Shown: piece after piece, positions 1-55,234 of the stretch
Layout of the letters: every line of letters begins with the position of its first letter
Position numbering within the stretch: position 1 is the stretch's first letter
Source of the DNA: Eubacteriales bacterium
Lineage (GTDB): Bacteria > Bacillota > Clostridia > Oscillospirales > CAG-272
DNA: 55,234 nt
Reading direction: 5' to 3'
Assembly (NCBI GenBank): GCA_045606685.1
Contig: JAZUSJ010000140.1
Coordinates: forward strand, 1-55,234
The notes under the pieces: generated by a model
What the model saw: the letters and a program-made list of their open reading frames with translations, nothing else
Told to the model about the DNA's origin: nothing
Database searches by the model: none
Position numbers and translations under genes: made by a program

Positions 1-141
1 CTTTAACGACGAGGCGCGGAAATATGAGCAGGACGTGGCGTATCACTCCACCGTTTCCAGCGTATATCAGAGCCACCAGATCAAGAATCTTATCTGAAGG
101 GGCCGGTGATCCCACATGGCAGACAAAAACATCGGAAACGC
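1..141. repeat. Terminal overlap: bases 1-141 are identical to 55094-55234 (circular assembly closure)
   Basis: Direct comparison of window start (ctttaacgacgaggcgcgg...atcggaaacgc) with window end; exact 141/141 match. Confidence 0.97.
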
Positions 142-1429
142 CCTGCTGCTTTACGGGCGGCGCAACATTCCGGCAAACGACCCCACGCCGCAGTACGGGA
201 GCAAGCAATTTCCTTATTATGGGAATCCGAGCCGTATTTTTACGGAAGATTACGCACAGTACGCCGCAAACTATTTTGAGGCGCAGGTGCAGGGGCTTAA
301 CCCGGATGACCCGCTGGAATGGCAGACGCAGTACATCCGCATGGCTGACAGCGTTTCGTTGAACTCCAGGGCGGAGAAAATGAATGACGATTGGAAAAAA
401 GTGCTGATCGCAAACCGCAGCATCACATACATCCCGCCGGGAGCGAAGTTTGTGTGCATGGGAAACACATGGCTTGCCACAAACCCGCAGAACATGACGG
501 GGGAAACGGCGACGGCCATGGTGCGGCGGTGCAACGCGGTCTGGAACTTTTTGGACTATTACGGCAACGTGATTTCGGAGCCTATTGTCGTGGACAGCAT
601 GAGGGCGAGAGCAACGGCGCTTTACCCGGAAGACACGATGCTGGTGAACAAAGGCTATTTCAACGTCACTTGCCAATATAACGAATACACGCGCCAGCTT
701 GACACCAACAGCCGGATCGTGCTGGGGTCGCAGGCGTATTATGTGCGTGGCTATTCGGACTTTGTGCAAGAGTTTACGGGGGATTACAACAGTGTGCGGC
801 TTCTGCAATTTACCATCGAGGCGGACACCGTTAAAAACAACATGGACGATATGGAAAATCATGTTGCGGGCGGAAAAACCTTTAGCTGGGAAATCCTGAT
901 AAGCGGGCAGGCTGAAATGGCGGCGGGAAGCACGGCGCAATTCAGCGCGACGAACATCCGCAAGGGCGTGGAAGTAGAATCTACCGCAGAAAACCCCATC
1001 ACAATCACATGGACATCTTCGGACGAAAGTGTTGCGCAGGCGGACGGAAACGGCCTTATTTCGGCAATTTCCGGTGGGGAATGTGTAATCACCGCACACT
1101 TGACGCAAAACCCGAAATACAGCGCCTCCTTTGCCGTAAACGTGGCAAGTGCGGGGGAAAGCTACGTTGCCTTTTCCGGGAACACGCCAGGTCAACTCAG
1201 CAAATATGAGCAAGCCACCGTGACGGCTGTATATGTGGAGAACGGCGTTGAGACCGCGCTCCCCGTTACATGGAGCCTGAGCGGGGCTGATGCTGAAGCA
1301 TACAGTATGGAGATCAGCGGAAACAGCGTGACCGTGACCTGTTGGGGCGGAAGCGTTGTGCCGCTTACCGTGACGGCGATGCGCGGCGAATACAGCGCCA
1401 GTGCGGAAATCAGCCTGTTCGGGCTGTAA
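116..1429 (+). CDS. Virion-module protein with C-terminal Ig-like (Big_2-type) domains
   Basis: ATG 13 nt after GAAGGGG. Follows the capsid genes across the circular junction. C-terminal segments (ITITWTSSDESVAQADGNGLISAISGGECVITAHL; VTWSLSGADAEAYSMEISGNSVTVTC) look like bacterial Ig-like folds. Confidence 0.6.
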   Translation: MADKNIGNALLLYGRRNIPANDPTPQYGSKQFPYYGNPSRIFTEDYAQYAANYFEAQVQGLNPDDPLEWQTQYIRMADSVSLNSRAEKMNDDWKKVLIANRSITYIPPGAKFVCMGNTWLATNPQNMTGETATAMVRRCNAVWNFLDYYGNVISEPIVVDSMRARATALYPEDTMLVNKGYFNVTCQYNEYTRQLDTNSRIVLGSQAYYVRGYSDFVQEFTGDYNSVRLLQFTIEADTVKNNMDDMENHVAGGKTFSWEILISGQAEMAAGSTAQFSATNIRKGVEVESTAENPITITWTSSDESVAQADGNGLISAISGGECVITAHLTQNPKYSASFAVNVASAGESYVAFSGNTPGQLSKYEQATVTAVYVENGVETALPVTWSLSGADAEAYSMEISGNSVTVTCWGGSVVPLTVTAMRGEYSASAEISLFGL

Positions 1430-1443
1430 AAAGGAGGAAGCAG

Positions 1444-1782
1444 ATGAACGGCATAGAGATCAAGCGCGGAGATTCGTACCCCATCGAGCTTTCTTTGTAC
1501 GTTGACAATGAGCGCATTACGGACACGGGAACGCTTGAAAAGCTGGAAGTCACCATGGGAAAGACGAGTTACCTTTGGCGAAGCACAGGCGGCGGGAGAA
1601 TCACTTTCGACCCCAAAAACACCGTATTTGTGTTTACGCCGAGCCAGAGCGAAACGTTTGCGCTCCCGCTTCAGGGTGCAACGCTTGACTGGCGCGTAAA
1701 GTTTGCAGATGACACGGTGCGCGGTGAGCATGGTTTTATCCCGATCATGGTATATGATTCGCAATCGAAGGCGGTGTTGTAA
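1444..1782 (+). CDS. Hypothetical virion-module protein (112 aa)
   Basis: AAGGAGGAAGCAG-ATG; start chosen inside track ORF 1342..1782. Confidence 0.55.
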   Translation: MNGIEIKRGDSYPIELSLYVDNERITDTGTLEKLEVTMGKTSYLWRSTGGGRITFDPKNTVFVFTPSQSETFALPLQGATLDWRVKFADDTVRGEHGFIPIMVYDSQSKAVL

Positions 1783-2654
1783 TGAGCGTTATGCTTTATG
1801 CCAAAACAAAGCAAAACAGGGTCGAAGCGCACGTTTTGAACGGCGAACAGACCGAAGGCGCCGTTCTATACACCGCGCAGACGCTTACGGCTGAAGAACA
1901 GGCGCAGGCGCGGGAGAACATCAACGCGCCGGGCGTTTCTGACATTCCGCAAAAAACCTCTGAACTGGAAAATGATTCCGGTTTTATTACCGCCGAGGAC
2001 ATTTCCGCCGTCCCCGTCCAGAGCGTGAACGGGCAGACGGGCGCGGTGAAGATCACAAATCTTGTGCAGGATTTGGGCTACATCGACGGAGAGGCTTACG
2101 ACTGGGACGCAGGGACATTCCTTGACACACTTATCGTCCCCGGCGATTACAAGTTTGGATTTGACGAGTTTGTGTATCAAGTCCACGTTGAAACAATCGT
2201 TGTTGGCGACCAGACTTACGTTTTCCAGCACGCCTGGAATACAGAAGAACCTTGGACGTCTTATTATCGGAGCCTCATTATTGAGGGCGGCGAGATAATC
2301 AACACTATCATCACAGATTACCTTGACAGTCAATCGGCAAGCAACATGTTTGCGTCAAAAACGCACAATCATTTCAACGTGCAAAGCGGGCGACTTTCGG
2401 TCTGGGATTATTGCGCCACATCGCCATTTAATCGGGCTTTCCCGTCGATCATTTATTTTTCCGAGGCCGATAATTCCACATGGCTGATTGAGGCGATCAC
2501 CGGCATAAAAAGTCCCGTTCCGCGGTTGCAGCGCGTGACAAATCTCAGTGACCCATCAAAAATCTATCAGCGGATGTCCAGTTATTACAGCGGCACAGAT
2601 CATTGGAGCAGCTGGTATGTATTTTCCGGAGAAGTTTACACGCCGGGCAGATAA
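1782..2654 (+). CDS. Fibre-like structural protein
   Basis: TAATG start/stop overlap with the upstream gene. The N-terminus carries fibre-type motifs (LTAEEQAQARENINAPG, SELENDSGFIT, VQSVNGQTGAVKI). Confidence 0.55.
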   Translation: MSVMLYAKTKQNRVEAHVLNGEQTEGAVLYTAQTLTAEEQAQARENINAPGVSDIPQKTSELENDSGFITAEDISAVPVQSVNGQTGAVKITNLVQDLGYIDGEAYDWDAGTFLDTLIVPGDYKFGFDEFVYQVHVETIVVGDQTYVFQHAWNTEEPWTSYYRSLIIEGGEIINTIITDYLDSQSASNMFASKTHNHFNVQSGRLSVWDYCATSPFNRAFPSIIYFSEADNSTWLIEAITGIKSPVPRLQRVTNLSDPSKIYQRMSSYYSGTDHWSSWYVFSGEVYTPGR

Positions 2655-2672
2655 AGACGGGAGGGAAAAATC

Positions 2673-2891
2673 ATGTTTTTGGTTATCGAGATACAAAAAA
2701 GCGAAGACGGAACGCTGTCTACGCTTACGACCCAGCACGACACCCAGCGTGACGCCAAAAGCAAGTACCACGCCATTTTGAGTTTTGCGGCAAAGAGCGG
2801 GCTTAGACGGCACGGCGCGGTGATTATGAACGAGGATGGACGCACGATCATGTGCGAAAGCTATGTGTCAGGCGAAACCGCGGAGGAATAA
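2673..2891 (+). CDS. Hypothetical small protein (72 aa)
   Basis: GGGAGGGAAAAATC-ATG; tightly packed in the structural operon. Confidence 0.5.
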   Translation: MFLVIEIQKSEDGTLSTLTTQHDTQRDAKSKYHAILSFAAKSGLRRHGAVIMNEDGRTIMCESYVSGETAEE

Positions 2892-2939
2892 CACGACGCA
2901 GGAAGCGGGGGAAGCGCAAGGTACAACAACAAAATCGTT

Positions 2940-4985
2940 TTGGCAAACGGAACTGTTTTGCAGGATTTGACCAGAAACACCGTAACGCCTGAAACATTGC
3001 AAAGAAACGAAACGGCGACTGATAAATCCGGTGCGCCGATCGTCGGGAATGCGGAAATGGGTGGCGTTGACACGGAGCCCATTACCATAACTGAAAACGG
3101 CACTTACAGCGCCCCGGAAGGAAGTGCTTACGACCCCGTGACGGTGAATGTGCCGCAAACGACGGTTGCGCCGCTTTCCGTGACGGAGAACGGCGAATAC
3201 ACGCCTCCCGCCGGAACAGCTTACGGGCCTGTGACCGTGAGCGTCGGAAGCGTGACCACCGAAACGCTTACCGTTACGCAAAACGGCACCTATAACGCTC
3301 CTTCCGGGAAAGCCTATGATCCCGTGACGGTCAACGTGCCGCAGACAACGGTGGAAAGCCTGCAAATCACCGAAAACGGGACTTACACGGCTCCTGCGGG
3401 AAAGGCTTACAGCCCTATCACGGTCAATGTTCCCAGCAGCGGCGGCGAGACGCCTGAAGCAGAGATCAAGGACGTCAATTTTTACGATGATTGGGTGAAC
3501 AAGCGGGTGTATTCCTACACCGCAGACGAGTTTTTGGCGCTGAACGCCATGCCGGAGAATCCTTCGCACAGAGGCGCCGTGGCGCAAGGCTGGAACTGGT
3601 CGCTTGCGGACGCGCAGGCCTACGTCACGGCCTACGGCGGGCTGGAGATCGGACAAATGTACGACCTGGACGACGAGGACGGGGCGAAGGCGCGAATCTA
3701 TGTGACGGTGGAGGCTGGAGATTCGCTTGGTCTGCTGATTTCCGGAAGTACGACGGTTGATTGGGGCGACGGGAGCGCAAGAGAAAGTTTTAGTTATTCT
3801 GCATTCCACGATTACAGCACGGCGGGGAACTATTGCATCAAGATTCTTACCGCGTGCAACCTCAGTGGAGCATCTATTGCAAATCAAAATGTGAACTTTA
3901 CCGGCGGATGGTCCGCGACGCCTGGGTCTCCGGCAGGGAACAGTGTTACCCGTGTAGAGTTGGGCAGCGGAATGGGATTGAGCGGATCGACCGCAATGCA
4001 GGGACTTGGCATGATTGAAACACTGATCCTGCCATACGATTTATCAACAACATCCGCTGTCGGCCACTGTCAGAGGCTTCGCGGTCTGACGATTCCGAGC
4101 AGCATCACGTCTTGGGGAAGTGATGGGTACTCATACAACAGCAGCATGAGGTATTTTTCCTGCGGTAAAAACCTGGCAAGTTCCGCTTCTGTTTCCAGAT
4201 TCGATTATTGCGGTGCGTTGCGTCGTCTGACTTTGCCGGAGGGCGTGACCACTTTGCCAGGATGCAGACAAGCGTACAGTTTGAACACTGTGATCGGCAA
4301 GGCCACCACCGGGAACCCGCCCACATATGCGTTCGATCATACCGCGCTGGAAGATATGCCAGATATAAGTCTGCTTAGCACACTTCCTAACAGTTGTTTT
4401 AGTCAGTGCGGGGCGCTGCGGAAAATCAAAATAACCGGGGAGGACAAATCCGTAGGCACATATGCTTTCCAATATTGCAGGAGCGCAAGCGAAATCGAGT
4501 TGGACGCGCTTGTAACGCCTACCGGAGCAAGCATTTTCCGGTACTGCCTCAACGTTCAAAAGATCACGGCAACGGCAAACGGAGGATTTGTTACCACCAA
4601 CACATCGCACAATTACCAATTTGCGAATTGCACGGCGCTGACCGAAGTGGACTTTTCGCTGGCAACGTCGGTAAATCTCACGGGGCAATATGCGTTTTCG
4701 AGCGATACGGCCTTGCAAAAGATCACGTTCGGCGCGTCTACGACACGGATCGGAACGTACACGTTTTCCGGCTGCACGGCGCTTACCCTGATAGACTTTC
4801 GGCTTGCGACAAGCATCCCGGCACTTGCAAGCAACACCAACACAACGATCCCATACAACAACAGCGGCTTGCAGATCGTAGTCCCGGATGCGCTGTATGA
4901 CAGGTGGATCGTAGCGCAAAACTGGGGCAACAGCAATATCGAGCCACTGATCGTAAAGGCAAGCGACTATGAAGGAGGCCGATGA
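2940..4985 (+). CDS. Fibre/adhesin with four ~30-aa tandem repeats and a BspA-type leucine-rich-repeat C-terminal region
   Basis: Repeats of the form ENGTYxAPxGxAYxPVTVNVP occupy nt ~3081-3440. The C-terminal half has recurring xxAFxxCxxLxxIxL units (GTYAFQYCRSASEIEL, GQYAFSSDTALQKITF, GTYTFSGCTALTLIDF). The TTG start is uncertain. Confidence 0.7.
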   Translation: MANGTVLQDLTRNTVTPETLQRNETATDKSGAPIVGNAEMGGVDTEPITITENGTYSAPEGSAYDPVTVNVPQTTVAPLSVTENGEYTPPAGTAYGPVTVSVGSVTTETLTVTQNGTYNAPSGKAYDPVTVNVPQTTVESLQITENGTYTAPAGKAYSPITVNVPSSGGETPEAEIKDVNFYDDWVNKRVYSYTADEFLALNAMPENPSHRGAVAQGWNWSLADAQAYVTAYGGLEIGQMYDLDDEDGAKARIYVTVEAGDSLGLLISGSTTVDWGDGSARESFSYSAFHDYSTAGNYCIKILTACNLSGASIANQNVNFTGGWSATPGSPAGNSVTRVELGSGMGLSGSTAMQGLGMIETLILPYDLSTTSAVGHCQRLRGLTIPSSITSWGSDGYSYNSSMRYFSCGKNLASSASVSRFDYCGALRRLTLPEGVTTLPGCRQAYSLNTVIGKATTGNPPTYAFDHTALEDMPDISLLSTLPNSCFSQCGALRKIKITGEDKSVGTYAFQYCRSASEIELDALVTPTGASIFRYCLNVQKITATANGGFVTTNTSHNYQFANCTALTEVDFSLATSVNLTGQYAFSSDTALQKITFGASTTRIGTYTFSGCTALTLIDFRLATSIPALASNTNTTIPYNNSGLQIVVPDALYDRWIVAQNWGNSNIEPLIVKASDYEGGR

Positions 4986-5170
4986 TGGCGTACAACTGCC
5001 CTTTAGCTTATCGAAAGAAAGGTGATGTATCTCTGCATTGTCACGGCCTCCCGCAAGGGAACGATTGGTGCGGGTTTCAGCACTTTTGCGGCGTGACAAA
5101 AATGTGGGAGAACACGGACAAGGCGAGATCGTGCCTTATCTTAAAAAAATCCGAAGAAGAAAACAAATAA
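4982..5170 (+). CDS. Small Cys/His-rich protein (62 aa)
   Basis: ATGA start/stop overlap with the upstream gene; Cys/His-rich sequence (CPLAYRKKGDVSLHCHG...CGFQHFC). Confidence 0.4.
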   Translation: MMAYNCPLAYRKKGDVSLHCHGLPQGNDWCGFQHFCGVTKMWENTDKARSCLILKKSEEENK

Positions 5171-5185
5171 CGAAGGAGATTTTTT

Positions 5186-5743
5186 ATGAACATCCAGATC
5201 AAAAAGACTTACATTCCTCTGGCTGAAAAACTGGCGTTTGCGGAATACTGCGGAAGCAGATGCTTTGACCGCATGGAGATCCACGCAAGCGACGGAGGCG
5301 AAAACGTTCCCATGCCGCCCATGTATAAAGAAAACGCAGGGCTGAAGATGCGCTATCTCATGGGGGCGCTGGTAAAAATGTATCTGGGGCTGGATTATGA
5401 GCCTGTGGAGGGGGACGAATGGCTTCTGTCGCAGGACGATTATGACAGATTTGCCGCCATGCACCCCCTGAACGCGCTGGAGCGCATGAAATCCGACAAG
5501 GACAAGCGCGACAGAGTGTTTGACATGGTGGCGGATTACAAGGCGCTGGAAAAGATCGTGAACGCAGAGGTGTACGGTCTGCTTCAGGTGATGAACGAGC
5601 CGACAAATCGCATCATGGCGATGTTCAGCGCACAATCCACTCCGGAGGCCATGCAGCAGGCGGCTGATGCAATGGCGCAGGCAAAAGCCGAAATGGACGC
5701 ATTTTTGAAAGATCGAGCCGAAAAAGCGGACAGCAAGGAGTGA
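5186..5743 (+). CDS. Hypothetical virion-assembly module protein (185 aa)
   Basis: GAAGGAG 8 nt upstream of ATG; helical, acidic C-terminus. Confidence 0.55.
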   Translation: MNIQIKKTYIPLAEKLAFAEYCGSRCFDRMEIHASDGGENVPMPPMYKENAGLKMRYLMGALVKMYLGLDYEPVEGDEWLLSQDDYDRFAAMHPLNALERMKSDKDKRDRVFDMVADYKALEKIVNAEVYGLLQVMNEPTNRIMAMFSAQSTPEAMQQAADAMAQAKAEMDAFLKDRAEKADSKE

Positions 5744-5749
5744 TGGCCC

Positions 5750-6439
5750 GTGGCAAGCAACGTTTCCTTTGACAGCGCCTTTTACCCTTATGAAAAAGTG
5801 ATGACGGGATATAACTCTATGCGAGGGAGCGAACAAATCCCGCTGAAGCTGATTACTTATCTGCTGGATTTGCCGGACAAATACGGCTATATCCCGAAGG
5901 ATGACAACGACAGGGCAAGGGTGCGCTTTATCAAATACGTGTGGTATGACGGCGCAAATCCGCTGGGCGAGGCGCTTCCAACGGCGGAAGAAAAAATGAG
6001 CCTGCTGTTTGACGGGAACAGGCCGGACATCAACACGGACGAGCGAAAGGCAAAGCACCCGAAGGGATACCGCCTGTTTCCGCAAGTGTACTGGGGGCAG
6101 GTGGAGTTGGACGCGGCGACCACCGTAAAATGCTATTTGGGGCGCAATATACCGAACAGCCCGTTCAGCAACGAGATCGGCGTTTATTTTGAAATCCTTT
6201 GCAACGCAGACCAGGAAGGAAACACCAAAACAAACGCTTATTCCAGGAGCTATGACATTGAGCAGGCCATCGTTGAATCGCTCCACGGCGTAAATATCGC
6301 CGGAGTGGGCGTGTGCGACTTTTCCCGGTACGTCCACACGGACAACGGGTCGAAGCCGCTGTGGGACGACGGCTATCACGTGGGAAGAACGCTGCACATG
6401 AGCATCCATTGGATGGAAAGCTCTGACGTGCGGGAATGA
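5750..6439 (+). CDS. Hypothetical virion-module protein (229 aa)
   Basis: GTG start 11 nt after AAGGAG; position between the fibre genes and the major tail protein. Confidence 0.5.
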   Translation: MASNVSFDSAFYPYEKVMTGYNSMRGSEQIPLKLITYLLDLPDKYGYIPKDDNDRARVRFIKYVWYDGANPLGEALPTAEEKMSLLFDGNRPDINTDERKAKHPKGYRLFPQVYWGQVELDAATTVKCYLGRNIPNSPFSNEIGVYFEILCNADQEGNTKTNAYSRSYDIEQAIVESLHGVNIAGVGVCDFSRYVHTDNGSKPLWDDGYHVGRTLHMSIHWMESSDVRE

Positions 6440-6461
6440 AGTGAAACGGGGGAAGGAAAAC

Positions 6462-7292
6462 ATGGAATTGCCCCTTGACATAAAACGCAGCATCCGTCTG
6501 TTTCGTCCTGTGGAAACAGAGGGATTGACCCTTTACCCGATTCCGGTCTCAGATTACGAAGATTACCTGATCGGGAAGCCCGCCATCGGCATGATGCAGA
6601 GAAGCCTCCCTGTGGCGTATCTGAGTATGCCGCTGCTTCAGGCACTTTATCAGATCGACTTTGAGCATCGGGTGAACGGGGAAGCGCCGGAGGGATGGTT
6701 TTATCGCACGTTGCTGTTTCTCAGCCTTTCTTTGCGGCTGGAGGGCATGAAAAACGGCGGCAACGATTTACCTTTCCTGCTGTACGCAGACCCGGAAAAC
6801 CCGAAAAAACTGAAGGAAATCAGATTTTTTCAGAACGGCGAAGAAAAAAAGATCACGCCGATCATGTTTAGCCGCCTGCGGCCCATTTTGGCGGCGCAGA
6901 ACGCAATCGAACTTTATGGGGACGAAGTAAACCCGGAGCTGGTAGAGGCCGAGGCTGACGTAGCAGAGGCCAAAAGCACAAAGCTGGACTTTCGCATCGA
7001 GGACATGATTTCCGGCGTGTGTGCGCTGTGCGGCGCAGACGAAAGCGACGTGGAAGCGTGGCCCATTGCGAAGCTGATGCAGAGGCAAAAAAGCCTCCGG
7101 CGCGTTATGGATTACATGGTTTGCGCCGTTGCAGAGGGAAGCGGATGTTCGTGGAAGCACGGCAACCCGCAGCCGAATCCGTGGTTTGACCGCATAAGTG
7201 ACGAAAGCGCAGGCGTTATCAGCATGGGCGATTTTGCGGGCGGCAAGGGCTATCAAGCCATGCAGAACGCAGGGGCGAACACCCCTATTTGA
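6462..7292 (+). CDS. Hypothetical virion-module protein
   Basis: ATG after GGGGGAAGGAAAAC, chosen over the GTG at 6441 used by the track. Confidence 0.5.
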   Translation: MELPLDIKRSIRLFRPVETEGLTLYPIPVSDYEDYLIGKPAIGMMQRSLPVAYLSMPLLQALYQIDFEHRVNGEAPEGWFYRTLLFLSLSLRLEGMKNGGNDLPFLLYADPENPKKLKEIRFFQNGEEKKITPIMFSRLRPILAAQNAIELYGDEVNPELVEAEADVAEAKSTKLDFRIEDMISGVCALCGADESDVEAWPIAKLMQRQKSLRRVMDYMVCAVAEGSGCSWKHGNPQPNPWFDRISDESAGVISMGDFAGGKGYQAMQNAGANTPI

Positions 7293-7320
7293 CCCAAAAT
7301 AACAGAAGGAGAGTGAAACA

Positions 7321-8448
7321 ATGATCTTTTTCACCGACAAGAAGTATTACGTCAAAGGCACCTGTGAAGCGATTGCCGTGGACAAGGCTTCCAACGACGT
7401 GATCTACTATTCCAACAAGTTCACCACCGGCAACATCACCACCTCCGTCACCATGGGCGAAATCCGTGCCGGTCTCGGCAACGCCGTGGCAAGCATTATC
7501 CCCTCGGATGCGTCGCTGAACGTTGAGTTCACCGCCGCCGATTTCTCTCTGGCTGCCAAGGCCGCGCAGGTTGGCGCTTCCGTCACCTTCGGCGCTCCCG
7601 TGATGACCTGCCAGACCCTTACCGCTACCGACGCGGCGCTGACCATCGACGTTTCCGAGGGCGCTCCCGTTGCGGCGCTGGGCCAGAGCGAGGTTGTCGC
7701 TTATGTTCAGGAGGTCGGCACCGGCGCTCTGATCGCCACCACCGGCGTGGCCTATCCCATTTCTGCGGAGGGCGTTGTCAGCGACTTCACCGCCACTGTC
7801 GGCACCACCTATAAGGTGTGGTATTACAGCCAGATGCCTACTGCGCAGATGGCGACTGTTTCCAGCCTGTTCGATCCCAAAGTGGTGCATTTCACCGCGC
7901 AGATCGCCGTTTACTCCAACGAGGCTGGCGGCCCGCAGAACGAAGGCACCCGGGTGGGCTGGCTGTACGTCATCGTTCCCAACCTGAAGCTGGGCGGCAA
8001 CGGCGGCATCGTGGGCGACCAGACCACTGCGGACACCACCTCTATGAGCGGTCAGGCGATCGTGTACGACGCGGATACCGTGGGCGAGAACTGCCACGCC
8101 TGTTCCGGCGGCGGCTCTGCCCTGGCGTATTACGTTTTTGTGCTGGACAACGGTGCTGAGGCGATTCAGGGCCTTGCCGTTGTCGGCGGCGCTGTGAGCG
8201 TGGCGGCTTCTTCCACCGCGCAGATCCCCGTTATGTTCGTGATGCAGAACGGTCAGCTTGTGAAGCCCGCGGCTTACGGCACCGGCTGGACGTTTACCGC
8301 TACCGGCGCTCCCAACGGCACCACGGTTTCCAACGCGGGCGTTATCACCGCAGGCGCCACCGCGGGCGATTTTGAGGTTGCTGTCACCTATACGGACGGC
8401 ACCAACACCTTCAATCTGCCTGTGAACGTCAGCGTGGTTTCCGCCTGA
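7321..8448 (+). CDS. Major tail (tube) protein candidate with C-terminal Ig-like domain
   Basis: AGGAGAG SD. It sits immediately upstream of the tape-measure region and is followed by a double hairpin. The C-terminus (VSVAASSTAQIPVMF...VITAGATAGDFEVAVTYTDGTNTFNLPVNVSV) is Ig-like. Confidence 0.6.
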   Translation: MIFFTDKKYYVKGTCEAIAVDKASNDVIYYSNKFTTGNITTSVTMGEIRAGLGNAVASIIPSDASLNVEFTAADFSLAAKAAQVGASVTFGAPVMTCQTLTATDAALTIDVSEGAPVAALGQSEVVAYVQEVGTGALIATTGVAYPISAEGVVSDFTATVGTTYKVWYYSQMPTAQMATVSSLFDPKVVHFTAQIAVYSNEAGGPQNEGTRVGWLYVIVPNLKLGGNGGIVGDQTTADTTSMSGQAIVYDADTVGENCHACSGGGSALAYYVFVLDNGAEAIQGLAVVGGAVSVAASSTAQIPVMFVMQNGQLVKPAAYGTGWTFTATGAPNGTTVSNAGVITAGATAGDFEVAVTYTDGTNTFNLPVNVSVVSA

Positions 8449-8460
8449 TAATCGAAAACA

Positions 8461-8530
8461 CCCTCCCCCCAAAAAGGGGGAGGGTATGATAAAGCGGACA
8501 AGGGCGAACTGATTTTCTTTGTCCGCTTTC
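8461..8530 (+). terminator. Two consecutive stem-loops after the major tail protein gene
   Basis: CCCTCCCCC/GGGGGAGGG (8461-8484) and AAGCGGACAA/TTGTCCGCTT (8492-8528) followed by TTTCTC; the U-tract is weak. Confidence 0.55.
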
Positions 8531-8562
8531 TCATACAAAAGCACGGAAAGGGGCGTTTTTCT

Positions 8563-9006
8563 GTGGGGCTGAAGGAAGATTTGCTGAAGATCGAAGCAAA
8601 GCTCAACAAGGACATAGATGACGTTTTGCAGACGCGGGTTGCCGACGGCGCAAAAAAGGCAATTACGGCATCTGCACAAAAAAATGTGTACGATGCGTAT
8701 TCGCCCGTATTTTGGAGCAGGCGGATGTGGAACGGCGGTCTGCTTGATGAGCGGCAAATAAGCGTCCATGTGGCAAACGGAGAACTCACGCTGACAGATG
8801 ACGCGCCATGGCAACACTTGAAAGGCGGGTTTTATCCAAAAGAACGGTTGGCGGACATGATCGCAGAAGGAAACCCCAGGTTTTTCTTTGGAGATGCAGG
8901 CCCGCGACCGTTTCATGAGGCGGCTGAAAAGGCATTTGCGAAAAGTGGAGACTTTGAACGAACACTTGCTTCCGGGCTTGCCGTGAAGGGCTATAAAACG
9001 CGATAA
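8563..9006 (+). CDS. Tail-component protein, HK97 gp10-like
   Basis: GTG after GGAAAGGGG. The motif GPRPFHEAA resembles the A-x-PF-x-x-A signature of gp10-type tail components. It is in the same frame as the tape-measure ORF. Confidence 0.45.
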   Translation: MGLKEDLLKIEAKLNKDIDDVLQTRVADGAKKAITASAQKNVYDAYSPVFWSRRMWNGGLLDERQISVHVANGELTLTDDAPWQHLKGGFYPKERLADMIAEGNPRFFFGDAGPRPFHEAAEKAFAKSGDFERTLASGLAVKGYKTR

Positions 9007-9297
9007 GGGGGTCAGACAAGGGAAATCGTAGCACTTAAAGTACAGGTTGACCGAAAATCTTTTGATGAACTGGTAAAAGATGTAGGAAGCCTGAAGAGCA
9101 AAAAAATCAAAATCAGTGCAGACCCCAGCGACATTGACAAAGTTACAAAATCTACCAAAGCGGCAGAGCAGGCAACCGTTTCGTTCGGGCAAAAGGCAAG
9201 TAAGGTCTGGACGCAGATCGCGAACGGTATCGCGTGGAGCGCCATTTACGGCAGCATCAACAACATCACACGGTCGATCAACAACGCCCTGGACACC

Positions 9298-12200
9298 ATG
9301 AAGGCCGTGGACGATCAGTTGGTAACCGTGCGCAAGGTCACGGGCTTCACCAAAGACCAGATGGCGGAGATCGAGGCGCAGGCTTATAAAACCGCAAAGG
9401 CTTACGGCGTGGCGGCAGACGCTTATCTGGAAAACGTGGCGGCATTTTCCCGCGCCGGTTATAAAGAGCGGGCAAGCGAGCTGGCGGAGCTGGCTGTCAA
9501 GACGCAGTTGGTTGGCGACACCACGGCAGAAGTGGCGAATCAGTTCCTTTTGTCGGTGGACGCGGCATATCAGTACAAGGGAAACATTCAAGAGCTGCAA
9601 AAGGTGCTTGATGGTGCCAACGAAATTGATAACAAATACGCAACCTCCATTGAAAAAATCGCATCCGGTTTGGGAATCGTCGCCCCCGTTGCGAAGCAGG
9701 CGCGGGTCGGCATTGACGAGCTGACGGCGGCAATTGGTACGATCACGGCGGTGACGCAGCGTTCCGGCTCGGAGGCGGCACGTGCGTTCCGCGCTCTCGC
9801 GTTGAATATCATCGGCGACACGACGACCGAAGTGGAGGACGGCGCGACGTGGACGGTGGGCGAGATCGCAGGTCTGCGCGACGTGCTGAAAACCTATGCG
9901 CCGGAGGCCGTGAGAGCGGCAGAGGCGACGGGCAAGGTCATCAACCCCATGGAGGCCATCGGCGGCTTGGCAAAGTCCATGAAGGAAGGACTTTTGACCG
10001 AGCAGCAGCTTATGAGCATGGTTTCCGACATCGGCGGCAAGCTGCGTACTTCCCAGCTTTTGGCATTGATCCAGAACTGGGATATGTACCAGAGTATGCT
10101 GAAGGATTATCGCGGCGCGGTCGGCAGTGCGGACAAGGAAGTTGAGAACGCGCTGGACAGTTGGACGCGGAAAAGCGAAATCCTGAAGAATACATGGGTC
10201 GAGTTCCTGAACAACGTAATCAGCACGGACACGATCAAGGGCGCTTTGGACTTTTTTACGAAAGCGGTTGACGCGCTGAACACTGACCTCGGCAGAACGG
10301 TGCTTGCGCTGGGCGCGGTGAACGGTGCGATCATCCTGATCGGGAAAAGCCTTGCTCGGGCTATGAGCGAAAACAAGAACGCGGGGATTCTGGCGTTGGT
10401 ACAGGAGTTTCCCGTTCTGGCGGCGACTGTCGGAAAGTTTATGCTTGCCGCAGGCGCGGTCGCTGGCATCGTATACGGGCTGAAAAAACTTGTTGATTAC
10501 GATAAAGCCCACAAGGAAACCTTTGAAAAAGCAAAAAAGCGCGTTGAGGAACTGAACGCCGAATATGAAAAAATGTTCGGCGCAGGCACAGAATACGACA
10601 CGCTTATCAGTCAAACAGAAAAACTTACACAGGCAGACAAAGAGCGCCTTGCCGTGTTGGAGGGGCAGCGCAAGGCAATGGAAGATCAAATCGCCATTGC
10701 CAAAAAAGAAGAGTTTGAACAGTTCCGCCAGCGGGAACAGGCCGGAGATTCCCGCTCTATGGAAATGGTTTCTTATGGAAATCACAGAGGCGAACGCGCC
10801 CGTTATACAAAATCCTATGAGCAGGTAGAACTTGACCTTTTGAAAGAAGGACAGGCTGCGGCGAAAACAGCAGAACAGTACGGCGCGCTTGTTGTTGCAA
10901 ACAAAGAACGGTATGAACTGCTGATTCAAATGCGGGATGCGGGATTTGAACTCTCCGATGTTGAAACAGAGTTTGTCCGTTTGTACGGCCAGTTGGCAAA
11001 GCGATATTCCGAAATGGCAGAAGGGGCGAAAACCTATCTCGGAACGCTTGAAAAACAGAACGTTGAAACGCAGATCCTTTTGGGCGTTGTAACAAAGATC
11101 GCGCCGCAGTATGAAGCGCTTGTCAAGGCGCAGCAGGAAAGCGACGAAAACGGGCGTCTTTCGGTGGCGACGCTGACGACGCTGAACGAAAAATATCCCG
11201 AGCTGATCCAGTATCTTACGCTGACGGAAAACGGGTATATTCTGACAAAATCGGCGGTGGATCAGTACATTCAATCTACCCAGCTTGTGGCAAACGGAGC
11301 ATCTGGGCTGATTGACGCTTCTCGTTTGAAGGCGGCTGGATTTGACGTGGAGCGGATGAGCGTCCGCGCTCTGCTGGAAGCCATGCTTGAACTTTACAAA
11401 GCTGAGGCGATGGTTTCCGGCGCAAAAAACAATATTATTATTGGGCCGGATGGAGAAGTCATCTCGCAGGGACGAGGCGCAAACGGAACAAACGGAGGAA
11501 ATCTTAACGACGCAGTAAACAGCAAGATTCAAGCTGTGCAGTCAGCGCTTGACAACCTGGACGTTATAGACAAAGCGTTCGATCAGTTTGATTTTTCTGG
11601 CGGAGGCGGCTCGGGCGGAGGCGGCGGAAGTTCTTCCGCGAAGTCCCAGACCGACGCTGTGCTGGACGGACACAAAAAGACCGTCGCTCTGCTGAAAAGC
11701 GAACTTGACCTCATGGAGAAGCAGGGCGCTTCCGGCAAAGACCGCATCGACAAGCTGAAAGACATTCAGGGCGCCCTGCATGACGAGGCGGAATATCTGC
11801 GGAGCATCGGTGCGGAGCAGACCGAGATCAACGCCCTTTCTTCGGAATGGTGGGACATTGAAAAGCAGATCAGGGACATCCAGAAGGAGATCGTTGACGA
11901 GCTGAAGGCGGCTGTGGACGCACAGCTTGAACAGGCGGCTGCGGTGCGTGACGCCAAAATCGACGCGCTGGACAAGCAGCTTGACGCGCTGAAGGAAGCC
12001 CGCGACGTAGAGCAAGACCGGCTGACGCTGGAGGAAAAACAGCTTGCCGTGGAAGAGGCCCGCGCCGCGCTGGAGGAAGCCCGAAACGAACGGAACGTGC
12101 GCTATTACAACGCCGCTACGGGGCAATGGGAATGGGGCGCGAACGGGCAGAGCGTAAAGAGTGCGGAGGAAGCGCTGGCGAACGCGGAAAAGGCGCTGGC

Positions 12201-13278
12201 TGATTATCAGGAAGAGATGGCTTATGAAGCGGCGGTCAAGGAGATCGAGGCGCAGAAGGACGCCATCAATGCGGCTTATGACGCGCTGAAGAGCGAGTGG
12301 GACGCCATTTTGAAAAGCCTGGAAGAGCCGACGCGTGCCATCGGTGACATTCTGAACGACCTTGCCTCTGTGACGCTCCCGCAGGTGCAAGCCAGCCTGG
12401 AAGCGTTTGCGGCGATGGTAGGCGCTGTTTCCGGCGGCGGAAGCGGCGGCAGCACAAGCGGCATTCCCGCAGGGAAGGGCGCTCCGTGGACGCGGAAACT
12501 TACTCACGGGGGCATTACCACCGACGAAATCTACCAATACGGCGATTGGGACAGCGTGCGGAGCATGACCCCCGAAGAAATGCAGCACTATCTTGAAACG
12601 GGACAGCTCCCCGAAGGATATCAATTCGTCCACTACGCCGGGCCGAGCATGGGCGAGAGCTACGGTGATACTGACCGCTACTGGATGGATGACGACTATT
12701 ATGAGCAAATCCAGCAGTACAAGCGGGAATATGAAGAGGCAAAGGCGCGGGGCGACACCGCCGCCATGGAGGAAGCGCACAGAAAAGCCGAGGCGCTTCG
12801 GGCAAGGCTGGGGTACAGCGGCGGCGACGACGGAACGGGCTATGATCCGATCATCGTATATGCCCCGCCCGGAAGCAACCTTTACGACAACAGTCTGACG
12901 GGGAAACTCAATTCCCCCTATGAGCCGATCGTTTACGGGCCTCCTTATGACAGCGGCGGCATTTTGCGCGGGCTGGGCGGAATCAAGGCGACGCGGCAGG
13001 ATGAAATTGTGCTGCCTCCCGACGTGACGAATTACCTTCTTCGCCCATCGGCAGACAGCCGCTTCCGGCAGAGGATGAACGAACTGCGTTTCTTCTACGG
13101 CACGGGAACGGCGAAGGACAGAGCCGGAAAAATCGGAAGCAAGGCGGAACTGCACGACCACAGCGGCGCGGAATATCACTTCGGGAACATCACGCTTTCG
13201 GAGGAACGCGCAAAAAACACCTCTGTTTTCGAACTGGCGAAGATGAGCAAAAATCTGATTATTTACAATCACGCATAA
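9298..13278 (+). CDS. Tail tape measure protein (true start very probably upstream, near 9013-9030)
   Basis: 1326-aa ORF with a TP901-type core (VRKVTGFTKDQMAEIEAQAYKTAKAYGV), a membrane-like central segment, long coiled coils and Gly/Ser linkers. The frame is open from 9007 to 9297 with TMP-like sequence but no ATG/GTG/TTG. Confidence 0.85.
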   Translation: MKAVDDQLVTVRKVTGFTKDQMAEIEAQAYKTAKAYGVAADAYLENVAAFSRAGYKERASELAELAVKTQLVGDTTAEVANQFLLSVDAAYQYKGNIQELQKVLDGANEIDNKYATSIEKIASGLGIVAPVAKQARVGIDELTAAIGTITAVTQRSGSEAARAFRALALNIIGDTTTEVEDGATWTVGEIAGLRDVLKTYAPEAVRAAEATGKVINPMEAIGGLAKSMKEGLLTEQQLMSMVSDIGGKLRTSQLLALIQNWDMYQSMLKDYRGAVGSADKEVENALDSWTRKSEILKNTWVEFLNNVISTDTIKGALDFFTKAVDALNTDLGRTVLALGAVNGAIILIGKSLARAMSENKNAGILALVQEFPVLAATVGKFMLAAGAVAGIVYGLKKLVDYDKAHKETFEKAKKRVEELNAEYEKMFGAGTEYDTLISQTEKLTQADKERLAVLEGQRKAMEDQIAIAKKEEFEQFRQREQAGDSRSMEMVSYGNHRGERARYTKSYEQVELDLLKEGQAAAKTAEQYGALVVANKERYELLIQMRDAGFELSDVETEFVRLYGQLAKRYSEMAEGAKTYLGTLEKQNVETQILLGVVTKIAPQYEALVKAQQESDENGRLSVATLTTLNEKYPELIQYLTLTENGYILTKSAVDQYIQSTQLVANGASGLIDASRLKAAGFDVERMSVRALLEAMLELYKAEAMVSGAKNNIIIGPDGEVISQGRGANGTNGGNLNDAVNSKIQAVQSALDNLDVIDKAFDQFDFSGGGGSGGGGGSSSAKSQTDAVLDGHKKTVALLKSELDLMEKQGASGKDRIDKLKDIQGALHDEAEYLRSIGAEQTEINALSSEWWDIEKQIRDIQKEIVDELKAAVDAQLEQAAAVRDAKIDALDKQLDALKEARDVEQDRLTLEEKQLAVEEARAALEEARNERNVRYYNAATGQWEWGANGQSVKSAEEALANAEKALADYQEEMAYEAAVKEIEAQKDAINAAYDALKSEWDAILKSLEEPTRAIGDILNDLASVTLPQVQASLEAFAAMVGAVSGGGSGGSTSGIPAGKGAPWTRKLTHGGITTDEIYQYGDWDSVRSMTPEEMQHYLETGQLPEGYQFVHYAGPSMGESYGDTDRYWMDDDYYEQIQQYKREYEEAKARGDTAAMEEAHRKAEALRARLGYSGGDDGTGYDPIIVYAPPGSNLYDNSLTGKLNSPYEPIVYGPPYDSGGILRGLGGIKATRQDEIVLPPDVTNYLLRPSADSRFRQRMNELRFFYGTGTAKDRAGKIGSKAELHDHSGAEYHFGNITLSEERAKNTSVFELAKMSKNLIIYNHA

Positions 13279-13290
13279 GGGAGGGATTGG

Positions 13291-15804
13291 ATGAGCCTTT
13301 TTCAGCCGACAAACGTCACGCCCTCGGTGTTCGGCCCCACGGGAAGCGGCGTTGTGGACGCAAGCGGGGATCTGACGATCACTTGGCAGGTCAACGGCAA
13401 CAGCGCCATGACCGCCTATATGGTGCAGATTTACACCAACGACACCACAAACACGCTGCTTTACGATTCCGGGCGGCTGACCACGAACTGCCCGTTTTAC
13501 GGGACAAAGGCAAACGGAGAGGTGGAGTTTTTCAGCCACACCATCCCCGCCGGAACGATGACGCCTCCCACGAACGCGGTCAGCTCTACGGGAAGCGTAA
13601 CGGGTGTGGCCTGCAACTATGAGCAGTTTGCGGCGAAGACGGGAAGCCAGACGGGGACGCTGACCTTTTATGCAAAGCGGTTTTACAACAGCCTTGTTTT
13701 GTGGGGCGTCGGACAGGCGCCGCTGACCATTTGGGACGCAATCAGACTGGACGAATACGGAATCTCTTACGACGGGGCCGTGGCCATAGACGGATTTTTT
13801 ATGGTAAACGGCACGGCGGAGGACGGAGATACCATTACGGTTTCGATGACGGCGGGCTATGGCAACGGCGCAAGCTACAAAAGCATCATCACAATGTGGT
13901 GGAGCGACACGGAGAGCGTGACGCAGACCAGCGGAAACGTGTTCATCACAAGAGAAACGCCGACGCTGACGATGGGGGCGATTCCCTCCCCCGTCGCGTC
14001 GCGGTCGAACACCTTTACGGCGGTCTATTCTCAGCCGCAAGGCGACGCTTTGAGCTTTGTGCGGTGGCAGATCGCCGTTGCGGGACAGACCGAAAATCCC
14101 GTTTTTGACACGGGAAAGGTCTTTTGCACGGCGCAGCTTTCCATCACTTACGACGGGCTTTTCCCGGACACGATCTACGCGGTGCGGTGCAGCGGCGAAA
14201 CGAGCAGCGGAACGCTTGTGGACACGGGCTGGACGGTATTTTCCGTGGATTATCCCACAAGCGACATGACGGGCTATGTGACGGCGGCTTGCAGCGGCGG
14301 GGACGGCGTTGCCGTGGGATGGTCGCGCATTTCCTACATCATGGGAACGGGAAGCGGAACGTGGTCTGTGACGAGCCAGCATCTCTCGCTGGATTCCGGC
14401 GCAAGCGTCACATGGAACGAAGTGAGCGGAAACGCCATGCAGTTCCCCGCGCCGTGGAGCGTGTTTTATCAAGGGACGCTGTGCGGCGAAAGCGTGACGC
14501 TGTTTTCCGCGGACACGAGCGGCGGCGCTCTGGCGCTGGAATACAACAATACAACGCAGACGCTGAGGCTTGCGGTGGGCGGATTTACGCTTGCCGTTCA
14601 GGAGAACATTCCCAACACGGCGGAGATCACGGCTGTCGTTACGCCGGACACCCTTTATTTGCGCACAAAACGGCTTACAGGCGGACTTTATCCGTCGAAT
14701 ACACTTTATCCCTCCGAAACGCTTTACCCGAGCGACGACGATATTGTGGCGATCAACACATATACATTCCCCATCTCTTATACGCAGGGAAGCATTTCGG
14801 AACTTCGGCTTTCCGGCAGACAGGTGGCGGATTGGCTTTATGTGTGCATGAGCGGACAGGAGAGCGCCTATATCGCGGCGGCGATGGACGGAACATTTTC
14901 TCCGGCATTTGACGAGATCGCCTATTTCTGCGCGGACTTTTCCAACGGTTTGAACGCGGGCAATCTGCAATCCGAAGACCCGCTGACAGGCGTTTCGGTC
15001 TATCGGAGGACGAACACGGAAAGCGGGCTGACGCGGCTTGCCGCGTTGCCGCTGAATCAGGTCATTTTGCTTGACCGCGCCGTGACCAACGGGAACGCAT
15101 ATACCTATTATGTTTTCCCGGAAAGCGAGAACGCATTTTCTTTTGCGCCTCTGGTTTCCAACAGCGCGGGGCCGTGTTATTGGGACTGGGTGCTTTTGGA
15201 ATGTTCTCAGCAGGAGGACGGCACGTATTCCGTGGTGAGCGAATACCACTTTGGGAAAAACCTTTCCACGGGGAGCATGGGGAACAACAACGAGCCGAAC
15301 GTGCTGAAGAACTTTACCCGCTGGCCTCTGGTGCAGAAGGACACGGCAAACTACAAGAGCGGACAGTTGACTTCTTTGATCGGCGTGATCGACGGAACGA
15401 CGGGAGAATATACCGATACGGCGGCGCTGCGGGACATGATCTACGCGCTTTCGCTGACGGAAAACACCCTGTTTCTGAAGAACAGGAAGGGCGATCTGTG
15501 GAAGGTGGCGCTGACGGGCGAGGTAAGCATGGAGACCGAGGACAACAGCAGACAGCAGGCGCAGACCGTGACCCTTTCGTGGGCGGAGATCGGAAGCGCC
15601 GAGGGCGTTGTGATCCTTGGCAAGGCGACCATGCCGGAGCTGAACGTCACGGGGCAGACAAAGACCGTTTCGCCCACGTTTGCGAAGCAGGTCATCAAGC
15701 CGGACGCGGGCTTTACGAGCCTGGCAAGCGTGGTGGTGGAGCCGATCAGCGTGACAAAGGAGCAGAACGCGGCGGGCGGCTATACCGTGACCATCGGACA
15801 GTGA
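13291..15804 (+). CDS. Distal tail / tail-tip structural protein (837 aa)
   Basis: GGGAGGGATTGG-ATG directly after the tape-measure gene; beta-rich sequence. Confidence 0.55.
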   Translation: MSLFQPTNVTPSVFGPTGSGVVDASGDLTITWQVNGNSAMTAYMVQIYTNDTTNTLLYDSGRLTTNCPFYGTKANGEVEFFSHTIPAGTMTPPTNAVSSTGSVTGVACNYEQFAAKTGSQTGTLTFYAKRFYNSLVLWGVGQAPLTIWDAIRLDEYGISYDGAVAIDGFFMVNGTAEDGDTITVSMTAGYGNGASYKSIITMWWSDTESVTQTSGNVFITRETPTLTMGAIPSPVASRSNTFTAVYSQPQGDALSFVRWQIAVAGQTENPVFDTGKVFCTAQLSITYDGLFPDTIYAVRCSGETSSGTLVDTGWTVFSVDYPTSDMTGYVTAACSGGDGVAVGWSRISYIMGTGSGTWSVTSQHLSLDSGASVTWNEVSGNAMQFPAPWSVFYQGTLCGESVTLFSADTSGGALALEYNNTTQTLRLAVGGFTLAVQENIPNTAEITAVVTPDTLYLRTKRLTGGLYPSNTLYPSETLYPSDDDIVAINTYTFPISYTQGSISELRLSGRQVADWLYVCMSGQESAYIAAAMDGTFSPAFDEIAYFCADFSNGLNAGNLQSEDPLTGVSVYRRTNTESGLTRLAALPLNQVILLDRAVTNGNAYTYYVFPESENAFSFAPLVSNSAGPCYWDWVLLECSQQEDGTYSVVSEYHFGKNLSTGSMGNNNEPNVLKNFTRWPLVQKDTANYKSGQLTSLIGVIDGTTGEYTDTAALRDMIYALSLTENTLFLKNRKGDLWKVALTGEVSMETEDNSRQQAQTVTLSWAEIGSAEGVVILGKATMPELNVTGQTKTVSPTFAKQVIKPDAGFTSLASVVVEPISVTKEQNAAGGYTVTIGQ

Positions 15805-15817
15805 GGGGGAGAGCGGC

Positions 15818-17059
15818 ATGACAGAAGCGCAAAAGCTGACAGATTATTACAAAATGCTGCGAACGCCATTTACCAAGCTGGTGCGGCTGCGGTTTCTGAA
15901 TCCCGACGGAAGCACGGCGTTTTCCCTTGACAACAGCGCGCAAAACCCCAACAGCGCAAACTTTATTTCGGACGGGTCGATCTCCGTGAATCTGCAAAAC
16001 GGGCAGAGGCGCACGGCGAACGTGACGCTTTCCAACGTGGACGGGCAGTACGACTACAGCGTGAACAAGCTGTGGTTTGGAACGGAGATCGCCCTGGACG
16101 AAGGGCTGATCCTTTCGGACGGGACGGAATATTATTTCCAGCAGGGCGTATTTGTGATCGAAACGCCAACGGAATCCGTTTTCCCCAACGGGCGGACGGT
16201 GACGCTGAATCTTGTGGACAAGTGGGCGAAGCTGGACGGGACGCTGGGCGGAAATCTGGAAGCGACATATCAGGTGGCGGCCGGTGTGAACATTTATCAG
16301 CCGATCGCGGCGCTTTTGCAGGAGGACGCGGGAAACGGCTATCCCATCGACAGAGTGCTGCCCGTGTTTACGGAATACTACAACGGCAAGACGCAGGCGC
16401 TCCCGGACGGAAGCACGGCGAATCTTACGGACACGCCATATACGCTGACCGTGGAGGCCGGGCAGACCAAGGCCGACGTGATATTGGGTCTTTCGGGCAT
16501 GGTGAACGCATGGACGGGCTATGACCGCACGGGTGCGCTGCGGCTGGAGGCGTCGCAGGACGACATTCTGGACAGCGACAAGCCGCTTTCGTGGCAGTTT
16601 TCCATGGAGGACACGCTGATCTTGGGAGCCAGTTATCAGGTGCTGAACACGCAGGTCTACAACGATTACATTGTTGTGGGCGAAACGCTGAGCGGGTATG
16701 CGCAGCCCAGCGGACGGGCGGAAAACCTTGACCCGCAGAGTGACACGAACATCGGTCTGATCGGTCGGAAAACCCTTTGGGTGCAGCAATCCGGCTTTTA
16801 CACGGATACCATGTGCCGGGATTATGCGGAATGGAAGCTGAAGCGGGCGGCGGCGCTGCAAAAGGCCGTGACCATCTCCTGCGGTCAGATGTTCCATCTG
16901 GAAGAGAATACCATCGTGACCATCGTGCGGACGGACAAGCCGGGCGCCCCTGTGGAGCGGCATCTGGTGATGGGGTTTTCCAGACCGCTTGCCTCTACCG
17001 GCGAAATGACGGTGAACGCCGTGTCGGTGCAGGATTTTCCGATTGCAACCGTAAGCTGA
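15818..17059 (+). CDS. Tail-associated (hub/Tal N-terminal-like) protein
   Basis: Second gene after the tape measure. The N-terminus (RLRFLNPDGS...ISVNLQNGQRRTANVTLSNVDGQYD) resembles prophage tail/endopeptidase-tail family proteins. Confidence 0.5.
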   Translation: MTEAQKLTDYYKMLRTPFTKLVRLRFLNPDGSTAFSLDNSAQNPNSANFISDGSISVNLQNGQRRTANVTLSNVDGQYDYSVNKLWFGTEIALDEGLILSDGTEYYFQQGVFVIETPTESVFPNGRTVTLNLVDKWAKLDGTLGGNLEATYQVAAGVNIYQPIAALLQEDAGNGYPIDRVLPVFTEYYNGKTQALPDGSTANLTDTPYTLTVEAGQTKADVILGLSGMVNAWTGYDRTGALRLEASQDDILDSDKPLSWQFSMEDTLILGASYQVLNTQVYNDYIVVGETLSGYAQPSGRAENLDPQSDTNIGLIGRKTLWVQQSGFYTDTMCRDYAEWKLKRAAALQKAVTISCGQMFHLEENTIVTIVRTDKPGAPVERHLVMGFSRPLASTGEMTVNAVSVQDFPIATVS

Positions 17060-17087
17060 AACAATTCACATACAGGAGGACTTGCAG

Positions 17088-17282
17088 ATGAGCAAAAAGA
17101 TGAAGCTGAGAAAGACCATTTGCTTTTCGGACGGGACGCGGGCGGAGATCAAGGGGGAAAACGCCCGGTATTGGCTGTGCGAAAAGGCGCAATTCAGAAA
17201 AAGCAACCCCCGCATCGTTGCCGTTGAAGTGGAACGGCTGAAGGACGAAAAGGACGAGGAACAGGAAGAAGAGGTGAAGTGA
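17088..17282 (+). CDS. Small basic/acidic protein (64 aa)
   Basis: ACAGGAGGA 7 nt upstream of ATG. Confidence 0.45.
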   Translation: MSKKMKLRKTICFSDGTRAEIKGENARYWLCEKAQFRKSNPRIVAVEVERLKDEKDEEQEEEVK

Positions 17283-17283
17283 A

Positions 17284-17736
17284 ATGCCGATCGTGAACGG
17301 GCGGTATCAGGCCCCCACATGGATCAACGGGCAAAGCCCGGCCATCAACGCAAGCGAGCTTCAGGCGATTTGCGATTCTATTGAGCAGGCGGGAAACGGG
17401 ATCTCCACGCTTATGCCTCTGCTTACCGAGGCCGGAAAGCTGGAAACGGGGTCTTACACGGGAACGGGCGCGACCGGAAGCGCAAACCCCGTTGTGCTGA
17501 GTTTTTCCATCACGCCGAAGCTGGTGGTTGTTCAGGATAATGCAAGCACTGGATTCGCGGTGTTTGTGAATCCAGCGACACGGGCAAGCAGCCTTTATAA
17601 CACCAGCGTAAACGGCGCCCAACTGTTCGTTTCGTGGACGGCAAGCGGCATGAGCTTTTACGGAACAGCCTCCAGCGCGGCAAACACTCTCAACAAGAGC
17701 GGCGACACGTACAATTACATTGCCATCGGCCTGTAA
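17284..17736 (+). CDS. Tail fibre-associated hypothetical protein (150 aa)
   Basis: The N-terminus MPIVNGRYQAPTWINGQSPAINASELQAI is typical of Firmicutes phage fibre-module proteins. Confidence 0.5.
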   Translation: MPIVNGRYQAPTWINGQSPAINASELQAICDSIEQAGNGISTLMPLLTEAGKLETGSYTGTGATGSANPVVLSFSITPKLVVVQDNASTGFAVFVNPATRASSLYNTSVNGAQLFVSWTASGMSFYGTASSAANTLNKSGDTYNYIAIGL

Positions 17737-17751
17737 AAAGGGGGAACGGAA

Positions 17752-18087
17752 ATGCTTATCATTGAAATCGACCCGCTGGAAAACGGGGCGCACAGGAATC
17801 AGAACGTCGCGTGGGACGGCGTTATGGAGGACTATCCTCTGCCCGAGGGATGGGCCATCGTGCCGGAGGAAATCGAGATCCCCGCCACTTTCCCGTTTGT
17901 GAACGTGAAAGAGGAAAACGGGATCGTGACCGAGATGACGGCGGGCGTTGTTCCGCCCGAGCCGGAGCCCGAGCCTGACCCCGAGCCGGAGCCTGCCGGG
18001 GACTATGCCACGAAAGAGGACGTGGAGGCGGTGTATACCGAACTGGCAAACGCATTTCGAGAGGGGGTAAACGGTTATGAGCAGTAA
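17752..18087 (+). CDS. Hypothetical protein with PEPEPEPDPEPEP linker
   Basis: GGGGGAACGGAA-ATG; ORF packed within the operon. Confidence 0.5.
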   Translation: MLIIEIDPLENGAHRNQNVAWDGVMEDYPLPEGWAIVPEEIEIPATFPFVNVKEENGIVTEMTAGVVPPEPEPEPDPEPEPAGDYATKEDVEAVYTELANAFREGVNGYEQ

Positions 18088-18529
18088 AGCGGAAGCCCTT
18101 GACATCATGCGGGAAACGGGGCGCTTGCAGGCAAAGGCGCTGGCAGAAAGCGTAAAGGCGGGCGGCGTGACAGATACGGAGATCATCGACAGGGAGATCG
18201 CCGTGCCGGATTTTGACCCGCTGAAGGATTATACCGGGTGCGCCGTGGGAACGCCCGTTGCGGACGGCGGACAGGTGTACGGTCTGCTTCAGCCGTACAA
18301 TGCGGCGAACTATCCCCAAAGACCGGCTGACCTGCCCGCTTTGTGGGGACTGAAGCACACGAAAAATCCCGAACGGGCGAAGCCTTACGTTGCGCCCCTC
18401 GGGACAAGCGGACTGTATATGGCGGGTGAGTGCTGCATCTTTGAGGGCAAGGTGTATATCAGCGCCATCGACAACAATTCCTGGACGCCTACCGGCTATC
18501 CGCAGGGATGGACGGAATACGGCAAGTAA
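18077..18529 (+). CDS. Hypothetical protein with CBM5/12-like carbohydrate-binding C-terminus
   Basis: YMAGECCIFEGKVYISAIDNNSWTPTGYPQGWTEY resembles the aromatic CBM5/12 pattern. Confidence 0.45.
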   Translation: MSSKAEALDIMRETGRLQAKALAESVKAGGVTDTEIIDREIAVPDFDPLKDYTGCAVGTPVADGGQVYGLLQPYNAANYPQRPADLPALWGLKHTKNPERAKPYVAPLGTSGLYMAGECCIFEGKVYISAIDNNSWTPTGYPQGWTEYGK

Positions 18530-18556
18530 GCACAGCGCAGGGGGCGACTTCATTTT

Positions 18557-18940
18557 TTGGAGGACACCACAAGGGACATCACACTGAACGCCAACACGAT
18601 CATTACGGCGGCGGCGGTTATCAGCGCGTTCGGCGTCGTATTCGCCGCGCTGAAAAAGATCACGCTTTTTCTTGAACGCCAGAAGGATCAGGACAAAGAG
18701 CTGACAGAGGCGCGGGAAGAGATCAAGCGGCTGAAGGAACGGCTGGAGGCGCTGGAACGGACAGAGGAAGAGATCAAGGAACTGCGCTCGGCCTTTGCCG
18801 ACATGAAGGAAGAGCAGACTTTGGTTTGCTACGGGCTGCGGGCCTGCCTTCAGGGGCTTGCGGAGCAGGGCTGCGACGGGCCGGTGCATGACGCAATCGA
18901 CAAGCTGGACAAGCATTTGAATCAAGCGGCGCACAGGTAA
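18557..18940 (+). CDS. Membrane-anchored coiled-coil protein (holin-associated candidate)
   Basis: N-terminal hydrophobic helix IITAAAVISAFGVVFAAL followed by a coiled coil; sits upstream of the holin; TTG start is uncertain. Confidence 0.4.
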   Translation: MEDTTRDITLNANTIITAAAVISAFGVVFAALKKITLFLERQKDQDKELTEAREEIKRLKERLEALERTEEEIKELRSAFADMKEEQTLVCYGLRACLQGLAEQGCDGPVHDAIDKLDKHLNQAAHR

Positions 18941-18979
18941 AACCTTTTGCGCCCGGAAAAACAGGAAGGAGATTTTCTT

Positions 18980-19405
18980 ATGAGCAAAGAAGAACTGATC
19001 GTCACTTACGCGATCCCCGCGCTGATCGCCATCCTCGGCGGCATCGCCGCATGGCTGGGAACGCAACTGAAAGGCATCTATCAGACCCACGTGAACGACA
19101 AGACGAAACGCGCCGTGGTGCGCATTTGCGTCAAGGCGGCGGAGCAGCTTTATCACGAACTGAGCGGCCCCGAAAAGCTGAAGAAGGCGCAGGAGGGCAT
19201 CGTTTCCATGCTCAACGAAAAGGGAATCCCCATCTCCGAGCTGGAAATGAACGCGCTGATCGAGAGCGTTGTCTGTGAGTTTAATTACGGTTTTGGTCTG
19301 AAAGACCTGTTTGTGGAAGGGGAAGAATATACTGACGCGGAATATGCGGAGGCGGAAGGCTCCGATAGTGAAACCGTGAACGAGGAAGAAGGGGCTTCGC
19401 TGTGA
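18980..19405 (+). CDS. Holin, LL-H-like
   Basis: GGAAGGAG SD. N-terminal TM helix (IPALIAILGGIAAWLG) followed by AVVRICVKAAEQ...GPEKLKKAQEGI...GIPISELEMNALIESVV, as in LL-H type holins. Confidence 0.6.
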   Translation: MSKEELIVTYAIPALIAILGGIAAWLGTQLKGIYQTHVNDKTKRAVVRICVKAAEQLYHELSGPEKLKKAQEGIVSMLNEKGIPISELEMNALIESVVCEFNYGFGLKDLFVEGEEYTDAEYAEAEGSDSETVNEEEGASL

Positions 19406-20127
19406 AAGCGTTGGCGTATAAGACCGTTTCGGTCTGTCTGCAAAACGGGGCAAGCGACCCCAAAAGCCGTATCGACGCGGGCGACCTGTGCGAGATCAGC
19501 GGGAAGACGATGGCGGGGCTTTACCCCGTCCTCTATCCTACCTCCCGCGGCCCAAAAACGCGCTGGGTCAGGAATCTGAAAGGCTTTCTTGTCAACCAGA
19601 ACGATTATGCCAGCATCCCTTATCCTGCGCCGGGTTATGAAAAGGCCACGATCAAATCCTCCGGCTGCGGCGTCTGCTCGGCGGTGATGGCGGTGGGCGC
19701 TATGACGGGGCGAAAGGAATCCGTTCAGCGGATCGCCAACTGCGCCGTGCTGTGGAACGCGAGAGTGAGCGGCGGAACGCTGATGAGCAGACTTTTGACC
19801 CATCTTTTGCCGGAACACGATCTCTTTTATGCCGGGACGAGCAGCGTGGCGGAGCTTGTGAAGCATCTGAAAAGCGGCGGCGTTGCCATCTGCAACACGG
19901 CGGGCAAAGGTATGTTTTCCACCGGCGGGCATTATATCGTGGCGCTGGGGATGCTGGACGGGAAGGTGTGCATTGCTGACCCAGGCCTTTATTACGGCAA
20001 GTATTCCTCGGCAAAAAGACGCGCCAAGGTCACGGTCTCCGGCGATCTGATTTTTGCCGACGCCGCAACGCTGGACGCGGACTGCGTGGGGAGAAGCCCC
20101 AGATATTATCTTATCAGCAAGAGGTAA
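19402..20127 (+). CDS. Endolysin candidate, papain-like cysteine peptidase (C39-like)
   Basis: GTGA overlap with the holin stop; Cys motif SSGCGVCSAVMA and His motif GGHYIVALG. Confidence 0.5.
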   Translation: MKALAYKTVSVCLQNGASDPKSRIDAGDLCEISGKTMAGLYPVLYPTSRGPKTRWVRNLKGFLVNQNDYASIPYPAPGYEKATIKSSGCGVCSAVMAVGAMTGRKESVQRIANCAVLWNARVSGGTLMSRLLTHLLPEHDLFYAGTSSVAELVKHLKSGGVAICNTAGKGMFSTGGHYIVALGMLDGKVCIADPGLYYGKYSSAKRRAKVTVSGDLIFADAATLDADCVGRSPRYYLISKR

Positions 20128-20131
20128 ACGG

Positions 20132-20920
20132 ATGAAAACGATCAGAGCGGAACTGTCGGACAAGCTGCAAAGCATGGAGCTTCACCCTCTGGCGGATTGG
20201 CACATCGGGGACGCTATGAGCGATTGGAAGCTGATCCAGAAGACGATCAAGCACATTCAGGAAACGCCCAACGCCTATTGCATTTTGGGCGGCGACCTGA
20301 TGGACACGGCTGTCGCCGCTTCTATCGGGGACACTTACGCGGCAAATCTCCAGCCCATGCAGCAGTTAGAGGCTTGTGCAAAAATCTTTGAGCCGATCAA
20401 GGACAAGATTCTTTGCATCGTTCACGGCAATCACGAAAACCGGGTTTACAAATCGGACGGCATCGACATGACGGCGATCATGGCGGCGCAGCTCGGGCTT
20501 GCGGACAAGTACAGCCCGACGACCGCGCTCCTTTTCTTGTCATTCGGGAAAAACAAGGATTATGCGCAAAGCACGAATCACGCGAGGAAGATTTGCTATG
20601 CCGTGTATGTGACCCACGGCTCGGGCGGCGGGCGCAAGGAGGGCGGCAAGATCAACCGTCTTGCGGACTATGCCACCATCGTGGACGCGGACGTTTACAT
20701 CTGCGGACACACCCATCTGCCCGCGTCGTTCAAGACGGGCTTCGTGCGGACGAATTACAAGGCGCGGACGACCGAGAACGTGACGAAGCTGTTTGTCAAC
20801 ACCGCCTCCGCGCTGGATTACGGCGGGTACGGCGACGTGCAGGGCTATAAGCCGGGGAGCAAGGACAACCCCGTGATCTATCTCAGCGGGCGGGAACGCA
20901 AAATCAACGCTTTCGTGTGA
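20132..20920 (+). CDS. Calcineurin-like metallophosphoesterase
   Basis: Ordered motifs DWHIGD, GGDLMD, HGNHEN, THGSGG and CGHTHLP. Confidence 0.8.
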   Translation: MKTIRAELSDKLQSMELHPLADWHIGDAMSDWKLIQKTIKHIQETPNAYCILGGDLMDTAVAASIGDTYAANLQPMQQLEACAKIFEPIKDKILCIVHGNHENRVYKSDGIDMTAIMAAQLGLADKYSPTTALLFLSFGKNKDYAQSTNHARKICYAVYVTHGSGGGRKEGGKINRLADYATIVDADVYICGHTHLPASFKTGFVRTNYKARTTENVTKLFVNTASALDYGGYGDVQGYKPGSKDNPVIYLSGRERKINAFV

Positions 20921-20954
20921 AAAACGCGGCAACTGATTTTCTTGAAGGGGAGAA

Positions 20955-21254
20955 GTGATTTTCTTGAATGAAAACGAAGCCATGCAGACGATGGCAGAGG
21001 GGATATGGCAATATCTGAAGCCGAAGATCGAGCGCATGACGGCGCGGAACGTGTCGTATTTCCGCGCAACAGTGACGGCAGCGGCGGCGGACGGGAAGAT
21101 TGCCGTGCGAAAGCCGCGGGAAAACAAGGACATTTTGCTCCCTTATGTGACCTCGGCGGCGGGGCTTGCCGTGGGAGATCAATGCACCGTTTTGGTGTTC
21201 GGCAGCGCAAGCAACGCCTTTATCGTGGGGGACGGGACGCTTTCGGGACTGTAA
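20955..21254 (+). CDS. Hypothetical protein (start ambiguous: GTG 20955 or ATG 20968/20982)
   Basis: Last rightward ORF before the strand switch; C-terminus GLAVGDQCTVLVFGSASNAFIVGDG. Confidence 0.45.
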   Translation: MIFLNENEAMQTMAEGIWQYLKPKIERMTARNVSYFRATVTAAAADGKIAVRKPRENKDILLPYVTSAAGLAVGDQCTVLVFGSASNAFIVGDGTLSGL

Positions 21255-21286
21255 AAAAACTTTGCGAAAGGCTTTATTTTCAACTC

Positions 21287-21455
21287 ATTTTCTTGTAGAA
21301 TAAAAATGTCATGAGATGATTGCCACTCAGCCTCCATGATTACTTTTTTCGGAGAAACGCCCTGTGCGAAAGCGCGGGGCGTTTCTCTGTCTGCGAATGA
21401 TGGGGAAAAGAAAAAGCCCCCTGGATGGGGGCGATGGATTTTCTTGTAGAATAAA
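21287..21455. repeat. 18-bp perfect direct repeat ATTTTCTTGTAGAATAAA (21287-21304 and 21438-21455) bracketing a hairpin/terminator segment
   Basis: Exact match read from the sequence; 151-bp period. Confidence 0.9.
21402..21432 (-). terminator. Rho-independent terminator of the leftward operon
   Basis: On the - strand: GCCCCC-ATCCA-GGGGGC followed by TTTTTCTTTTCC, 26 nt after the HTH gene stop. Confidence 0.75.
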
Positions 21456-21457
21456 GG

Positions 21458-22012
21458 TCAAGAGTCGGACAGAATCGACATGACGTCGAGCATGGCGGCG
21501 CGGCTCGGGCTTATGGGCTGCACTTCTTCTGCGATTTTTATGGCTTCTCGCATAAAATTGAAAATCGACAAACCGTTTTTTTCATCCATGCAAGCATTCA
21601 GCGCGCGCATGGCCCTTTCAAAGTTTCTTGAAATCAGCAGCGCTTCACAAGCCTGTTTGTATTGCTGCTTGTGCAGAACGACCACAGCCGATTCCGACAG
21701 TCCGGTATATGCCATCACCGCGTTTTTGTCCCCGTTCAAGTTTTGCAGATTGTTCATCCCGATCAGATAGTCAGCAGATACATCAAGCACGGCTGCAATC
21801 CGCGCAAGGTTTTCCGTATTTGGCTTGTTTACTCCGTTCGTATAACCGGCGATCGTCTGGCGCTGAATCTTTCCATATCGTTCTGTGATTTTGTTTGCAA
21901 GTGAAACCTGTGTTTCTCCGCGCCGCTTCATCAGTTCCCGCAAGCGAACGGCAAAAATGTTGGGTTTCGTTTCAAAAGGCATATTTTTTTCAAAAGGAAT
22001 GTTTTCTTTCAT
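21458..22012 (-). CDS. XRE-family helix-turn-helix regulator with C-terminal domain
   Basis: GGAGGAAATT-ATG. HTH segment FAVRLRELMKRRGETQVSLANKITERYGKIQRQTIAGYTNGVNKPNTENLARIAAVLDVSADYLIG. Confidence 0.8.
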   Translation of the reverse strand: MKENIPFEKNMPFETKPNIFAVRLRELMKRRGETQVSLANKITERYGKIQRQTIAGYTNGVNKPNTENLARIAAVLDVSADYLIGMNNLQNLNGDKNAVMAYTGLSESAVVVLHKQQYKQACEALLISRNFERAMRALNACMDEKNGLSIFNFMREAIKIAEEVQPISPSRAAMLDVMSILSDS

Positions 22013-22055
22013 AATTTCCTCCAACTGCAAAAGGCAGAATTGATTTTCTTGATAT

Positions 22056-22097
22056 GCCCGTGTTTTGCGCCGGAATCGCGCAGGACGGGCTTTTTTC
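22056..22097 (+). terminator. Rightward-reading (antisense to the operon) stem-loop plus T-tract
   Basis: GCCCGT...TGCGC-cggaatc-GCGCA...ACGGGC followed by TTTTTTC on the + strand; there is no U-tract in the - sense. Confidence 0.55.
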
Positions 22098-22178
22098 TTG
22101 TATGACCGTTTTCACGGCGCGGACGCAAATCGGCAAGCCTGAACGGGAAACGGCGGAAAAATCGGCATTGCTGACGGA

Positions 22179-23216
22179 TCAGCACATGGACGAAACGATT
22201 TTTTTGATGCTTTCGTTCGCGGCGGCGGCGGCGGCAAATACGGCGCGGGTATCCTCCATCTGCTTCCTTGCCGTGAGCCGGTCGGAATAGATTTGCGTGG
22301 TGGACGGGTTGGAATGGCCCAGCTCGCCCTGAAGCAGCTCCAGCGAGACGCCGGATCGAAGCTGGAGGCGGGCAAACACGTGCCGCAGATCGTGGGTGCG
22401 GACATTCTTTACGCCTGTGACGTCGTAAACATGGCGCTCCACAAGCGCGGAAAGCCACTGACTTGTGCCGCGGTGAAACGGGACAACTGATTTTCTTGAT
22501 GTTTCGGGATCGGCCTTGTTGATGGATTGCCACCCCTTCGGACAGGTGGTGCCGAAAAGGGGCAGATCGTCCGACGCGTCCAGAGGCCGGATGCCGGAGC
22601 GCAGGTAGGCGGTGAGCGCGGAAACGGCGATCTCGGGCAGATCGACGGTGCGGAACTTTCCGCCCTTGCCGCTCTCTACTGTGAGCAGCCGGTTATGGAA
22701 ATCAACGTGGGCCAGATCAAGGTCAAGCAGCTCGGAATTGCGGATGCCCGTGGATAAAAGCAGGATGATGATGGCATAATTCCGCAGGCGGTTTGTGCCG
22801 CGGGCGCGGTCGTCGTCCGGGAAGGCGAACAGCTTCGCGGCCTGCTCGTTGGTCAGAATCTCGTCATAAGGGCGTTTCTTGATTTTCGGGTAGAGCTTTT
22901 TGCTGACGATGTTTCTTGAATAAAAGCGCATTTCGCCCAGGGTGCGGTCGGTGATGGTGGAATAAAAGCACTCCAGATTGACAAGATATTGCCGGACGGT
23001 GGCGGGGGAAGTCCCTTTCTTGATAAGCTCGTCCCGCCAGGCGATCACGTCTTTGATAGTGGGATCGGCGGCGGCGCCGGTGGTCTGCTGCCAAAAATCG
23101 CAGAAGCGCCGGATGGTGGATTCATAATTTCTTGCCGTGTGGGGGGAAACCTCCGTTGCGCTGAGGTTGTTCAGATAAAAGGCTTTTGCCGCCGCATATT
23201 TATCCAGTGGGGTCAT
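22179..23216 (-). CDS. Tyrosine recombinase, XerC/XerD-like (second recombinase of the phage)
   Basis: SAM-like N-terminal domain; catalytic motifs GIRNSELLDLDL (Arg), HDLRHVFARL (HxxR) and LGHSNPSTTQIYSD (His, Tyr). Confidence 0.85.
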   Translation of the reverse strand: MTPLDKYAAAKAFYLNNLSATEVSPHTARNYESTIRRFCDFWQQTTGAAADPTIKDVIAWRDELIKKGTSPATVRQYLVNLECFYSTITDRTLGEMRFYSRNIVSKKLYPKIKKRPYDEILTNEQAAKLFAFPDDDRARGTNRLRNYAIIILLLSTGIRNSELLDLDLAHVDFHNRLLTVESGKGGKFRTVDLPEIAVSALTAYLRSGIRPLDASDDLPLFGTTCPKGWQSINKADPETSRKSVVPFHRGTSQWLSALVERHVYDVTGVKNVRTHDLRHVFARLQLRSGVSLELLQGELGHSNPSTTQIYSDRLTARKQMEDTRAVFAAAAAANESIKKIVSSMC

Positions 23217-23275
23217 TTCGCTTGCCTCCTATTGATTTTCTTGATACCTTCGTGAACTCCAGGACGGGGGATGGA

Positions 23276-23776
23276 TCAGGCGTCAAGCGCCTGAAGGTAC
23301 TGATTCGCGGCGTCGGTAAGACGATCCACGATGGCCATAAAGTCAGCGTCTTCCGGGGATTCCTTGCTGTAATAGTCGCCGATGTCGTAATTGCCGGGCG
23401 CGCCGAAGTATTCCGCCTCGTCTTTGATCGTGTAAGCAAAAGTCTTGTCTGCGCCGGCGCTCGTCGGCATGATTTTCCCGTCGTTGGTGATGTGCAGATA
23501 ATAGGTGACGCCGCCCGCTGCCTCGTCATACTCGGCGCTGCAATTCTCGCAAAGGGCGCTGAAAACCTCGTCACTCATAAGCTTCTTTTCTTGATGCCAA
23601 TCCATGGCCAGATCGTCGTAAAAATAGAGGGTGCCGTCGATCAGGACGTCCGCGTCGCCGGGATTTTCCGGTGTGATGATCTCGCCGACAAGATTGATCG
23701 CCTCGTCCAGCGTCATGGCGTGATTCGTGATGATCTCGGCAACGGTTTCATTCGTGATAGTGTTGATGATCTTCAT
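23276..23776 (-). CDS. Hypothetical acidic protein (166 aa)
   Basis: TTGGAGGTACAAAAAA-ATG, preceded by a CAAGAAAAT box. Confidence 0.6.
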   Translation of the reverse strand: MKIINTITNETVAEIITNHAMTLDEAINLVGEIITPENPGDADVLIDGTLYFYDDLAMDWHQEKKLMSDEVFSALCENCSAEYDEAAGGVTYYLHITNDGKIMPTSAGADKTFAYTIKDEAEYFGAPGNYDIGDYYSKESPEDADFMAIVDRLTDAANQYLQALDA

Positions 23777-23836
23777 TTTTTTGTACCTCCAACTTATTTT
23801 CTTGTAGTGTATAATTTTATTTTATCATTCTTCGAT

Positions 23837-24016
23837 TTAAGATTCAACGGTTTCTTTTCGCGGCGGGCTGAAGCGAATGAACTCGCAGCCGTGCGGGATC
23901 TTCTTTTTTGCGGCCTCGGCTGATTCGGCCATCACGCAATAGCACATTTCTTGATGCTTTCCGTTTTTCAGCAGCATGATCCAGGGCTTCTCCGTGACGT
24001 TTTTCTTCAGATTCAT
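23837..24016 (-). CDS. Small hypothetical protein (59 aa), not in the ORF track
   Basis: Own translation: MNLKKNVTEKPWIMLLKNGKHQEMCYCVMAESAEAAKKKIPHGCEFIRFSPPRKETVES. AAAGGAGC SD; the ATG overlaps a CAAGAAAAT box. Confidence 0.5.
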   Translation of the reverse strand: MNLKKNVTEKPWIMLLKNGKHQEMCYCVMAESAEAAKKKIPHGCEFIRFSPPRKETVES

Positions 24017-24038
24017 TTTCTTGTATTATGCTCCTTTC

Positions 24039-24383
24039 TCACCATTTCATGTCGATCCCCGGCGCGGGGTTTCCGTCGTACCAGACGCGGCGGAAAATAT
24101 CGGTCAACAGATCGTCGGACTCGTCCTCGGTGCCGTTTTTGTCAAAAAACAGGGTGTAATATGCACCGTCAACCGGAAAGCCGCGGGAAATGATGCTGTA
24201 TTCGTTTCCGTCCTCCGTTTCAAACACAACAAGGTTTCCGGCGGATGATTTTACCCAGCCGCACTCGATGCGGATAAAGTCATTTTGCGGATTGCGGGCC
24301 GTTTTTGCCGGTTTCCCGCAGCCGGAAGCGGTCAGCAGGAGCGCCGCGGCGAAAATGGCCGGAATGATTTTCTTGTTATTCAT
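24039..24383 (-). CDS. Putative secreted lipoprotein (114 aa)
   Basis: Signal peptide MNNKKIIPAIFAAALLLTASGC with a lipobox-like TASGC; GGAGGTGAGCGACGA-ATG. Confidence 0.6.
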   Translation of the reverse strand: MNNKKIIPAIFAAALLLTASGCGKPAKTARNPQNDFIRIECGWVKSSAGNLVVFETEDGNEYSIISRGFPVDGAYYTLFFDKNGTEDESDDLLTDIFRRVWYDGNPAPGIDMKW

Positions 24384-24646
24384 TCGTCGCTCACCTCCGC
24401 AAACTTGCGCAAAAATGGGATCATTTCTTCCGGGATATCACAACAGGCCACGATTGCACCGTCACGCGGGAACAGATCAACAATCGGAATGTTTGTAAAT
24501 CCCTCAAATGCCATGATCCGATTGACCAGGGGCGCGAGCAGCGGATTTTTTCTGCAATCATCATATGCGGATGCGATCAGCACGGGGACGCCGAAATTAT
24601 AACCGGCCTGTCGAAGCTGCCCTAAAGTGATTTTCTTGTTATCCAT
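24380..24646 (-). CDS. Hypothetical protein (88 aa)
   Basis: ATGA overlap with the downstream lipoprotein gene; codons 3-6 are a CAAGAAAAT box. Confidence 0.55.
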   Translation of the reverse strand: MDNKKITLGQLRQAGYNFGVPVLIASAYDDCRKNPLLAPLVNRIMAFEGFTNIPIVDLFPRDGAIVACCDIPEEMIPFLRKFAEVSDE

Positions 24647-24683
24647 GAGATTTTCCCCTCCTGTTTTGATTATAATTCGCCTG

Positions 24684-25073
24684 TCAAGTGGCGATTCGGT
24701 CTGCTATATAATCCCGCCGTAATGCGTCAGCTTCTGCAATAACTGGATTCAATACGTCAAGCGTCAAGCCGTACTTTTCAAAATACTTTTTTAATTGCTG
24801 GCTGCTGGCCTCATAACGTGCGCCGTATTCGTCCCGGATCGCCGTATTTGCAAAATCAAGAAACGCCTCCCAAATAATAGAAGAAGTTTTCCGCCGTTTA
24901 TTCATCAAGGCATTATATAAACGGCTTTTCCCGCCTCCGGCGTTTTCATTTCTCCAGACAATATCAAGTTGCATAAATATTTGTTCATTCAAATATCCTG
25001 CGTTTAATTTGCCGTTCCCAGTGTTCAAGAAATAAGAATCAAGCGCATTAAATGTAATGTTCTGATTTGTCAT
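24684..25073 (-). CDS. Hypothetical protein (129 aa), visibly AT-richer than its neighbours
   Basis: AAGGAGGTTATTGCA-ATG; start chosen inside track ORF 24684..25094. Confidence 0.55.
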   Translation of the reverse strand: MTNQNITFNALDSYFLNTGNGKLNAGYLNEQIFMQLDIVWRNENAGGGKSRLYNALMNKRRKTSSIIWEAFLDFANTAIRDEYGARYEASSQQLKKYFEKYGLTLDVLNPVIAEADALRRDYIADRIAT

Positions 25074-25106
25074 TGCAATAACCTCCTTTTTCAAGTGGCG
25101 ATCCGG

Positions 25107-25388
25107 TCAGCAGATGCAATTTTCTTTGAACTCGGACAGCAGCCCGAAACGGCGCCCGGCCGCGGCGAAAAAGTCTTGAATTGCGAAAATCTCCGCATAT
25201 GATAGGCCGTCGGTATCCATCCCAGAATATTCAATCGCAAGATCCCGCAAGGCGTTTTTCTTTTCTTGATACGTCCGGCCGCTGACTGCGAGCTTCAGAA
25301 CGTTTTCCGCGTCAATCGGTAAATCCTTCATCCGGCGGAAAAGGCCCGCCGTTTTCTTGCCGTGTTCGGTGTAGTTCGCAAGGATCAT
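25107..25388 (-). CDS. Hypothetical protein (93 aa)
   Basis: ATGGAGGTACAAAAA-ATG; start chosen inside track ORF 25107..25469. Confidence 0.55.
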   Translation of the reverse strand: MILANYTEHGKKTAGLFRRMKDLPIDAENVLKLAVSGRTYQEKKNALRDLAIEYSGMDTDGLSYAEIFAIQDFFAAAGRRFGLLSEFKENCIC

Positions 25389-25453
25389 TTTTTGTACCTC
25401 CATATCGTTTTGTTGTTGCGTGGGCCGGTTATTCCCGGCCCGCCGCCTTGTAT

Positions 25454-26143
25454 TTATGCAACTTCCCATTCATACTCGGTGACAGTTTTTTGCCCGCTGA
25501 TCGTCAGCAGCTCCGTTTCTTCTTCCGGGAGACCTTCCCACCCGCAAATCAGCTTTTTGACGTCTTCCGGCCGCCATGCCTCACAATCGGCCACGATAAA
25601 GCCGTAGCAGGTTTCAATCTCTTCTCCGTCTTCATCCAGATCGGCAACGGAATATTCCGTTGCAGCGCCCAACCAGACCTCGCCATACTTTTTCACGCCT
25701 TCCGGGTATGCGTCCTTGCAATAAACCATTTCGCAATAATCGCCTTGCGAATAACCGCGGGCCGATTCAACCGCCCAGGGCTTTTTTGTTGTAATGGTCA
25801 AATATTTAGCAACGTCTTCCGGCTCTGCTACATCCGCATTTTTTGCCCATTCCTTTAGCTTGTGACATTTCGTCGGGCTGTAGTCGATCCTGAGACTTTC
25901 CATAGCTTCTTTGTAACTGGAAAACGCATTCCAGCGGCCGACGTCAGAAAAACAGTCGATCAGATTTTCCGCTTCGCGCTGAATATCTTCATAGATATCC
26001 GCGTTGAAACCGCGTGTTTCCCGCGTCGGTACGATGAAAAGCGTATTGCAAAAATCGCCGCTTTCGGGCTTCAGTCCGTCATCGTCAAAATAATAATTAA
26101 AATCAGCCATTTCCGCGGGGACTTGCTTGATCCTGTACTTCAT
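25454..26143 (-). CDS. Hypothetical acidic protein (229 aa)
   Basis: CAAGAAAAT-AGGAGGTTCAAAAA-ATG; D/E-rich sequence. Confidence 0.6.
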   Translation of the reverse strand: MKYRIKQVPAEMADFNYYFDDDGLKPESGDFCNTLFIVPTRETRGFNADIYEDIQREAENLIDCFSDVGRWNAFSSYKEAMESLRIDYSPTKCHKLKEWAKNADVAEPEDVAKYLTITTKKPWAVESARGYSQGDYCEMVYCKDAYPEGVKKYGEVWLGAATEYSVADLDEDGEEIETCYGFIVADCEAWRPEDVKKLICGWEGLPEEETELLTISGQKTVTEYEWEVA

Positions 26144-26169
26144 TTTTTGAACCTCCTATTTTCTTGATA

Positions 26170-26310
26170 TTACAGATTTTTTAGAAACTTCCCGAGCGGT
26201 TGCACTTGTTCTCCGCTCAGCTTAACCGCGGCCCAGACGCAGACGCCGAAAACCGGATAGCCGATCCCCAGCAGCGCACAAAGGCCGATCATTAAAAATA
26301 ATGCTCCCAT
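26170..26310 (-). CDS. Small membrane protein (46 aa), not in the ORF track
   Basis: Own translation: MGALFLMIGLCALLGIGYPVFGVCVWAAVKLSGEQVQPLGKFLKNL. GGGGGGA SD. Confidence 0.45.
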   Translation of the reverse strand: MGALFLMIGLCALLGIGYPVFGVCVWAAVKLSGEQVQPLGKFLKNL

Positions 26311-26414
26311 GCAATCCCCCCACAAATGATTTTTTTGTTGCAACCTCCCGCCGCTATTGCAGCGGGAACGCTCCCGGCCTAATGCCTGTTTACCCCCGCC
26401 GGGACGGGCTGTTG

Positions 26415-26888
26415 TTATTCCTCGCTTTCCTCGTCTGCCTCTTCCAGCGCGTCAAATAGCGCCGCAAGCTCGCTGTTATCGTCGATCGAATAAATATCGC
26501 TTCTGTTTTCGCTCATGCTTTCGACCGCGTAACGATCCAGAAAAGCGGAATAGTCTTTATGGTCAGCCGAAACAAGATGTCCATAGCCGCTAAACCTGAA
26601 GTATTTGCGGTTAGGGTTGAACGCGCCGCATGCCTTATGTCCGCTGATGTCAGTCGTCCATGTTTCCTCGTCGTATCCATAAAAAGCGCGGAATAAAATC
26701 TCGCTCGGCTTTGCTTCGCTGTCTACCTCGTCAATTCCTTTCATGAAATAATACTTATCGTTTCCAAGATATTCGTTGCAGCCGTCCAATTCTTCAATGC
26801 AGTCGTTGAAAACGTCCTCATTTTTCCGGAAATACTCAATAATTGCGTCGATTGCCGCTTCTCTCGTGGTGTTTTTGGTGGTCTTCAT
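26415..26888 (-). CDS. Hypothetical protein with acidic tail (157 aa)
   Basis: CAAGAAAATAAAT-AGGAGGAAAAGAAAA-ATG. Start chosen inside track ORF 26415..26966. C-terminus LFDALEEADEESEE. Confidence 0.6.
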   Translation of the reverse strand: MKTTKNTTREAAIDAIIEYFRKNEDVFNDCIEELDGCNEYLGNDKYYFMKGIDEVDSEAKPSEILFRAFYGYDEETWTTDISGHKACGAFNPNRKYFRFSGYGHLVSADHKDYSAFLDRYAVESMSENRSDIYSIDDNSELAALFDALEEADEESEE

Positions 26889-26941
26889 TTTTCTTTTCCT
26901 CCTATTTATTTTCTTGTTACCTCGTGACCTCCGGCGCAGTC

Positions 26942-27625
26942 TTATTTTTTCGTGATATGCCAGCAATCAAAGGTTTTTCCACTTCCGGTGTTTCTTGCGC
27001 TGTACCCGGCGCGGTCGAAAATCGACCAGAAACAACTTGATCCGACGCCGCCCTCAAAATAAGGAATTGCGCCATACCCGGACCCATAACCGATAAATTC
27101 ACGGTACGTCTTTCCCGCCTCTATTGCGTTGTCGGCCATGCTATAAAGCACTTTCAGCACGGTTTTTTGATCGTTCAGGGCGCCGGCAATCGCTGCGCTT
27201 TCTTTGTCATAACCGCACCCGCTTGCATGCCCTACCGACCGACGCCCGGCCGGGAATGTACAAACAGTTGCGGTCGGATTGTATCCCCATAGCCGCGACT
27301 TTGCCCACTCAACCGAAACAGTCAGATCTTCCAGATCCCCGGCCGCCGCAACAGATTCAATTTTTTCCAGGGATTCAGCGATCCGCTTTTCCGTTGCTTT
27401 TTTCGCTCTTGCGGTTGCAAGGGCCACGGCCTTTTCCCGGCTGATTTTCCCGTCGGTGTATTGCTTCCAGCGCAAATCCGTTGAATAGCGTCTGATCCCG
27501 TTATCGCTCTTTATTTTTTCTTCGGGCCGCCATGATTCGCAAAAACCGTTTTCAATATATCCCAGGGCTTCCGCAAGGCGCTTTTCCTCTTCCGTGATGA
27601 CTGCGTTTTTCAGATTTTCAAACAT
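26942..27625 (-). CDS. Hypothetical protein (227 aa) with conserved-looking ASGCGYDKES and GYGSGYG motifs
   Basis: ACAGGAGGTATAAAAA-ATG; I do not recognise a family. Confidence 0.6.
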   Translation of the reverse strand: MFENLKNAVITEEEKRLAEALGYIENGFCESWRPEEKIKSDNGIRRYSTDLRWKQYTDGKISREKAVALATARAKKATEKRIAESLEKIESVAAAGDLEDLTVSVEWAKSRLWGYNPTATVCTFPAGRRSVGHASGCGYDKESAAIAGALNDQKTVLKVLYSMADNAIEAGKTYREFIGYGSGYGAIPYFEGGVGSSCFWSIFDRAGYSARNTGSGKTFDCWHITKK

Positions 27626-27649
27626 TTTTTATACCTCCTGTTTTTTCAT

Positions 27650-27680
27650 GCCCGCCGCCGGTTGACGGCGGGCGTTTTTT
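27650..27680 (+). terminator. Rightward-reading intrinsic terminator inside the leftward operon
   Basis: GCCCGCCG-ccggttga-CGGCGGGC followed by G + T6 on the + strand; in the - sense the hairpin is followed by AUGAAAAAAC. Confidence 0.6.
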
Positions 27681-27681
27681 G

Positions 27682-27690
27682 TGTTATAAT
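27682..27690 (+). promoter_or_regulatory. Perfect extended -10 element TGTTATAAT pointing rightward (antisense to 27719..27910)
   Basis: TG at 27682-27683 and TATAAT at 27685-27690; no good -35 is needed for extended -10 promoters. Confidence 0.4.
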
Positions 27691-27718
27691 CAATTTATAG
27701 TATTTAATTTTGTCTGTG

Positions 27719-27910
27719 TTAGCGTTCTGTGGCCTCTTTGAACATCTTGCGAATATCGCGCTTGCTGTACTTGCCAACCAGGCTATAGCAGTATGTTCCG
27801 CAATCTCTTCCAGCGATCTGGACTTCCATAGTCCCAACAGGCTTTCCGCTATCGTCATACAGTCCCCAGATGTTAGCGTAGTTTGTCTGATTGATTAGCT
27901 CTTTAGTCAT
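27719..27910 (-). CDS. Hypothetical protein (63 aa), first gene of the leftward operon
   Basis: ACAGGAGGCAGCGAAAA-ATG. Confidence 0.6.
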   Translation of the reverse strand: MTKELINQTNYANIWGLYDDSGKPVGTMEVQIAGRDCGTYCYSLVGKYSKRDIRKMFKEATER

Positions 27911-27960
27911 TTTTCGCTGCCTCCTGTTTTTTCGTTCGGTTTATTTCCTTTTGTGATTAT

Positions 27961-28056
27961 AGTATAGCAGATAGCTGTACAACTGTAAATAGCAACATTG
28001 CACAAAGATAGTTGTACAATTATATTTTGTTTTGTGTATATTGTACAACTGTAAAT
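27961..28056. promoter_or_regulatory. Divergent promoter/operator region with three TTGTACAA-centred operators
   Basis: TGTACAACTGTAAAT occurs exactly at 27976-27990 and 28042-28056, and the palindrome TTGTACAA at 28012-28019. Leftward promoter: TTTACA (27984-27989 rc), 17 nt, TATACT (27961-27966 rc). Rightward promoter: TTGCAC (27998-28003), 17 nt, TATATT (28021-28026). Confidence 0.7.
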
Positions 28057-28068
28057 GGGGGTTTTAAT

Positions 28069-28347
28069 ATGGCAAAAAATAGCAAAGCAAAGCAGGCGGC
28101 AACGGCGCGATATTTTAATAGAACATATGTTCGTTTTGGTCTCGTTGTCATCCCGTCGGAAATGGACAAAATCAGACAAGCCGCCGCCGCCGCTGGTCAA
28201 TCCGTCAACGCTTATATTTTGACAGCTACAGCCCGCAGAATGGCCGCAGAGGGCTACGAGCTTATCACCACTGTTTCCGCGCTCAAAGCACAGCAGAGCG
28301 CAGCAGAGGCCCCAGGAGAGGCCAAACAGCCGACCACGGAAGAATAG
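28069..28347 (+). CDS. Ribbon-helix-helix (Arc/Mnt/CopG-like) repressor candidate
   Basis: The beta-strand plus two-helix pattern TYVRFGLVVIPSEMDKIRQAAAAAGQSVNAYILTATARRMA; it is adjacent to the palindromic operators. Confidence 0.65.
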   Translation: MAKNSKAKQAATARYFNRTYVRFGLVVIPSEMDKIRQAAAAAGQSVNAYILTATARRMAAEGYELITTVSALKAQQSAAEAPGEAKQPTTEE

Positions 28348-28366
28348 CCGATCCCAGCGCCACAAA

Positions 28367-28406
28367 AGCCCGCCCGAGCTGAAAAAGCCCGAGCGGGCTT
28401 TATTTT
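28367..28406 (+). terminator. Rho-independent terminator after the RHH gene
   Basis: AGCCCGC...GCGGGCT stem followed by TTTATTTT. Confidence 0.8.
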
Positions 28407-28414
28407 GCCCTGAA

Positions 28415-28546
28415 ACGCCCTATACGCCCCAAACGCCCCCGCCGGGAATACCCATCCCATAATTGCACGCGCTCCCGCGTATACGCGCGCAAACAACGCC
28501 AACACGCCCGCCCGCAGTCTGTAACACTGTATAAACGCCCACGCCC
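28415..28546 (+). repeat. C-rich, G-poor tract with six ACGCCC repeats and a 12-bp palindrome
   Basis: ACGCCC starts at 28415, 28424, 28433 (9-bp period), 28504, 28535 and 28541; CGCGTATACGCG lies at 28476-28487. Confidence 0.85.
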
Positions 28547-28649
28547 CCGGCCCGCGTTTCTCGTCGCTCCCGCCCGCGATTTATCCGGGTGCGGTCTACT
28601 GTACTATATCACCATCTACCCAAGAAAATGCACTAAAGCGGTATACAAT

Positions 28650-28929
28650 AGGGAATGGGTGGGACGCTTACCCGGTGCCCGATATGGACAAGGCCGCCAC
28701 CGTTGGCCAGTGCTGACCGTTTCACCCGTCCGGGCATCCTGGAGCCGTTGCGGGCCGTTGCCGCTTCCAGTCTTGCGATTATGTGTAATAATCACAATAG
28801 TAAGAGCGGTTCAGCCGATACCCGCCCCCCCCCGGTTTACAGTTGGGATCGCTGTTTCTTTGCGCTTTATTCGGTATGCTCTTCCTCTTTTACAGATATC
28901 CCTTACGCCGTAGAGGCGTTATTTTTTTA
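28650..28929 (+). ncRNA. Candidate structured non-coding transcript (family unknown)
   Basis: A -10-like TACAAT at 28644-28649, a GC-rich region with many complementary segments, a C9 tract at 28825-28833, and an ACGCC-gtaga-GGCGT + T7 terminator at its end. No SD-led ORF is present. Confidence 0.3.
28903..28929 (+). terminator. Short stem-loop plus long T-tract
   Basis: ACGCC-GTAGA-GGCGT followed by TTATTTTTTT. Confidence 0.55.
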
Positions 28930-29011
28930 CGCATTTTGTGGGGTGGCGAAAATGCACTTGACATGGTATGTTATGCTGATGCCAACGATGAAAGGAGCGT
29001 GAGGCGTTGTA

Positions 29012-29464
29012 ATGGCGAGGGCAAAGAACAGCAACGTCAAGGTTATTGGTAACGTAGAGAGACTTGCGCGTACTGCCGGACTGAGTTACGGGCAGATGGT
29101 AGCGCAGATGAAGGATTCCGGTGATTCTGGAGAGGTATTTCGGAAATGCAAGTGGTGTTACAAGGCGGCGAAGAAGAACAGCGAGTTTTGTTCACGGGCT
29201 TGTCGGAGTGCGTACAAGGCGCAGGAGAAGATTGATTTAGAGCTTGCGGGGAAATACCGGAGGCGGAGCGGTGAAGTCATTGACGTTAGTGCTTGGAGCG
29301 CGATGTTAAACCGTGGCAAGGGAGACAAGTGCATATTCTGCGGGAAGCCGATACCGAAGGGGAGCAACCGTTTTTACTATTGCAGTGCGGAGTGTTCTGT
29401 TTTGGCGCGGCAATTTGGAGTAGACCCTGGCAATTGGAAGAAGAAAGCCGGGGTGAAGGAATAG
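29012..29464 (+). CDS. Zinc-ribbon protein with two FCS-like Cys motifs
   Basis: GAAAGGAG SD; motifs CKWCYK...FCSRACRSAY and CIFCGK...YYCSAECS. Confidence 0.6.
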   Translation: MARAKNSNVKVIGNVERLARTAGLSYGQMVAQMKDSGDSGEVFRKCKWCYKAAKKNSEFCSRACRSAYKAQEKIDLELAGKYRRRSGEVIDVSAWSAMLNRGKGDKCIFCGKPIPKGSNRFYYCSAECSVLARQFGVDPGNWKKKAGVKE

Positions 29465-30151
29465 ATGCTGATGACGAGGCGAGAGAGGGCAAAGAGGCGG
29501 AGGCAAAAACTGATTTTCAATTTTCTGCGCTTCGCGCTTACATTGAGCGTGATCTATTTCTGCATTTTATCCTTTTTCACATGGGAATCTCCCTCAACGC
29601 CATTTTTTTGGACGGATTCGGGGCAATTTGAGGCGAACGGATGTTCTGCCGAGTGTTTGCCCGCCTGCACCAAAAAACCCGCTAAAACGCAATCTGACGC
29701 AAATAACGAGGTAAAGGAGAACTGGCCCATGCTTGACGCGATGATCGAAGACACCTACCTGTGCGCTGACGTACCGTTGGAGTACGACTTACAGAGAGAC
29801 CTATACGGGGCGTGTTTAGAGAGCGGTTTGGAATATGCTGTTGCTTTGGGCGTCATTGAGCAGGAAACGCGGTTTAAGAACGTATCCGGTGACAGCGGTG
29901 CATCTGTTGGGTATATGCAGATTCAAGAGAAGTGGCACAAGGGGCGGATGGAGAAACTGGGCGTAACGGATTTATTTGATCCTGTCGGCAATTTCCGTGT
30001 GGGCTGCGACTATCTGGCTGAGTGTATTGGGAAATACGGCTTAGAGCGCGGCTTGTGCTGTTACAATTCCGGGCGGCCCGGTGAGAGCCGATACAGCAGA
30101 GAGGCCATGGAACGGATTGAAAAGTGGAGGGACGTTATAGGATGGCGTTAA
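29465..30151 (+). CDS. Membrane-anchored lytic transglycosylase (SLT domain)
   Basis: N-terminal TM helix (LTLSVIYFCILSFF). SLT motifs VIEQETRF (catalytic Glu), SVGYMQI and CCYNSG. Confidence 0.75.
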   Translation: MLMTRRERAKRRRQKLIFNFLRFALTLSVIYFCILSFFTWESPSTPFFWTDSGQFEANGCSAECLPACTKKPAKTQSDANNEVKENWPMLDAMIEDTYLCADVPLEYDLQRDLYGACLESGLEYAVALGVIEQETRFKNVSGDSGASVGYMQIQEKWHKGRMEKLGVTDLFDPVGNFRVGCDYLAECIGKYGLERGLCCYNSGRPGESRYSREAMERIEKWRDVIGWR

Positions 30152-30963
30152 GAGATCAGCCGTATTTGCCGTTGTACGTACAAGATTTCATAACTGATGA
30201 AAAACTGTGCTGTTGCAGTTCCTCGGCAAACGGCGTTTACATTTGGCTCATGTGTCTACTGCACAAATGCGAGGATTATGGGTGCATGGAACTGCAAGAT
30301 TGGCAGATTGATGAAACGAAAAGCATCTGCTTTAATTTTGCTTTTCGACTTTCGCGTCAAATGCCATTTGATGTTGAAGATATTGAACGTGCGCTTTCCG
30401 AGCTTTTGAGGAACAGAGTGATCGAAATTGACGGGAAAAAGTTGATGCAGAAGCGCATGGTGAGGGACGGAAACCTTAGTAAAATCAAGGCTTCAGCGGG
30501 AAAAATGGGTGGTAGACCGAAAAAAGCAAACAAAAAGCAAAATGAAAAGCAAAACGAAAGCATAAAAAAAGCAAAACAAAAGCAAAACACTGAAAATGAA
30601 AATGAATATAAATATGAAGATGAAAATAAGAAAAAGAAAGGGGTTTTAGGGGGAAGATTTGACGAGTTTTGGTCTGCATATCCTCGCAAGGTCGGGAAGG
30701 GCGCGGCGAGAAAGAGTTGGGAGAAGATCGAGCCGGACGACATTCTGTTCGAGAAAATCATGGCGTCGGTAGAAGCTGCGAAGCAGAGCAAGGAATGGCG
30801 GAAGGACAACGGCGAGTACATTCCTTATCCTGCCACATGGCTGAACAGAGAGGGATGGGAAGACGATCTGTCCGGTGTTGATCTGAGTTCCGGCGAGAAG
30901 GATGAAACGATGTACGGGCTTGAAGAGGCCATAGAGAGAGCAAGGCGGGAGGCGGGAAGATGA
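30142..30963 (+). CDS. Replication organiser, DUF1376-like N-terminus with low-complexity linker
   Basis: The N-terminus MALRDQPYLPLYVQDFITDEKL...GVYIWLMCLL is DUF1376-like. The C-terminus FDEFWSAYPRKVGKGAARKSWEKI is seen in phage replication proteins. Confidence 0.6.
   Translation: MALRDQPYLPLYVQDFITDEKLCCCSSSANGVYIWLMCLLHKCEDYGCMELQDWQIDETKSICFNFAFRLSRQMPFDVEDIERALSELLRNRVIEIDGKKLMQKRMVRDGNLSKIKASAGKMGGRPKKANKKQNEKQNESIKKAKQKQNTENENEYKYEDENKKKKGVLGGRFDEFWSAYPRKVGKGAARKSWEKIEPDDILFEKIMASVEAAKQSKEWRKDNGEYIPYPATWLNREGWEDDLSGVDLSSGEKDETMYGLEEAIERARREAGR
30520..30650. repeat. Phased A-tract/AAAGCAAAAC-type repeats plus an AT-rich stretch inside the organiser gene (ori candidate)
   Basis: AGCA starts at 30525, 30536, 30548, 30559, 30570 and 30581 (11-12 bp spacing), followed by GAAAATGAAAATGAATATAAATATGAAGATGAAAATAAG. 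Confidence 0.5.
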
Positions 30964-31583
30964 ACATAGCATACAACATGGACTGCCTCGCCGCCATGCG
31001 GGAAATGCCGGACAAGGCGTTCGGACTCGCTTGCGTTGATCCTCCCTATGGAATCAACATAAACAACAATATGGGGCGGCGCAAAGGAGACAAAAAGAGC
31101 GATTATAAAAAGGTTACATGGGATAGCGCACCTCCAACGGATGAATATTTCAAAGAGTTGTTTCGGGTCGCTGACAAAGTAATAATTTGGGGAGGAAATT
31201 ACTTTTCTTTGCCTCCGACAAAATGCTTTCTCGTTTGGCGGAAACCTCAAATCAGCGAAGATGTTTCGTTCTCGATGCTTGAATACGCATGGACAAACAT
31301 AGACGATACATCGAAAGAGTGGATTGGAATGTCAAACGAGCCAGACCGTATTCATCCGACGCAGAAACCTGCAGACTTGTATCGGTGGATATTTAAGAGA
31401 TACGCAAAACCCTGCGACAAAATCCTTGACACGCATCTTGGCTCCGGCTCATCCCGCATAGCCGCCTATGACGCTGGTCTTGACTTTGTTGGCTATGAAA
31501 TCGACAAGGAATACTTCGATAAGCAAGAAGAACGGTTTGCCGCACACACGGCGCAAATGAACTTGTTCATAGATTGGAGGTGA
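30960..31583 (+). CDS. DNA methyltransferase (N6-adenine/N4-cytosine, beta-class motif order)
   Basis: The DPPY motif (ACVDPPYGI) precedes the AdoMet motif (ILDTHLGSGSS); HPTQKP is also present. Confidence 0.85.
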   Translation: MNIAYNMDCLAAMREMPDKAFGLACVDPPYGININNNMGRRKGDKKSDYKKVTWDSAPPTDEYFKELFRVADKVIIWGGNYFSLPPTKCFLVWRKPQISEDVSFSMLEYAWTNIDDTSKEWIGMSNEPDRIHPTQKPADLYRWIFKRYAKPCDKILDTHLGSGSSRIAAYDAGLDFVGYEIDKEYFDKQEERFAAHTAQMNLFIDWR

Positions 31584-31590
31584 ACAAACG

Positions 31591-32514
31591 ATGACAGAAA
31601 ACGATGATTTGCTGGCTGCTATTGAACGCAAGCGTCGGGAAATGCAGATTACGGCGACGGAAACGCCCCGCGCTGGCATTTTAGGGTCTGCGGTGGATAA
31701 AATCACGTCTGCGCCCGTTATCCCGTCAGAGGGCGATTATTTTGACACAGATGGGCTTTTGGTGTGCGGCAAGTGCAACACGCGAAAGCAGAAGCGCATT
31801 GTGATCGGAGACACGGTGATGACGCCGATGTGTCTATGCCGGTGCCAGAGTGAGAAGCTGGCTGACGAAGAGCGTGAGCGCATAAAAAAAGACCGCGCCA
31901 TGGCCCTGCGGTGGATCAAAGACACGGGCTTTTCTGCGCGGGACACCGGGGAATGGATTTTTGCCAACAGCGACGGGAAAAATGCAGGAGTAGAAAAAAC
32001 GGCGCGGAAATACTGTGACAACTTCAGCGACATGAAGAAGGACGGCATGGGATTACTGTTTCACGGGCCGGTTGGCACGGGGAAGACCTTTATTGCCGGG
32101 TGCATTGCGAACGAGCTGGAGGACCGGGGCTGGACATGCTTTTACACATCTATCCCGCGATTGTGTTCGGTGATGATGGACATGAGGGACGGGCGGCAGA
32201 AGTACATTGACGATCTCAACCGTTTCGATCTGCTTGTGCTGGATGATCTTGGCGCTGAGCGTGACACGGAATACATGGGGGAGTTTGTGCAAAGCGTGAT
32301 CGACGCGAGGTACAGGGCGAAGCTCCCGCTTATTGCCACGACGAATCTGACGGAAAGCGAGCTGCAAAATCCGGCTGACGTGCGGAAGAAGAGGCTATAC
32401 AGCCGTGTGATGCAGATGTGTGTCCCCGTGATGGTCAAGGGCGAGGACAGGCGAAAGGGCAAGATGAAAGAAAACCGTGACGCATTTGCGAAACTGTTTG
32501 TGGAGGAAAAATAA
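31591..32514 (+). CDS. DnaC/IstB-like AAA+ helicase loader
   Basis: Walker A (FHGPVGTGKTF) and Walker B (LLVLDDLGAE); N-terminal Cys cluster (CGKCNTRKQ...CLCRC). Confidence 0.85.
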   Translation: MTENDDLLAAIERKRREMQITATETPRAGILGSAVDKITSAPVIPSEGDYFDTDGLLVCGKCNTRKQKRIVIGDTVMTPMCLCRCQSEKLADEERERIKKDRAMALRWIKDTGFSARDTGEWIFANSDGKNAGVEKTARKYCDNFSDMKKDGMGLLFHGPVGTGKTFIAGCIANELEDRGWTCFYTSIPRLCSVMMDMRDGRQKYIDDLNRFDLLVLDDLGAERDTEYMGEFVQSVIDARYRAKLPLIATTNLTESELQNPADVRKKRLYSRVMQMCVPVMVKGEDRRKGKMKENRDAFAKLFVEEK

Positions 32515-32582
32515 AACTGTACTTTACAAAATCAGCGCTGATTATGAAAAAAATGTTGAGTTTTTAAGGAGGAACGGAAAGG

Positions 32583-33014
32583 ATGACGAATCGTGAAGCG
32601 ATTAAACTTTTAGACGAATTAAATATAATGACGTTGTATGATGGCGACAGCATTTGTGATAGTGAATTTGCCGAACCACTTAGAATGGCAATCGCCGCGC
32701 TGGAGAAGCAGGAGGGGAAGAAAGCCGTATGGATTGAAGAAGTTTACGAACGGCATGATTGGCAGATGTGTAAAAATGGCGCCATCGACGATTTTGCTAT
32801 GGAGAGCGGGTATCACAACGGGCCGTTTTGCAAACGGTGTTTTTACTCATTCTGTGTACATTGCGTACAAGATGTTGAAGCAGAACTAAACAAACCGTGT
32901 GATTGCAGCCATTATGAATGCCCTGCTTGCCGCAACTACGTTTCAAAGAACACGAAGATTTGTCCAAAATGCGGCCAGCGTATAGATTGGAGTGACGAAC
33001 ATGGTACTGATTGA
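32583..33014 (+). CDS. Cys-rich (zinc-ribbon) hypothetical protein
   Basis: AGGAGGAACGGAAAGG-ATG; motifs CKRCFYSFCVHC, CPACRNY and CPKCG. Confidence 0.55.
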   Translation: MTNREAIKLLDELNIMTLYDGDSICDSEFAEPLRMAIAALEKQEGKKAVWIEEVYERHDWQMCKNGAIDDFAMESGYHNGPFCKRCFYSFCVHCVQDVEAELNKPCDCSHYECPACRNYVSKNTKICPKCGQRIDWSDEHGTD

Positions 33015-33282
33015 TATGGAGCTTCCAAATAATTGTTTTGACTGTCCGTGCTGTGAAGGGATCAACGGTCGGTGTAATGCCGATAATGAAAGAAGATTCG
33101 TGTATGAATACAGGCCATATTGGTGTCCGCTCAAACCGTTTACCCCGCCCAAACCGCAGATCACAACAAACATCTACGACACCGAAGAAATCCACCACAA
33201 CTGTACCGTGCAAGTGTTACGGAATAGCTTGACAGGAGAAGTGAGCGTGGGTTGGTGGGAAGAGAAGGAGGAGGAAGAATGA
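33001..33282 (+). CDS. Small Cys-rich hypothetical protein
   Basis: ATG chosen inside track ORF 32992..33282; motif NNCFDCPCCEGINGRCNA. Confidence 0.5.
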   Translation: MVLIDMELPNNCFDCPCCEGINGRCNADNERRFVYEYRPYWCPLKPFTPPKPQITTNIYDTEEIHHNCTVQVLRNSLTGEVSVGWWEEKEEEE

Positions 33283-33419
33283 AAGAGTACATCGAACGAG
33301 AAGCGCTTGTCAAAGAGGGGTGGTTTTTACAGCGCACTGTATATAGCAGCGGGAGCATCACCATTGAGAGTAAGCAATTAAAAGATATCCCCGCCGCCGA
33401 TGTGGTTCCGTGGGTTTAA
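33279..33419 (+). CDS. Small hypothetical protein (46 aa), not in the ORF track
   Basis: Own translation: MKEYIEREALVKEGWFLQRTVYSSGSITIESKQLKDIPAADVVPWV. ATGA overlap with the upstream stop; GGAGGAGGAAGA SD. Confidence 0.5.
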   Translation: MKEYIEREALVKEGWFLQRTVYSSGSITIESKQLKDIPAADVVPWV

Positions 33420-33432
33420 TGGGGCTGGCGTG

Positions 33433-33648
33433 ATGGATGGCGGGAGATACGCTGTAAACATTTCAGAACAATGCAGATGGGAAAAAACGGAAAGACAAGA
33501 AGCAATTACAAAACAGGCCGATTTTCTCCGAGATATTCTCAAAGATGCAAAATGCAATTATATTTCCGAACTGCGCGGAAAGCCTGTTGAGGTTGTCATA
33601 AAAGATAATACGTTCAAGAGTTTCCGAATCTTGACGGAGGTATTGTGA
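33433..33648 (+). CDS. Hypothetical protein (71 aa)
   Basis: ATG chosen inside track ORF 33400..33648. Confidence 0.45.
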   Translation: MDGGRYAVNISEQCRWEKTERQEAITKQADFLRDILKDAKCNYISELRGKPVEVVIKDNTFKSFRILTEVL

Positions 33649-34076
33649 TGCGTGATTATAAGGAATTGGTTGGACGGCTGCGCAAGCGAATAGCTTCAAC
33701 TACAGCAGACTTTTCGCTACAAGGTGATTTGCTGGAGGCCGCAGATGCTATTGAAGAGCTGATTGTGGAACGGCGCGGAACCGAAGAGGCCGTCAAGGTG
33801 ATGCAAATGGAGATTGATCGCCTGCTTGCGTCCAGGACGCAGAAGGAGAATGTGGAGAGCAAGTGGATTCCCGTGACAGAGCGGCTGCCGGAAGACAAGA
33901 GAGATGTTCAAATTACCGTTTTTTGGCATGGCGCCTGGAGAACGATGTACGGGTACTACGATGGTGCTTTCTGGTATCTGTATGCCCCTATGCATACGAG
34001 AGTGGCAGATGTAGAAGTTATCGGATGGACGGAAAAGCCAGCCCCTATGCCTTTGCCACCGAAGGAGGAAGAATGA
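33648..34076 (+). CDS. DUF551-like phage protein
   Basis: GGAGG 7 nt upstream. KWIPVTERLPEDKRDVQITVFWHGAW matches the W-I-x-V-x-x-x-LP pattern of DUF551. Confidence 0.6.
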   Translation: MRDYKELVGRLRKRIASTTADFSLQGDLLEAADAIEELIVERRGTEEAVKVMQMEIDRLLASRTQKENVESKWIPVTERLPEDKRDVQITVFWHGAWRTMYGYYDGAFWYLYAPMHTRVADVEVIGWTEKPAPMPLPPKEEE

Positions 34077-34255
34077 CTAAGGAACAGCGTACAGAAGCAA
34101 TCAACACGGCCTTTGACGGCATGCTGGCGTGTGAAGATCGTTTTGCCGAAACCGACAAAATGGTTTACAAAATGCTTTATCATATCTGGCGCATTTTGTG
34201 GCTGATGCTGACGGAGGGGAAGAATGGAAAGGAGAAACATGAAGATAATCTTTGA
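34073..34255 (+). CDS. Small hypothetical protein (60 aa)
   Basis: GAAGGAGGAAGA-ATG, chosen inside track ORF 33863..34255. Confidence 0.5.
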   Translation: MTKEQRTEAINTAFDGMLACEDRFAETDKMVYKMLYHIWRILWLMLTEGKNGKEKHEDNL

Positions 34256-34622
34256 AATCGGTGACGAGATCAACATTTACGACGAGGGCGAAGAGAAAGT
34301 CACGCCCGAGATGGAAGCAAAAATGACGGCCTCCCTGTTTTGGGGAGCCGCCATGAGAATCCACCACTTTTTCAGAAACGACGAACAGCTTGCAATGAAA
34401 GTGTGGAACAAATATACCGAGCTTGGCGAAATGAGGCTGAGGGCGCTTTATCTGGAACAAAATCGCAAAGACAGGCCGAGCGGTTGTTGCGATTGCTACC
34501 GTATAGAGTTTGGCAGACCTGTGTGTTACGGGACGAGAGAGAAAGAATCGTGCAAGTGCGGTGGCTGCGAAGAAAACTGTGATTTTTACGAGAAACGGAG
34601 GGTCAAAAAAAGTGGCAGATGA
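34239..34622 (+). CDS. Cys-rich hypothetical protein overlapping the toxin gene start (antitoxin candidate)
   Basis: AAAGGAGAAAC-ATG; C-terminal motif CCDCYRIEFGRPVCYG...CKCGGCEENC; 11-nt overlap with 34612..35052. Confidence 0.5.
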   Translation: MKIIFEIGDEINIYDEGEEKVTPEMEAKMTASLFWGAAMRIHHFFRNDEQLAMKVWNKYTELGEMRLRALYLEQNRKDRPSGCCDCYRIEFGRPVCYGTREKESCKCGGCEENCDFYEKRRVKKSGR

Positions 34623-35052
34623 AATCAAGCGTGGCGATATTTACTGGATTGCGGCAGAAGAAGGCGATTCCGTCTGGAGCGACGAGCCGACAAAATGCCG
34701 TCCGGGAGTTATCGTATCAAACGACAAGGGCAATATGTTTTCATCTTACGTGGTTGTTGTGTATACGACGACAAGAACAAAAAAGCCGCTTGCTACACAC
34801 TTTGAAACCGATTCCACGCCCGCCCGCTCAACCGTAATGTGCGAGGACATTTACACGATAAAGAAAGACCGACTGACGGAATACATCGGGTCACTCACTG
34901 ATGACGATGTTGAAACGCTCAACAAGTGCCTTGCGGTCGAGCTTGCGCTGGATTGCGAGGCAAAAGACACGGCGGACGTTTCGGAACTGAAGAAAGAACT
35001 TGATTTTTACAAGCAGGTATATAACAAAATTATTGACAAGCTGGTCGGGTAA
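34612..35052 (+). CDS. MazF/PemK-family toxin-like endoribonuclease with C-terminal coiled-coil extension
   Basis: KRGDIYWI...KCRPGVIVSNDKGN...VVVVYTTT...PLATHFE...STVMCEDIYTIKKDRLTEYIGSL follows the PemK/MazF pattern. The GTG start (34612) is inferred. Confidence 0.75.
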   Translation: MADEIKRGDIYWIAAEEGDSVWSDEPTKCRPGVIVSNDKGNMFSSYVVVVYTTTRTKKPLATHFETDSTPARSTVMCEDIYTIKKDRLTEYIGSLTDDDVETLNKCLAVELALDCEAKDTADVSELKKELDFYKQVYNKIIDKLVG

Positions 35053-35102
35053 AGTTCATTTTTTACTGCCAACTCACTACCAACGAAAGCCCGCAAACCG
35101 TT

Positions 35103-35170
35103 GGGAATACACGATTCCTAATTGACTGGGGGTCAAGAGGCCGTGAGTTCAAGTCTCGCCACTCGGACCA
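35103..35170 (+). other. attP core candidate: 3' portion of a tRNA-Pro(GGG) gene (no 5' acceptor strand)
   Basis: Anticodon arm (a)TTGA-CTGGGGG-TCAA(g), variable loop AGGCC, T arm GTGAG-TTCAAGT-CTCGC, then acceptor strand CACTCGG, A and CCA ending at 35170. The upstream 7-mer CAAACCG cannot pair with the acceptor strand. Confidence 0.65.
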
Positions 35171-35178
35171 AAGCAAAA

Positions 35179-35220
35179 GCCCTGAAACCGTTGATAATAC
35201 ACGGTTTCGGGGCTTTTTTT
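35179..35220 (+). terminator. Strong Rho-independent terminator
   Basis: 12-bp stem GCCCTGAAACCG/CGGTTTCGGGGC (one G-U pair), 11-nt loop, T7. Confidence 0.9.
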
Positions 35221-35296
35221 GCTTTTCCGGCAAAATGTAAAAATACTGTGTAGAACGCAAAAATATTGTGCTACTGCCAACATGGTTACCAACGGG

Positions 35297-36457
35297 CTAT
35301 ATGGCGTCTGTGATTGCTTTGAGGTCTTCGATCGACACGTCTTGATAGTATCGCAGCATTTCGTCGGAGCTATGCCCGATCAGCTCCAGTTTATCTTTAT
35401 CGGCACCGGCGACGCGCTTTATCAGAGTAGCAAACGTGTGGCGGCAGGAATGTGGCGTATACTTGTGTCTTTTTTTCCCGGCTCCAACAATAATGATTGG
35501 ATTGTCGATTTTCGCGTCCTCCAGCACGGCATAAAAGCGATCTGCAAAGGTTTCGTTGCGGAAGCGGTCTCCGTCTGCGGTGTCGCAGAACAAAAACCCT
35601 TCCGTCCTGTTTCCGGCGATCTTTTTAACGACATTCTGTATTTTGGGAGAGATCGTGACGGTGCGGTTGAGACCGGCATCTGTTTTGGCGCCGCCGACGA
35701 TGACATTCTGTTTTGCATCGTAGTTTTCAAGCCGGACATCCAAAAACTCAGCAGGGCGAAGACCGAGATAGATCAGGCAGTAAACGTAATCCGCAAAGGG
35801 AGTTTTCCCGATGCGGTTTTTTATTTTGCGGATTTGTTCGTCGTCAAAAGACGCTCTGGCAGATACGCCTTTGCCGGACACGGTGAGATAATCGGACAGT
35901 TTTAGTTTTTCCGGGAAATAGCCCCTTGGGATTCCGTACTTATAGACAAGGCCGCAGACGGTTTTCATGTTGGCTTTTGTTTGGCGCCCCTGAGGACAAT
36001 TGTCCATACACTCTTGCAGATCGTCAACTGTAATTGCAGATGCGGGATAATACCAAAGGTCTGAAAAATACTTGAAAGCGGACTTATAGCATTGGATTGT
36101 TGACTTACCTGCCTTGTGGGTTGGGAGCCACTTGTCGTACACCTCCTTGAACGTAACGTGTTCCTGCACGGGTGTCGGGGCGACGACAAATAGAGATTTG
36201 CGGAGGGCGGGAAGGGCGTCAAGCGCGTCTTTCTTTTTTTCAAATCGGCGGGAAGCTGTGCGTTTGCGGAGTTTTCCTTTTTCGTCAACAAACAATGTGA
36301 CGGCGGTCGCCATATATTTTCCGTCTGGGAGCTGCCACACAGTACCCTGACCGTTTCCGCGTTTTTTCACGGGGCGGTGTTCTGTGCGCTGTTTTGCGCC
36401 GCATTTACAGCAATACAGACCATCGGGGACATCTAAGTGACACTTTCGGCAAATCAC
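35297..36457 (-). CDS. int: Phage integrase (tyrosine recombinase) with N-terminal zinc ribbon
   Basis: CRKCHLDVPDGLYCCKCG; HSCRHTFATL (HxxR); IGHSSDEMLRYYQD (His, Tyr); next to the tRNA-fragment attP. Confidence 0.9.
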   Translation of the reverse strand: MICRKCHLDVPDGLYCCKCGAKQRTEHRPVKKRGNGQGTVWQLPDGKYMATAVTLFVDEKGKLRKRTASRRFEKKKDALDALPALRKSLFVVAPTPVQEHVTFKEVYDKWLPTHKAGKSTIQCYKSAFKYFSDLWYYPASAITVDDLQECMDNCPQGRQTKANMKTVCGLVYKYGIPRGYFPEKLKLSDYLTVSGKGVSARASFDDEQIRKIKNRIGKTPFADYVYCLIYLGLRPAEFLDVRLENYDAKQNVIVGGAKTDAGLNRTVTISPKIQNVVKKIAGNRTEGFLFCDTADGDRFRNETFADRFYAVLEDAKIDNPIIIVGAGKKRHKYTPHSCRHTFATLIKRVAGADKDKLELIGHSSDEMLRYYQDVSIEDLKAITDAI

Positions 36458-36831
36458 TTTTTCACTTCCTTACGCTTTTTCGCCTCAAACTCTTTGTAAT
36501 GGATAAACGATAAAACATCTTGATAATCTTGATCTGTCATATTGGATGAAGGCCCATACAAAGCAAAAACGACTGATCTTACACCGGCCTCTGCTTGGCG
36601 CTCACTGTTGGTTTCGACAGTGGGCGCTTTTTCAATTTCGGAGACCCCAAAGGTAGTTCCTAAAAACTGATTGATAATATCGAGCGATTCTTTACTGGGG
36701 AACGCTTTTTCATTTTTCCAAAGCGAAAAAGCAGCTCTTGTGATTCCGGTTTTTTCATGGAAGTCTTTTTTCTTCAAATTATTTTTTGCCAACTCTTCTT
36801 CGATTCTTTCTGCGATTTCACGGCTTGTCAT
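36454..36831 (-). CDS. CI-like XRE-family repressor
   Basis: HTH segment LKKKDFHEKTGITRAAFSLWKNEKAFPSKESLDIINQFLG. It overlaps the int start and is divergent from the cro-like gene. Confidence 0.75.
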   Translation of the reverse strand: MTSREIAERIEEELAKNNLKKKDFHEKTGITRAAFSLWKNEKAFPSKESLDIINQFLGTTFGVSEIEKAPTVETNSERQAEAGVRSVVFALYGPSSNMTDQDYQDVLSFIHYKEFEAKKRKEVKK

Positions 36832-36854
36832 AAAAATCCTCCTTTCAGAAAAAT

Positions 36855-36906
36855 TGTTAATTTAGGGTTGACAAAATAGGAAAAGTGTGTTAATGTAGAA
36901 TTGACA
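36855..36906. promoter_or_regulatory. CI/Cro switch: two 19-bp operator-like direct repeats, each ending in TTGACA, plus a rightward promoter
   Basis: TGTTAATTTAGGGTTGACA (36855-36873) and TGTTAATGTAGAATTGACA (36888-36906) match at 16/19 positions. Promoter: TTGACA (36868-36873), 17 nt, TGT-TAATGT (36888-36896). Confidence 0.65.
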
Positions 36907-37032
36907 TTGAGAGAGGGCAACACGAAAGCAAGCCCCCACTCATGCGGGCTTCTGTAATATGGTTGGCACCTATATTTTACAAAAAAGCCTGTGAAAAGTC
37001 AAGAATAACTTAACTGGAAAGAGGGTGAAAGT

Positions 37033-37248
37033 TTGACGTTTAAGGAGGCGCGCGTTCGTGCGGGACTGACCCAGCGGGAGGCTGCGGAAAAACTTGGCAT
37101 TACAAGTGCGGCAATTTCGATGTGGGAATCCGGGAAAAACAGCCCGAGATTCAAGCGGATCAAGGAACTTGCGGCGCTGTATGGCGTTGCGGTAAGCGAA
37201 ATCATGGGGGATGGAAATAATGACGATCAGCGAGATCAAGGCAAGTGA
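37033..37248 (+). CDS. Cro-like XRE-family HTH protein
   Basis: EARVRAGLTQREAAEKLGITSAAISMWESGKNSP; TTG start after GGAAAGAGGGTGAAAG. Confidence 0.75.
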   Translation: MTFKEARVRAGLTQREAAEKLGITSAAISMWESGKNSPRFKRIKELAALYGVAVSEIMGDGNNDDQRDQGK

Positions 37249-37432
37249 CAAGACATTTTTGACACCGGCAGAGATCGCGGAGGTGCTTGGTGCGAATCCG
37301 CAGGCCATCCGCATCCAGGCACGGGTGATGCCGGAGGCGCTGGGATTCCCGGTGAGTGTTGTCGGGACGAGGGTAAAGATTCCGCGCAAGCCGTTTTTGG
37401 CGTACATGGGAGAGTGCAGCGATGGGAATTGA
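37211..37432 (+). CDS. Small DNA-binding (excisionase/MerR-like HTH) candidate
   Basis: TPAEIAEVLGANPQAIRIQAR...TRVKIPRKPFLAYMG; the start (37211 or 37220) is uncertain. Confidence 0.4.
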   Translation: MEIMTISEIKASDKTFLTPAEIAEVLGANPQAIRIQARVMPEALGFPVSVVGTRVKIPRKPFLAYMGECSDGN

Positions 37433-37967
37433 CAAAGCCTATTATGCCATGCTCAAATCTCACCACCTGTGTACGAGATGCAAAACGCAGGATGCCTATA
37501 CGCTGGCTGGACGCGCCGTGTGTGCGGATTGTGCCGAAAAGATGGCAGAAAAGGCAAGGGAGCGGCGCAAAACAAACAAGCGGTATCTGGAGCTTGCGAA
37601 GCAGCGCAAGCGTGAGCGCATTGAAAACGGCCTTTGCCCGATTTGCGGGAAGCCATCTGACCCCGCAGGGGAGTACAAAATGTGCGCTGTATGCAGGGCA
37701 AAATACGCAAAGCAAGACGAGAAGTACCGCGACAAGGTAAAGCCTGACCGTGTGCGGAGGAACGCGGAGATCGGCGTTTGCATGAAGTGTTGTGCTGCGC
37801 CCGTTATTCCGGGGCGTAAAGTGTGTGCTGATTGCTACACAAAACTTGTGGACGGGTTAAAGGCGATCACGCTGAAACGCAACAAAGACGTGCGGTTTTT
37901 GCCGACGGACATTCTGATGCAGCGAGCCGTGGACATGGGGGAAGCGATTTATGGCAGAACAGTTTGA
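37422..37967 (+). CDS. Multi-zinc-ribbon hypothetical protein
   Basis: Four CxxC...CxxC pairs (CTRCKTQ..CADCAEK, CPICGKP..CAVCRAK, CMKCCAA..CADCYTK). Confidence 0.55.
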   Translation: MGIDKAYYAMLKSHHLCTRCKTQDAYTLAGRAVCADCAEKMAEKARERRKTNKRYLELAKQRKRERIENGLCPICGKPSDPAGEYKMCAVCRAKYAKQDEKYRDKVKPDRVRRNAEIGVCMKCCAAPVIPGRKVCADCYTKLVDGLKAITLKRNKDVRFLPTDILMQRAVDMGEAIYGRTV

Positions 37968-38604
37968 CGTGATCTGCACAAGCTATCCCGACCGTGACGC
38001 ATGGCTGAAGGGGCGCATTGGAATTGGGGCAAGCGAGATTGGCTGTGTTCTTGGAAGCGGATTCAAAAGTGCGATTGACCTGTGGAAAGAGAAAACGGGC
38101 AAGACAAAGCCGAAAGACCTTTCCGACAACGAGCGGGTGCAATTCGGCAACGCGGCAGAAGATCCGCTGAGGGCGCTGTTTACCGTCATGCACCCGGAAT
38201 ACGAACTATGGTTTACGCCGTACACCATTTTGCGGCAAAAAGGCGAATACGACTTTTTGTTTGACACGCCGGACGGGTGGCTGGAGGAAAAGGCAACTGG
38301 GCGGCGCGGGCTGTACGAAAGCAAAACATCGACCTGCATTTCAAAGGCAGATTGGGAAAAATGGGAAAACAAAGTGCCGGACGGTTATTTTTGTCAAGTG
38401 TGTCAAGGGATGTTTTGCGGAGGATTTGACTTTGCCGTGATTTTCGCCTTGCTGAAGAACGCAGACTGTGACGCATCTATCAGAGCATACACGTTTGAAC
38501 GCGCAGATTGTGAATGGATGATCGAGCGCATCAAGGAAGAGGGCAAAGCCTTTTGGAAGAACGTGCAGAACAAGACCGTTCCTGCGACGAAGCTGAAACT
38601 GTAA
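37951..38604 (+). CDS. YqaJ/lambda-Exo-type recombination exonuclease
   Basis: RDAWLKGRIGIGASEIGCVLG...DLWKEKTGK...GLYESKTS follows the YqaJ viral recombinase pattern. Confidence 0.75.
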   Translation: MAEQFDVICTSYPDRDAWLKGRIGIGASEIGCVLGSGFKSAIDLWKEKTGKTKPKDLSDNERVQFGNAAEDPLRALFTVMHPEYELWFTPYTILRQKGEYDFLFDTPDGWLEEKATGRRGLYESKTSTCISKADWEKWENKVPDGYFCQVCQGMFCGGFDFAVIFALLKNADCDASIRAYTFERADCEWMIERIKEEGKAFWKNVQNKTVPATKLKL

Positions 38605-38702
38605 GGAGCCTGTAGAAGACATCGTTTCGATACTTCATGTGTTTAGTTGCCGATTGTATAGGCTTCGTAAGTACAAGAAGCTGATTAAGGAGGACGAGGA
38701 TA

Positions 38703-39866
38703 TTGCAAAAGAGCTACAAGACAGAACTCGCACCCACGAATGAGCAAGCGGAACAGATACGTCGCACGGTCGGCGTCTGCCGCTATGTTTACAACAGTTT
38801 TCTTGCTACGAACGCCGAGCGCCACAAGAACGGCGAAAAATTCATGACCGGCATGGACTTCTCCAAATGGCTGAATAATGAGTTCGTTCCGCAGAACCCC
38901 GACAAGACATGGATCAAGGAAGTCAGCAGTAAATCGGTCAAGAAAGCCATCATGGACGCTGATGGCGCGTACAAGCGTTTCTTCAAGGGGCTTGCGCGGT
39001 TTCCGCGATTCAAGCGAAAGGGCGTCAACGATCCGAAGATGTATTTTGTCAAGAACGACGAGAAAGCAGTCATTCGCTGCGAGAGACACAGGATCAAGAT
39101 ACCGACGCTCGGCTGGGTTCGGCTCAAAGAATACGGGTATCTCCCAACGGACGGGAGCATCAAGAGCGGGACGATATCTATTCACGCCGGACGGTACTTT
39201 GTGTCGGTGCTTGCAGAAGTTCCCGACACCGCGCCGCAGGAACCTCAAACGGACGGCGTCGGCATTGACCTCGGCATCAAAGCGTTCGCAACGGTCAGCG
39301 ACAAAACGACCTATAAGAACATTAACAAGACGGACGAGGTACGGCGGCTCGAAAAGAAACTCCACCGCGAACAGCGCAGGCTTTCGAGGAAGTACGAAAG
39401 TCTGAAACAAAGAAACAAAACTATGAAAGGAGAGGCTACTCGACAGAATATCCAAAAGCAACAGCTAAAGGTGCAGAGAATCTACTACCGTTTAGACTGC
39501 ATCAGAACCGATTACATCAACAAGGCGATTGCGGAAACGGTGAAAACCAAGCCGGAGTACATAGCAATCGAAAACTTGAACGTAAGCGGTATGATGAAGA
39601 ACCGGCATCTTTCAAAGGCTGTGGCAAGTCAGAAGTTTTCGGAGTTCCGGGTAAAGCTGACAGCGAAATGCCGCGAGTACGGGATGGAGCTTCGGATTGT
39701 GGATAGGTGGTATCCATCTTCTAAGACCTGCCACAACTGCGGGTGCATTAAGAAAGACCTTAAACTTAAAGACCGCGTGTTCAAATGTAAGTGCGGTTAC
39801 GAGGCGGACAGGGATTTCAACGCGGCGCTAAACTTGAGAGATTCGGGGTGCTACACGGTGGCTTAA
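38703..39866 (+). CDS. tnpB: TnpB RNA-guided nuclease (RuvC-like, OrfB zinc ribbon)
   Basis: RuvC-I GIDLGIK, RuvC-II IAIENLN, RuvC-III ADRDFNAALN; zinc ribbon CHNCGC...CKCG; TTG start 8 nt after GGAGGA. Confidence 0.9.
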   Translation: MQKSYKTELAPTNEQAEQIRRTVGVCRYVYNSFLATNAERHKNGEKFMTGMDFSKWLNNEFVPQNPDKTWIKEVSSKSVKKAIMDADGAYKRFFKGLARFPRFKRKGVNDPKMYFVKNDEKAVIRCERHRIKIPTLGWVRLKEYGYLPTDGSIKSGTISIHAGRYFVSVLAEVPDTAPQEPQTDGVGIDLGIKAFATVSDKTTYKNINKTDEVRRLEKKLHREQRRLSRKYESLKQRNKTMKGEATRQNIQKQQLKVQRIYYRLDCIRTDYINKAIAETVKTKPEYIAIENLNVSGMMKNRHLSKAVASQKFSEFRVKLTAKCREYGMELRIVDRWYPSSKTCHNCGCIKKDLKLKDRVFKCKCGYEADRDFNAALNLRDSGCYTVA

Positions 39867-39986
39867 ATAGACCTCATGTACCGATGGCTAATCGGGAATT
39901 TACGCCTGTGGACTGTGCAAAAACTTGTGAGTAGCGACCGACTCGTCGGAGCGAAAGCACACAGAGTGAAGCAGGAACTTTCTCGG
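39750..39986 (+). ncRNA. Candidate omega RNA (reRNA) scaffold overlapping the tnpB 3' end and the downstream region
   Basis: By analogy with characterised TnpB loci. The region 39867-39986 has several complementary segments (CTGTGC...GCACACAG, CGAC...GTCG). The boundaries are guessed. Confidence 0.35.
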
Positions 39987-40011
39987 ATATGGGTATATTT
40001 GTCCATATTTT
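39985..40011 (+). terminator. AT-rich stem-loop plus T4 before the next gene
   Basis: ATATGG-gtatatttgt-CCATAT followed by TTTT. Confidence 0.45.
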
Positions 40012-40026
40012 GAGTAGCAGGACAGT

Positions 40027-40254
40027 ATGCTGGTAAAAATCAAATACTTGCACACAGAGGCAAACGCTTACGGCGGCATGAGCTACACGTACAAAACAGA
40101 GTTGCCGCTGGCGGTTATGGACAAGGTGCTTGCGCCGACGCCGCACGGGGAGCAGAGAGCGATCGTGACGGAAGTAAATGTGCCGGAGAGTGAGGTTTCG
40201 GCATCGTGGGCGTCGCGGATCAGGGCAATCGACAAGTACGACATGGAGGGATAA
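40027..40254 (+). CDS. Hypothetical protein (75 aa)
   Basis: ORF with an ATG start, packed in the operon. Confidence 0.5.
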   Translation: MLVKIKYLHTEANAYGGMSYTYKTELPLAVMDKVLAPTPHGEQRAIVTEVNVPESEVSASWASRIRAIDKYDMEG

Positions 40255-40256
40255 AG

Positions 40257-40493
40257 ATGGGCGCCAGAAAGGTTATCCAAAAGCAAAAAATCCTTATGTG
40301 GCTGAAGGAGCATGGAAGCATCACACCGATGGACGCGCTGATTGAGTTCGGCTGCATGAGGCTTGGCGCAAGGATTTGGGACTTGCGGCATGAGGGATAT
40401 CCCATTGAGAAGGTCATGGAAGAACACGTCAATGCTGACGGAACGGTAACGAGGTATGCGAGATATTTTTTGAGAGAGGTTGAAGCGGCATGA
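40257..40493 (+). CDS. Small winged-helix DNA-binding protein
   Basis: GGAGGGATAAAG-ATG. ILMWLKEHGSITPMDALIEFGCMRLGARIWDLRHEGYPI is the common phage HTH pattern. Confidence 0.6.
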   Translation: MGARKVIQKQKILMWLKEHGSITPMDALIEFGCMRLGARIWDLRHEGYPIEKVMEEHVNADGTVTRYARYFLREVEAA

Positions 40494-41344
40494 GCAAGGA
40501 AGTAAGTTTTGAGATCAAGACAGATTTACGCCCTGCGCGGGAGTTTGCGATCGAAGCCAACTTTGGCGAGGTCAAAAACTGGCTTGTGGAAAATCTGGAG
40601 CCTTATCGCACGATGGCGGTCACGGAGGACACGATTCAGGCGTGTAAAGGATACCGCGCCAACATTCGCAAAGTAAAAGAAAACATTGAATCGTGCCGAA
40701 AGGCAGCGAAGAAAGCCGTACTGGAGGGCTATGAGCCGTTTGAAGCAAAGTGCAAGGAGCTGACCGCGCTGTGCGATGATGCGGCGAATGGTCTTGATAC
40801 ACAGATTAAAGCCTTTGACGAGGCGCGGCGCGAAGAAAAACAAGCGACGCTGCAAGAATACTTTTCCAACGTGGCGAAAGAACTGATCGACATGAAGGTG
40901 CTGGACTATATTGACGTTGCAGACCAAAAGTGGCAGAACGCAACCTTTCCTCTGGAAAAGGCCATGGCGGAAATCGACGAAAAGGTGGAGGCCGCCAGAG
41001 AAGACATCAAGACCATTTGCAGTTTGAACAGCGAGTTTGAGGTCAGTTTGCTGGACTATTACGGTACATGTCACGATCTTGGAGCAACGATCCGAAAGAA
41101 TCAGACACTTACTGCCATGAACGAGTATACGCGGCAAATGGCGGCGCAGAAGGCGCAGGAACAGCCCCCGGTGATCTCGAATCACTACCCCGAAAAAGGC
41201 GTGGTTGAAAAGGCTGCGATCGAGGACGCAAATGAGAACTTATACCGGATTGATTTCCGGGTGTGGGTCACGGCTCCACAGCGAGATATGCTGAAGAACT
41301 TCCTTGTGAAAGCCAATATCAAATACGGGAAGGTGCCAAAATGA
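40490..41344 (+). CDS. DUF1351-like recombination-module protein
   Basis: Size, coiled-coil content and position upstream of the RuvC/RecT genes; N-terminus MSKEVSFEIKTDLRPAREF...NFGEVKNWL. Confidence 0.5.
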   Translation: MSKEVSFEIKTDLRPAREFAIEANFGEVKNWLVENLEPYRTMAVTEDTIQACKGYRANIRKVKENIESCRKAAKKAVLEGYEPFEAKCKELTALCDDAANGLDTQIKAFDEARREEKQATLQEYFSNVAKELIDMKVLDYIDVADQKWQNATFPLEKAMAEIDEKVEAAREDIKTICSLNSEFEVSLLDYYGTCHDLGATIRKNQTLTAMNEYTRQMAAQKAQEQPPVISNHYPEKGVVEKAAIEDANENLYRIDFRVWVTAPQRDMLKNFLVKANIKYGKVPK

Positions 41345-41775
41345 TTTATTTAGGGATTGACCCCGGAAAAAGCGGTGCGCTTGCAATGATTGACGGCGAC
41401 AGCGCAAGCGTGATCCCGTTTGACGAAAGGGACTATGCTGACAACATTCGGATTTGTGCTGAGGGGGGCGCGGTGTGCTGTCTGGAACACGTGAGCGCCA
41501 TGCCGGGACAAGGCGTGACGTCGGTTTTTAGTTTTGGCGAGAACTTTGGGTTTATCCAAGGCGTTTTGATGGCAAACGGCGTCAAATACGAGCTTGTGAG
41601 GCCGCAAAAGTGGAAGAAAGAGTTTTCCGTGACGAGTGACAAAAACACGTCCATCGCGGTGTGCAAGCGCCTTTTCCCGGAAGTTTCTTTGCGGCGCACA
41701 GAGCGGAGCAGAAAGGACGATGACGGCTTTGCGGAGGCTCTTTTGATGGCGGAGTATGCGAGGCGGCATTTTTAA
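41341..41775 (+). CDS. RuvC-like Holliday junction resolvase
   Basis: MIYLGIDPGKSGALAMID (catalytic Asp motif); ATGA overlap with the upstream gene; C-terminal DDGFAEALLMAEY. Confidence 0.75.
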   Translation: MIYLGIDPGKSGALAMIDGDSASVIPFDERDYADNIRICAEGGAVCCLEHVSAMPGQGVTSVFSFGENFGFIQGVLMANGVKYELVRPQKWKKEFSVTSDKNTSIAVCKRLFPEVSLRRTERSRKDDDGFAEALLMAEYARRHF

Positions 41776-41787
41776 CAGGAGGGCATC

Positions 41788-42135
41788 ATGGAAGTAACAT
41801 ATCGCACAATGATTTCGGCAAGAAAGCCGTGGCAGAGCGCAGATGCCGGCGAGCCGGTAAAAGCAATCACAGAGCAAGAACAAAAGAAAATTGACAAATG
41901 CCTGTGCTGCCCGTTTGCGGAGTGCGTTGATTGTCTATCCAAAAAGATTGCCGCGGCGAAGCGAGAAAGCGCGCATGACGCAAGAGAGGTTATTGTGATC
42001 CTTTTGGGACAGGGACTTAGCGTTTCTGAGGTTGCAAGGCGGACGGGATGCGCCAGAAGCACGGTGCGATATTACACAGAGAAAGGACAAACGAATCATG
42101 AAAGAAATCGTTGTAAAAACGCAAGCAGAGTTTGA
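41788..42135 (+). CDS. Small HTH protein (sigma-70 region 4 / resolvase-HTH-like)
   Basis: LLGQGLSVSEVARRTGCARSTVRYYTEKG. Confidence 0.55.
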   Translation: MEVTYRTMISARKPWQSADAGEPVKAITEQEQKKIDKCLCCPFAECVDCLSKKIAAAKRESAHDAREVIVILLGQGLSVSEVARRTGCARSTVRYYTEKGQTNHERNRCKNASRV

Positions 42136-42799
42136 CACAATTCCGCAGGACTTTGATGGAATTATCAATATTATTGGCAAAACTACGATCGACGTAACCC
42201 CACGTAAATCTGCGCGGATAGTTCTGGGCTGCAATTCCAGCGCCGTGCTGCGGGGCAATTCCAGCGCCGTGCTGTGGGACAATTCCCGCGCCGAGTTGTG
42301 GGGCAATTCTAAGGCACCAGACAGAACGAAAACGCACGAAATCAAAATTAACGGAAACGCGAGGATTGTTTATGACCCGCGGAACATCGACGAATACCTG
42401 TCTTTCAACGGGCTTCCGTCCGATGGCGAAACCTGTCTGCTTTACAAGGCGGTGCATAAAACGGAAGACGGGATTTACAAATCCGATCATGATAATCGTT
42501 TTATATACCGTATCGGAGAGGTTGCGGTTGCCGACGGACTTACGACTGAAGCATCCGTTGATTGCGGCGAAGGAATCCATATGTCTTATCCGGCATGGGC
42601 GGTAAATTACGGGAAAGATTGGGATGATCTGGCGATTTTGGAGTTGCAGGTAAAAAAATCAGAAGTGATCGTCCCCGAAAACGGATGCGGAAAAGTGCCT
42701 GTAAAGAGCGCAAAAGTAATCCGCGAAGTGCCGTTGGAGGAATGTGGGCTTTTGGGCGAGATGGTTGCAAAACGAAATAAAAAGGAGAGCGAAAAATGA
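42098..42799 (+). CDS. Hypothetical protein with an internal 8-aa (24-bp) tandem repeat
   Basis: GCNSSAVLRGNSSAVLWDNSRAELWGNSKA, encoded at ~42226-42312. Confidence 0.55.
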   Translation: MKEIVVKTQAEFDTIPQDFDGIINIIGKTTIDVTPRKSARIVLGCNSSAVLRGNSSAVLWDNSRAELWGNSKAPDRTKTHEIKINGNARIVYDPRNIDEYLSFNGLPSDGETCLLYKAVHKTEDGIYKSDHDNRFIYRIGEVAVADGLTTEASVDCGEGIHMSYPAWAVNYGKDWDDLAILELQVKKSEVIVPENGCGKVPVKSAKVIREVPLEECGLLGEMVAKRNKKESEK

Positions 42800-43728
42800 A
42801 GCAGAACAATTCCCTTGTGCAAGCAGGAAATCAGAAAATCACATTTTCGAGTTTTATCAACAGCCAGAGTGTGCGAGGCATGATCGAAAAGAGCGTAAAA
42901 GACCCGCAGACCGCAGCCTCGCTTGTTTCCACCCTTATCTCTGTCGTCAGCTCCAACGAAAAGCTGAAGCAGTGCGACGGGAACAGCATTATTGCGGCGG
43001 CGCTTCGTGGAGAGGTTGGCATGGGGTTATCCCTTGCGTTGGGGCAGTATGCCATCGTCCCTTATGGTGACAAGGCAAGTTTCCAGATTCAGGAACGCGG
43101 TCTGCGGCAGCTTGCCATCCGTTCCGGCAAGTATGACGACCTTGACGTGATCGACGTGAGAGAGGGAGAATACGCAGGGCCGGACAAGCGCACAAGAAAA
43201 CCCACATTCAACTGGATCGAGGATGAGAACGAGCGGGAGAAGCGTCCGATCATCGGATATTACGCCTACTATGTTCTGAACGCAGCGAACAATCATTTTT
43301 TTAGTTGCACCTACTGGACGCATGATAAGATTCTCCGTCATGCAGATCGCTACTCTAAGGCTTTTTCGCTGGACAAGTACAACGATTTGCTTGCTGGGAA
43401 ATTGAGCAAGAGCGACGCGGAATATCTGAGAAGCGGGTCTCCGTGGTACGATCTTCCCGACAGCGTTCCCCACCAGAAGATGTGCAAAAAAACCGTAATG
43501 AAGCAGCTTCTTTCTGACGGATCGGCGCCCATGCAGGTGCGGGACATGATCTTTGCGGACAATCTGGAGGAACGGACGGAAGAGCCTGTGATCTATGCTG
43601 ACGATCCAGCTCCCGTGCAGCCGGTGGAGCGTGAACGGGCCGATGTGGAAGCGCCTGTCGAAAAACCGGCAAAACAAAGGGCAGCAAAAAAGGAAAGTGA
43701 AGACGCGCAGGAAGATTTTTTCAACTGA
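42796..43728 (+). CDS. recT: RecT-family single-strand annealing protein
   Basis: NSIIAAALRGEVGMGLSLALGQYAIVPYGDKASFQIQERGLRQLAIRSGKY. Confidence 0.85.
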   Translation: MKQNNSLVQAGNQKITFSSFINSQSVRGMIEKSVKDPQTAASLVSTLISVVSSNEKLKQCDGNSIIAAALRGEVGMGLSLALGQYAIVPYGDKASFQIQERGLRQLAIRSGKYDDLDVIDVREGEYAGPDKRTRKPTFNWIEDENEREKRPIIGYYAYYVLNAANNHFFSCTYWTHDKILRHADRYSKAFSLDKYNDLLAGKLSKSDAEYLRSGSPWYDLPDSVPHQKMCKKTVMKQLLSDGSAPMQVRDMIFADNLEERTEEPVIYADDPAPVQPVERERADVEAPVEKPAKQRAAKKESEDAQEDFFN

Positions 43729-43745
43729 TCGAGGGGTGACGCACT

Positions 43746-44192
43746 ATGCCGGTTATTGCGGGAGCAAAACGAGAAAACGAGGACAAGTCTGTTGAACGGG
43801 ATTTGATCGCGTGGGGCAAGGTGACGCGGGATGCAAAGCAGACGTTCACGCAGAAAAAGGGTTTGCCGAAAGTGACCTTCTGCATTGCTTACGCACGGAA
43901 AGAGTTCATGAACTGCATTTGCATTGGAGATACTTCCGTTGCGCGATATGCGAACGGTCTGGAGGCAGGGGACTATGTGTTTGTCGCAGGAACATGGAAA
44001 AAGCGGCAGTACACCACGTCGGACGGCGAAATCAAGGATTGGAGCGAGCTGAACTGTGACATTGTTTTGCTTCAGCCGGAAACGCCGTTTAACTCTGCGC
44101 CGGTGGATGACACGCCTGACGCCTTTGAAAGTGCGGAAGAGGCGGCGGAACAGCCGCAGGAAAACGAAGAAGATTTTGAGGTGACAATCTGA
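43746..44192 (+). CDS. OB-fold, SSB-like protein
   Basis: Position directly upstream of ssb; GDYVFVAGTWKKRQYTTSDGEIKDWSEL resembles an SSB OB fold. Confidence 0.45.
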   Translation: MPVIAGAKRENEDKSVERDLIAWGKVTRDAKQTFTQKKGLPKVTFCIAYARKEFMNCICIGDTSVARYANGLEAGDYVFVAGTWKKRQYTTSDGEIKDWSELNCDIVLLQPETPFNSAPVDDTPDAFESAEEAAEQPQENEEDFEVTI

Positions 44193-44603
44193 ATGAACGT
44201 AATTGCAATCAGCGGAAACATCACGGACACGCCGGAACTGAGGAAGACACAGAGCGGAACGTCTGTCACGGACTTCCGGATCGCCGTAAAACGGGACGAA
44301 AACCCGGAAATTGCGGACTTTTTCACGGTAGTTGCATGGGGCGGGCAGGCCGAGGCTGTTTCCCGGTTTGTGCAGAAGGGGGAAAAAGTGATCGTCAAGG
44401 GCAAACTGCGGACGCGCTCTTATACCGACAAGAACGGGAACAAGCGTGTGACGAGTGAGATCGTGGCGGACGCCGTTGAGTTTACAAGGAGCATGGCGCA
44501 GGAATCGGAAAAGCGGCGGTCTGCGGAACGGGTGGAAGTGCCGCAGCAGCAGGATTTTTCCAATTTTGAGCTGGACGAAAACGAAGAAGACCTTCCGTTT
44601 TGA
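44193..44603 (+). CDS. ssb: Single-stranded DNA-binding protein
   Basis: MNVIAISGNITDTPELRKTQSGTSVTDFRIAV...GKLRTRSYTDKNGNKRVTSEIVAD and an acidic tail ending DEDLPF. Confidence 0.9.
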   Translation: MNVIAISGNITDTPELRKTQSGTSVTDFRIAVKRDENPEIADFFTVVAWGGQAEAVSRFVQKGEKVIVKGKLRTRSYTDKNGNKRVTSEIVADAVEFTRSMAQESEKRRSAERVEVPQQQDFSNFELDENEEDLPF

Positions 44604-44621
44604 CGGGAAAGGGCGTGGAAC

Positions 44622-44816
44622 ATGGTAAAATATCCATGCAAAGACTGTGACCATCGGCATGAGCCTGTTTATGACTGTTACAAAAGCTGTCAGGAATACC
44701 AAAAGGCGCTAAAAAAGTCGAGGGAAATCAGAAAAAAGAGGGATGCCGAAAGGCGATTCAACGACTATTTTTTTGCCGGAGGTCGGACAGAGAAAATGCC
44801 GAAGCGGACGCCATGA
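44622..44816 (+). CDS. Small Cys-rich basic protein (64 aa)
   Basis: CKDCDHRHEPVYDCYKSC. Confidence 0.45.
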   Translation: MVKYPCKDCDHRHEPVYDCYKSCQEYQKALKKSREIRKKRDAERRFNDYFFAGGRTEKMPKRTP

Positions 44817-45025
44817 AAGTGATGTGCAAAAACGGACACCTGGTAGGAATCAGACACGGGAACACGGTCACGATCAAGAAATCCGGGCGTGTTGTGCAGG
44901 TTGAAATCGACGGTGGAACGACTGTTGAAATCACTTGCGAGAGGTGCGGAGGGAAAATACTTTTGGAAAATTGTTGCAAAAGTATTGACTTTTGCCAAAA
45001 ATCTGATATATTATCAGGCGAATAA
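44813..45025 (+). CDS. Small zinc-ribbon-like protein (70 aa)
   Basis: ATGA overlap with the upstream gene; CKNGH...CERCG. Confidence 0.45.
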   Translation: MKVMCKNGHLVGIRHGNTVTIKKSGRVVQVEIDGGTTVEITCERCGGKILLENCCKSIDFCQKSDILSGE

Positions 45026-45041
45026 AAGCAAACATATGTTC

Positions 45042-45091
45042 TGCGCTCACCGCGCAACCTTAACTGGTACGTGGTGGGCGCATTTTTATTT
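45042..45091 (+). terminator. Rho-independent terminator between the early/recombination and packaging modules
   Basis: TGCGCTCACC/GGTGGGCGCA 10-bp stem (one G-U pair), 21-nt loop, TTTTTATTT. Confidence 0.75.
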
Positions 45092-45109
45092 ACCTTGGAG
45101 GGGCAAGGC

Positions 45110-46042
45110 ATGAAATCCGACAAAGACTTGGTATGGCGCTTCAAGAAAATTGAAAAGGCGCTGGGGGCGTCTGCGGCTTATTTTTACACTTGCATCATCG
45201 GAGACATCCCGTATGTAGAGGCCGCGCTGCCGGAAGAGGGAGAGCCGGACGGGTGGAACGCCTATATCGCAAATCTTTCCAGATTCATGGATTGGGAAGC
45301 GGAAAAGAAAGGCTTTCTGGACGGGACGACCGACATCTCATCTGTGTTGAAGAACTCTACGGATCAGATGGAAAAGTGGCTAAACACATGGGGCGAAGGC
45401 TTGTCTGTTCAGGACTATCAGCGGCTTGACAGTTTGTTTGACACTTATGCGGCGCGTCTTCAGCGGGCGGGAGGCATGGACGCACAGCAGGAAGACACAC
45501 TGAGAGTGTGTTCCCGCATGAGGTTTGAAGCAGACAAGGCGCTGTCTGCCGGTGGGAAAGACAACATCGACATTGCCGCGAAACTGAACAAAATGATTCA
45601 GGACAATCTTTCTGCCGAAAATCTCCGCAAAAAAGACGAAAAGCCGGTAGAGGATCTTCGGATTGACACGATCGTGGACAAGCTGGAAAAGGCCGGGTTT
45701 CTGCGGAAGGGGAAAATCCTTTCGCTGCCGGAGCTTCAAAAGCAGCTTTTGATCCGTCTTGGTGCGCTTGGCGGGAATCCGTCGCACAAATACCCGTATA
45801 CGCTGGATGCCGCAGACCAGATGATCCGCATTATCATCAACACCATGCGGGCAAACGACGGTATGCCGGAGATGACCGAGTTTACAGACAACACGCGGCT
45901 TGACGAGAACGTTGCGCCGGAGTTTGCGGAATCCCCTAACGAAGACGAGCTGAAAGCATACGAAACGTTGGAGTTTGAGCGTCAGCCCCGCCCGCCGAAA
46001 GAGGAAAGGCGGAAATATTATGGCAAAAAACAGGGCGTTTGA
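45110..46042 (+). CDS. Small terminase subunit candidate (assigned by position only)
   Basis: TTGGAGGGGCAAGGC-ATG; lies immediately upstream of the large terminase gene and overlaps it. Confidence 0.35.
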   Translation: MKSDKDLVWRFKKIEKALGASAAYFYTCIIGDIPYVEAALPEEGEPDGWNAYIANLSRFMDWEAEKKGFLDGTTDISSVLKNSTDQMEKWLNTWGEGLSVQDYQRLDSLFDTYAARLQRAGGMDAQQEDTLRVCSRMRFEADKALSAGGKDNIDIAAKLNKMIQDNLSAENLRKKDEKPVEDLRIDTIVDKLEKAGFLRKGKILSLPELQKQLLIRLGALGGNPSHKYPYTLDAADQMIRIIINTMRANDGMPEMTEFTDNTRLDENVAPEFAESPNEDELKAYETLEFERQPRPPKEERRKYYGKKQGV

Positions 46043-47888
46043 AACGCGCCGGAACAAGACCTACACAAAAGTTGCGAACGTAGGGTGGGTACAGGACGAC
46101 GGGACGCAAAAGCGGGATTATGACGAATACTGCAACGACAGTTGGGCATTTTTGATCTCTTTTTTCCGCTGGTACCCAGATGCACTATTGGACGTCATGC
46201 GTGACGACGGCGCGAATTACAAAAACGAAGAGCTGATTCAGAGAGTGATGGTACGAGCTTTTGCGCGGTATCAGTACGTGGACATAACGGGCTGCCGCTC
46301 ACTGACAAAGACCAACACGATCTTCAAATACAAGCTGACGAACGGCATTTTGTGGCCGGGGACAAAGACATCGTATTACGGGCCGAGCCTTCGTCAGCAG
46401 GCGAAACTTGCAAAGAGCGCCTATAAGGAGATGCAGGACGCATATCCGGCGCTGACAAAGCATTACAACGTTGACAGCATGGCAAAAGAGGACTTCGGCA
46501 TTTCCACGCCTTACCGCTCCATGCTGACCGTAAACGGCACCCGAGGCGACAACATCCACAGCGTGATCGCGGAAGAGTACGCGCAGGAAGAGGCCCCGGC
46601 GTTTGACTTTGAAGAGTATTCCACCGTCATTCTGTTTGCCGTGCGAATGGTACACATGGTGCAGGGCGAACGAGACAGGACATATATCCCCTATCAGCAG
46701 CACAGCATCACGTCGGCGGGACGAAAGCAGAATCACTCATATGAGACCAGATGCGCACATCTCCGCGCCATGCAGCGAGGACAAAGCGCCTTTGTCATGG
46801 ACGTTCCGTGGCAAGTGGTTGTTTTGTCGCAGATGCGGCCTTTGGAGTGGGTGGAGCAGCGAAAGCAGGAAAGCACCCCGGACAAGTGGATGCGCGAGAT
46901 GGAAAGCCGGTACACAGGCACAGACCAAAACCCGATCGTGCGGGATGAAGTGCTGACGGAAAGCCGGAAACTCATGCTGATGGAGGAACACCACTGCTGC
47001 AAGGACAGGGACAACAAACTTGCCGCGCAGGACGTGATTTACATTGTCGGCTATGACGTTTCGTATGAGGACGACAAAAAGAACGCGAAATGCGCTTGTG
47101 TCGTGGTGAAATGCACGAAACAGAAAGAATGGCTGAAGCGCGACAAATACCTGAAAGAAGTTGTTTGGGTGGACGATTGGCCTCCCAACGGCGGATTCAT
47201 GGAGCAGGCAAAGCGGCTGAAGCGCGTGTGGTATCGCTTTTGCTGTGAGGGGTCGCAGACATACATTGCGATCGACAGTTGGCAATACGGAAAGGGCGTA
47301 CTTCAGGCGTTGATGATGGACTTGGGCGACGGGCTGGCTCCGCTGTGCATTTACAATCACGCAAGCGACACGGAATACGAGCTGGAAAACGCGCTGCCGG
47401 TGATTTACCCGATCAAGGCTGGCGGCCCTGGCGTGACAGACCCGGACAGCGAGATCATCCGAAACGCCGAGATCCAGTTTGAAAACCGAAACGTGGTACT
47501 GCTGACCTCCAACGGCAACGCTGGCGTAGAGGCATACAAGAAGTACCACAGGATCAAAGACGACAACCTTGACTATCAGATTTACGCGCCGTATCGAAAG
47601 ACGCGGGAACTGGTAGGACAGATACAAAACCTGAAGAAAGTGCTTTCCGGTGCGACGGTATCAGAGCGGCGCATCTCCAAAAGCATCCAGCGAGACAGTT
47701 GGTCGGCGCTGAAATATGCCTTGCGGTTTGCACAGCACCTTGAACGACAAAATCTGCAAAAGGCAGAGCGAAAGAGCGATTGGTGGGAAGTGCTGGAAAA
47801 GTACAAGGGACAGCCGCTGATTCGTGATTCAGAAATGCCATCGAACACAAGGCTTCCGATGGGACGGCGGGGAGGAAGAATCATATGA
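46020..47888 (+). CDS. terL: Terminase large subunit
   Basis: Walker A-like ITGCRSLTKT; C-terminal nuclease-like segment VIYIVGYDVSYEDD; position upstream of the portal gene. Confidence 0.7.
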   Translation: MAKNRAFETRRNKTYTKVANVGWVQDDGTQKRDYDEYCNDSWAFLISFFRWYPDALLDVMRDDGANYKNEELIQRVMVRAFARYQYVDITGCRSLTKTNTIFKYKLTNGILWPGTKTSYYGPSLRQQAKLAKSAYKEMQDAYPALTKHYNVDSMAKEDFGISTPYRSMLTVNGTRGDNIHSVIAEEYAQEEAPAFDFEEYSTVILFAVRMVHMVQGERDRTYIPYQQHSITSAGRKQNHSYETRCAHLRAMQRGQSAFVMDVPWQVVVLSQMRPLEWVEQRKQESTPDKWMREMESRYTGTDQNPIVRDEVLTESRKLMLMEEHHCCKDRDNKLAAQDVIYIVGYDVSYEDDKKNAKCACVVVKCTKQKEWLKRDKYLKEVVWVDDWPPNGGFMEQAKRLKRVWYRFCCEGSQTYIAIDSWQYGKGVLQALMMDLGDGLAPLCIYNHASDTEYELENALPVIYPIKAGGPGVTDPDSEIIRNAEIQFENRNVVLLTSNGNAGVEAYKKYHRIKDDNLDYQIYAPYRKTRELVGQIQNLKKVLSGATVSERRISKSIQRDSWSALKYALRFAQHLERQNLQKAERKSDWWEVLEKYKGQPLIRDSEMPSNTRLPMGRRGGRII

Positions 47889-48226
47889 GCGAAAAGCAAA
47901 AGGTAAAATATCGCCTGTTTGCGCTCCCCGTGAGCGAGGAAAGCATGGCGGAGGCAGAAAAGAAGCGGTTTTCCCGCATTACGGCGAAATACGTGTTGAT
48001 CTACTGCGATTCCGAAACGGAAAACGCCATGCAGATTGACAGAGACAATTTTTCCGCGCTGACTGAGGCGGACAAAAAGTGGCTTTATGAGTGCAACGTG
48101 CTTCTTTTGGCGGAAGACGCTCTGCGGCATCAAGAGCAGGCGGCAAAATCGCTGAACGACATGGTGATTGCGCTGGAAGCTGCGCTGGAATCGGAAAAGC
48201 GGAAGGGGGAGAGTGCGAATGAATGA
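47885..48226 (+). CDS. Hypothetical protein (113 aa)
   Basis: ATGA overlap with the terminase stop. Confidence 0.5.
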   Translation: MSEKQKVKYRLFALPVSEESMAEAEKKRFSRITAKYVLIYCDSETENAMQIDRDNFSALTEADKKWLYECNVLLLAEDALRHQEQAAKSLNDMVIALEAALESEKRKGESANE

Positions 48227-49976
48227 ACTGACAAAAGAACTGCGCGATTTGCAGTACGCCACCTTCCCGGAGATTTTCGGCAAGTTCCGCGAGCTTTCCG
48301 AAAAGTACGGCAATATGCCGTTTGAGAGCATGATTTCGGCCTTTGCCACCGCAACGGGCGACAAATACTCCATCAATGACCCTGCGCTGCAAAACCGCCG
48401 CGTGAAAGGCATATCGTCTACGCCTGCGAACTACACAAAAGACGACGTTGCCAAAATGGTGCAGAATCCCGAAGGAAGCGAAATGCCGCTCAGACAAGTG
48501 GAACACGCGCTGGAATACAGCGCCTATCCAATGTTTCACATCCGCAAGGTTTATCAAGACCTGCTGACCTATCACAACTATGTTGCGCCGCAGTTTTTGG
48601 ATAAAGACGAGGCAAAAAGGGACGCATTTTGGCGGGAATGGAAGCTGGCGGAAAAGCTGCGGGAAGCCTTTGACCTGAAGCAAAACGCCCACATGATCGT
48701 GGGACAGGCGATTCAGGAAGGGAAGGTCTTTTACACGCCGAGATACCGTGTGGACAAGACCCACAACAAAGTGGAACACGCTTTTATGCAGCAGCTTCCG
48801 TCCGATTGGGTCAAGATCGTCGGCTTTAACAATGTGAGCAAATACACGATTGCTTTCAACATGATGTATTTTGCGGAGCCTGGGACGGACGTGCGGCAAT
48901 TTGGCGATTTGTTTTTGCCGTATGTGTTTGAGTTTGCAGACATCACGGGCGGAGAAGCGCCGTCCGGCCTTGGGAAAACCGTTGTGTTCGGGTCGAAGGT
49001 CAACATGGCGGCCTACAATGCGCGGCGGGAAAGCGGCGGACTGCGCAACGTAGAAGCCTATTACCAGAACGGAAGATGGTTTTACTGGGTCACGCTGCCC
49101 GTGGACAGGGTATTCACCTTTGAAGTGGACGATGTAAGCCGGACGGTGGTAAGCCCGTTTACGGGGCTGTTTATCGACCTGATCCAGCTTGCACAGATGG
49201 AAAGCCTGCAACTGGAGCTGTTGCAGAATCCCTTGGTTTCGATCCTTACGGGACAAATCCCGTATCGAGAGGACAGGGACGCGACGACCTCTGACCCATA
49301 CAAACTTTCCAACGCGGGCATGAATCTGTTCCGTGCGCTGTGGTATCAGATGCTGACGCAGAACAACACTTCTGGCATCGGACTTTACATGGCGCCGCTG
49401 GAAAACATGGAAATGCACCAACTGGCAGAGGCACCCAGCGCCATGGACATCGTACAGCAGGGATATTCCGACACCATGAGCAAGGCGGGACTTTCCGCTA
49501 TTTTGCCGGTTTCGGACGACCCGAGGGCTGGCGTGGCGCAAATCAGCCTTTCCATTGAGAGCCGATTTGCAGAGCAGATTTATCGGCAATTTGAGCGGAT
49601 GTTCCGCGTGATTATCTCAAAGCTGAATCTTGCCTATGATTTCCGGCTGAAGATGTTCGGGAGCCTTGCGACAGACAAGGACATGGAGGAAAAGGCGCAG
49701 AAGGGCATGACGCTGGGCATCCTGCCCGACACACTGGTTTTTGACGCCATGCACGACCGCTCCATTTTTGAAGACATTGCTGTTTCCGACGCCATTTTGG
49801 AAAGCAAGCTGATGGATCGGCGTCTGCCGCTTGTTTCCACGTACAGCGCCAAAAACGGAGACGGAAACCTCCCGCCGCAGATCAAGCACGACTTGAATCC
49901 CGGCGGAAGACCGGACAGCGGAGGACAGGCCACTTCTGACGGGCAGGAGGGCGATCTGGACAGTTATGGAGAGTAA
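48219..49976 (+). CDS. Portal protein candidate
   Basis: 585 aa; gene order terminase - portal - protease/scaffold - capsid. Confidence 0.6.
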   Translation: MNELTKELRDLQYATFPEIFGKFRELSEKYGNMPFESMISAFATATGDKYSINDPALQNRRVKGISSTPANYTKDDVAKMVQNPEGSEMPLRQVEHALEYSAYPMFHIRKVYQDLLTYHNYVAPQFLDKDEAKRDAFWREWKLAEKLREAFDLKQNAHMIVGQAIQEGKVFYTPRYRVDKTHNKVEHAFMQQLPSDWVKIVGFNNVSKYTIAFNMMYFAEPGTDVRQFGDLFLPYVFEFADITGGEAPSGLGKTVVFGSKVNMAAYNARRESGGLRNVEAYYQNGRWFYWVTLPVDRVFTFEVDDVSRTVVSPFTGLFIDLIQLAQMESLQLELLQNPLVSILTGQIPYREDRDATTSDPYKLSNAGMNLFRALWYQMLTQNNTSGIGLYMAPLENMEMHQLAEAPSAMDIVQQGYSDTMSKAGLSAILPVSDDPRAGVAQISLSIESRFAEQIYRQFERMFRVIISKLNLAYDFRLKMFGSLATDKDMEEKAQKGMTLGILPDTLVFDAMHDRSIFEDIAVSDAILESKLMDRRLPLVSTYSAKNGDGNLPPQIKHDLNPGGRPDSGGQATSDGQEGDLDSYGE

Positions 49977-50130
49977 AAAACAGAAGCCCTACATCACGGA
50001 AGAAGACATTGAAACGATCAATGACGCGCTGCGGAAGGGCTATGACGTGAGGATTCAGACGCGGAAGGGCGGATGCCGGATCGTGGCTGACAAAGTGTAC
50101 GTTTTGGCAAAAAAAGGCGGCGAGGAATGA
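49966..50130 (+). CDS. Small hypothetical protein (54 aa), not in the ORF track
   Basis: Own translation: MESKKQKPYITEEDIETINDALRKGYDVRIQTRKGGCRIVADKVYVLAKKGGEE. It overlaps the portal gene's 3' end by 11 nt. Confidence 0.45.
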   Translation: MESKKQKPYITEEDIETINDALRKGYDVRIQTRKGGCRIVADKVYVLAKKGGEE

Positions 50131-50157
50131 AATATCCCCCGGAAACGGGGGAAATGA

Positions 50158-50232
50158 CGCAGGGTAGAGCAGAGGCAGCTCGCCACGCTCCTTACGTGGA
50201 GGTCGCCAGTTCAATTCTGGCCCCTGCACCCA
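50158..50232 (+). tRNA. tRNA-like gene, anticodon CCU (Arg), with encoded CCA and atypical positions
   Basis: Manual cloverleaf: acceptor CGCAGGG/CCCTGCA (C1-A72 mismatch), D arm GAGC-AGAGGCA-GCTC, anticodon arm CCACG-CTCCTTA-CGTGG, variable loop AGGTC, T arm GCCAG-TTCAATT-CTGGC, then C-CCA. Confidence 0.6.
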
Positions 50233-50389
50233 TTGACACGACGGATAGACGCCGCAGAGACCGATTTAGAGCGGTCGGGCGCGTGTCCCAACGGACTACG
50301 GGAGCCGAAAATCACGCCCCGCGGGACAATTACAGCAGTTTGAGATAAACGGAGGTGGATTTGCAAGGAATACCATCGGAGAGCTTCGT

Positions 50390-51703
50390 GTGACACAGGC
50401 GCTTTCGGACTATGAGTTTGGCGTGGAGCTGTGGATCATGCGCGACGGTGTAAACCGGAACAAATGGGATTACCGAAATCTGGATAAATACTATCTTACG
50501 TTTGTCGGAACGCCGATTTTGTGCGCCTTTGTCGGGCGTCAGGTCGGAGACGGACACAACATGAGAGAGATGACCGACGAGAACGGCGAAACGTATTACA
50601 GTTTTACGGATGCGACGTCGGAGCGCATTGTCGGAACACTTTCTGAAAACAAAGATGACTTTTCCCTCATTGAGAGGGACGGCCATACATGGATCAGAGC
50701 GACGGGGCGGCTTTTCCGCTTTTACGCGCCGGAACTGGTGGATAAGATCATCCGTACAGGGCGGATGGAAGTATCTGCGGAAACGGACGTGCGGGAAGGC
50801 GAGACCAACGGGGACATTGAAATATTTACCGAGTGGTACGGACTGGGCGTGACGATTTTGGGAGATCACGTTTCGCCTGCCATCCCCGGAGCGAACATCC
50901 AGAGGCTTGCCGCAGCGCAGGAACAGCTTAAAGATATCAAACTGCAAGCGGCGGCGCTCAAAAACAACGAAACAAAGCCGCAAACTGAAAACAAAGGAGT
51001 GAGAAAGCCAATGAAAATGCTTTCCAAGAAGCAGACGGCGGAGCTGGCAAAGAAGTTTGACGGCTATCACGTTGTCGCCGCTGCTGAGAATGAAAGCACC
51101 ATCTATCTCTGCATGATGGATAAGTCCGGGATCACCTGCACTTATACCATGAGCGCCGGGGATAGTGAAGTGATCGAGAGCAGAATCCAGAAGGTCGCCG
51201 CCACCGCCCGTTTCGCTTTTGACGAAGCGGAGGAAATCTGTGTGGATGTTGCCGTATCTGATATGTGCGACATTTACGCATCCGAGGCAAACCGCCTGTC
51301 GGACGAACTGGAAGCCTGCCGCAACGAGGTCAAAGAGGCCAAAGATACCATTCGTACCATGCAGGAGACCGAAAGCGCCCGCCGCGTGAAGGCTGCGAAG
51401 AACGCCGCCGAAACCGCGCTGGAGGCTTTCAACAGCGTGAACGACGAGAATATCGGCAAAGACGCGATCCAGAGCGTTATGAGCGATATTGACAACGGCG
51501 TTTACGCAAACAGCATGGGCAAAGACAACCTGTGGAACGGCGAAGAGTGCGTTCGCAACGCCGTCCTCGCCCTGTGCGCTTCCGCTGTTATGGAGCGCAA
51601 AGCCAACGAAAAGAAGACCGTGTTTGCATGGGAGAAGTTTGGCACCAACAGCGCCAACGACGATTCCGTGGACGGGCTTCTGAGTAAGTGGGGCATCCGA
51701 TAA
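50390..51703 (+). CDS. Prohead protease/scaffold fusion candidate
   Basis: Position between portal and capsid. The N-terminal globular part has GDGHNM and GRMEVSAET, and the C-terminal half is a coiled coil. GTG start. Confidence 0.4.
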   Translation: MTQALSDYEFGVELWIMRDGVNRNKWDYRNLDKYYLTFVGTPILCAFVGRQVGDGHNMREMTDENGETYYSFTDATSERIVGTLSENKDDFSLIERDGHTWIRATGRLFRFYAPELVDKIIRTGRMEVSAETDVREGETNGDIEIFTEWYGLGVTILGDHVSPAIPGANIQRLAAAQEQLKDIKLQAAALKNNETKPQTENKGVRKPMKMLSKKQTAELAKKFDGYHVVAAAENESTIYLCMMDKSGITCTYTMSAGDSEVIESRIQKVAATARFAFDEAEEICVDVAVSDMCDIYASEANRLSDELEACRNEVKEAKDTIRTMQETESARRVKAAKNAAETALEAFNSVNDENIGKDAIQSVMSDIDNGVYANSMGKDNLWNGEECVRNAVLALCASAVMERKANEKKTVFAWEKFGTNSANDDSVDGLLSKWGIR

Positions 51704-51726
51704 ACAATAAAGGAGAGTGAAAGAAA

Positions 51727-52311
51727 ATGGCATATATTACCAACACCGCTTTTGAGCCTCGCATCACCAACAACCGCTGCGAAGACCTGGTGAACATCAC
51801 CGGTCGCTACCAGGAGGAATCTGCTGACGCCGTTTGCTCCGCCGGTATGCTGTGTGTGCGCGTGTCTCAGCTTCCCAACGAGGGCTACACCGGCGTTTAC
51901 AACGAGAACGCCTGGATCATGAACGCTGCCGCTGACAGTGTGACCGCCAACGACGTTATTTATGCGTCGAACACCTACGAATGGCCCATGGTTTCCGGCA
52001 ACAACGGCAACATTTGGGCTGTTGGTTACAGCACTCTGGGTCTGCCGATCCCCGAGGGGCGCGACGGCACCTTTACCCGCATCGACTTTAACGGTGAGAA
52101 CGTTTACCGTTTCGGCGTCGGCAACCTTTCCGCTGCCCTCGGCTCCAACACCTATTTCACCATCGCCGACGGCCTGCTGACCCCTGCCGCCTCCGCTCCC
52201 ACCGCCAACGGCGCGATCTACTTTGAGCTGCGCGGCACCGGCAACTTCACCGAAGGCACCAGAAACAGCTTCGGCTACGTGGATGTGGTCGCCAAGACCG
52301 TCGTGGCCTGA
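51727..52311 (+). CDS. Head-module protein (decoration/scaffold candidate)
   Basis: AAAGGAGAGTGAAAGAAA-ATG, directly upstream of the capsid gene. Confidence 0.4.
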   Translation: MAYITNTAFEPRITNNRCEDLVNITGRYQEESADAVCSAGMLCVRVSQLPNEGYTGVYNENAWIMNAAADSVTANDVIYASNTYEWPMVSGNNGNIWAVGYSTLGLPIPEGRDGTFTRIDFNGENVYRFGVGNLSAALGSNTYFTIADGLLTPAASAPTANGAIYFELRGTGNFTEGTRNSFGYVDVVAKTVVA

Positions 52312-52329
52312 GAAGGGAGAGTGTAAGAC

Positions 52330-53565
52330 ATGGCTAAGATCAATCTGAACAGTGTTTCCGACACTATTTTCGCCGTGAAAGCCAACGAGGTTTCCGACGG
52401 CACCAATCAGCGCGCCGACATCGTTGCCAAGGGCCGTATGCTGGCCTACGCCCACGCCCAGAAGGGCAAAAACGCGATGGACAAGGCTCTCGGCATTATG
52501 ACCAACAACAGCGTCATGCTGAACGATACTGACTATCGCAAGCTGAACGAGCAGTTCCAGCACGATCATCTGATGTACGCCGCCAAGAAGTGCGCCGAGT
52601 ACAACGGTTCTGCGGCTCCTGCCACCTGGGAGGACTTCCGCCGCAACGGCATGAACTACTACGGCAACGCCCATTTTTATGCGGTGCTTCAGGGCATTTA
52701 TCAGGAGATCGTCACTCCTATTCTGCCCGCCGTTTATTCCGAAGCGGTTTCCCGCTTTGCCGATGTGGTCGAGGTCGGCTTTGGCGAGACCTATGCGCTG
52801 GCTGTCAACTCCAACGACATCATTCTGTTCCAGGATTCCTCCTGGGGCGCTTCCCGCTCTGTGCCTCGCAATCGCCTTTATACCGCGACTTACACGCTGA
52901 ATCCTCAGCCCAAAACCGCTATGGTCACGGCAAAGTGGACGCAACTCATCGGCACCGGTATGGACTTCGGTATGTTCTTCGCAAACATCGTGGCCGGAAT
53001 GTACTCCAAGACCATGGCTATGTGGTCTGCCGCTATGACCACCGCTGCCTCCGATACCAACCTGATTCCTTCCGCGCTGAATTACATCTTCTCCGCGCAG
53101 AACTGGGCCATCGGCTCCAACAAGATCGCCGCTCTGAACGACACCGCCACCGGCAACCTGATCGCCGTCGGCAACCGTGTCGCTCTGAGCAAGGTGCTCC
53201 CCACTCAGGCGACCGGCTCCGTGAACGCGGATATGGACGCCGCCCTTGCCATGCTGCTGGGCCGCGACTATAACGACACCGGCTATCTGGGCAATTATCT
53301 GGGCGTTCGTCTGATGCCCGTGAATGACGCCGTTGTTCCCGGCACCCAGAACACCACCGTTGACACCATCCTGTCGAACAACGACATCTGGATGATGGCT
53401 GCCAATGGCCGCAAGCCTCTGACGATTGCTTACAACAGCGCCACTCCCATCACCATCGAGATCGACCCCACCAAGAGCGCCGATTTCGAAATCGGTCTGA
53501 ATCTGACCATCGCTCTGGACAGCGCCGCTGTTTTCGCCAGCAAGATCGCTCACTTCACCGTCTGA
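52330..53565 (+). CDS. Major capsid protein candidate
   Basis: 411 aa; strong SD (GAAGGGAGAG); position in the head module; followed by a GC hairpin (53577-53597). Confidence 0.65.
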   Translation: MAKINLNSVSDTIFAVKANEVSDGTNQRADIVAKGRMLAYAHAQKGKNAMDKALGIMTNNSVMLNDTDYRKLNEQFQHDHLMYAAKKCAEYNGSAAPATWEDFRRNGMNYYGNAHFYAVLQGIYQEIVTPILPAVYSEAVSRFADVVEVGFGETYALAVNSNDIILFQDSSWGASRSVPRNRLYTATYTLNPQPKTAMVTAKWTQLIGTGMDFGMFFANIVAGMYSKTMAMWSAAMTTAASDTNLIPSALNYIFSAQNWAIGSNKIAALNDTATGNLIAVGNRVALSKVLPTQATGSVNADMDAALAMLLGRDYNDTGYLGNYLGVRLMPVNDAVVPGTQNTTVDTILSNNDIWMMAANGRKPLTIAYNSATPITIEIDPTKSADFEIGLNLTIALDSAAVFASKIAHFTV

Positions 53566-53683
53566 TGACGGACAAACGCGGGGCAAAATGCCCCGCAAAT
53601 CACGCCCGAACAGTTTCTTTTATGCGGGGCGGCACCGCAGGGCGCTGTAAAAACAAACTGTGAGACTGAAAGGAGCCTCAAAC

Positions 53684-54442
53684 ATGGCAAACGCGAAAAA
53701 AGGCACCGGAACGAGGAAGACCGTAAAGAAGCAGGAAACCGTGAAAGACGCTGTGGAAGAAGTCAAGATCGTCAATGGACAGCAGAATGACGAAATTACG
53801 CCCGTAAATGACGAAGTTAAAAAGTCCAAAGCGGACGAAGCGGCGGAAGAAATCAAGGCGCTGCGGGAAATGATCGTATCTCTTCAGCAGCAGATCGAAA
53901 CCGCAAAGGCGGCGACGGTACAGCCTGTTTACATCACCGCAGACACCGCAAAAGTGCATTTTCTGTGGCAGGCCGAGGTTGCGGACGACAACACTGTGAC
54001 ATTTGGCGAGAACGGAATGTACGGGCGAATTGTGGGAAAGACGGGCAGTTTTTACGTCCCGAAGAGTGAGATTTCCCGCCTGATGGACGACAAAGTGCGG
54101 CTGTATATGCAGCGCAGATGGCTGATCGTGACGGACGGGCTGGACGATGAAGAGCGCAAGGCTCTGGGCGTAGATTACAAGGTCGGAGAGGTTTTGACCC
54201 CCGCGGCATTTGCGAACATCGTGGAGCTGGGCGACGAGCTGCTGAACATTTATCCCATGCTGTGCGACGGACACAAAAAAATCGTGGCGCAGAGATACCA
54301 TGAGGCGTATGCCAACAACAGCCCTTACGTGACGCGGGAGCGCACGGTAAAGCTGAACGACATGAGCAAGACGGAAAGCAACAAAAAGGGCGACTTTTAC
54401 CGCATCATAGAGCAGATGAACGCGGCTGACGCAACGGAATAA
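53684..54442 (+). CDS. Hypothetical head-module protein (252 aa)
   Basis: GAAAGGAGCCTCAAAC-ATG, chosen inside track ORF 53660..54442. Confidence 0.5.
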   Translation: MANAKKGTGTRKTVKKQETVKDAVEEVKIVNGQQNDEITPVNDEVKKSKADEAAEEIKALREMIVSLQQQIETAKAATVQPVYITADTAKVHFLWQAEVADDNTVTFGENGMYGRIVGKTGSFYVPKSEISRLMDDKVRLYMQRRWLIVTDGLDDEERKALGVDYKVGEVLTPAAFANIVELGDELLNIYPMLCDGHKKIVAQRYHEAYANNSPYVTRERTVKLNDMSKTESNKKGDFYRIIEQMNAADATE

Positions 54443-54467
54443 AAGAAACAGAAGGAGGGGTCTGCAC

Positions 54468-55190
54468 ATGGCAACGACCTGGCAGGACATCGTGACAGAC
54501 AGCGCGATGGTGATAATCGACGACGTGCGGCTTGCGGACGAACTGACGGCTTCGCCTGCGCGGTTTTTCCGCAAAATGAGCCTTTACGTCAAGGAGGCGC
54601 TGCCGATGATGTGCAGGCCCCCCGAGCTTTTGACGCGGCTGAAATCCGGCATGACGGAGCCGCAATTTACTTCGCTGGAATGGGTTTCGACAGAGGAAAG
54701 CACCGGGCAGGAGGTTTCTGTTCCGACAGACTTTCCCAACGCCGAGATCGTTTCGATTGTCCGACGCATCACGGGCAATAACGGAATCGTGACCGAAACC
54801 GTTTACACAGACGCCGCTTATGATGCGGAAACAGGCGTCGTGACGTTCCCCGTCCAACAGAGCGTTGGTGAAGAGTACGAAATCGACCTTTACATTGACG
54901 GGGACTTTTCCTTTGATTTGAGCGCCACGCAGATGCGTCTTTTCGGCATGGCTGTGGCGATCGTATGGGATGAGAGGCAGGAACGGAACTGGCTGAACAT
55001 TCAGCCGAAGATCCAGGACAGCAGTTTCAAGACGGTAAACGAGGCAAATTACATCCGTGCGGCGCAGGAGCGGCTACGCATGAACAGGGCGGCCTTTAAC
55101 GACGAGGCGCGGAAATATGAGCAGGACGTGGCGTATCACTCCACCGTTTCCAGCGTATATCAGAGCCACCAGATCAAGAATCTTATCTGA
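54468..55190 (+). CDS. Hypothetical head-tail joining module protein (240 aa)
   Basis: GAAGGAGGGG SD; its 3' end lies in the 141-bp terminal overlap. Confidence 0.5.
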   Translation: MATTWQDIVTDSAMVIIDDVRLADELTASPARFFRKMSLYVKEALPMMCRPPELLTRLKSGMTEPQFTSLEWVSTEESTGQEVSVPTDFPNAEIVSIVRRITGNNGIVTETVYTDAAYDAETGVVTFPVQQSVGEEYEIDLYIDGDFSFDLSATQMRLFGMAVAIVWDERQERNWLNIQPKIQDSSFKTVNEANYIRAAQERLRMNRAAFNDEARKYEQDVAYHSTVSSVYQSHQIKNLI

Positions 55191-55234
55191 AGGGGCCGGT
55201 GATCCCACATGGCAGACAAAAACATCGGAAACGC
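55094..55234. repeat. Second copy of the 141-bp terminal overlap
   Basis: Identical to 1-141. Confidence 0.97.

Follow-up and report, generated by a model that had tools for sequence, protein, structure and literature searches.

The 55,234-nt stretch of Clostridia DNA analysed here (the window; contig JAZUSJ010000140.1) contains a leftward array of small accessory genes in which one 9-base sequence recurs on a single strand, mostly close to gene starts. The question is what this sequence does and why it is kept in untranslated leaders, start codons and coding sequence alike. It is called the box below and reads CAAGAAAAT in the sense of the operon and ATTTTCTTG on the + strand.

A search of the whole window for ATTTTCTTG on the + strand recovered 13 exact copies between 20936 and 26916, the same copies as those listed in the original prediction. 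In total, ATTTTCTTG/CAAGAAAAT occur exactly 15 times in the window, with 13 copies on the + strand and two on the − strand (28621 and 45142). The whole-window expectation from 100 dinucleotide shuffles was 0.94 copies, with a maximum of 4, against 13 in the array. When 504 permutations of the same composition were counted on the sense strand of 20900–27000, the mean was 0.19 copies versus 13 for the box, and the high-count permutations were shifted versions of the box and no others. The 8-mer CAAGAAAA has 20 copies in − sense and 3 in + sense. The two outside copies had been described as lying in the sense of local transcription, a description that does not hold up: both lack the box flanks and are compatible with chance, the 28621 copy is missing in all relatives covering the region, and zero + strand copies were found in any locus.

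The array features are collected in Table 1. Its genes encode products of 63, 227, 157, 46, 229, 93/120, 136, 88, 114, 59 and 166 aa. The extended sense-strand form of the box is YWW-CAAGAAAAY-CANT, and the surrounding leader is A-rich and predicted to be unstructured apart from a small GC hairpin, the frequent order being hairpin, box and Shine-Dalgarno (SD) sequence. The box is one member of a broader set of A-rich leaders including CAAGAAAAC, CAAAAAAAT and CAAAAAAC. Its offset from the ATG ranges between −31 and +8, with a spacing of 14–19 nt ahead of the ATGs at 23216, 23776, 26143 and 26888. The proposed placements beside the SD of these four starts, across the ATG at 24016, in codons 3–6 of the genes with starts at 24383 and 24646, upstream of the start at 22012 and within the recombinase gene all agree with the sequence, and the one-mismatch copies claimed at 22092 and 26329 were both found. 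The four copies said to lie past the operon end are correctly positioned; the context of two of them was misjudged, as those at 20936 and 20958 are antisense to the start of a + strand ORF (20955/20964–21254) that is a true gene, whose TTG start is provided by the box at 20958–20966. Box sites are densest at the distal array end, adjoining convergent late genes.

Table 1. Boxes and associated features of the accessory gene array (positions in the window)
Feature	Position	Strand	Remarks
Array of small promoterless accessory genes	23276..27910	-	leftward from the 27940-28060 promoter region
Pre-box GC hairpin (PBE) GCGCCGGAGGTCACGAGGTA	26918..26937	-	consensus in relatives CCCGCCCCGGAGGTCACGAGGGC
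Box CAAGAAAAT	26908..26916	-	ATG of 157-aa gene 19 nt on; PBE hairpin ahead
Pistol self-cleaving ribozyme at cassette junction	26339..26409	-	
Degenerate box CAAAAAAAT	26329..26337	-	directly 3' of pistol ribozyme; ATG of 46-aa gene 15 nt on
Box abutting SD of 229-aa gene	26158..26166	-	in relatives, junction before 229, 69, 78 or 93-aa gene
Box as codons 3-6 of 88-aa gene (start 24646)	24630..24638	-	
Box as codons 3-6 of 114-aa lipoprotein-like gene (start 24383)	24367..24375	-	
Box across ATG (24016) of 59/63-aa gene	24015..24023	-	
Box at left edge of cassette hot spot	23796..23804	-	sequences of relatives part directly 3'
Degenerate PBE ahead of recombinase box	23246..23262	-	
Box at right edge of hot spot	23235..23243	-	recombinase ATG 18 nt on
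Xer-like tyrosine recombinase, distal array end	22179..23216	-	found in all relatives
Box within recombinase ORF, reads S-R-K-S	22490..22498	-	exact in 10/10 relatives
CAAAAAAAT in recombinase C-terminus	22198..22206	-	exact CAAGAAAAT in relatives; synonymous G>A in window
One-mismatch copy CAAGAAAAA	22092..22100	-	CAAGAAAAC in L081 and L336; hairpin directly after
Box 30 nt ahead of HTH ATG (22012)	22043..22051	-	left limit of HTH cassette
HTH_3 / RstR-like regulator, 184 aa	21458..22012	-	dispensable cassette between boxes
Box 11 nt past HTH stop, ahead of terminator hairpin	21438..21446	-	right limit of HTH cassette
Box between terminators and 3' end of reverse 96/99-aa gene	21287..21295	-	
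Double box (20936-20944 and 20958-20966) around SD of + strand 96/99-aa gene	20936..20966	-	
Reverse-oriented 96/99-aa gene between boxes	20955..21254	+	near-wholly synonymous conservation

Ten distinct related contigs conserve the box as a specific, strand-fixed sequence: each carries 6–13 exact copies (10–13 where the array is covered), all in the operon sense and with none on the antisense strand. Sense and antisense counts were 12/0 in L081, 13/0 in L205 and 12/0 in L207, and L334–L343 gave 6–13 sense copies and 0 on the opposite strand; L341 repeats L334, and L343, with 6 copies, is a truncated locus in which the double box is mutated in both copies. Besides the copy within the recombinase ORF, orthologous boxes are exact at 24367 (9/9 relatives), 24630 (8/8) and 23235 (7/7). 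The boxes in codons 3–6 stay unchanged while residues 2–3 vary, with a constant C at the wobble position just ahead of them; at box 24630 this C is kept although the residue varies between N, T and S. Across 342 nt of non-coding alignment, none of the 18 columns in exact boxes is variable, compared with 14% elsewhere, and the 5′ flanks are far more divergent than the 3′ flanks. The relatives diverge by only 3–4%, a distance too small to tell concerted evolution from purifying selection.

These relatives are approximately 96–97% identical in their late genes, and the gene array is different in each, with nine distinct arrays in all. Homology between arrays begins or ends at box edges, and several insertions, deletions and replacements have exact box limits, the “empty” site retaining one chimeric box. 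In the hot spot 23796–23235, the gene content takes at least four unrelated forms, with length variants in addition. It is empty in L340, where boxes 23796 and 23235 are fused into a single chimeric junction, ctacactaCAAGAAAATcaataggagg, and the state of L343 matches by gene spacing and box position. The 229-aa gene has been lost from L335, leaving taacaaCAAGAAAACggaggtacaaaaa behind, and in L081 loss of the 88-aa gene has fused the in-ORF boxes 24367 and 24630 and produced a chimeric N-terminus. Boxes 22043 and 21438 enclose the HTH cassette, and genomes in which the HTH gene is missing retain one box, although this indel is imperfect as a box-to-box product, being 10–15 nt off. In one relative, at least one of the cassettes is anti-CRISPR-like.

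Ends of HSPs fall near boxes in 46 of 229 cases against 11.4 expected under uniformity, a fourfold enrichment. About 80% of the blast-defined homology breakpoints are located away from boxes, often in other common junction sequence. Box-less junctions recombine too, and the proximal cassettes have A-rich leaders without an exact box. The window and L205 have the 227-aa and 157-aa genes in opposite order around unmoved junction elements, with breakpoints in the SD/leader and in the common 5′ half of the hairpin. The suggestion that the box is a cassette-exchange junction is supported by the alignment of relatives, where several independent events have their gene presence/absence breakpoints at boxes; the Xer-like enzyme is no more than a candidate for this exchange, and most breakpoints lie elsewhere.

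We tentatively interpret the box as the conserved joint and leader of a hypervariable array whose promoterless accessory cassettes are shuffled by homology-driven recombination in a lineage of siphophages of the gut Clostridia type. A typical junction leads from a stop codon through the small GC hairpin and the unstructured A-rich leader, usually including the box, to the SD and ATG; box, hairpin and SD are almost the sole sequence common to otherwise unrelated cassettes. Recombination between two junctions of one genome would yield a deletion and a putative mini-circle; alternatively, junctions of co-infecting relatives may recombine. Genes would be added, removed, replaced or reordered, and the leader of the downstream gene would always be restored intact. 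Crossovers probably depend on short homology (e.g., by way of replication slippage or a phage RecE/YqaJ-type system), with no dedicated site-specific reaction involved; a phage-encoded RecE/YqaJ-type exonuclease counts in favour of this. In addition, the box would serve directly as a recognised leader element in the leftward transcript, a role that would account for its near-perfect conservation. Closely related phages, in short, gain, lose and replace small accessory genes at one strand-fixed 9-base sequence. Against this interpretation, 9 to about 16 identical bases are very short for homologous recombination (the PeSLs of T4-type phages span about 100 bp), and no recognising factor was found. 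Three sets of boxes also fall outside what a joint and leader role can explain: the one or two conserved copies in the recombinase ORF, the copy that separates the HTH stop from its terminator, and those past the terminators around the reverse-oriented gene.

The other explanations fare less well. It is highly improbable that the box has no function and is an artefact of composition or of hitch-hiking with A-rich leaders passed on by descent: the sense strand is indeed A-rich, the leaders CAAAAAAC and CAAGAAAAC grade into the box, and other phages also have homogenised junction sequences (L080 AAAGGGGTT, L085 TAGACGAAAGGAGAC), but the permutation counts, the exact copies occupying three reading frames inside ORFs and further non-leader positions, and the absence of the box from the opposite strand of all relatives argue otherwise. 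Complete strand specificity would follow automatically if the box acted in the leftward mRNA, as the target of a repressor or endoribonuclease (RegA/RegB-like, possibly MazF/PemK) or of pairing with late mRNA, and served early-operon shut-off. For eight of the 13 boxes the distance to a sense start codon is between −31 and +17, which puts them inside the ribosome footprint in UTR, start codon and ORF alike, and the leaders are predicted to be unstructured. The pistol ribozyme cuts the same transcript at one junction, directly 5′ of a degenerate box; the box ahead of the 3′ terminator hairpin and those in the long recombinase ORF would suit decay-initiating cleavage, and a PemK/MazF-like protein is encoded at 34510–35052. 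The complement occurs in a single natural transcript: around the 96/99-aa gene, the late mRNA holds 3–4 anti-boxes, two of which bracket the SD of that gene. Such an RNA role is nevertheless unlikely: boxes 21287, 20958 and 20936 lie past two terminators, the latter two antisense to the + strand gene, known MazF sites comprise 3–7 nt versus the 9-nt box, no binding protein was found, and an RNA role alone gives no reason for homology breaks exactly at box edges.

Two explanations place recognition in DNA. The box could form the conserved part, either arm or core, of an asymmetric site at which the Xer-like recombinase excises and inserts circular cassettes in integron-like fashion. This enzyme closes the distal array end in every relative, with its own box, and is a second recombinase beside the canonical integrase, which lies at 35.1–36.8 kb together with a CI-type repressor and a tRNA fragment as candidate attP; the top NCBIfam match of the Xer-like enzyme is “XerA / integron integrase”. 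The boxes are all direct repeats, empty sites have a single chimeric box, and the reverse-oriented gene sits between boxes of unchanged orientation. Moreover, ATTTTCTTG equals 9 bases of the L. lactis difSL right half-site ATCTTTCCGAAAAACTGTAATTTTCTTGACA bound by XerS (PMC2965235), an identity that may be coincidental given all known sites, and the tyrosine recombinase Rci can use sfx sites with one conserved arm (PMC11852207), although the asymmetry of these sites is thought to limit recombination to inverted ones (PMC11852207). We consider this reading doubtful. No box in four genomes has an inverted partner arm within 4–14 nt, nor is a second arm visible in the sequence logo; the recombinase scores are far below the cutoffs of all NCBIfam families (integron integrase 78 vs. 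265, XerS 69 vs. 267); many rearrangements occur at box-less junctions, with ORFs relocating without flanking junction elements; two boxes lie within the recombinase gene itself; and L082 and L345 have related recombinases and the same architecture and no strong box. The second explanation, that a phage protein binds the box as a stoperator and imposes a polar block on leftward elongation, silencing the array in lysogens, is improbable. The asymmetric site of about 14–16 bp in a single orientation relative to operon transcription matches the L5 type (PMC9283540), as do positions that are for the most part in short gaps between genes, with others inside ORFs and past terminators. The distal crowding beside convergent late genes also speaks for this explanation. 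However, the obvious candidate, the 184-aa HTH protein, which had been proposed as a box binder, is refuted in practice because seven box-bearing contigs lack its gene (L334–336, L339–340 and L342–343); L208 encodes a near-identical HTH domain and has zero boxes in 13 kb. Further, the sites are limited to one 6-kb region, no conserved copy covers an early promoter, the 28621 copy being unconserved, and the divergent promoter region holds TTGTACAA palindromes, which are better operator candidates. A roadblock would require neither one site per cassette nor sites in codons 3–6.

The original prediction held that no known feature class behaves in this way, which is incorrect in view of start-associated sequences (SAS; PMC3203893), Cluster A stoperators (PMC9283540) and T4-type PeSLs (PMC2839356). 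Integrons (IntI/attI/attC) share promoterless, same-orientation cassettes with a common promoter, a flanking tyrosine recombinase gene, fast cassette turnover, a short conserved core at cassette limits and tolerance of reverse ORFs. The present array differs in having no IntI-type integrase and no attC imperfect palindromes, in the recombinase being at the distal and not the promoter end of the operon, and in its many rearrangements without a box. In the XerS/difSL system of lactococci and streptococci, two inverted arms surround a central region, whereas the box matches part of one half-site only, has no partner arm, and the recombinase is not an XerS equivalog. The Rci/sfx shufflon likewise shows one-armed sites in use, but those are inverted and give inversions, while all boxes are direct repeats. 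Stoperators of Cluster A phages are asymmetric, about 13 bp long and numerous, lie mostly in short gaps and are oriented with transcription; their genome-wide spread, site over the early promoter and known monomeric two-domain repressor have no counterparts here (PMC9283540).

The nearest known kinds are the T4-type PeSL shuffling cassettes and the start-associated sequences of Cluster K mycobacteriophages. In the available part of their description (PMC3203893), SAS/ESAS are short asymmetric repeats with 11–19 copies per genome, in a single orientation in the non-structural genome part, beside start codons of unrelated gene families, and about half have a second imperfect palindrome directly upstream, comparable to the PBE hairpin. 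The SAS, GGGATAGGAGCCC, includes the SD and lies at a fixed 3–7 bp ahead of the start, and no link to cassette breakpoints was seen in that part of the source (PMC3203893); SAS function is still unverified (PMC12699233). The box, in contrast, is separate from the SD at −31 to +8, occurs also in ORFs, past terminators and antisense to a gene start, and belongs to another host clade with another sequence. PeSLs share with it a conserved regulatory junction element ahead of small ORFans in a hyperplastic region (PMC2839356, PMC4122927), indels and replacements between sister phages limited by the element, with one chimeric element at the empty site, and crossovers that map to the interval from the upstream motif to the SD/ATG. 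In one sister phage, PeSL-flanked ORFans are replaced by one chimeric PeSL (PMC2839356). Each PeSL, about 100 bp long, combines a strong sigma-70 promoter with a terminator stem-loop, making every cassette its own transcription unit, whereas the box repeats exactly over 9 bases (about 16 including flanks, about 50 including hairpin and SD), is promoterless and lies within one polycistronic operon, and here a tyrosine recombinase gene closes the array. PeSL-ORFan cassettes have been likened to integrons by their authors (PMC2839356, PMC4122927), and the array described here would be a case of PeSL-type modular shuffling in which the regulatory element provides a far shorter repeat.

The conserved 9-mer box, which reads ATTTTCTTG on the + strand, has 13 exact + strand copies between 20936 and 26916. 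Dinucleotide-shuffled windows contained 0.94 copies on average and never more than 4, and the count in the original prediction holds against these shuffled controls; its details of box placement were also all correct on re-check against the sequence. Among 504 permutations of the same composition, the mean on the sense (−) strand of 20900–27000 was 0.19 copies, and high counts were obtained for shifted versions of the box only. The 8-mer CAAGAAAA was found 20 times in the − sense and 3 times in the + sense. Alignment of the copies gives an extended motif of approximately YWW-CAAGAAAAY-CANT, and no second, inverted arm was found in the aligned copies. The exact and near copies share one strand within a 6-kb accessory region, and the same is true of the related contigs. 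The whole window holds only two further copies, on the − strand at 28621 and 45142. They had been listed with the others, but neither possesses the box flanks, and the 28621 copy is missing in every relative covering that stretch. An sRNA gene at 28621 carrying the complement of the box was rejected because this copy is not conserved.

The box lies along a leftward unit (see the table) of eleven small genes, almost none of which has family matches, followed by genes for an Xer-like recombinase and an HTH protein. The intergenic gaps of the array are short and promoter-less; promoter-like sites cluster in the divergent region at 27940–28160, besides isolated weak consensus matches, and no conserved −35/−10 elements were found upstream of the boxes. 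A typical junction consists of a stop codon, a small GC hairpin, an unstructured A-rich leader, a Shine-Dalgarno (SD) sequence and ATG, the leader being either the box or CAAGAAAAC, CAAAAAAAT or CAAAAAAC. The junction hairpins have no U-tract on the sense strand. The hairpins of the leftward operon at 27648–27675, 25333–25351, 22061–22087 and 21416–21432 have T-runs on the + strand side only and would stop antisense transcripts running in from the convergent late operon; three of these T-runs are boxes or near-boxes in the + strand reading.

Coordinates of the box array, its junction elements and other features (genes named by product length)
Feature	Contig	Position	Strand	Remark
Divergent promoter region with TTGTACAA palindromes	window	27940–28060		head of leftward unit
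Xer-like tyrosine recombinase	window	22179–23216	−	
HTH_3/RstR-like gene	window	21458–22012	−	
Bidirectional terminator	window	21416–21432		end of leftward unit
96/99-aa gene ORF	window	20955–21254	+	beyond terminator
tRNA 3′ fragment	window	near 35126–35172		canonical lysogeny module
386-aa integrase	window	35297–36457	−	canonical lysogeny module
Cro/CI-type HTH	window	36454–36831	−	canonical lysogeny module
Pistol ribozyme	window	26339–26409	−	cassette junction
Pistol ribozyme	L205	6126–6197		
Pre-box element (PBE)	window	26918–26937; 23246–23262		
PBE	L081	4260; 5092; 7419; 8022; 8342		
PBE	L214–L333			
Hot-spot content 1				166, 129, 127, 107, 60 aa; one family, different lengths
Hot-spot content 2				55 aa
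Hot-spot content 3				64 + 72 aa
Hot-spot content 4				59 + 78 + unannotated ORF + 79 aa
Iteron-like cluster	L039	3250–4396		
Iteron-like cluster	L045	12903–16396		
Iteron-like cluster	L019	9200–9286		
Iteron-like cluster	L015	2918–2990		
Iteron-like cluster	L018	2392–2458		
Iteron-like cluster	L002	3214–3418		

The box orientation follows the sense of the leftward operon in all copies except 20936 and 20958. These two do not belong to a leftward transcript context; they are antisense, within the initiation region of a + strand gene. In four genomes, substitutions in this 96/99-aa ORF are almost all synonymous, while in the overlapping − strand ORF both the start codon and the frame are lost; the + strand ORF is therefore the real gene. 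Its TTG start codon is supplied by the second copy of the double box (20958–20966). In the related contig L343 (~9973–10003), each copy has a single substitution (ATTTTCTTA and ATTTTCGTG), which leaves the gene with a GTG start.

The surroundings of the array contain several other elements. Three TTGTACAA-centred palindromes (ctgtacaactgtaaat, agttgtacaatt, attgtacaactgtaaat) at 27973–28055, between the divergent promoters, are probably operators for the RHH protein (28069–28347) or another repressor. Between the RHH terminator and the rightward early promoter lie 550 nt of GC-rich non-coding sequence (28400–28950) in which ACGCCC motifs recur. Further genes of the window encode a 150-aa zinc-ribbon protein (29012–29464) and a MazF-like protein (34510–35052). 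The replication-initiator gene (30124–30963, phrog_270) carries four tandem-like copies of AAAGCAAAA at 30534–30587, probably origin iterons. The canonical lysogeny module, where the tRNA 3′ fragment is the probable attP core, is far from the box array, and the Xer-like enzyme of the array is hence a second recombinase. A tnpB gene (OrfB_IS605/Cas12f-like TNB, 38703–39866, +) is inserted beside the YqaJ/RecE exonuclease gene and is directly followed by a RAGATH-18 RNA match (39905–39977, +, 63.9 bits), presumably the guide (omega) RNA region of the tnpB element.

No close relative was found in INPHARED or IMG/VR, and a pattern scan of genome contigs gave random hits only. Related contigs were obtained from Logan and ENA assemblies via protein look-ups, in which the recombinase led to L081, the HTH protein to L205/L206 and L207, and the 96-aa protein, which is indexed in 59 blocks, to L334–L343. 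L337 is the L205 contig, L338 is the L081 contig and L341 is nearly identical to L334; with duplicates set aside, ten distinct relatives remain. Each has 6–13 exact boxes on the operon sense strand and none on the other, the lowest count belonging to the truncated locus of L343. The late genes are ~96–97% identical, yet the array differs in each distinct genome; there are nine different arrays among them. At cleanly anchored sites, the orthologous box is exact in 10/10, 9/9, 8/8 and 7/7 relatives (clean sites only, the anchor-based orthology count being noisy at SD-containing anchors). In 342 aligned non-coding columns, 14% of those outside boxes are variable versus 0/18 in exact boxes. The boxes forming codons 3–6 are exact despite changes in the preceding residues (N, T, S, Y), whose wobble base next to the box is C in every case. 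Exceptions are a synonymous G>A in the window at 22198, a T/C alternation at position 9 and the mutated double box of L343. At 3–4% divergence, selection and concerted evolution of the box are inseparable.

The comparison of relatives supports, as a pattern, the proposal that the box is a junction sequence tied to cassette exchange. Presence/absence breakpoints coincide with boxes in several relatives, where indels and replacements are bounded by boxes and chimeric boxes mark empty sites. The hot spot between boxes 23796 and 23235 is occupied by no fewer than four unrelated sets of genes across the relatives, besides length variants. In L340 it is empty, the 63-aa gene being followed by the recombinase gene with a single chimeric box ctacactaCAAGAAAATcaataggagg in between, and gene spacing and box position in L343 match those of L340. 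The 229-aa gene is gone from L335, where the 46-aa and 93-aa genes meet at one box. L081 has no 88-aa gene, and its 114-aa gene takes the upstream region and first codons of the 88-aa gene, the joint falling within the box. The HTH gene is flanked by boxes 22043 and 21438, and genomes without it retain one box, with a 10–15-nt difference. Sequence divergence begins right at the box edges, and of 229 homology ends defined by blast, 46 are no more than 6 nt from a box, with 11.4 expected.

About 80% of the homology ends lie away from boxes, which means that the box is not the sole joint. Proximal cassettes have A-rich leaders without the box, and a cassette between the 93-aa and 88-aa genes is located at a degenerate CAAGCAATT. 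L205 has the 227-aa and 157-aa genes in the opposite order to the window, with the junction elements unmoved; the breakpoints are at the SD/leader and at the shared 5′ half of the hairpin or ribozyme. Recombinase gene haplotypes, tested for blocks breaking at internal boxes, are mosaic throughout. IMG/VR contigs encoding homologues of the 227-aa protein feature dense iteron-like clusters of direct repeats, such as TTGAGATTT, present 17 times in 1.2 kb.

A small GC hairpin, the PBE, precedes two boxes in the window and 3–5 junctions in relatives. It reads CCCG-CCCCGGAGGTNACGAGGGC and forms a 6-bp stem with a bulged A and the loop GAGGUNA. The PBE was also found in more than 120 IMG/VR phage contigs (117 distinct contexts), all without the box, nearly always after a stop codon and directly abutting a AGAAAGGA Shine-Dalgarno and ATG, as well as in Flavonifractor phage Castelnaud (ON453903), MT835520/1 and one Microviridae record. 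The PBE hit points to Flavonifractor or another of the Oscillospiraceae as the host. No Rfam family matches the PBE, which gut Clostridia phages seem to share widely as an initiation-region element not described before. One cassette junction inside the polycistronic operon of the window contains a pistol self-cleaving ribozyme (Rfam 64.9 bits; gathering score 34.5), directly followed by a one-mismatch box. Rfam confirms the ribozyme in the window and L205, and L334–L336 and L340 show the same sequence; L081 and L339 have a 69-aa gene or the PBE hairpin at this position. The first 12 and last ~20 nt of the ribozyme resemble the two PBE halves. Ribozymes as a general feature of related arrays were rejected, as none was present in 16 other loci.

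In L207, the hot-spot cassette immediately upstream of the recombinase box (994–1377) encodes an AcrIC5 anti-CRISPR domain (45.3 bits; Pfam cutoff 27). Judging by this domain match, the array may carry anti-defence genes. The 166-aa gene of the window, at the same position, has the N-terminus alone in common with it. Other phages that carry homologous genes have start-associated boxes of their own, AAAGGGGTT before 12 consecutive ATGs in L080 (6974–12649) and TAGACGAAAGGAGAC before 5–7 genes in L085 (171–6241), and homogenised junctions seem to be common in such arrays. The layout of a small-gene array leading to an Xer-like recombinase, convergent with lysis genes, recurs in the distant L345 (2724–9620), L082 and L085. 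RadC and DarA_C cassettes are part of the L345 array, as is a 99-aa homologue, there in sense orientation. When covariation of box and recombinase was examined in these distant relatives, L085 had its own box TAGACGAAAGGAG, and L082 and L345 had no strong box.

Several assignments of the box were rejected. A promoter element has no conserved −35 to point to, and the box abuts or follows the SD or ATG, so a transcript started there would lack an SD. Replication-origin iterons do not agree with the 6-kb spread of the copies, and the replication-initiator gene has an iteron cluster of its own. Nothing similar to the box occurs at the IS ends, which discards a TnpB TAM or guide relation. Membership in a larger known RNA family was dismissed, since the pistol ribozyme is the sole Rfam match around the box, even at E up to 10.

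The best-supported reading of the box is a PeSL-like situation (cf. PMC2839356). A conserved leader or junction element would be the sole homology between unrelated promoterless cassettes and, for that reason, the preferred joint for gain, loss and reordering. The exchange would probably be driven by short homology; the phage encodes a RecE/YqaJ exonuclease. The PeSL-like reading leaves the copies inside the recombinase gene, between the HTH stop codon and the terminator, and around the reverse gene unexplained, and these keep three rivals alive: a stoperator-like roadblock, an RNA operator or RNase target, and an integron-like site-specific system. The suggestion that the box is a DNA site for the HTH regulator fails, as the sole HTH gene of the region is missing from seven box-bearing contigs. 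A near-identical HTH domain is present in L208 with no box in 13 kb, and L081 has a divergent recognition helix yet the same box. For T4 RegA/RegB-type RNA targets, where a phage protein binds or cleaves the initiation regions of early mRNA, the placement of 8 of the 13 copies within the ribosome-binding window provides positional information only, and the other five lie away from any sense-strand start.

In the integron-like version, a phage-borne gene-capture platform would have the Xer-like recombinase excise and insert promoterless anti-defence cassettes via the one-armed, XerS-half-site-related box, which we consider unlikely. Lactococcus lactis difSL, ATCTTTCCGAAAAACTGTAATTTTCTTGACA, holds the exact 9-mer in its XerS-bound half-site (PMC2965235); this identity is a lead that may be a coincidence. 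One-armed sites are known from Rci/sfx, where asymmetry is believed to confine recombination to inverted sites. The array enzyme is Xer-like, yet its matches reach none of the family cutoffs, with 77.9 bits for TIGR02249 (cutoff 265) and 58.5 for NF011946 (cutoff 435) among the IntI-type models and 68.7 for the XerS model NF003462 (cutoff 267), in the catalytic segment only. A full palindromic recombination site was rejected, as CAAGAAAA-N4-14-TTTTCTTG with up to two mismatches was found in none of the window, L081, L205 and L207. The chance that a recombinase drives a truly new cassette system here is modest; if real, the platform would be distinct from both IntI/attC integrons and T4 PeSLs.

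Anti-defence and other accessory genes of phages reside in hypervariable islands whose rapid turnover is poorly understood. Here, the joints are visible at nucleotide resolution, and the same 9-mer delimits several exchanges. If the recombinase uses the box, this would be a new phage gene-capture system and a handle for anti-defence gene discovery, with anything between two boxes being a candidate. If the box is only a shared leader, the PeSL idea of regulatory repeats as recombination handles extends beyond T4-type myoviruses to temperate gut siphophages, where the repeat is far shorter.

Of the known systems, integrons share with the array the promoterless cassettes in one orientation behind a common promoter. 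However, they rely on an IntI-type integrase, and each cassette ends 3′ in an attC imperfect palindrome, whereas the box is asymmetric and the PBE is absent from most junctions. XerS/difSL differs in its two inverted arms around a central region, the box having no partner arm, and in a cognate recombinase of the XerS family. PeSLs combine a strong sigma-70 promoter and a terminator stem-loop in ~100 bp, and the box has neither; in both cases, the element marks the limits of indels and replacements between sister phages, and one chimeric element is left at the empty site. The PeSL type further includes extrachromosomal mini-circles formed by element-by-element exchange. Cluster A stoperators likewise follow the direction of transcription. 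Unlike the box, confined to one region, they are genome-wide with an operator at the early lytic promoter. They are bound by a phage-encoded monomeric repressor with HTH and stoperator domains, a role from which the HTH protein of the array is excluded. Among repeat classes, the Cluster K SAS/ESAS elements (PMC3203893), the function of which is still unverified (PMC12699233), come closest to the box. SAS includes the SD and keeps a fixed distance of 3–7 bp to the start codon, in contrast to the box, which is separate from the SD and lies at −31 to +8 relative to the ATG. About half of the SAS sites have an imperfect inverted repeat (ESAS) on their upstream side; the PBE, a generic element in other phages, precedes two boxes of the window and 3–5 junctions in relatives. 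Similar to SAS, the box is a short asymmetric repeat in one orientation in a non-structural region, within the range of ~11–19 copies per genome. The original observation is confirmed and extended to a phage lineage. The box is best grouped with start-associated or boundary repeats that would mediate modular shuffling, and as the Firmicute-phage counterpart of the unexplained mycobacteriophage sequences it provides natural variants for testing such repeats.

Follow-up and report, generated by a model that had tools for sequence, protein, structure and literature searches.

In phage lambda, the cro–nutR–tR1 interval places a Rho-dependent terminator with rut sites between a small repressor gene and the replication genes. 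The locus analysed here is similar in that termination signals occupy a non-coding interval downstream of a small repressor-type gene, and this interval includes a C-rich, G-poor stretch and lies ahead of the replication genes. However, the first signal here is an intrinsic terminator, the replication operon is served by its own promoter and the interval is several times longer; neither a nut/boxB-like element nor an antiterminator gene was identified, and an action of Rho is only presumed.

A second comparison is with the replication origin of the lactococcal Ceduovirus (c2-type) phages. It occupies non-coding DNA bounded by the first and second early promoters and makes the non-coding transcript PE1-T; its ori types differ most in the sequence between the two promoters (PMC7150918). 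Like this origin, the present locus spans several hundred non-coding bp at the start of the early or replication genes and has a promoter-like element on either side. It contains neither ORFs nor a ribosome-binding site, its sequence varies between lineages, and it may yield a non-coding transcript. Unlike the Ceduovirus origin, with which it has no sequence similarity, it is GC-rich and its upstream promoter is weak and putative. Furthermore, c2 origins replicate without phage proteins, whereas this phage encodes an initiator and a loader, and an origin role here is hypothetical.

The ROOL and GOLLD RNAs of rumen and Firmicute prophages (PMC5737381; bioRxiv 10.1101/2024.12.08.627333) are also intergenic and hundreds of nucleotides long, and the present sequence likewise comes from a rumen metagenome and a phage of a Clostridia-type host, but it has no Rfam model match, thermodynamic signal or covariation of the kind expected of such RNAs. 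With the module-junction linkers of mosaic phages the locus shares its place at the border of a mosaic and a conserved arm, its retention in all relatives and, in the window, one copy of CAAGAAAAT. Unlike the module-junction CAAGAAAAT 9-mer, it is 660 bp long, the copy is not conserved and gene gain or loss is not seen. Overall, the block looks fairly ordinary, a zone where transcription stops and starts with a few conserved candidate protein-binding sites.

The locus and its relatives

The window is the whole 55,234-nt stretch of DNA that was analysed, and it derives from a cattle-rumen phage. A gene-free block of 660 bases lies between the RHH gene and the zinc-ribbon gene, and the operon with the initiator and the DnaC-like loader is directly downstream. 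A gene-free block is found at this position in all 14 distinct variants, the relatives all coming from rumen metagenomes, and its length is nearly constant (656–673 bp, obtained from aligned spans of 757–774 bp minus about 100 bp of flanking gene sequence). The left arm of the genome, which is highly mosaic, meets the conserved right arm at the block, and many assemblies break inside the block. Its overall diversity, 0.138, falls between the silent-site diversities of the two flanks (0.24 and 0.07–0.09), so that much of the block may be close to neutral; in about half of it, diversity equals the silent-site diversity of the RHH gene.

Phage and plasmid collections contain nothing similar to the block. 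A search of IMG/VR with the flanking proteins and two conserved DNA words returned one SLT relative, L001, which does not carry the block, and one chance DNA match inside a coding region. Scans of metagenomes and genomes with the RHH alignment retrieved only distant RHH genes (39–63% identity) on human-gut and Oscillospiraceae contigs, and a profile search of these contigs found no homology to the block. L034, in which an RHH gene stands beside a sugar transferase gene, was read as carrying a host gene and was set aside as a relative, as was Faecalibacterium phage Lagaffe, which has the C-terminal domain of the initiator in common with the window but no such spacer. The block was present as RNA in none of the sequencing runs. 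The "RNA" runs found via the neighbouring genes hold contigs longer than 50 kb and hence probably contain DNA, and the one true RNA run gave no reads.

No sign of a protein-coding gene or a folded RNA in the block

The sequence-only reading, made before any comparison, had called the block non-coding, and the relatives bear this out. They have no ORF in common, 1-, 2- and 3-nt indels between them disrupt every frame, and the variable sites are spread evenly across codon phases. Pfam and PHROGs scans of seven ORF translations from the block gave no meaningful match. Gene callers placed no gene within the block of any relative except L018, where the call is a 69-aa antisense ORF that overlaps the end of the RHH gene; an intact gene at this position, which would have spoken for an ordinary protein-coding locus, occurs in no relative. 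The coding reading was dropped after the ORF comparison, the codon-phase test and the protein-family scans.

A structured phage ncRNA had also been proposed, and Rfam, folding energy and covariation are all negative. At gathering threshold, an Rfam 15 search detected only a Pistol ribozyme (26339) and RAGATH-18 (39905), both outside the block. At E ≤ 10 over 28200–29150, only look-alikes of terminators appeared, at T1 (see below). The block thus matches none of the models in Rfam 15, which include ROOL, GOLLD, riboswitches, ribozymes and CRISPR repeats. The many mutually complementary segments seen by eye in 28652–28930 are at chance level, with minimum free energy z-scores of +0.54 (+ strand) and −1.43 (− strand) against dinucleotide shuffles; the four single-sequence folds gave +0.54, −1.43, +0.23 and +0.45. 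The helices that had been named by hand (TGCCCG/CGGGCA, CAGCCGAT.../GGGATCGCTG and GGGTG/CACCC) are each broken without compensation in some relatives.

Comparison across the relatives gave the same picture. The structure conservation index in a sliding alifold analysis was 0.2–0.8 with a covariance term of about zero. On the + strand, none of 60 predicted pairs had a compensatory change, and the covariation score was below that of 488 of 500 shuffles. The left half of the − strand gave weak covariation (4 of 500; three pairs, one of them within T1), which according to the warning of the tool is in the range that relatedness alone can produce. The block therefore shows no sign of a folded RNA. 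Conservation had been expected either of the sequence or of a structure: islands of sequence are kept and RNA structure is not, and conservation without covariation suggests recognition of the primary sequence.

Two terminators, a C-rich tract and the replication-operon promoter

Two intrinsic terminators frame the block, each with a GC-rich hairpin followed by a U-run and each conserved. T1, the terminator of the RHH gene (28363–28406, + strand), consists of a 16-bp GC-rich stem, a 5-nt loop and then TTTATTTTG. Its hairpin folds at −23.6 kcal/mol (z −4.4) on the + strand and −32.0 kcal/mol (z −6.0) on the − strand, and its outer G-C pair is replaced by A-T in relatives, a compensatory pair. 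The T-run is present on the + side in 14 of 14 variants and on the − side in only 6 of 14. T2 (28905–28929, + strand only), the stem-loop with T7 that had been noticed by eye, has a 5-bp stem and lies 40 nt before the replication-operon promoter. It was found independently in the window, L011, L023 and L026, and its stem is kept in all relatives while the length and sequence of the loop differ.

The first part of the interval had been described as C-rich and G-poor, and it is: 28404–28580 is 45% C and 20% G on the + strand, and the 177 nt from 28398 are the most C-skewed segment of that length in the 55-kb genome. C-richness is kept in 14 of 14 variants (GC skew −0.30 to −0.41), and this composition persists although the left third of the tract evolves fast. 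Rut sites are predicted from at least 78 nt in which C exceeds G, with a RhoTermPredict threshold of C/G = 1 (PMC6407284). The tract contains such a stretch; its best 78-nt segment has a C/G ratio of 2.75, and only 1.3% of + strand segments reach 2. The suggestion of a rut-like Rho site is thus supported as far as composition goes, and its support is limited to composition. Over 197 nt the minimum free energy is −47.8 kcal/mol on the + strand versus −74.1 kcal/mol on the − strand, both near those of the shuffled sequences, so that the tract folds poorly, though not unusually so relative to shuffles.

All six exact ACGCCC copies reported earlier (28415, 28424, 28433, 28504, 28535 and 28541) are present and lie in this tract. 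The first three belong to three AAACGCCC-type units with a 9-bp period (28413–28438, + strand). This triplet is only partly kept, in a segment that evolves fast (diversity 0.226), and L032 has no exact ACGCCC core left there. A strict G-quadruplex motif on the − strand (28408–28440; four tracts of three or more G, loops of 1–7 nt) spans the units, in agreement with the G-quadruplex-like runs described before. It occurs only in the window and L018 and is absent from the other 12 of the 14 variants, and hence is not conserved.

Past T2, the promoter of the zinc-ribbon/SLT/replication operon (28958–28977, + strand) comprises TTGACA at 28958–28963 and the extended −10 element TATG-T-TATGCT at 28967–28977, followed by the ribosome-binding site GAGG (29001–29004) and the ATG at 29012. 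The extended −10 motif TGTTATGCT is present in 14 of 14 variants. Because the spacing between the −35 and −10 elements is non-canonical, promoter function is ascribed to the extended −10. An inverted repeat, GCATTTT-N11-AAAATGC (28931–28955), lies upstream of it as a candidate operator and is partly conserved, the right arm reading AAAAAGC in 8 of 14 variants.

Conserved islands and palindromes

Conservation within the block is heterogeneous: islands i and ii vary significantly less than the segments on either side. Island i (28461–28580) contains an invariant CGCGTATACGCG (28476–28487), two copies of CGCTCCCGC and one of CGCCCGCCCGCAGTCT; 40 of its 120 columns vary versus 60% in both neighbouring segments (Fisher p ~0.001). 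CGCGTATACGCG is the perfect palindrome that had been picked out in the window. By simple arithmetic, a 12-bp palindrome is expected about 13 times per 55 kb; what is notable about this one is its invariance across relatives.

In island ii (GGAGCCGTTGCGGGCCGTTGCCGC, 28741–28775), variation is confined to 6 of the 35 columns (p = 0.0005 and 0.01 relative to the two neighbours; diversity 0.057). It carries GCCGTTGC twice, 10 nt apart, within an imperfect inverted repeat CTGGAG/CTCCAG. At its right edge begins a 25-bp palindrome, TTGCGATTAT-N5-ATAATCACAA (28773–28797), whose arms are conserved and whose 5-nt spacer is variable, with a hairpin z-score of −4.45 on the − strand and −1.9 on the + strand. 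The palindrome is a candidate binding site of a dimeric protein. The half-site TTGYGATTAT has exactly three copies in 55 kb, where about 0.2 would be expected by arithmetic, and the three are confined to 850 bp around the RHH gene. The third (27951–27960), which every relative conserves, overlaps the −10 element of the leftward operon promoter. Island iii (28851–28900; diversity 0.073) includes TTTGCGCTTTATTCGGTATGCTCTTCC, 27 nt without any variation, and, immediately ahead of T2, a C/T-rich stretch.

Two known types of operator were considered and rejected. An RHH operator should change together with the DNA-reading N-terminus of the RHH protein. TTTACAGTTG (28836) matches 10 of 15 positions of the operator of the window, but relatives with other RHH alleles and other operators retain it as well. 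CI operators were rejected likewise, the cI–cro region carrying a different repeat.

A proposed DNA-level insulator and control region

The reading tentatively favoured here, to which we give slightly less than an even chance, is that the block serves as an insulator and control region at the DNA level, with a rut-like stretch as a possible back-up for Rho, and keeps the RHH gene, a self-contained transcription unit, apart from the replication operon. Transcripts that run rightward from the RHH promoter would end at the strong T1, and RNA that reads through would cross about 180 nt of C-rich, G-poor, poorly folding, rut-like sequence. T2 would then stop the remaining read-through or transcripts begun within the block, and the replication operon would start 40 nt past T2 from its own invariant extended −10 promoter. 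Phage or host proteins would bind the conserved islands and so determine the state of the promoter region, the putative sites being the palindromes of 12 and 25 bp, the GCCGTTGC pair and the invariant 27-nt block. The action of Rho and the binding of proteins, whichever these may be, are inferred.

If this reading is true, the block would be a case of normal phage regulation, in which terminators, promoter and regulator sites keep the replication genes silent until they are needed. The islands and the palindrome that is common to the leftward promoter would be concrete candidate sites for a regulator linking the accessory and replication operons. The analysis aids annotation of this rumen phage family, and it cautions against taking every intergenic block that is long, GC-rich and structured-looking for an RNA gene.

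Several points count against the insulator reading. A rut-like composition has very low specificity. The tract is untranslated, but it lies behind a strong intrinsic terminator, so that few transcripts may extend into it. At 660 bp, the block is also long for an insulator. The overall diversity, which may be close to neutral in much of the block, and the G/C asymmetry of the tract, which is normal for coding strands in this genome, weigh against this reading too.

Alternative explanations

The block may instead be a mostly neutral relic of one or more decayed small genes, including a leftward one with a G-rich coding strand. Only the terminators and the replication-operon promoter would then be functional, and the rest would drift, serving at most as homology for module exchange. 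The G/C asymmetry of 28404–28580 on the − strand (0.40) is within the range of coding strands in this genome, so that the C-rich tract could be what is left of such a leftward gene. Frequent indels, diversity at the RHH silent-site level in about half of the block, and a position at the border of the two arms, where many assemblies break, fit drift as well. However, drift does not readily account for islands i and ii being more conserved than both neighbours, for two palindromes kept with variable spacers or for the constant length of the block; moreover, the ORF fragments match no protein family and no relative has an intact gene here. Decay is considered unlikely, though it is the best placed of the alternatives.

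An origin that depends on transcription, as in phage c2, is somewhat less probable again. A weak promoter at TACAAT (28644) would give a non-coding transcript of about 270 nt ending at T2, the transcript or the surrounding repeats would initiate replication, and expression of the replication genes would depend on the next promoter; in a variant of this scheme, a G-rich leftward transcript through 28596–28404 would form an R-loop primer. The block lies directly upstream of the operon for the initiator and the DnaC-like loader, and it contains several short direct and inverted repeats. The −10-like hexamer TACAAT is indeed found at 28644–28649, as had been pointed out, and is kept in 12 of 14 variants, and T2 is conserved. 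GAAAATGCACT...GGTAT precedes both −10 elements, GAAAATGCACT recurring at 28624–28634, and the − strand carries extended −10-like motifs at 28534 (13 of 14 variants) and 28611 (7 of 14). However, the putative upstream promoter has no −35 element and was not detected by a two-hexamer sigma-70 promoter scan, which found no promoter inside the block in the window and three relatives, and most relatives have a divergent first GAAAATGCACT box. The block has a GC content of about 60% and lacks an AT-rich unwinding element, its repeats are short and partly unconserved, and it has no similarity to phage or plasmid records. A more typical origin would be the 28%-GC phased-repeat stretch inside the initiator gene of the phage itself.

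An origin of the iteron type fares poorly. Such origins have several conserved direct repeats, typically of 17–22 bp, that are helically phased and adjoin an AT-rich unwinding element. The cores here are 6–8 nt long with a 9-bp period, evolve fast and are partly lost in relatives, and they lie in DNA of about 60% GC that has no such element. What survives of the proposed origin or iteron role is that the layout is compatible with a c2-like origin. The GC-skew minimum was rejected as an origin marker since the skew tracks gene direction. A GC-rich transcription-dependent origin that works through a c2-like transcript from about 28657 to T2, or through an R-loop primer, and whose conserved palindromes are bound by the zinc-ribbon protein, the product of the first gene of the operon, is doubtful and ranks a little below the c2-type origin as such. 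If true, phages of Oscillospiraceae-like hosts would have a kind of origin not previously described in this group, and an origin in the block would provide a handle for vectors for the poorly tractable rumen Clostridia.

It is improbable, more so than either origin, that the block encodes one or two base-pairing regulatory RNAs without a conserved fold. An example could be a + strand RNA from about 28657 to T2 with a C/U-rich 3′ part, CTCTTCC(C/T)C...CCC, that masks Shine-Dalgarno sequences. The missing conserved fold is compatible with RNAs that act by pairing, T2 is conserved on the + strand only without a gene in front of it, the −10-like element is conserved, and the 27-nt invariant stretch and a C-rich stretch stand directly before T2. 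Yet promoter scans of the window and three relatives found no canonical promoter, and a search of the phage genome for complementary segments gave best matches of 12–13 nt at E ≥ 0.45, none above chance. The low diversity near T2 equals the silent-site level of the genes to the right and hence need not reflect selection.

That the 25-bp palindrome (28773–28797) is the core of an att- or dif-type recombination site is very improbable: its conserved 10-bp inverted arms and lineage-variable 5-nt spacer have the pattern of a recombinase core, but the integrase is 6.5 kb away, the "second recombinase" to which an attachment site had been ascribed is a TnpB-like transposase 10 kb away, no relative shows a prophage junction here, and a regulator fits better because the half-site recurs at a promoter −10.

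Features that vary between relatives

The centre of the block (28581–28650) is variable and less GC-rich, 41% GC against 56–62% for the block, and exists as at least four unrelated alleles (diversity 0.234) that do not track the RHH alleles. The copy of CAAGAAAAT reported in this segment is present at 28621–28629. Every relative reads CCAAAAAAT there or differs otherwise, and the copy is therefore not part of a conserved element at this place. The C9 run is confirmed at 28825–28833. It is interrupted in 13 of 13 relatives, in which C3–5 is followed by one other base and C5–7, so that the uninterrupted homopolymer is specific to the window.

Genome context and relatives of the block

The phage genome that carries the block (28348-29011) is complete, about 55.1 kb long and circularly assembled. 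The circular assembly is indicated by an exact 141-bp terminal overlap (1-141 = 55094-55234), which is probably an assembler k-mer overlap. The block is flanked on the left by a rightward ribbon-helix-helix (RHH) gene (28069-28347; 92 aa), with phrog_13890 as its PHROGs match and a weak NikA-like one in Pfam. Beyond this gene, further left, are a divergent promoter region and an accessory operon that reads leftward. The right neighbour is a rightward zinc-ribbon gene (29012-29464; 150 aa), the first gene of an operon that also encodes an SLT transglycosylase, a replication initiator (phrog_270), a DNA methyltransferase, a DnaC-like loader and a MazF-like toxin.

Related sequence comes from bovine gut metagenomes. 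The zinc-ribbon protein falls in one 90% cluster of 39 members, the RHH protein has homologues of 59-88% identity, and the contigs that carry these homologues yielded another 13 distinct versions of the interval. In every version but one the gap, about 660-670 bp long, has no called gene; the exception, L018, has a 69-aa antisense ORF overlapping the end of the RHH gene. Between the window and its relatives, identity is about 85% for the block and 97% for the zinc-ribbon protein. Similar DNA was not found in phage or plasmid collections or IMG/VR, nor around the distant RHH genes carried by human-gut phages and by Oscillospiraceae genomes. In many of the metagenome assemblies (L002, L007, L008, L012, L016, L017, L021, L025, L027, L029 and L030) the contig breaks within the block or at its edge, at many different positions, a scatter that fits strain-level mixtures in the variable segments and not one fixed end of the genome.

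The operon to the right also differs among relatives. The SLT gene (window 29465-30151) is called differently in L003, L006 and L007 than in L004, L008 and L009; some relatives have a 226-aa version starting a few nucleotides past the zinc-ribbon gene, others a 140-aa version that follows a 265-bp gap, so that some members of the phage family may have a disrupted or differently started N-terminal membrane-anchor part. A gene for a 466-aa SNF2-family helicase lies between the initiator and methyltransferase genes in L013-L017 and is absent from the window and L003-L012.

Coding potential and conservation

The block proves to be a genuine, conserved stretch that is non-coding. No ORF is shared between relatives, and every reading frame is interrupted by 1-, 2- and 3-nt indels. 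Variable sites are spread evenly over the codon phases (30/32/32 in 28651-28905; 28/27/23 in the C-rich tract), and a Pfam and PHROGs scan of translated block ORFs gave no match at a meaningful level.

Mean pairwise diversity over the block is 0.138; at third codon positions it is 0.24 in the 3' half of the RHH gene and 0.07-0.09 in the three genes to the right. Variable segments (28404-28460 and 28581-28650, diversity 0.23; 28651-28740 and 28776-28850, 0.17) alternate with conserved islands that have significantly fewer variable columns than their neighbours, at 28461-28580 (0.12, p about 0.001), 28741-28775 (0.06, p 0.0005/0.01) and 28851-29011 (0.04-0.07, p 0.01). The last island contains an invariant 27-nt stretch (28859-28885).

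The individual motifs named from the sequence are all present: six ACGCCC copies (28415, 28424, 28433, 28504, 28535, 28541), a 12-bp palindrome (28476-28487), CAAGAAAAT at 28621, TACAAT (28644-28649), a C9 run (28825-28833), a hairpin plus T7 (28903-28929), a minus-strand G-quadruplex-type motif and a C-rich, G-poor tract (45% C and 20% G over 28404-28580). Their conservation is unequal. The C-richness of 28404-28580 is kept in 14/14 variants (skew -0.30 to -0.41), no 177-nt window of the genome is more C-skewed than the one starting at 28398, and the palindrome, CGCGTATACGCG, is invariant. The 9-bp ACGCCC triplet sits in a variable segment, and one relative (L032) has no exact ACGCCC core. 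A strict G4 motif occurs in two of the 14 variants, none of the 13 relatives has an unbroken C-run, and the CAAGAAAAT site is replaced in them by CCAAAAAAT, CCAGAAAAG or unrelated sequence. Genome-wide, CAAGAAAAT has 15 copies against 0.9 expected (20936-26916 on the minus strand, 28621 and 45142 on the plus strand); 13 of them are minus-strand copies within the leftward operon, often directly ahead of a ribosome-binding site and often after a TA-rich -10-like sequence.

RNA structure and transcription

A structured RNA, suggested earlier from many complementary segments in 28650-28900, is not supported. Such segments are no more frequent than expected by chance, and each helix that had been named is broken without compensation in some relatives. 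Folding energies resemble those of dinucleotide shuffles (z +0.54 on the plus and -1.43 on the minus strand for 28652-28930; +0.45 and +0.23 for 28404-28600). In sliding consensus folds the structure conservation index ranges over 0.2-0.8 and the covariance term stays near zero on both strands. For 28640-28935 on the plus strand, compensatory changes are absent from all 60 consensus pairs, and the covariation score is below that of 488/500 shuffles. The minus strand of 28355-28640 gives a weak signal, with double changes in three pairs, one of them in the RHH-gene terminator T1; its score is reached by 4/500 shuffles, and according to the tool relatedness alone can produce such a signal.

No Rfam family was found in the block, where matches at E <= 10 are only terminator look-alikes at T1. 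A Pistol ribozyme (26339-26409, minus strand; 64.9 bits, gathering score 34.5) lies elsewhere, in the leftward accessory operon, where it separates two genes, as does a RAGATH-18 RNA (39905-39977; 63.9 bits), 39 nt after a 387-aa TnpB/IS605-type "transposase" gene (phrog_506, E 1.6e-115). This pair (38703-39977, plus strand), inside an early recombination operon (RecE-like, RecT-like, SSB), looks like a transposon-type nuclease with an adjacent RNA.

The block was not found as RNA among public runs. The runs reached via neighbouring genes are stored as contigs, some longer than 50 kb, so that DNA is probably among their content. A true RNA run from the same sample had no reads.

A possible control region and alternative readings

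Because the islands are conserved in primary sequence without covariation or coding, they point to signals recognised on the DNA itself or, in RNA, as simple hairpins. The block is most simply a zone of terminators, promoter and operators with conserved predicted binding sites, and the best reading, a tentative one, is that of an insulator and control region between operons. T1 (28363-28406), a conserved 16-bp hairpin (-23.6 kcal/mol on the plus and -32.0 on the minus strand) with one compensatory change in its outer pair, has a T-run on the plus side in all variants and on the minus side in 6/14, and would end the RHH transcript. T2 (28905-28929), whose stem is kept while its loop changes, would shield the replication-operon promoter from rightward transcription. 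This putative promoter would itself be invariant: TGTTATGCT, an extended -10 preceded by TA (28969-28977), is present in 14/14 variants about 35 nt upstream of the zinc-ribbon start codon. Scans of the window and three relatives gave no two-hexamer sigma-70 promoter within the block.

Regulators probably bind at the palindromes and repeats, and one of these sites is common to the leftward promoter. GCCGTTGC occurs twice, 10 nt apart, and is conserved. A 25-bp palindrome, TTGCGATTAT-N5-ATAATCACAA, keeps its arms and varies in its spacer. Exact TTGYGATTAT has only three copies in the genome: the two arms, and a third (27951-27960), present in all relatives, that overlaps the -10 element of the promoter for the leftward operon.

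The C-rich tract could also serve as a rut site and Rho back-up behind T1, as we infer from its composition and its poor folding on the plus strand. Its C/G of 2.75 over 78 nt exceeds the RhoTermPredict threshold of 1 (PMC6407284), a criterion that is unspecific, and similar G/C asymmetry is normal for coding strands in this genome.

Among the alternatives, a mostly neutral relic of decayed genes is unlikely; it would account for how diverse the variable segments are and for the strand asymmetry, but not for the conserved islands. Less probable again is a transcription-dependent origin of the kind found in c2-type phages, where a non-coding stretch between two promoter-like boxes yields a non-coding transcript (PMC7150918). 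The layout of the block would suit such an origin, and so would its position upstream of replication genes. Against it stand the high GC content of the block, the shortness and instability of its repeats, and a phased-repeat stretch of 28% GC within the initiator gene that resembles a typical origin more closely. A pairing-type sRNA ending at T2 is doubtful, as it would be without promoter, transcript or target. That the 25-bp palindrome is a recombination site is very unlikely.

RHH alleles and operators

The N-terminal ~30 residues of the RHH protein occur in at least five alleles (window 27911-28150; L003, L013, L023, L025-L031), and repeats resembling operators in the divergent promoter region vary in step with them across relatives, while the C-terminal two thirds and the leftward -10 (TATAATCACAA) are constant. 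Such a pattern suggests swappable immunity specificities. Within the block, TTTACAGTTG (28836-28845) matches 10/15 bases of the window's RHH operator; it was rejected as an allele-specific operator because it stays the same while the RHH N-terminus and operators vary. Alleles of the variable centre (28596-28650) do not track RHH alleles either. A tRNA-Arg gene (anticodon CCT; 50158-50232, plus strand) is located in the late region.
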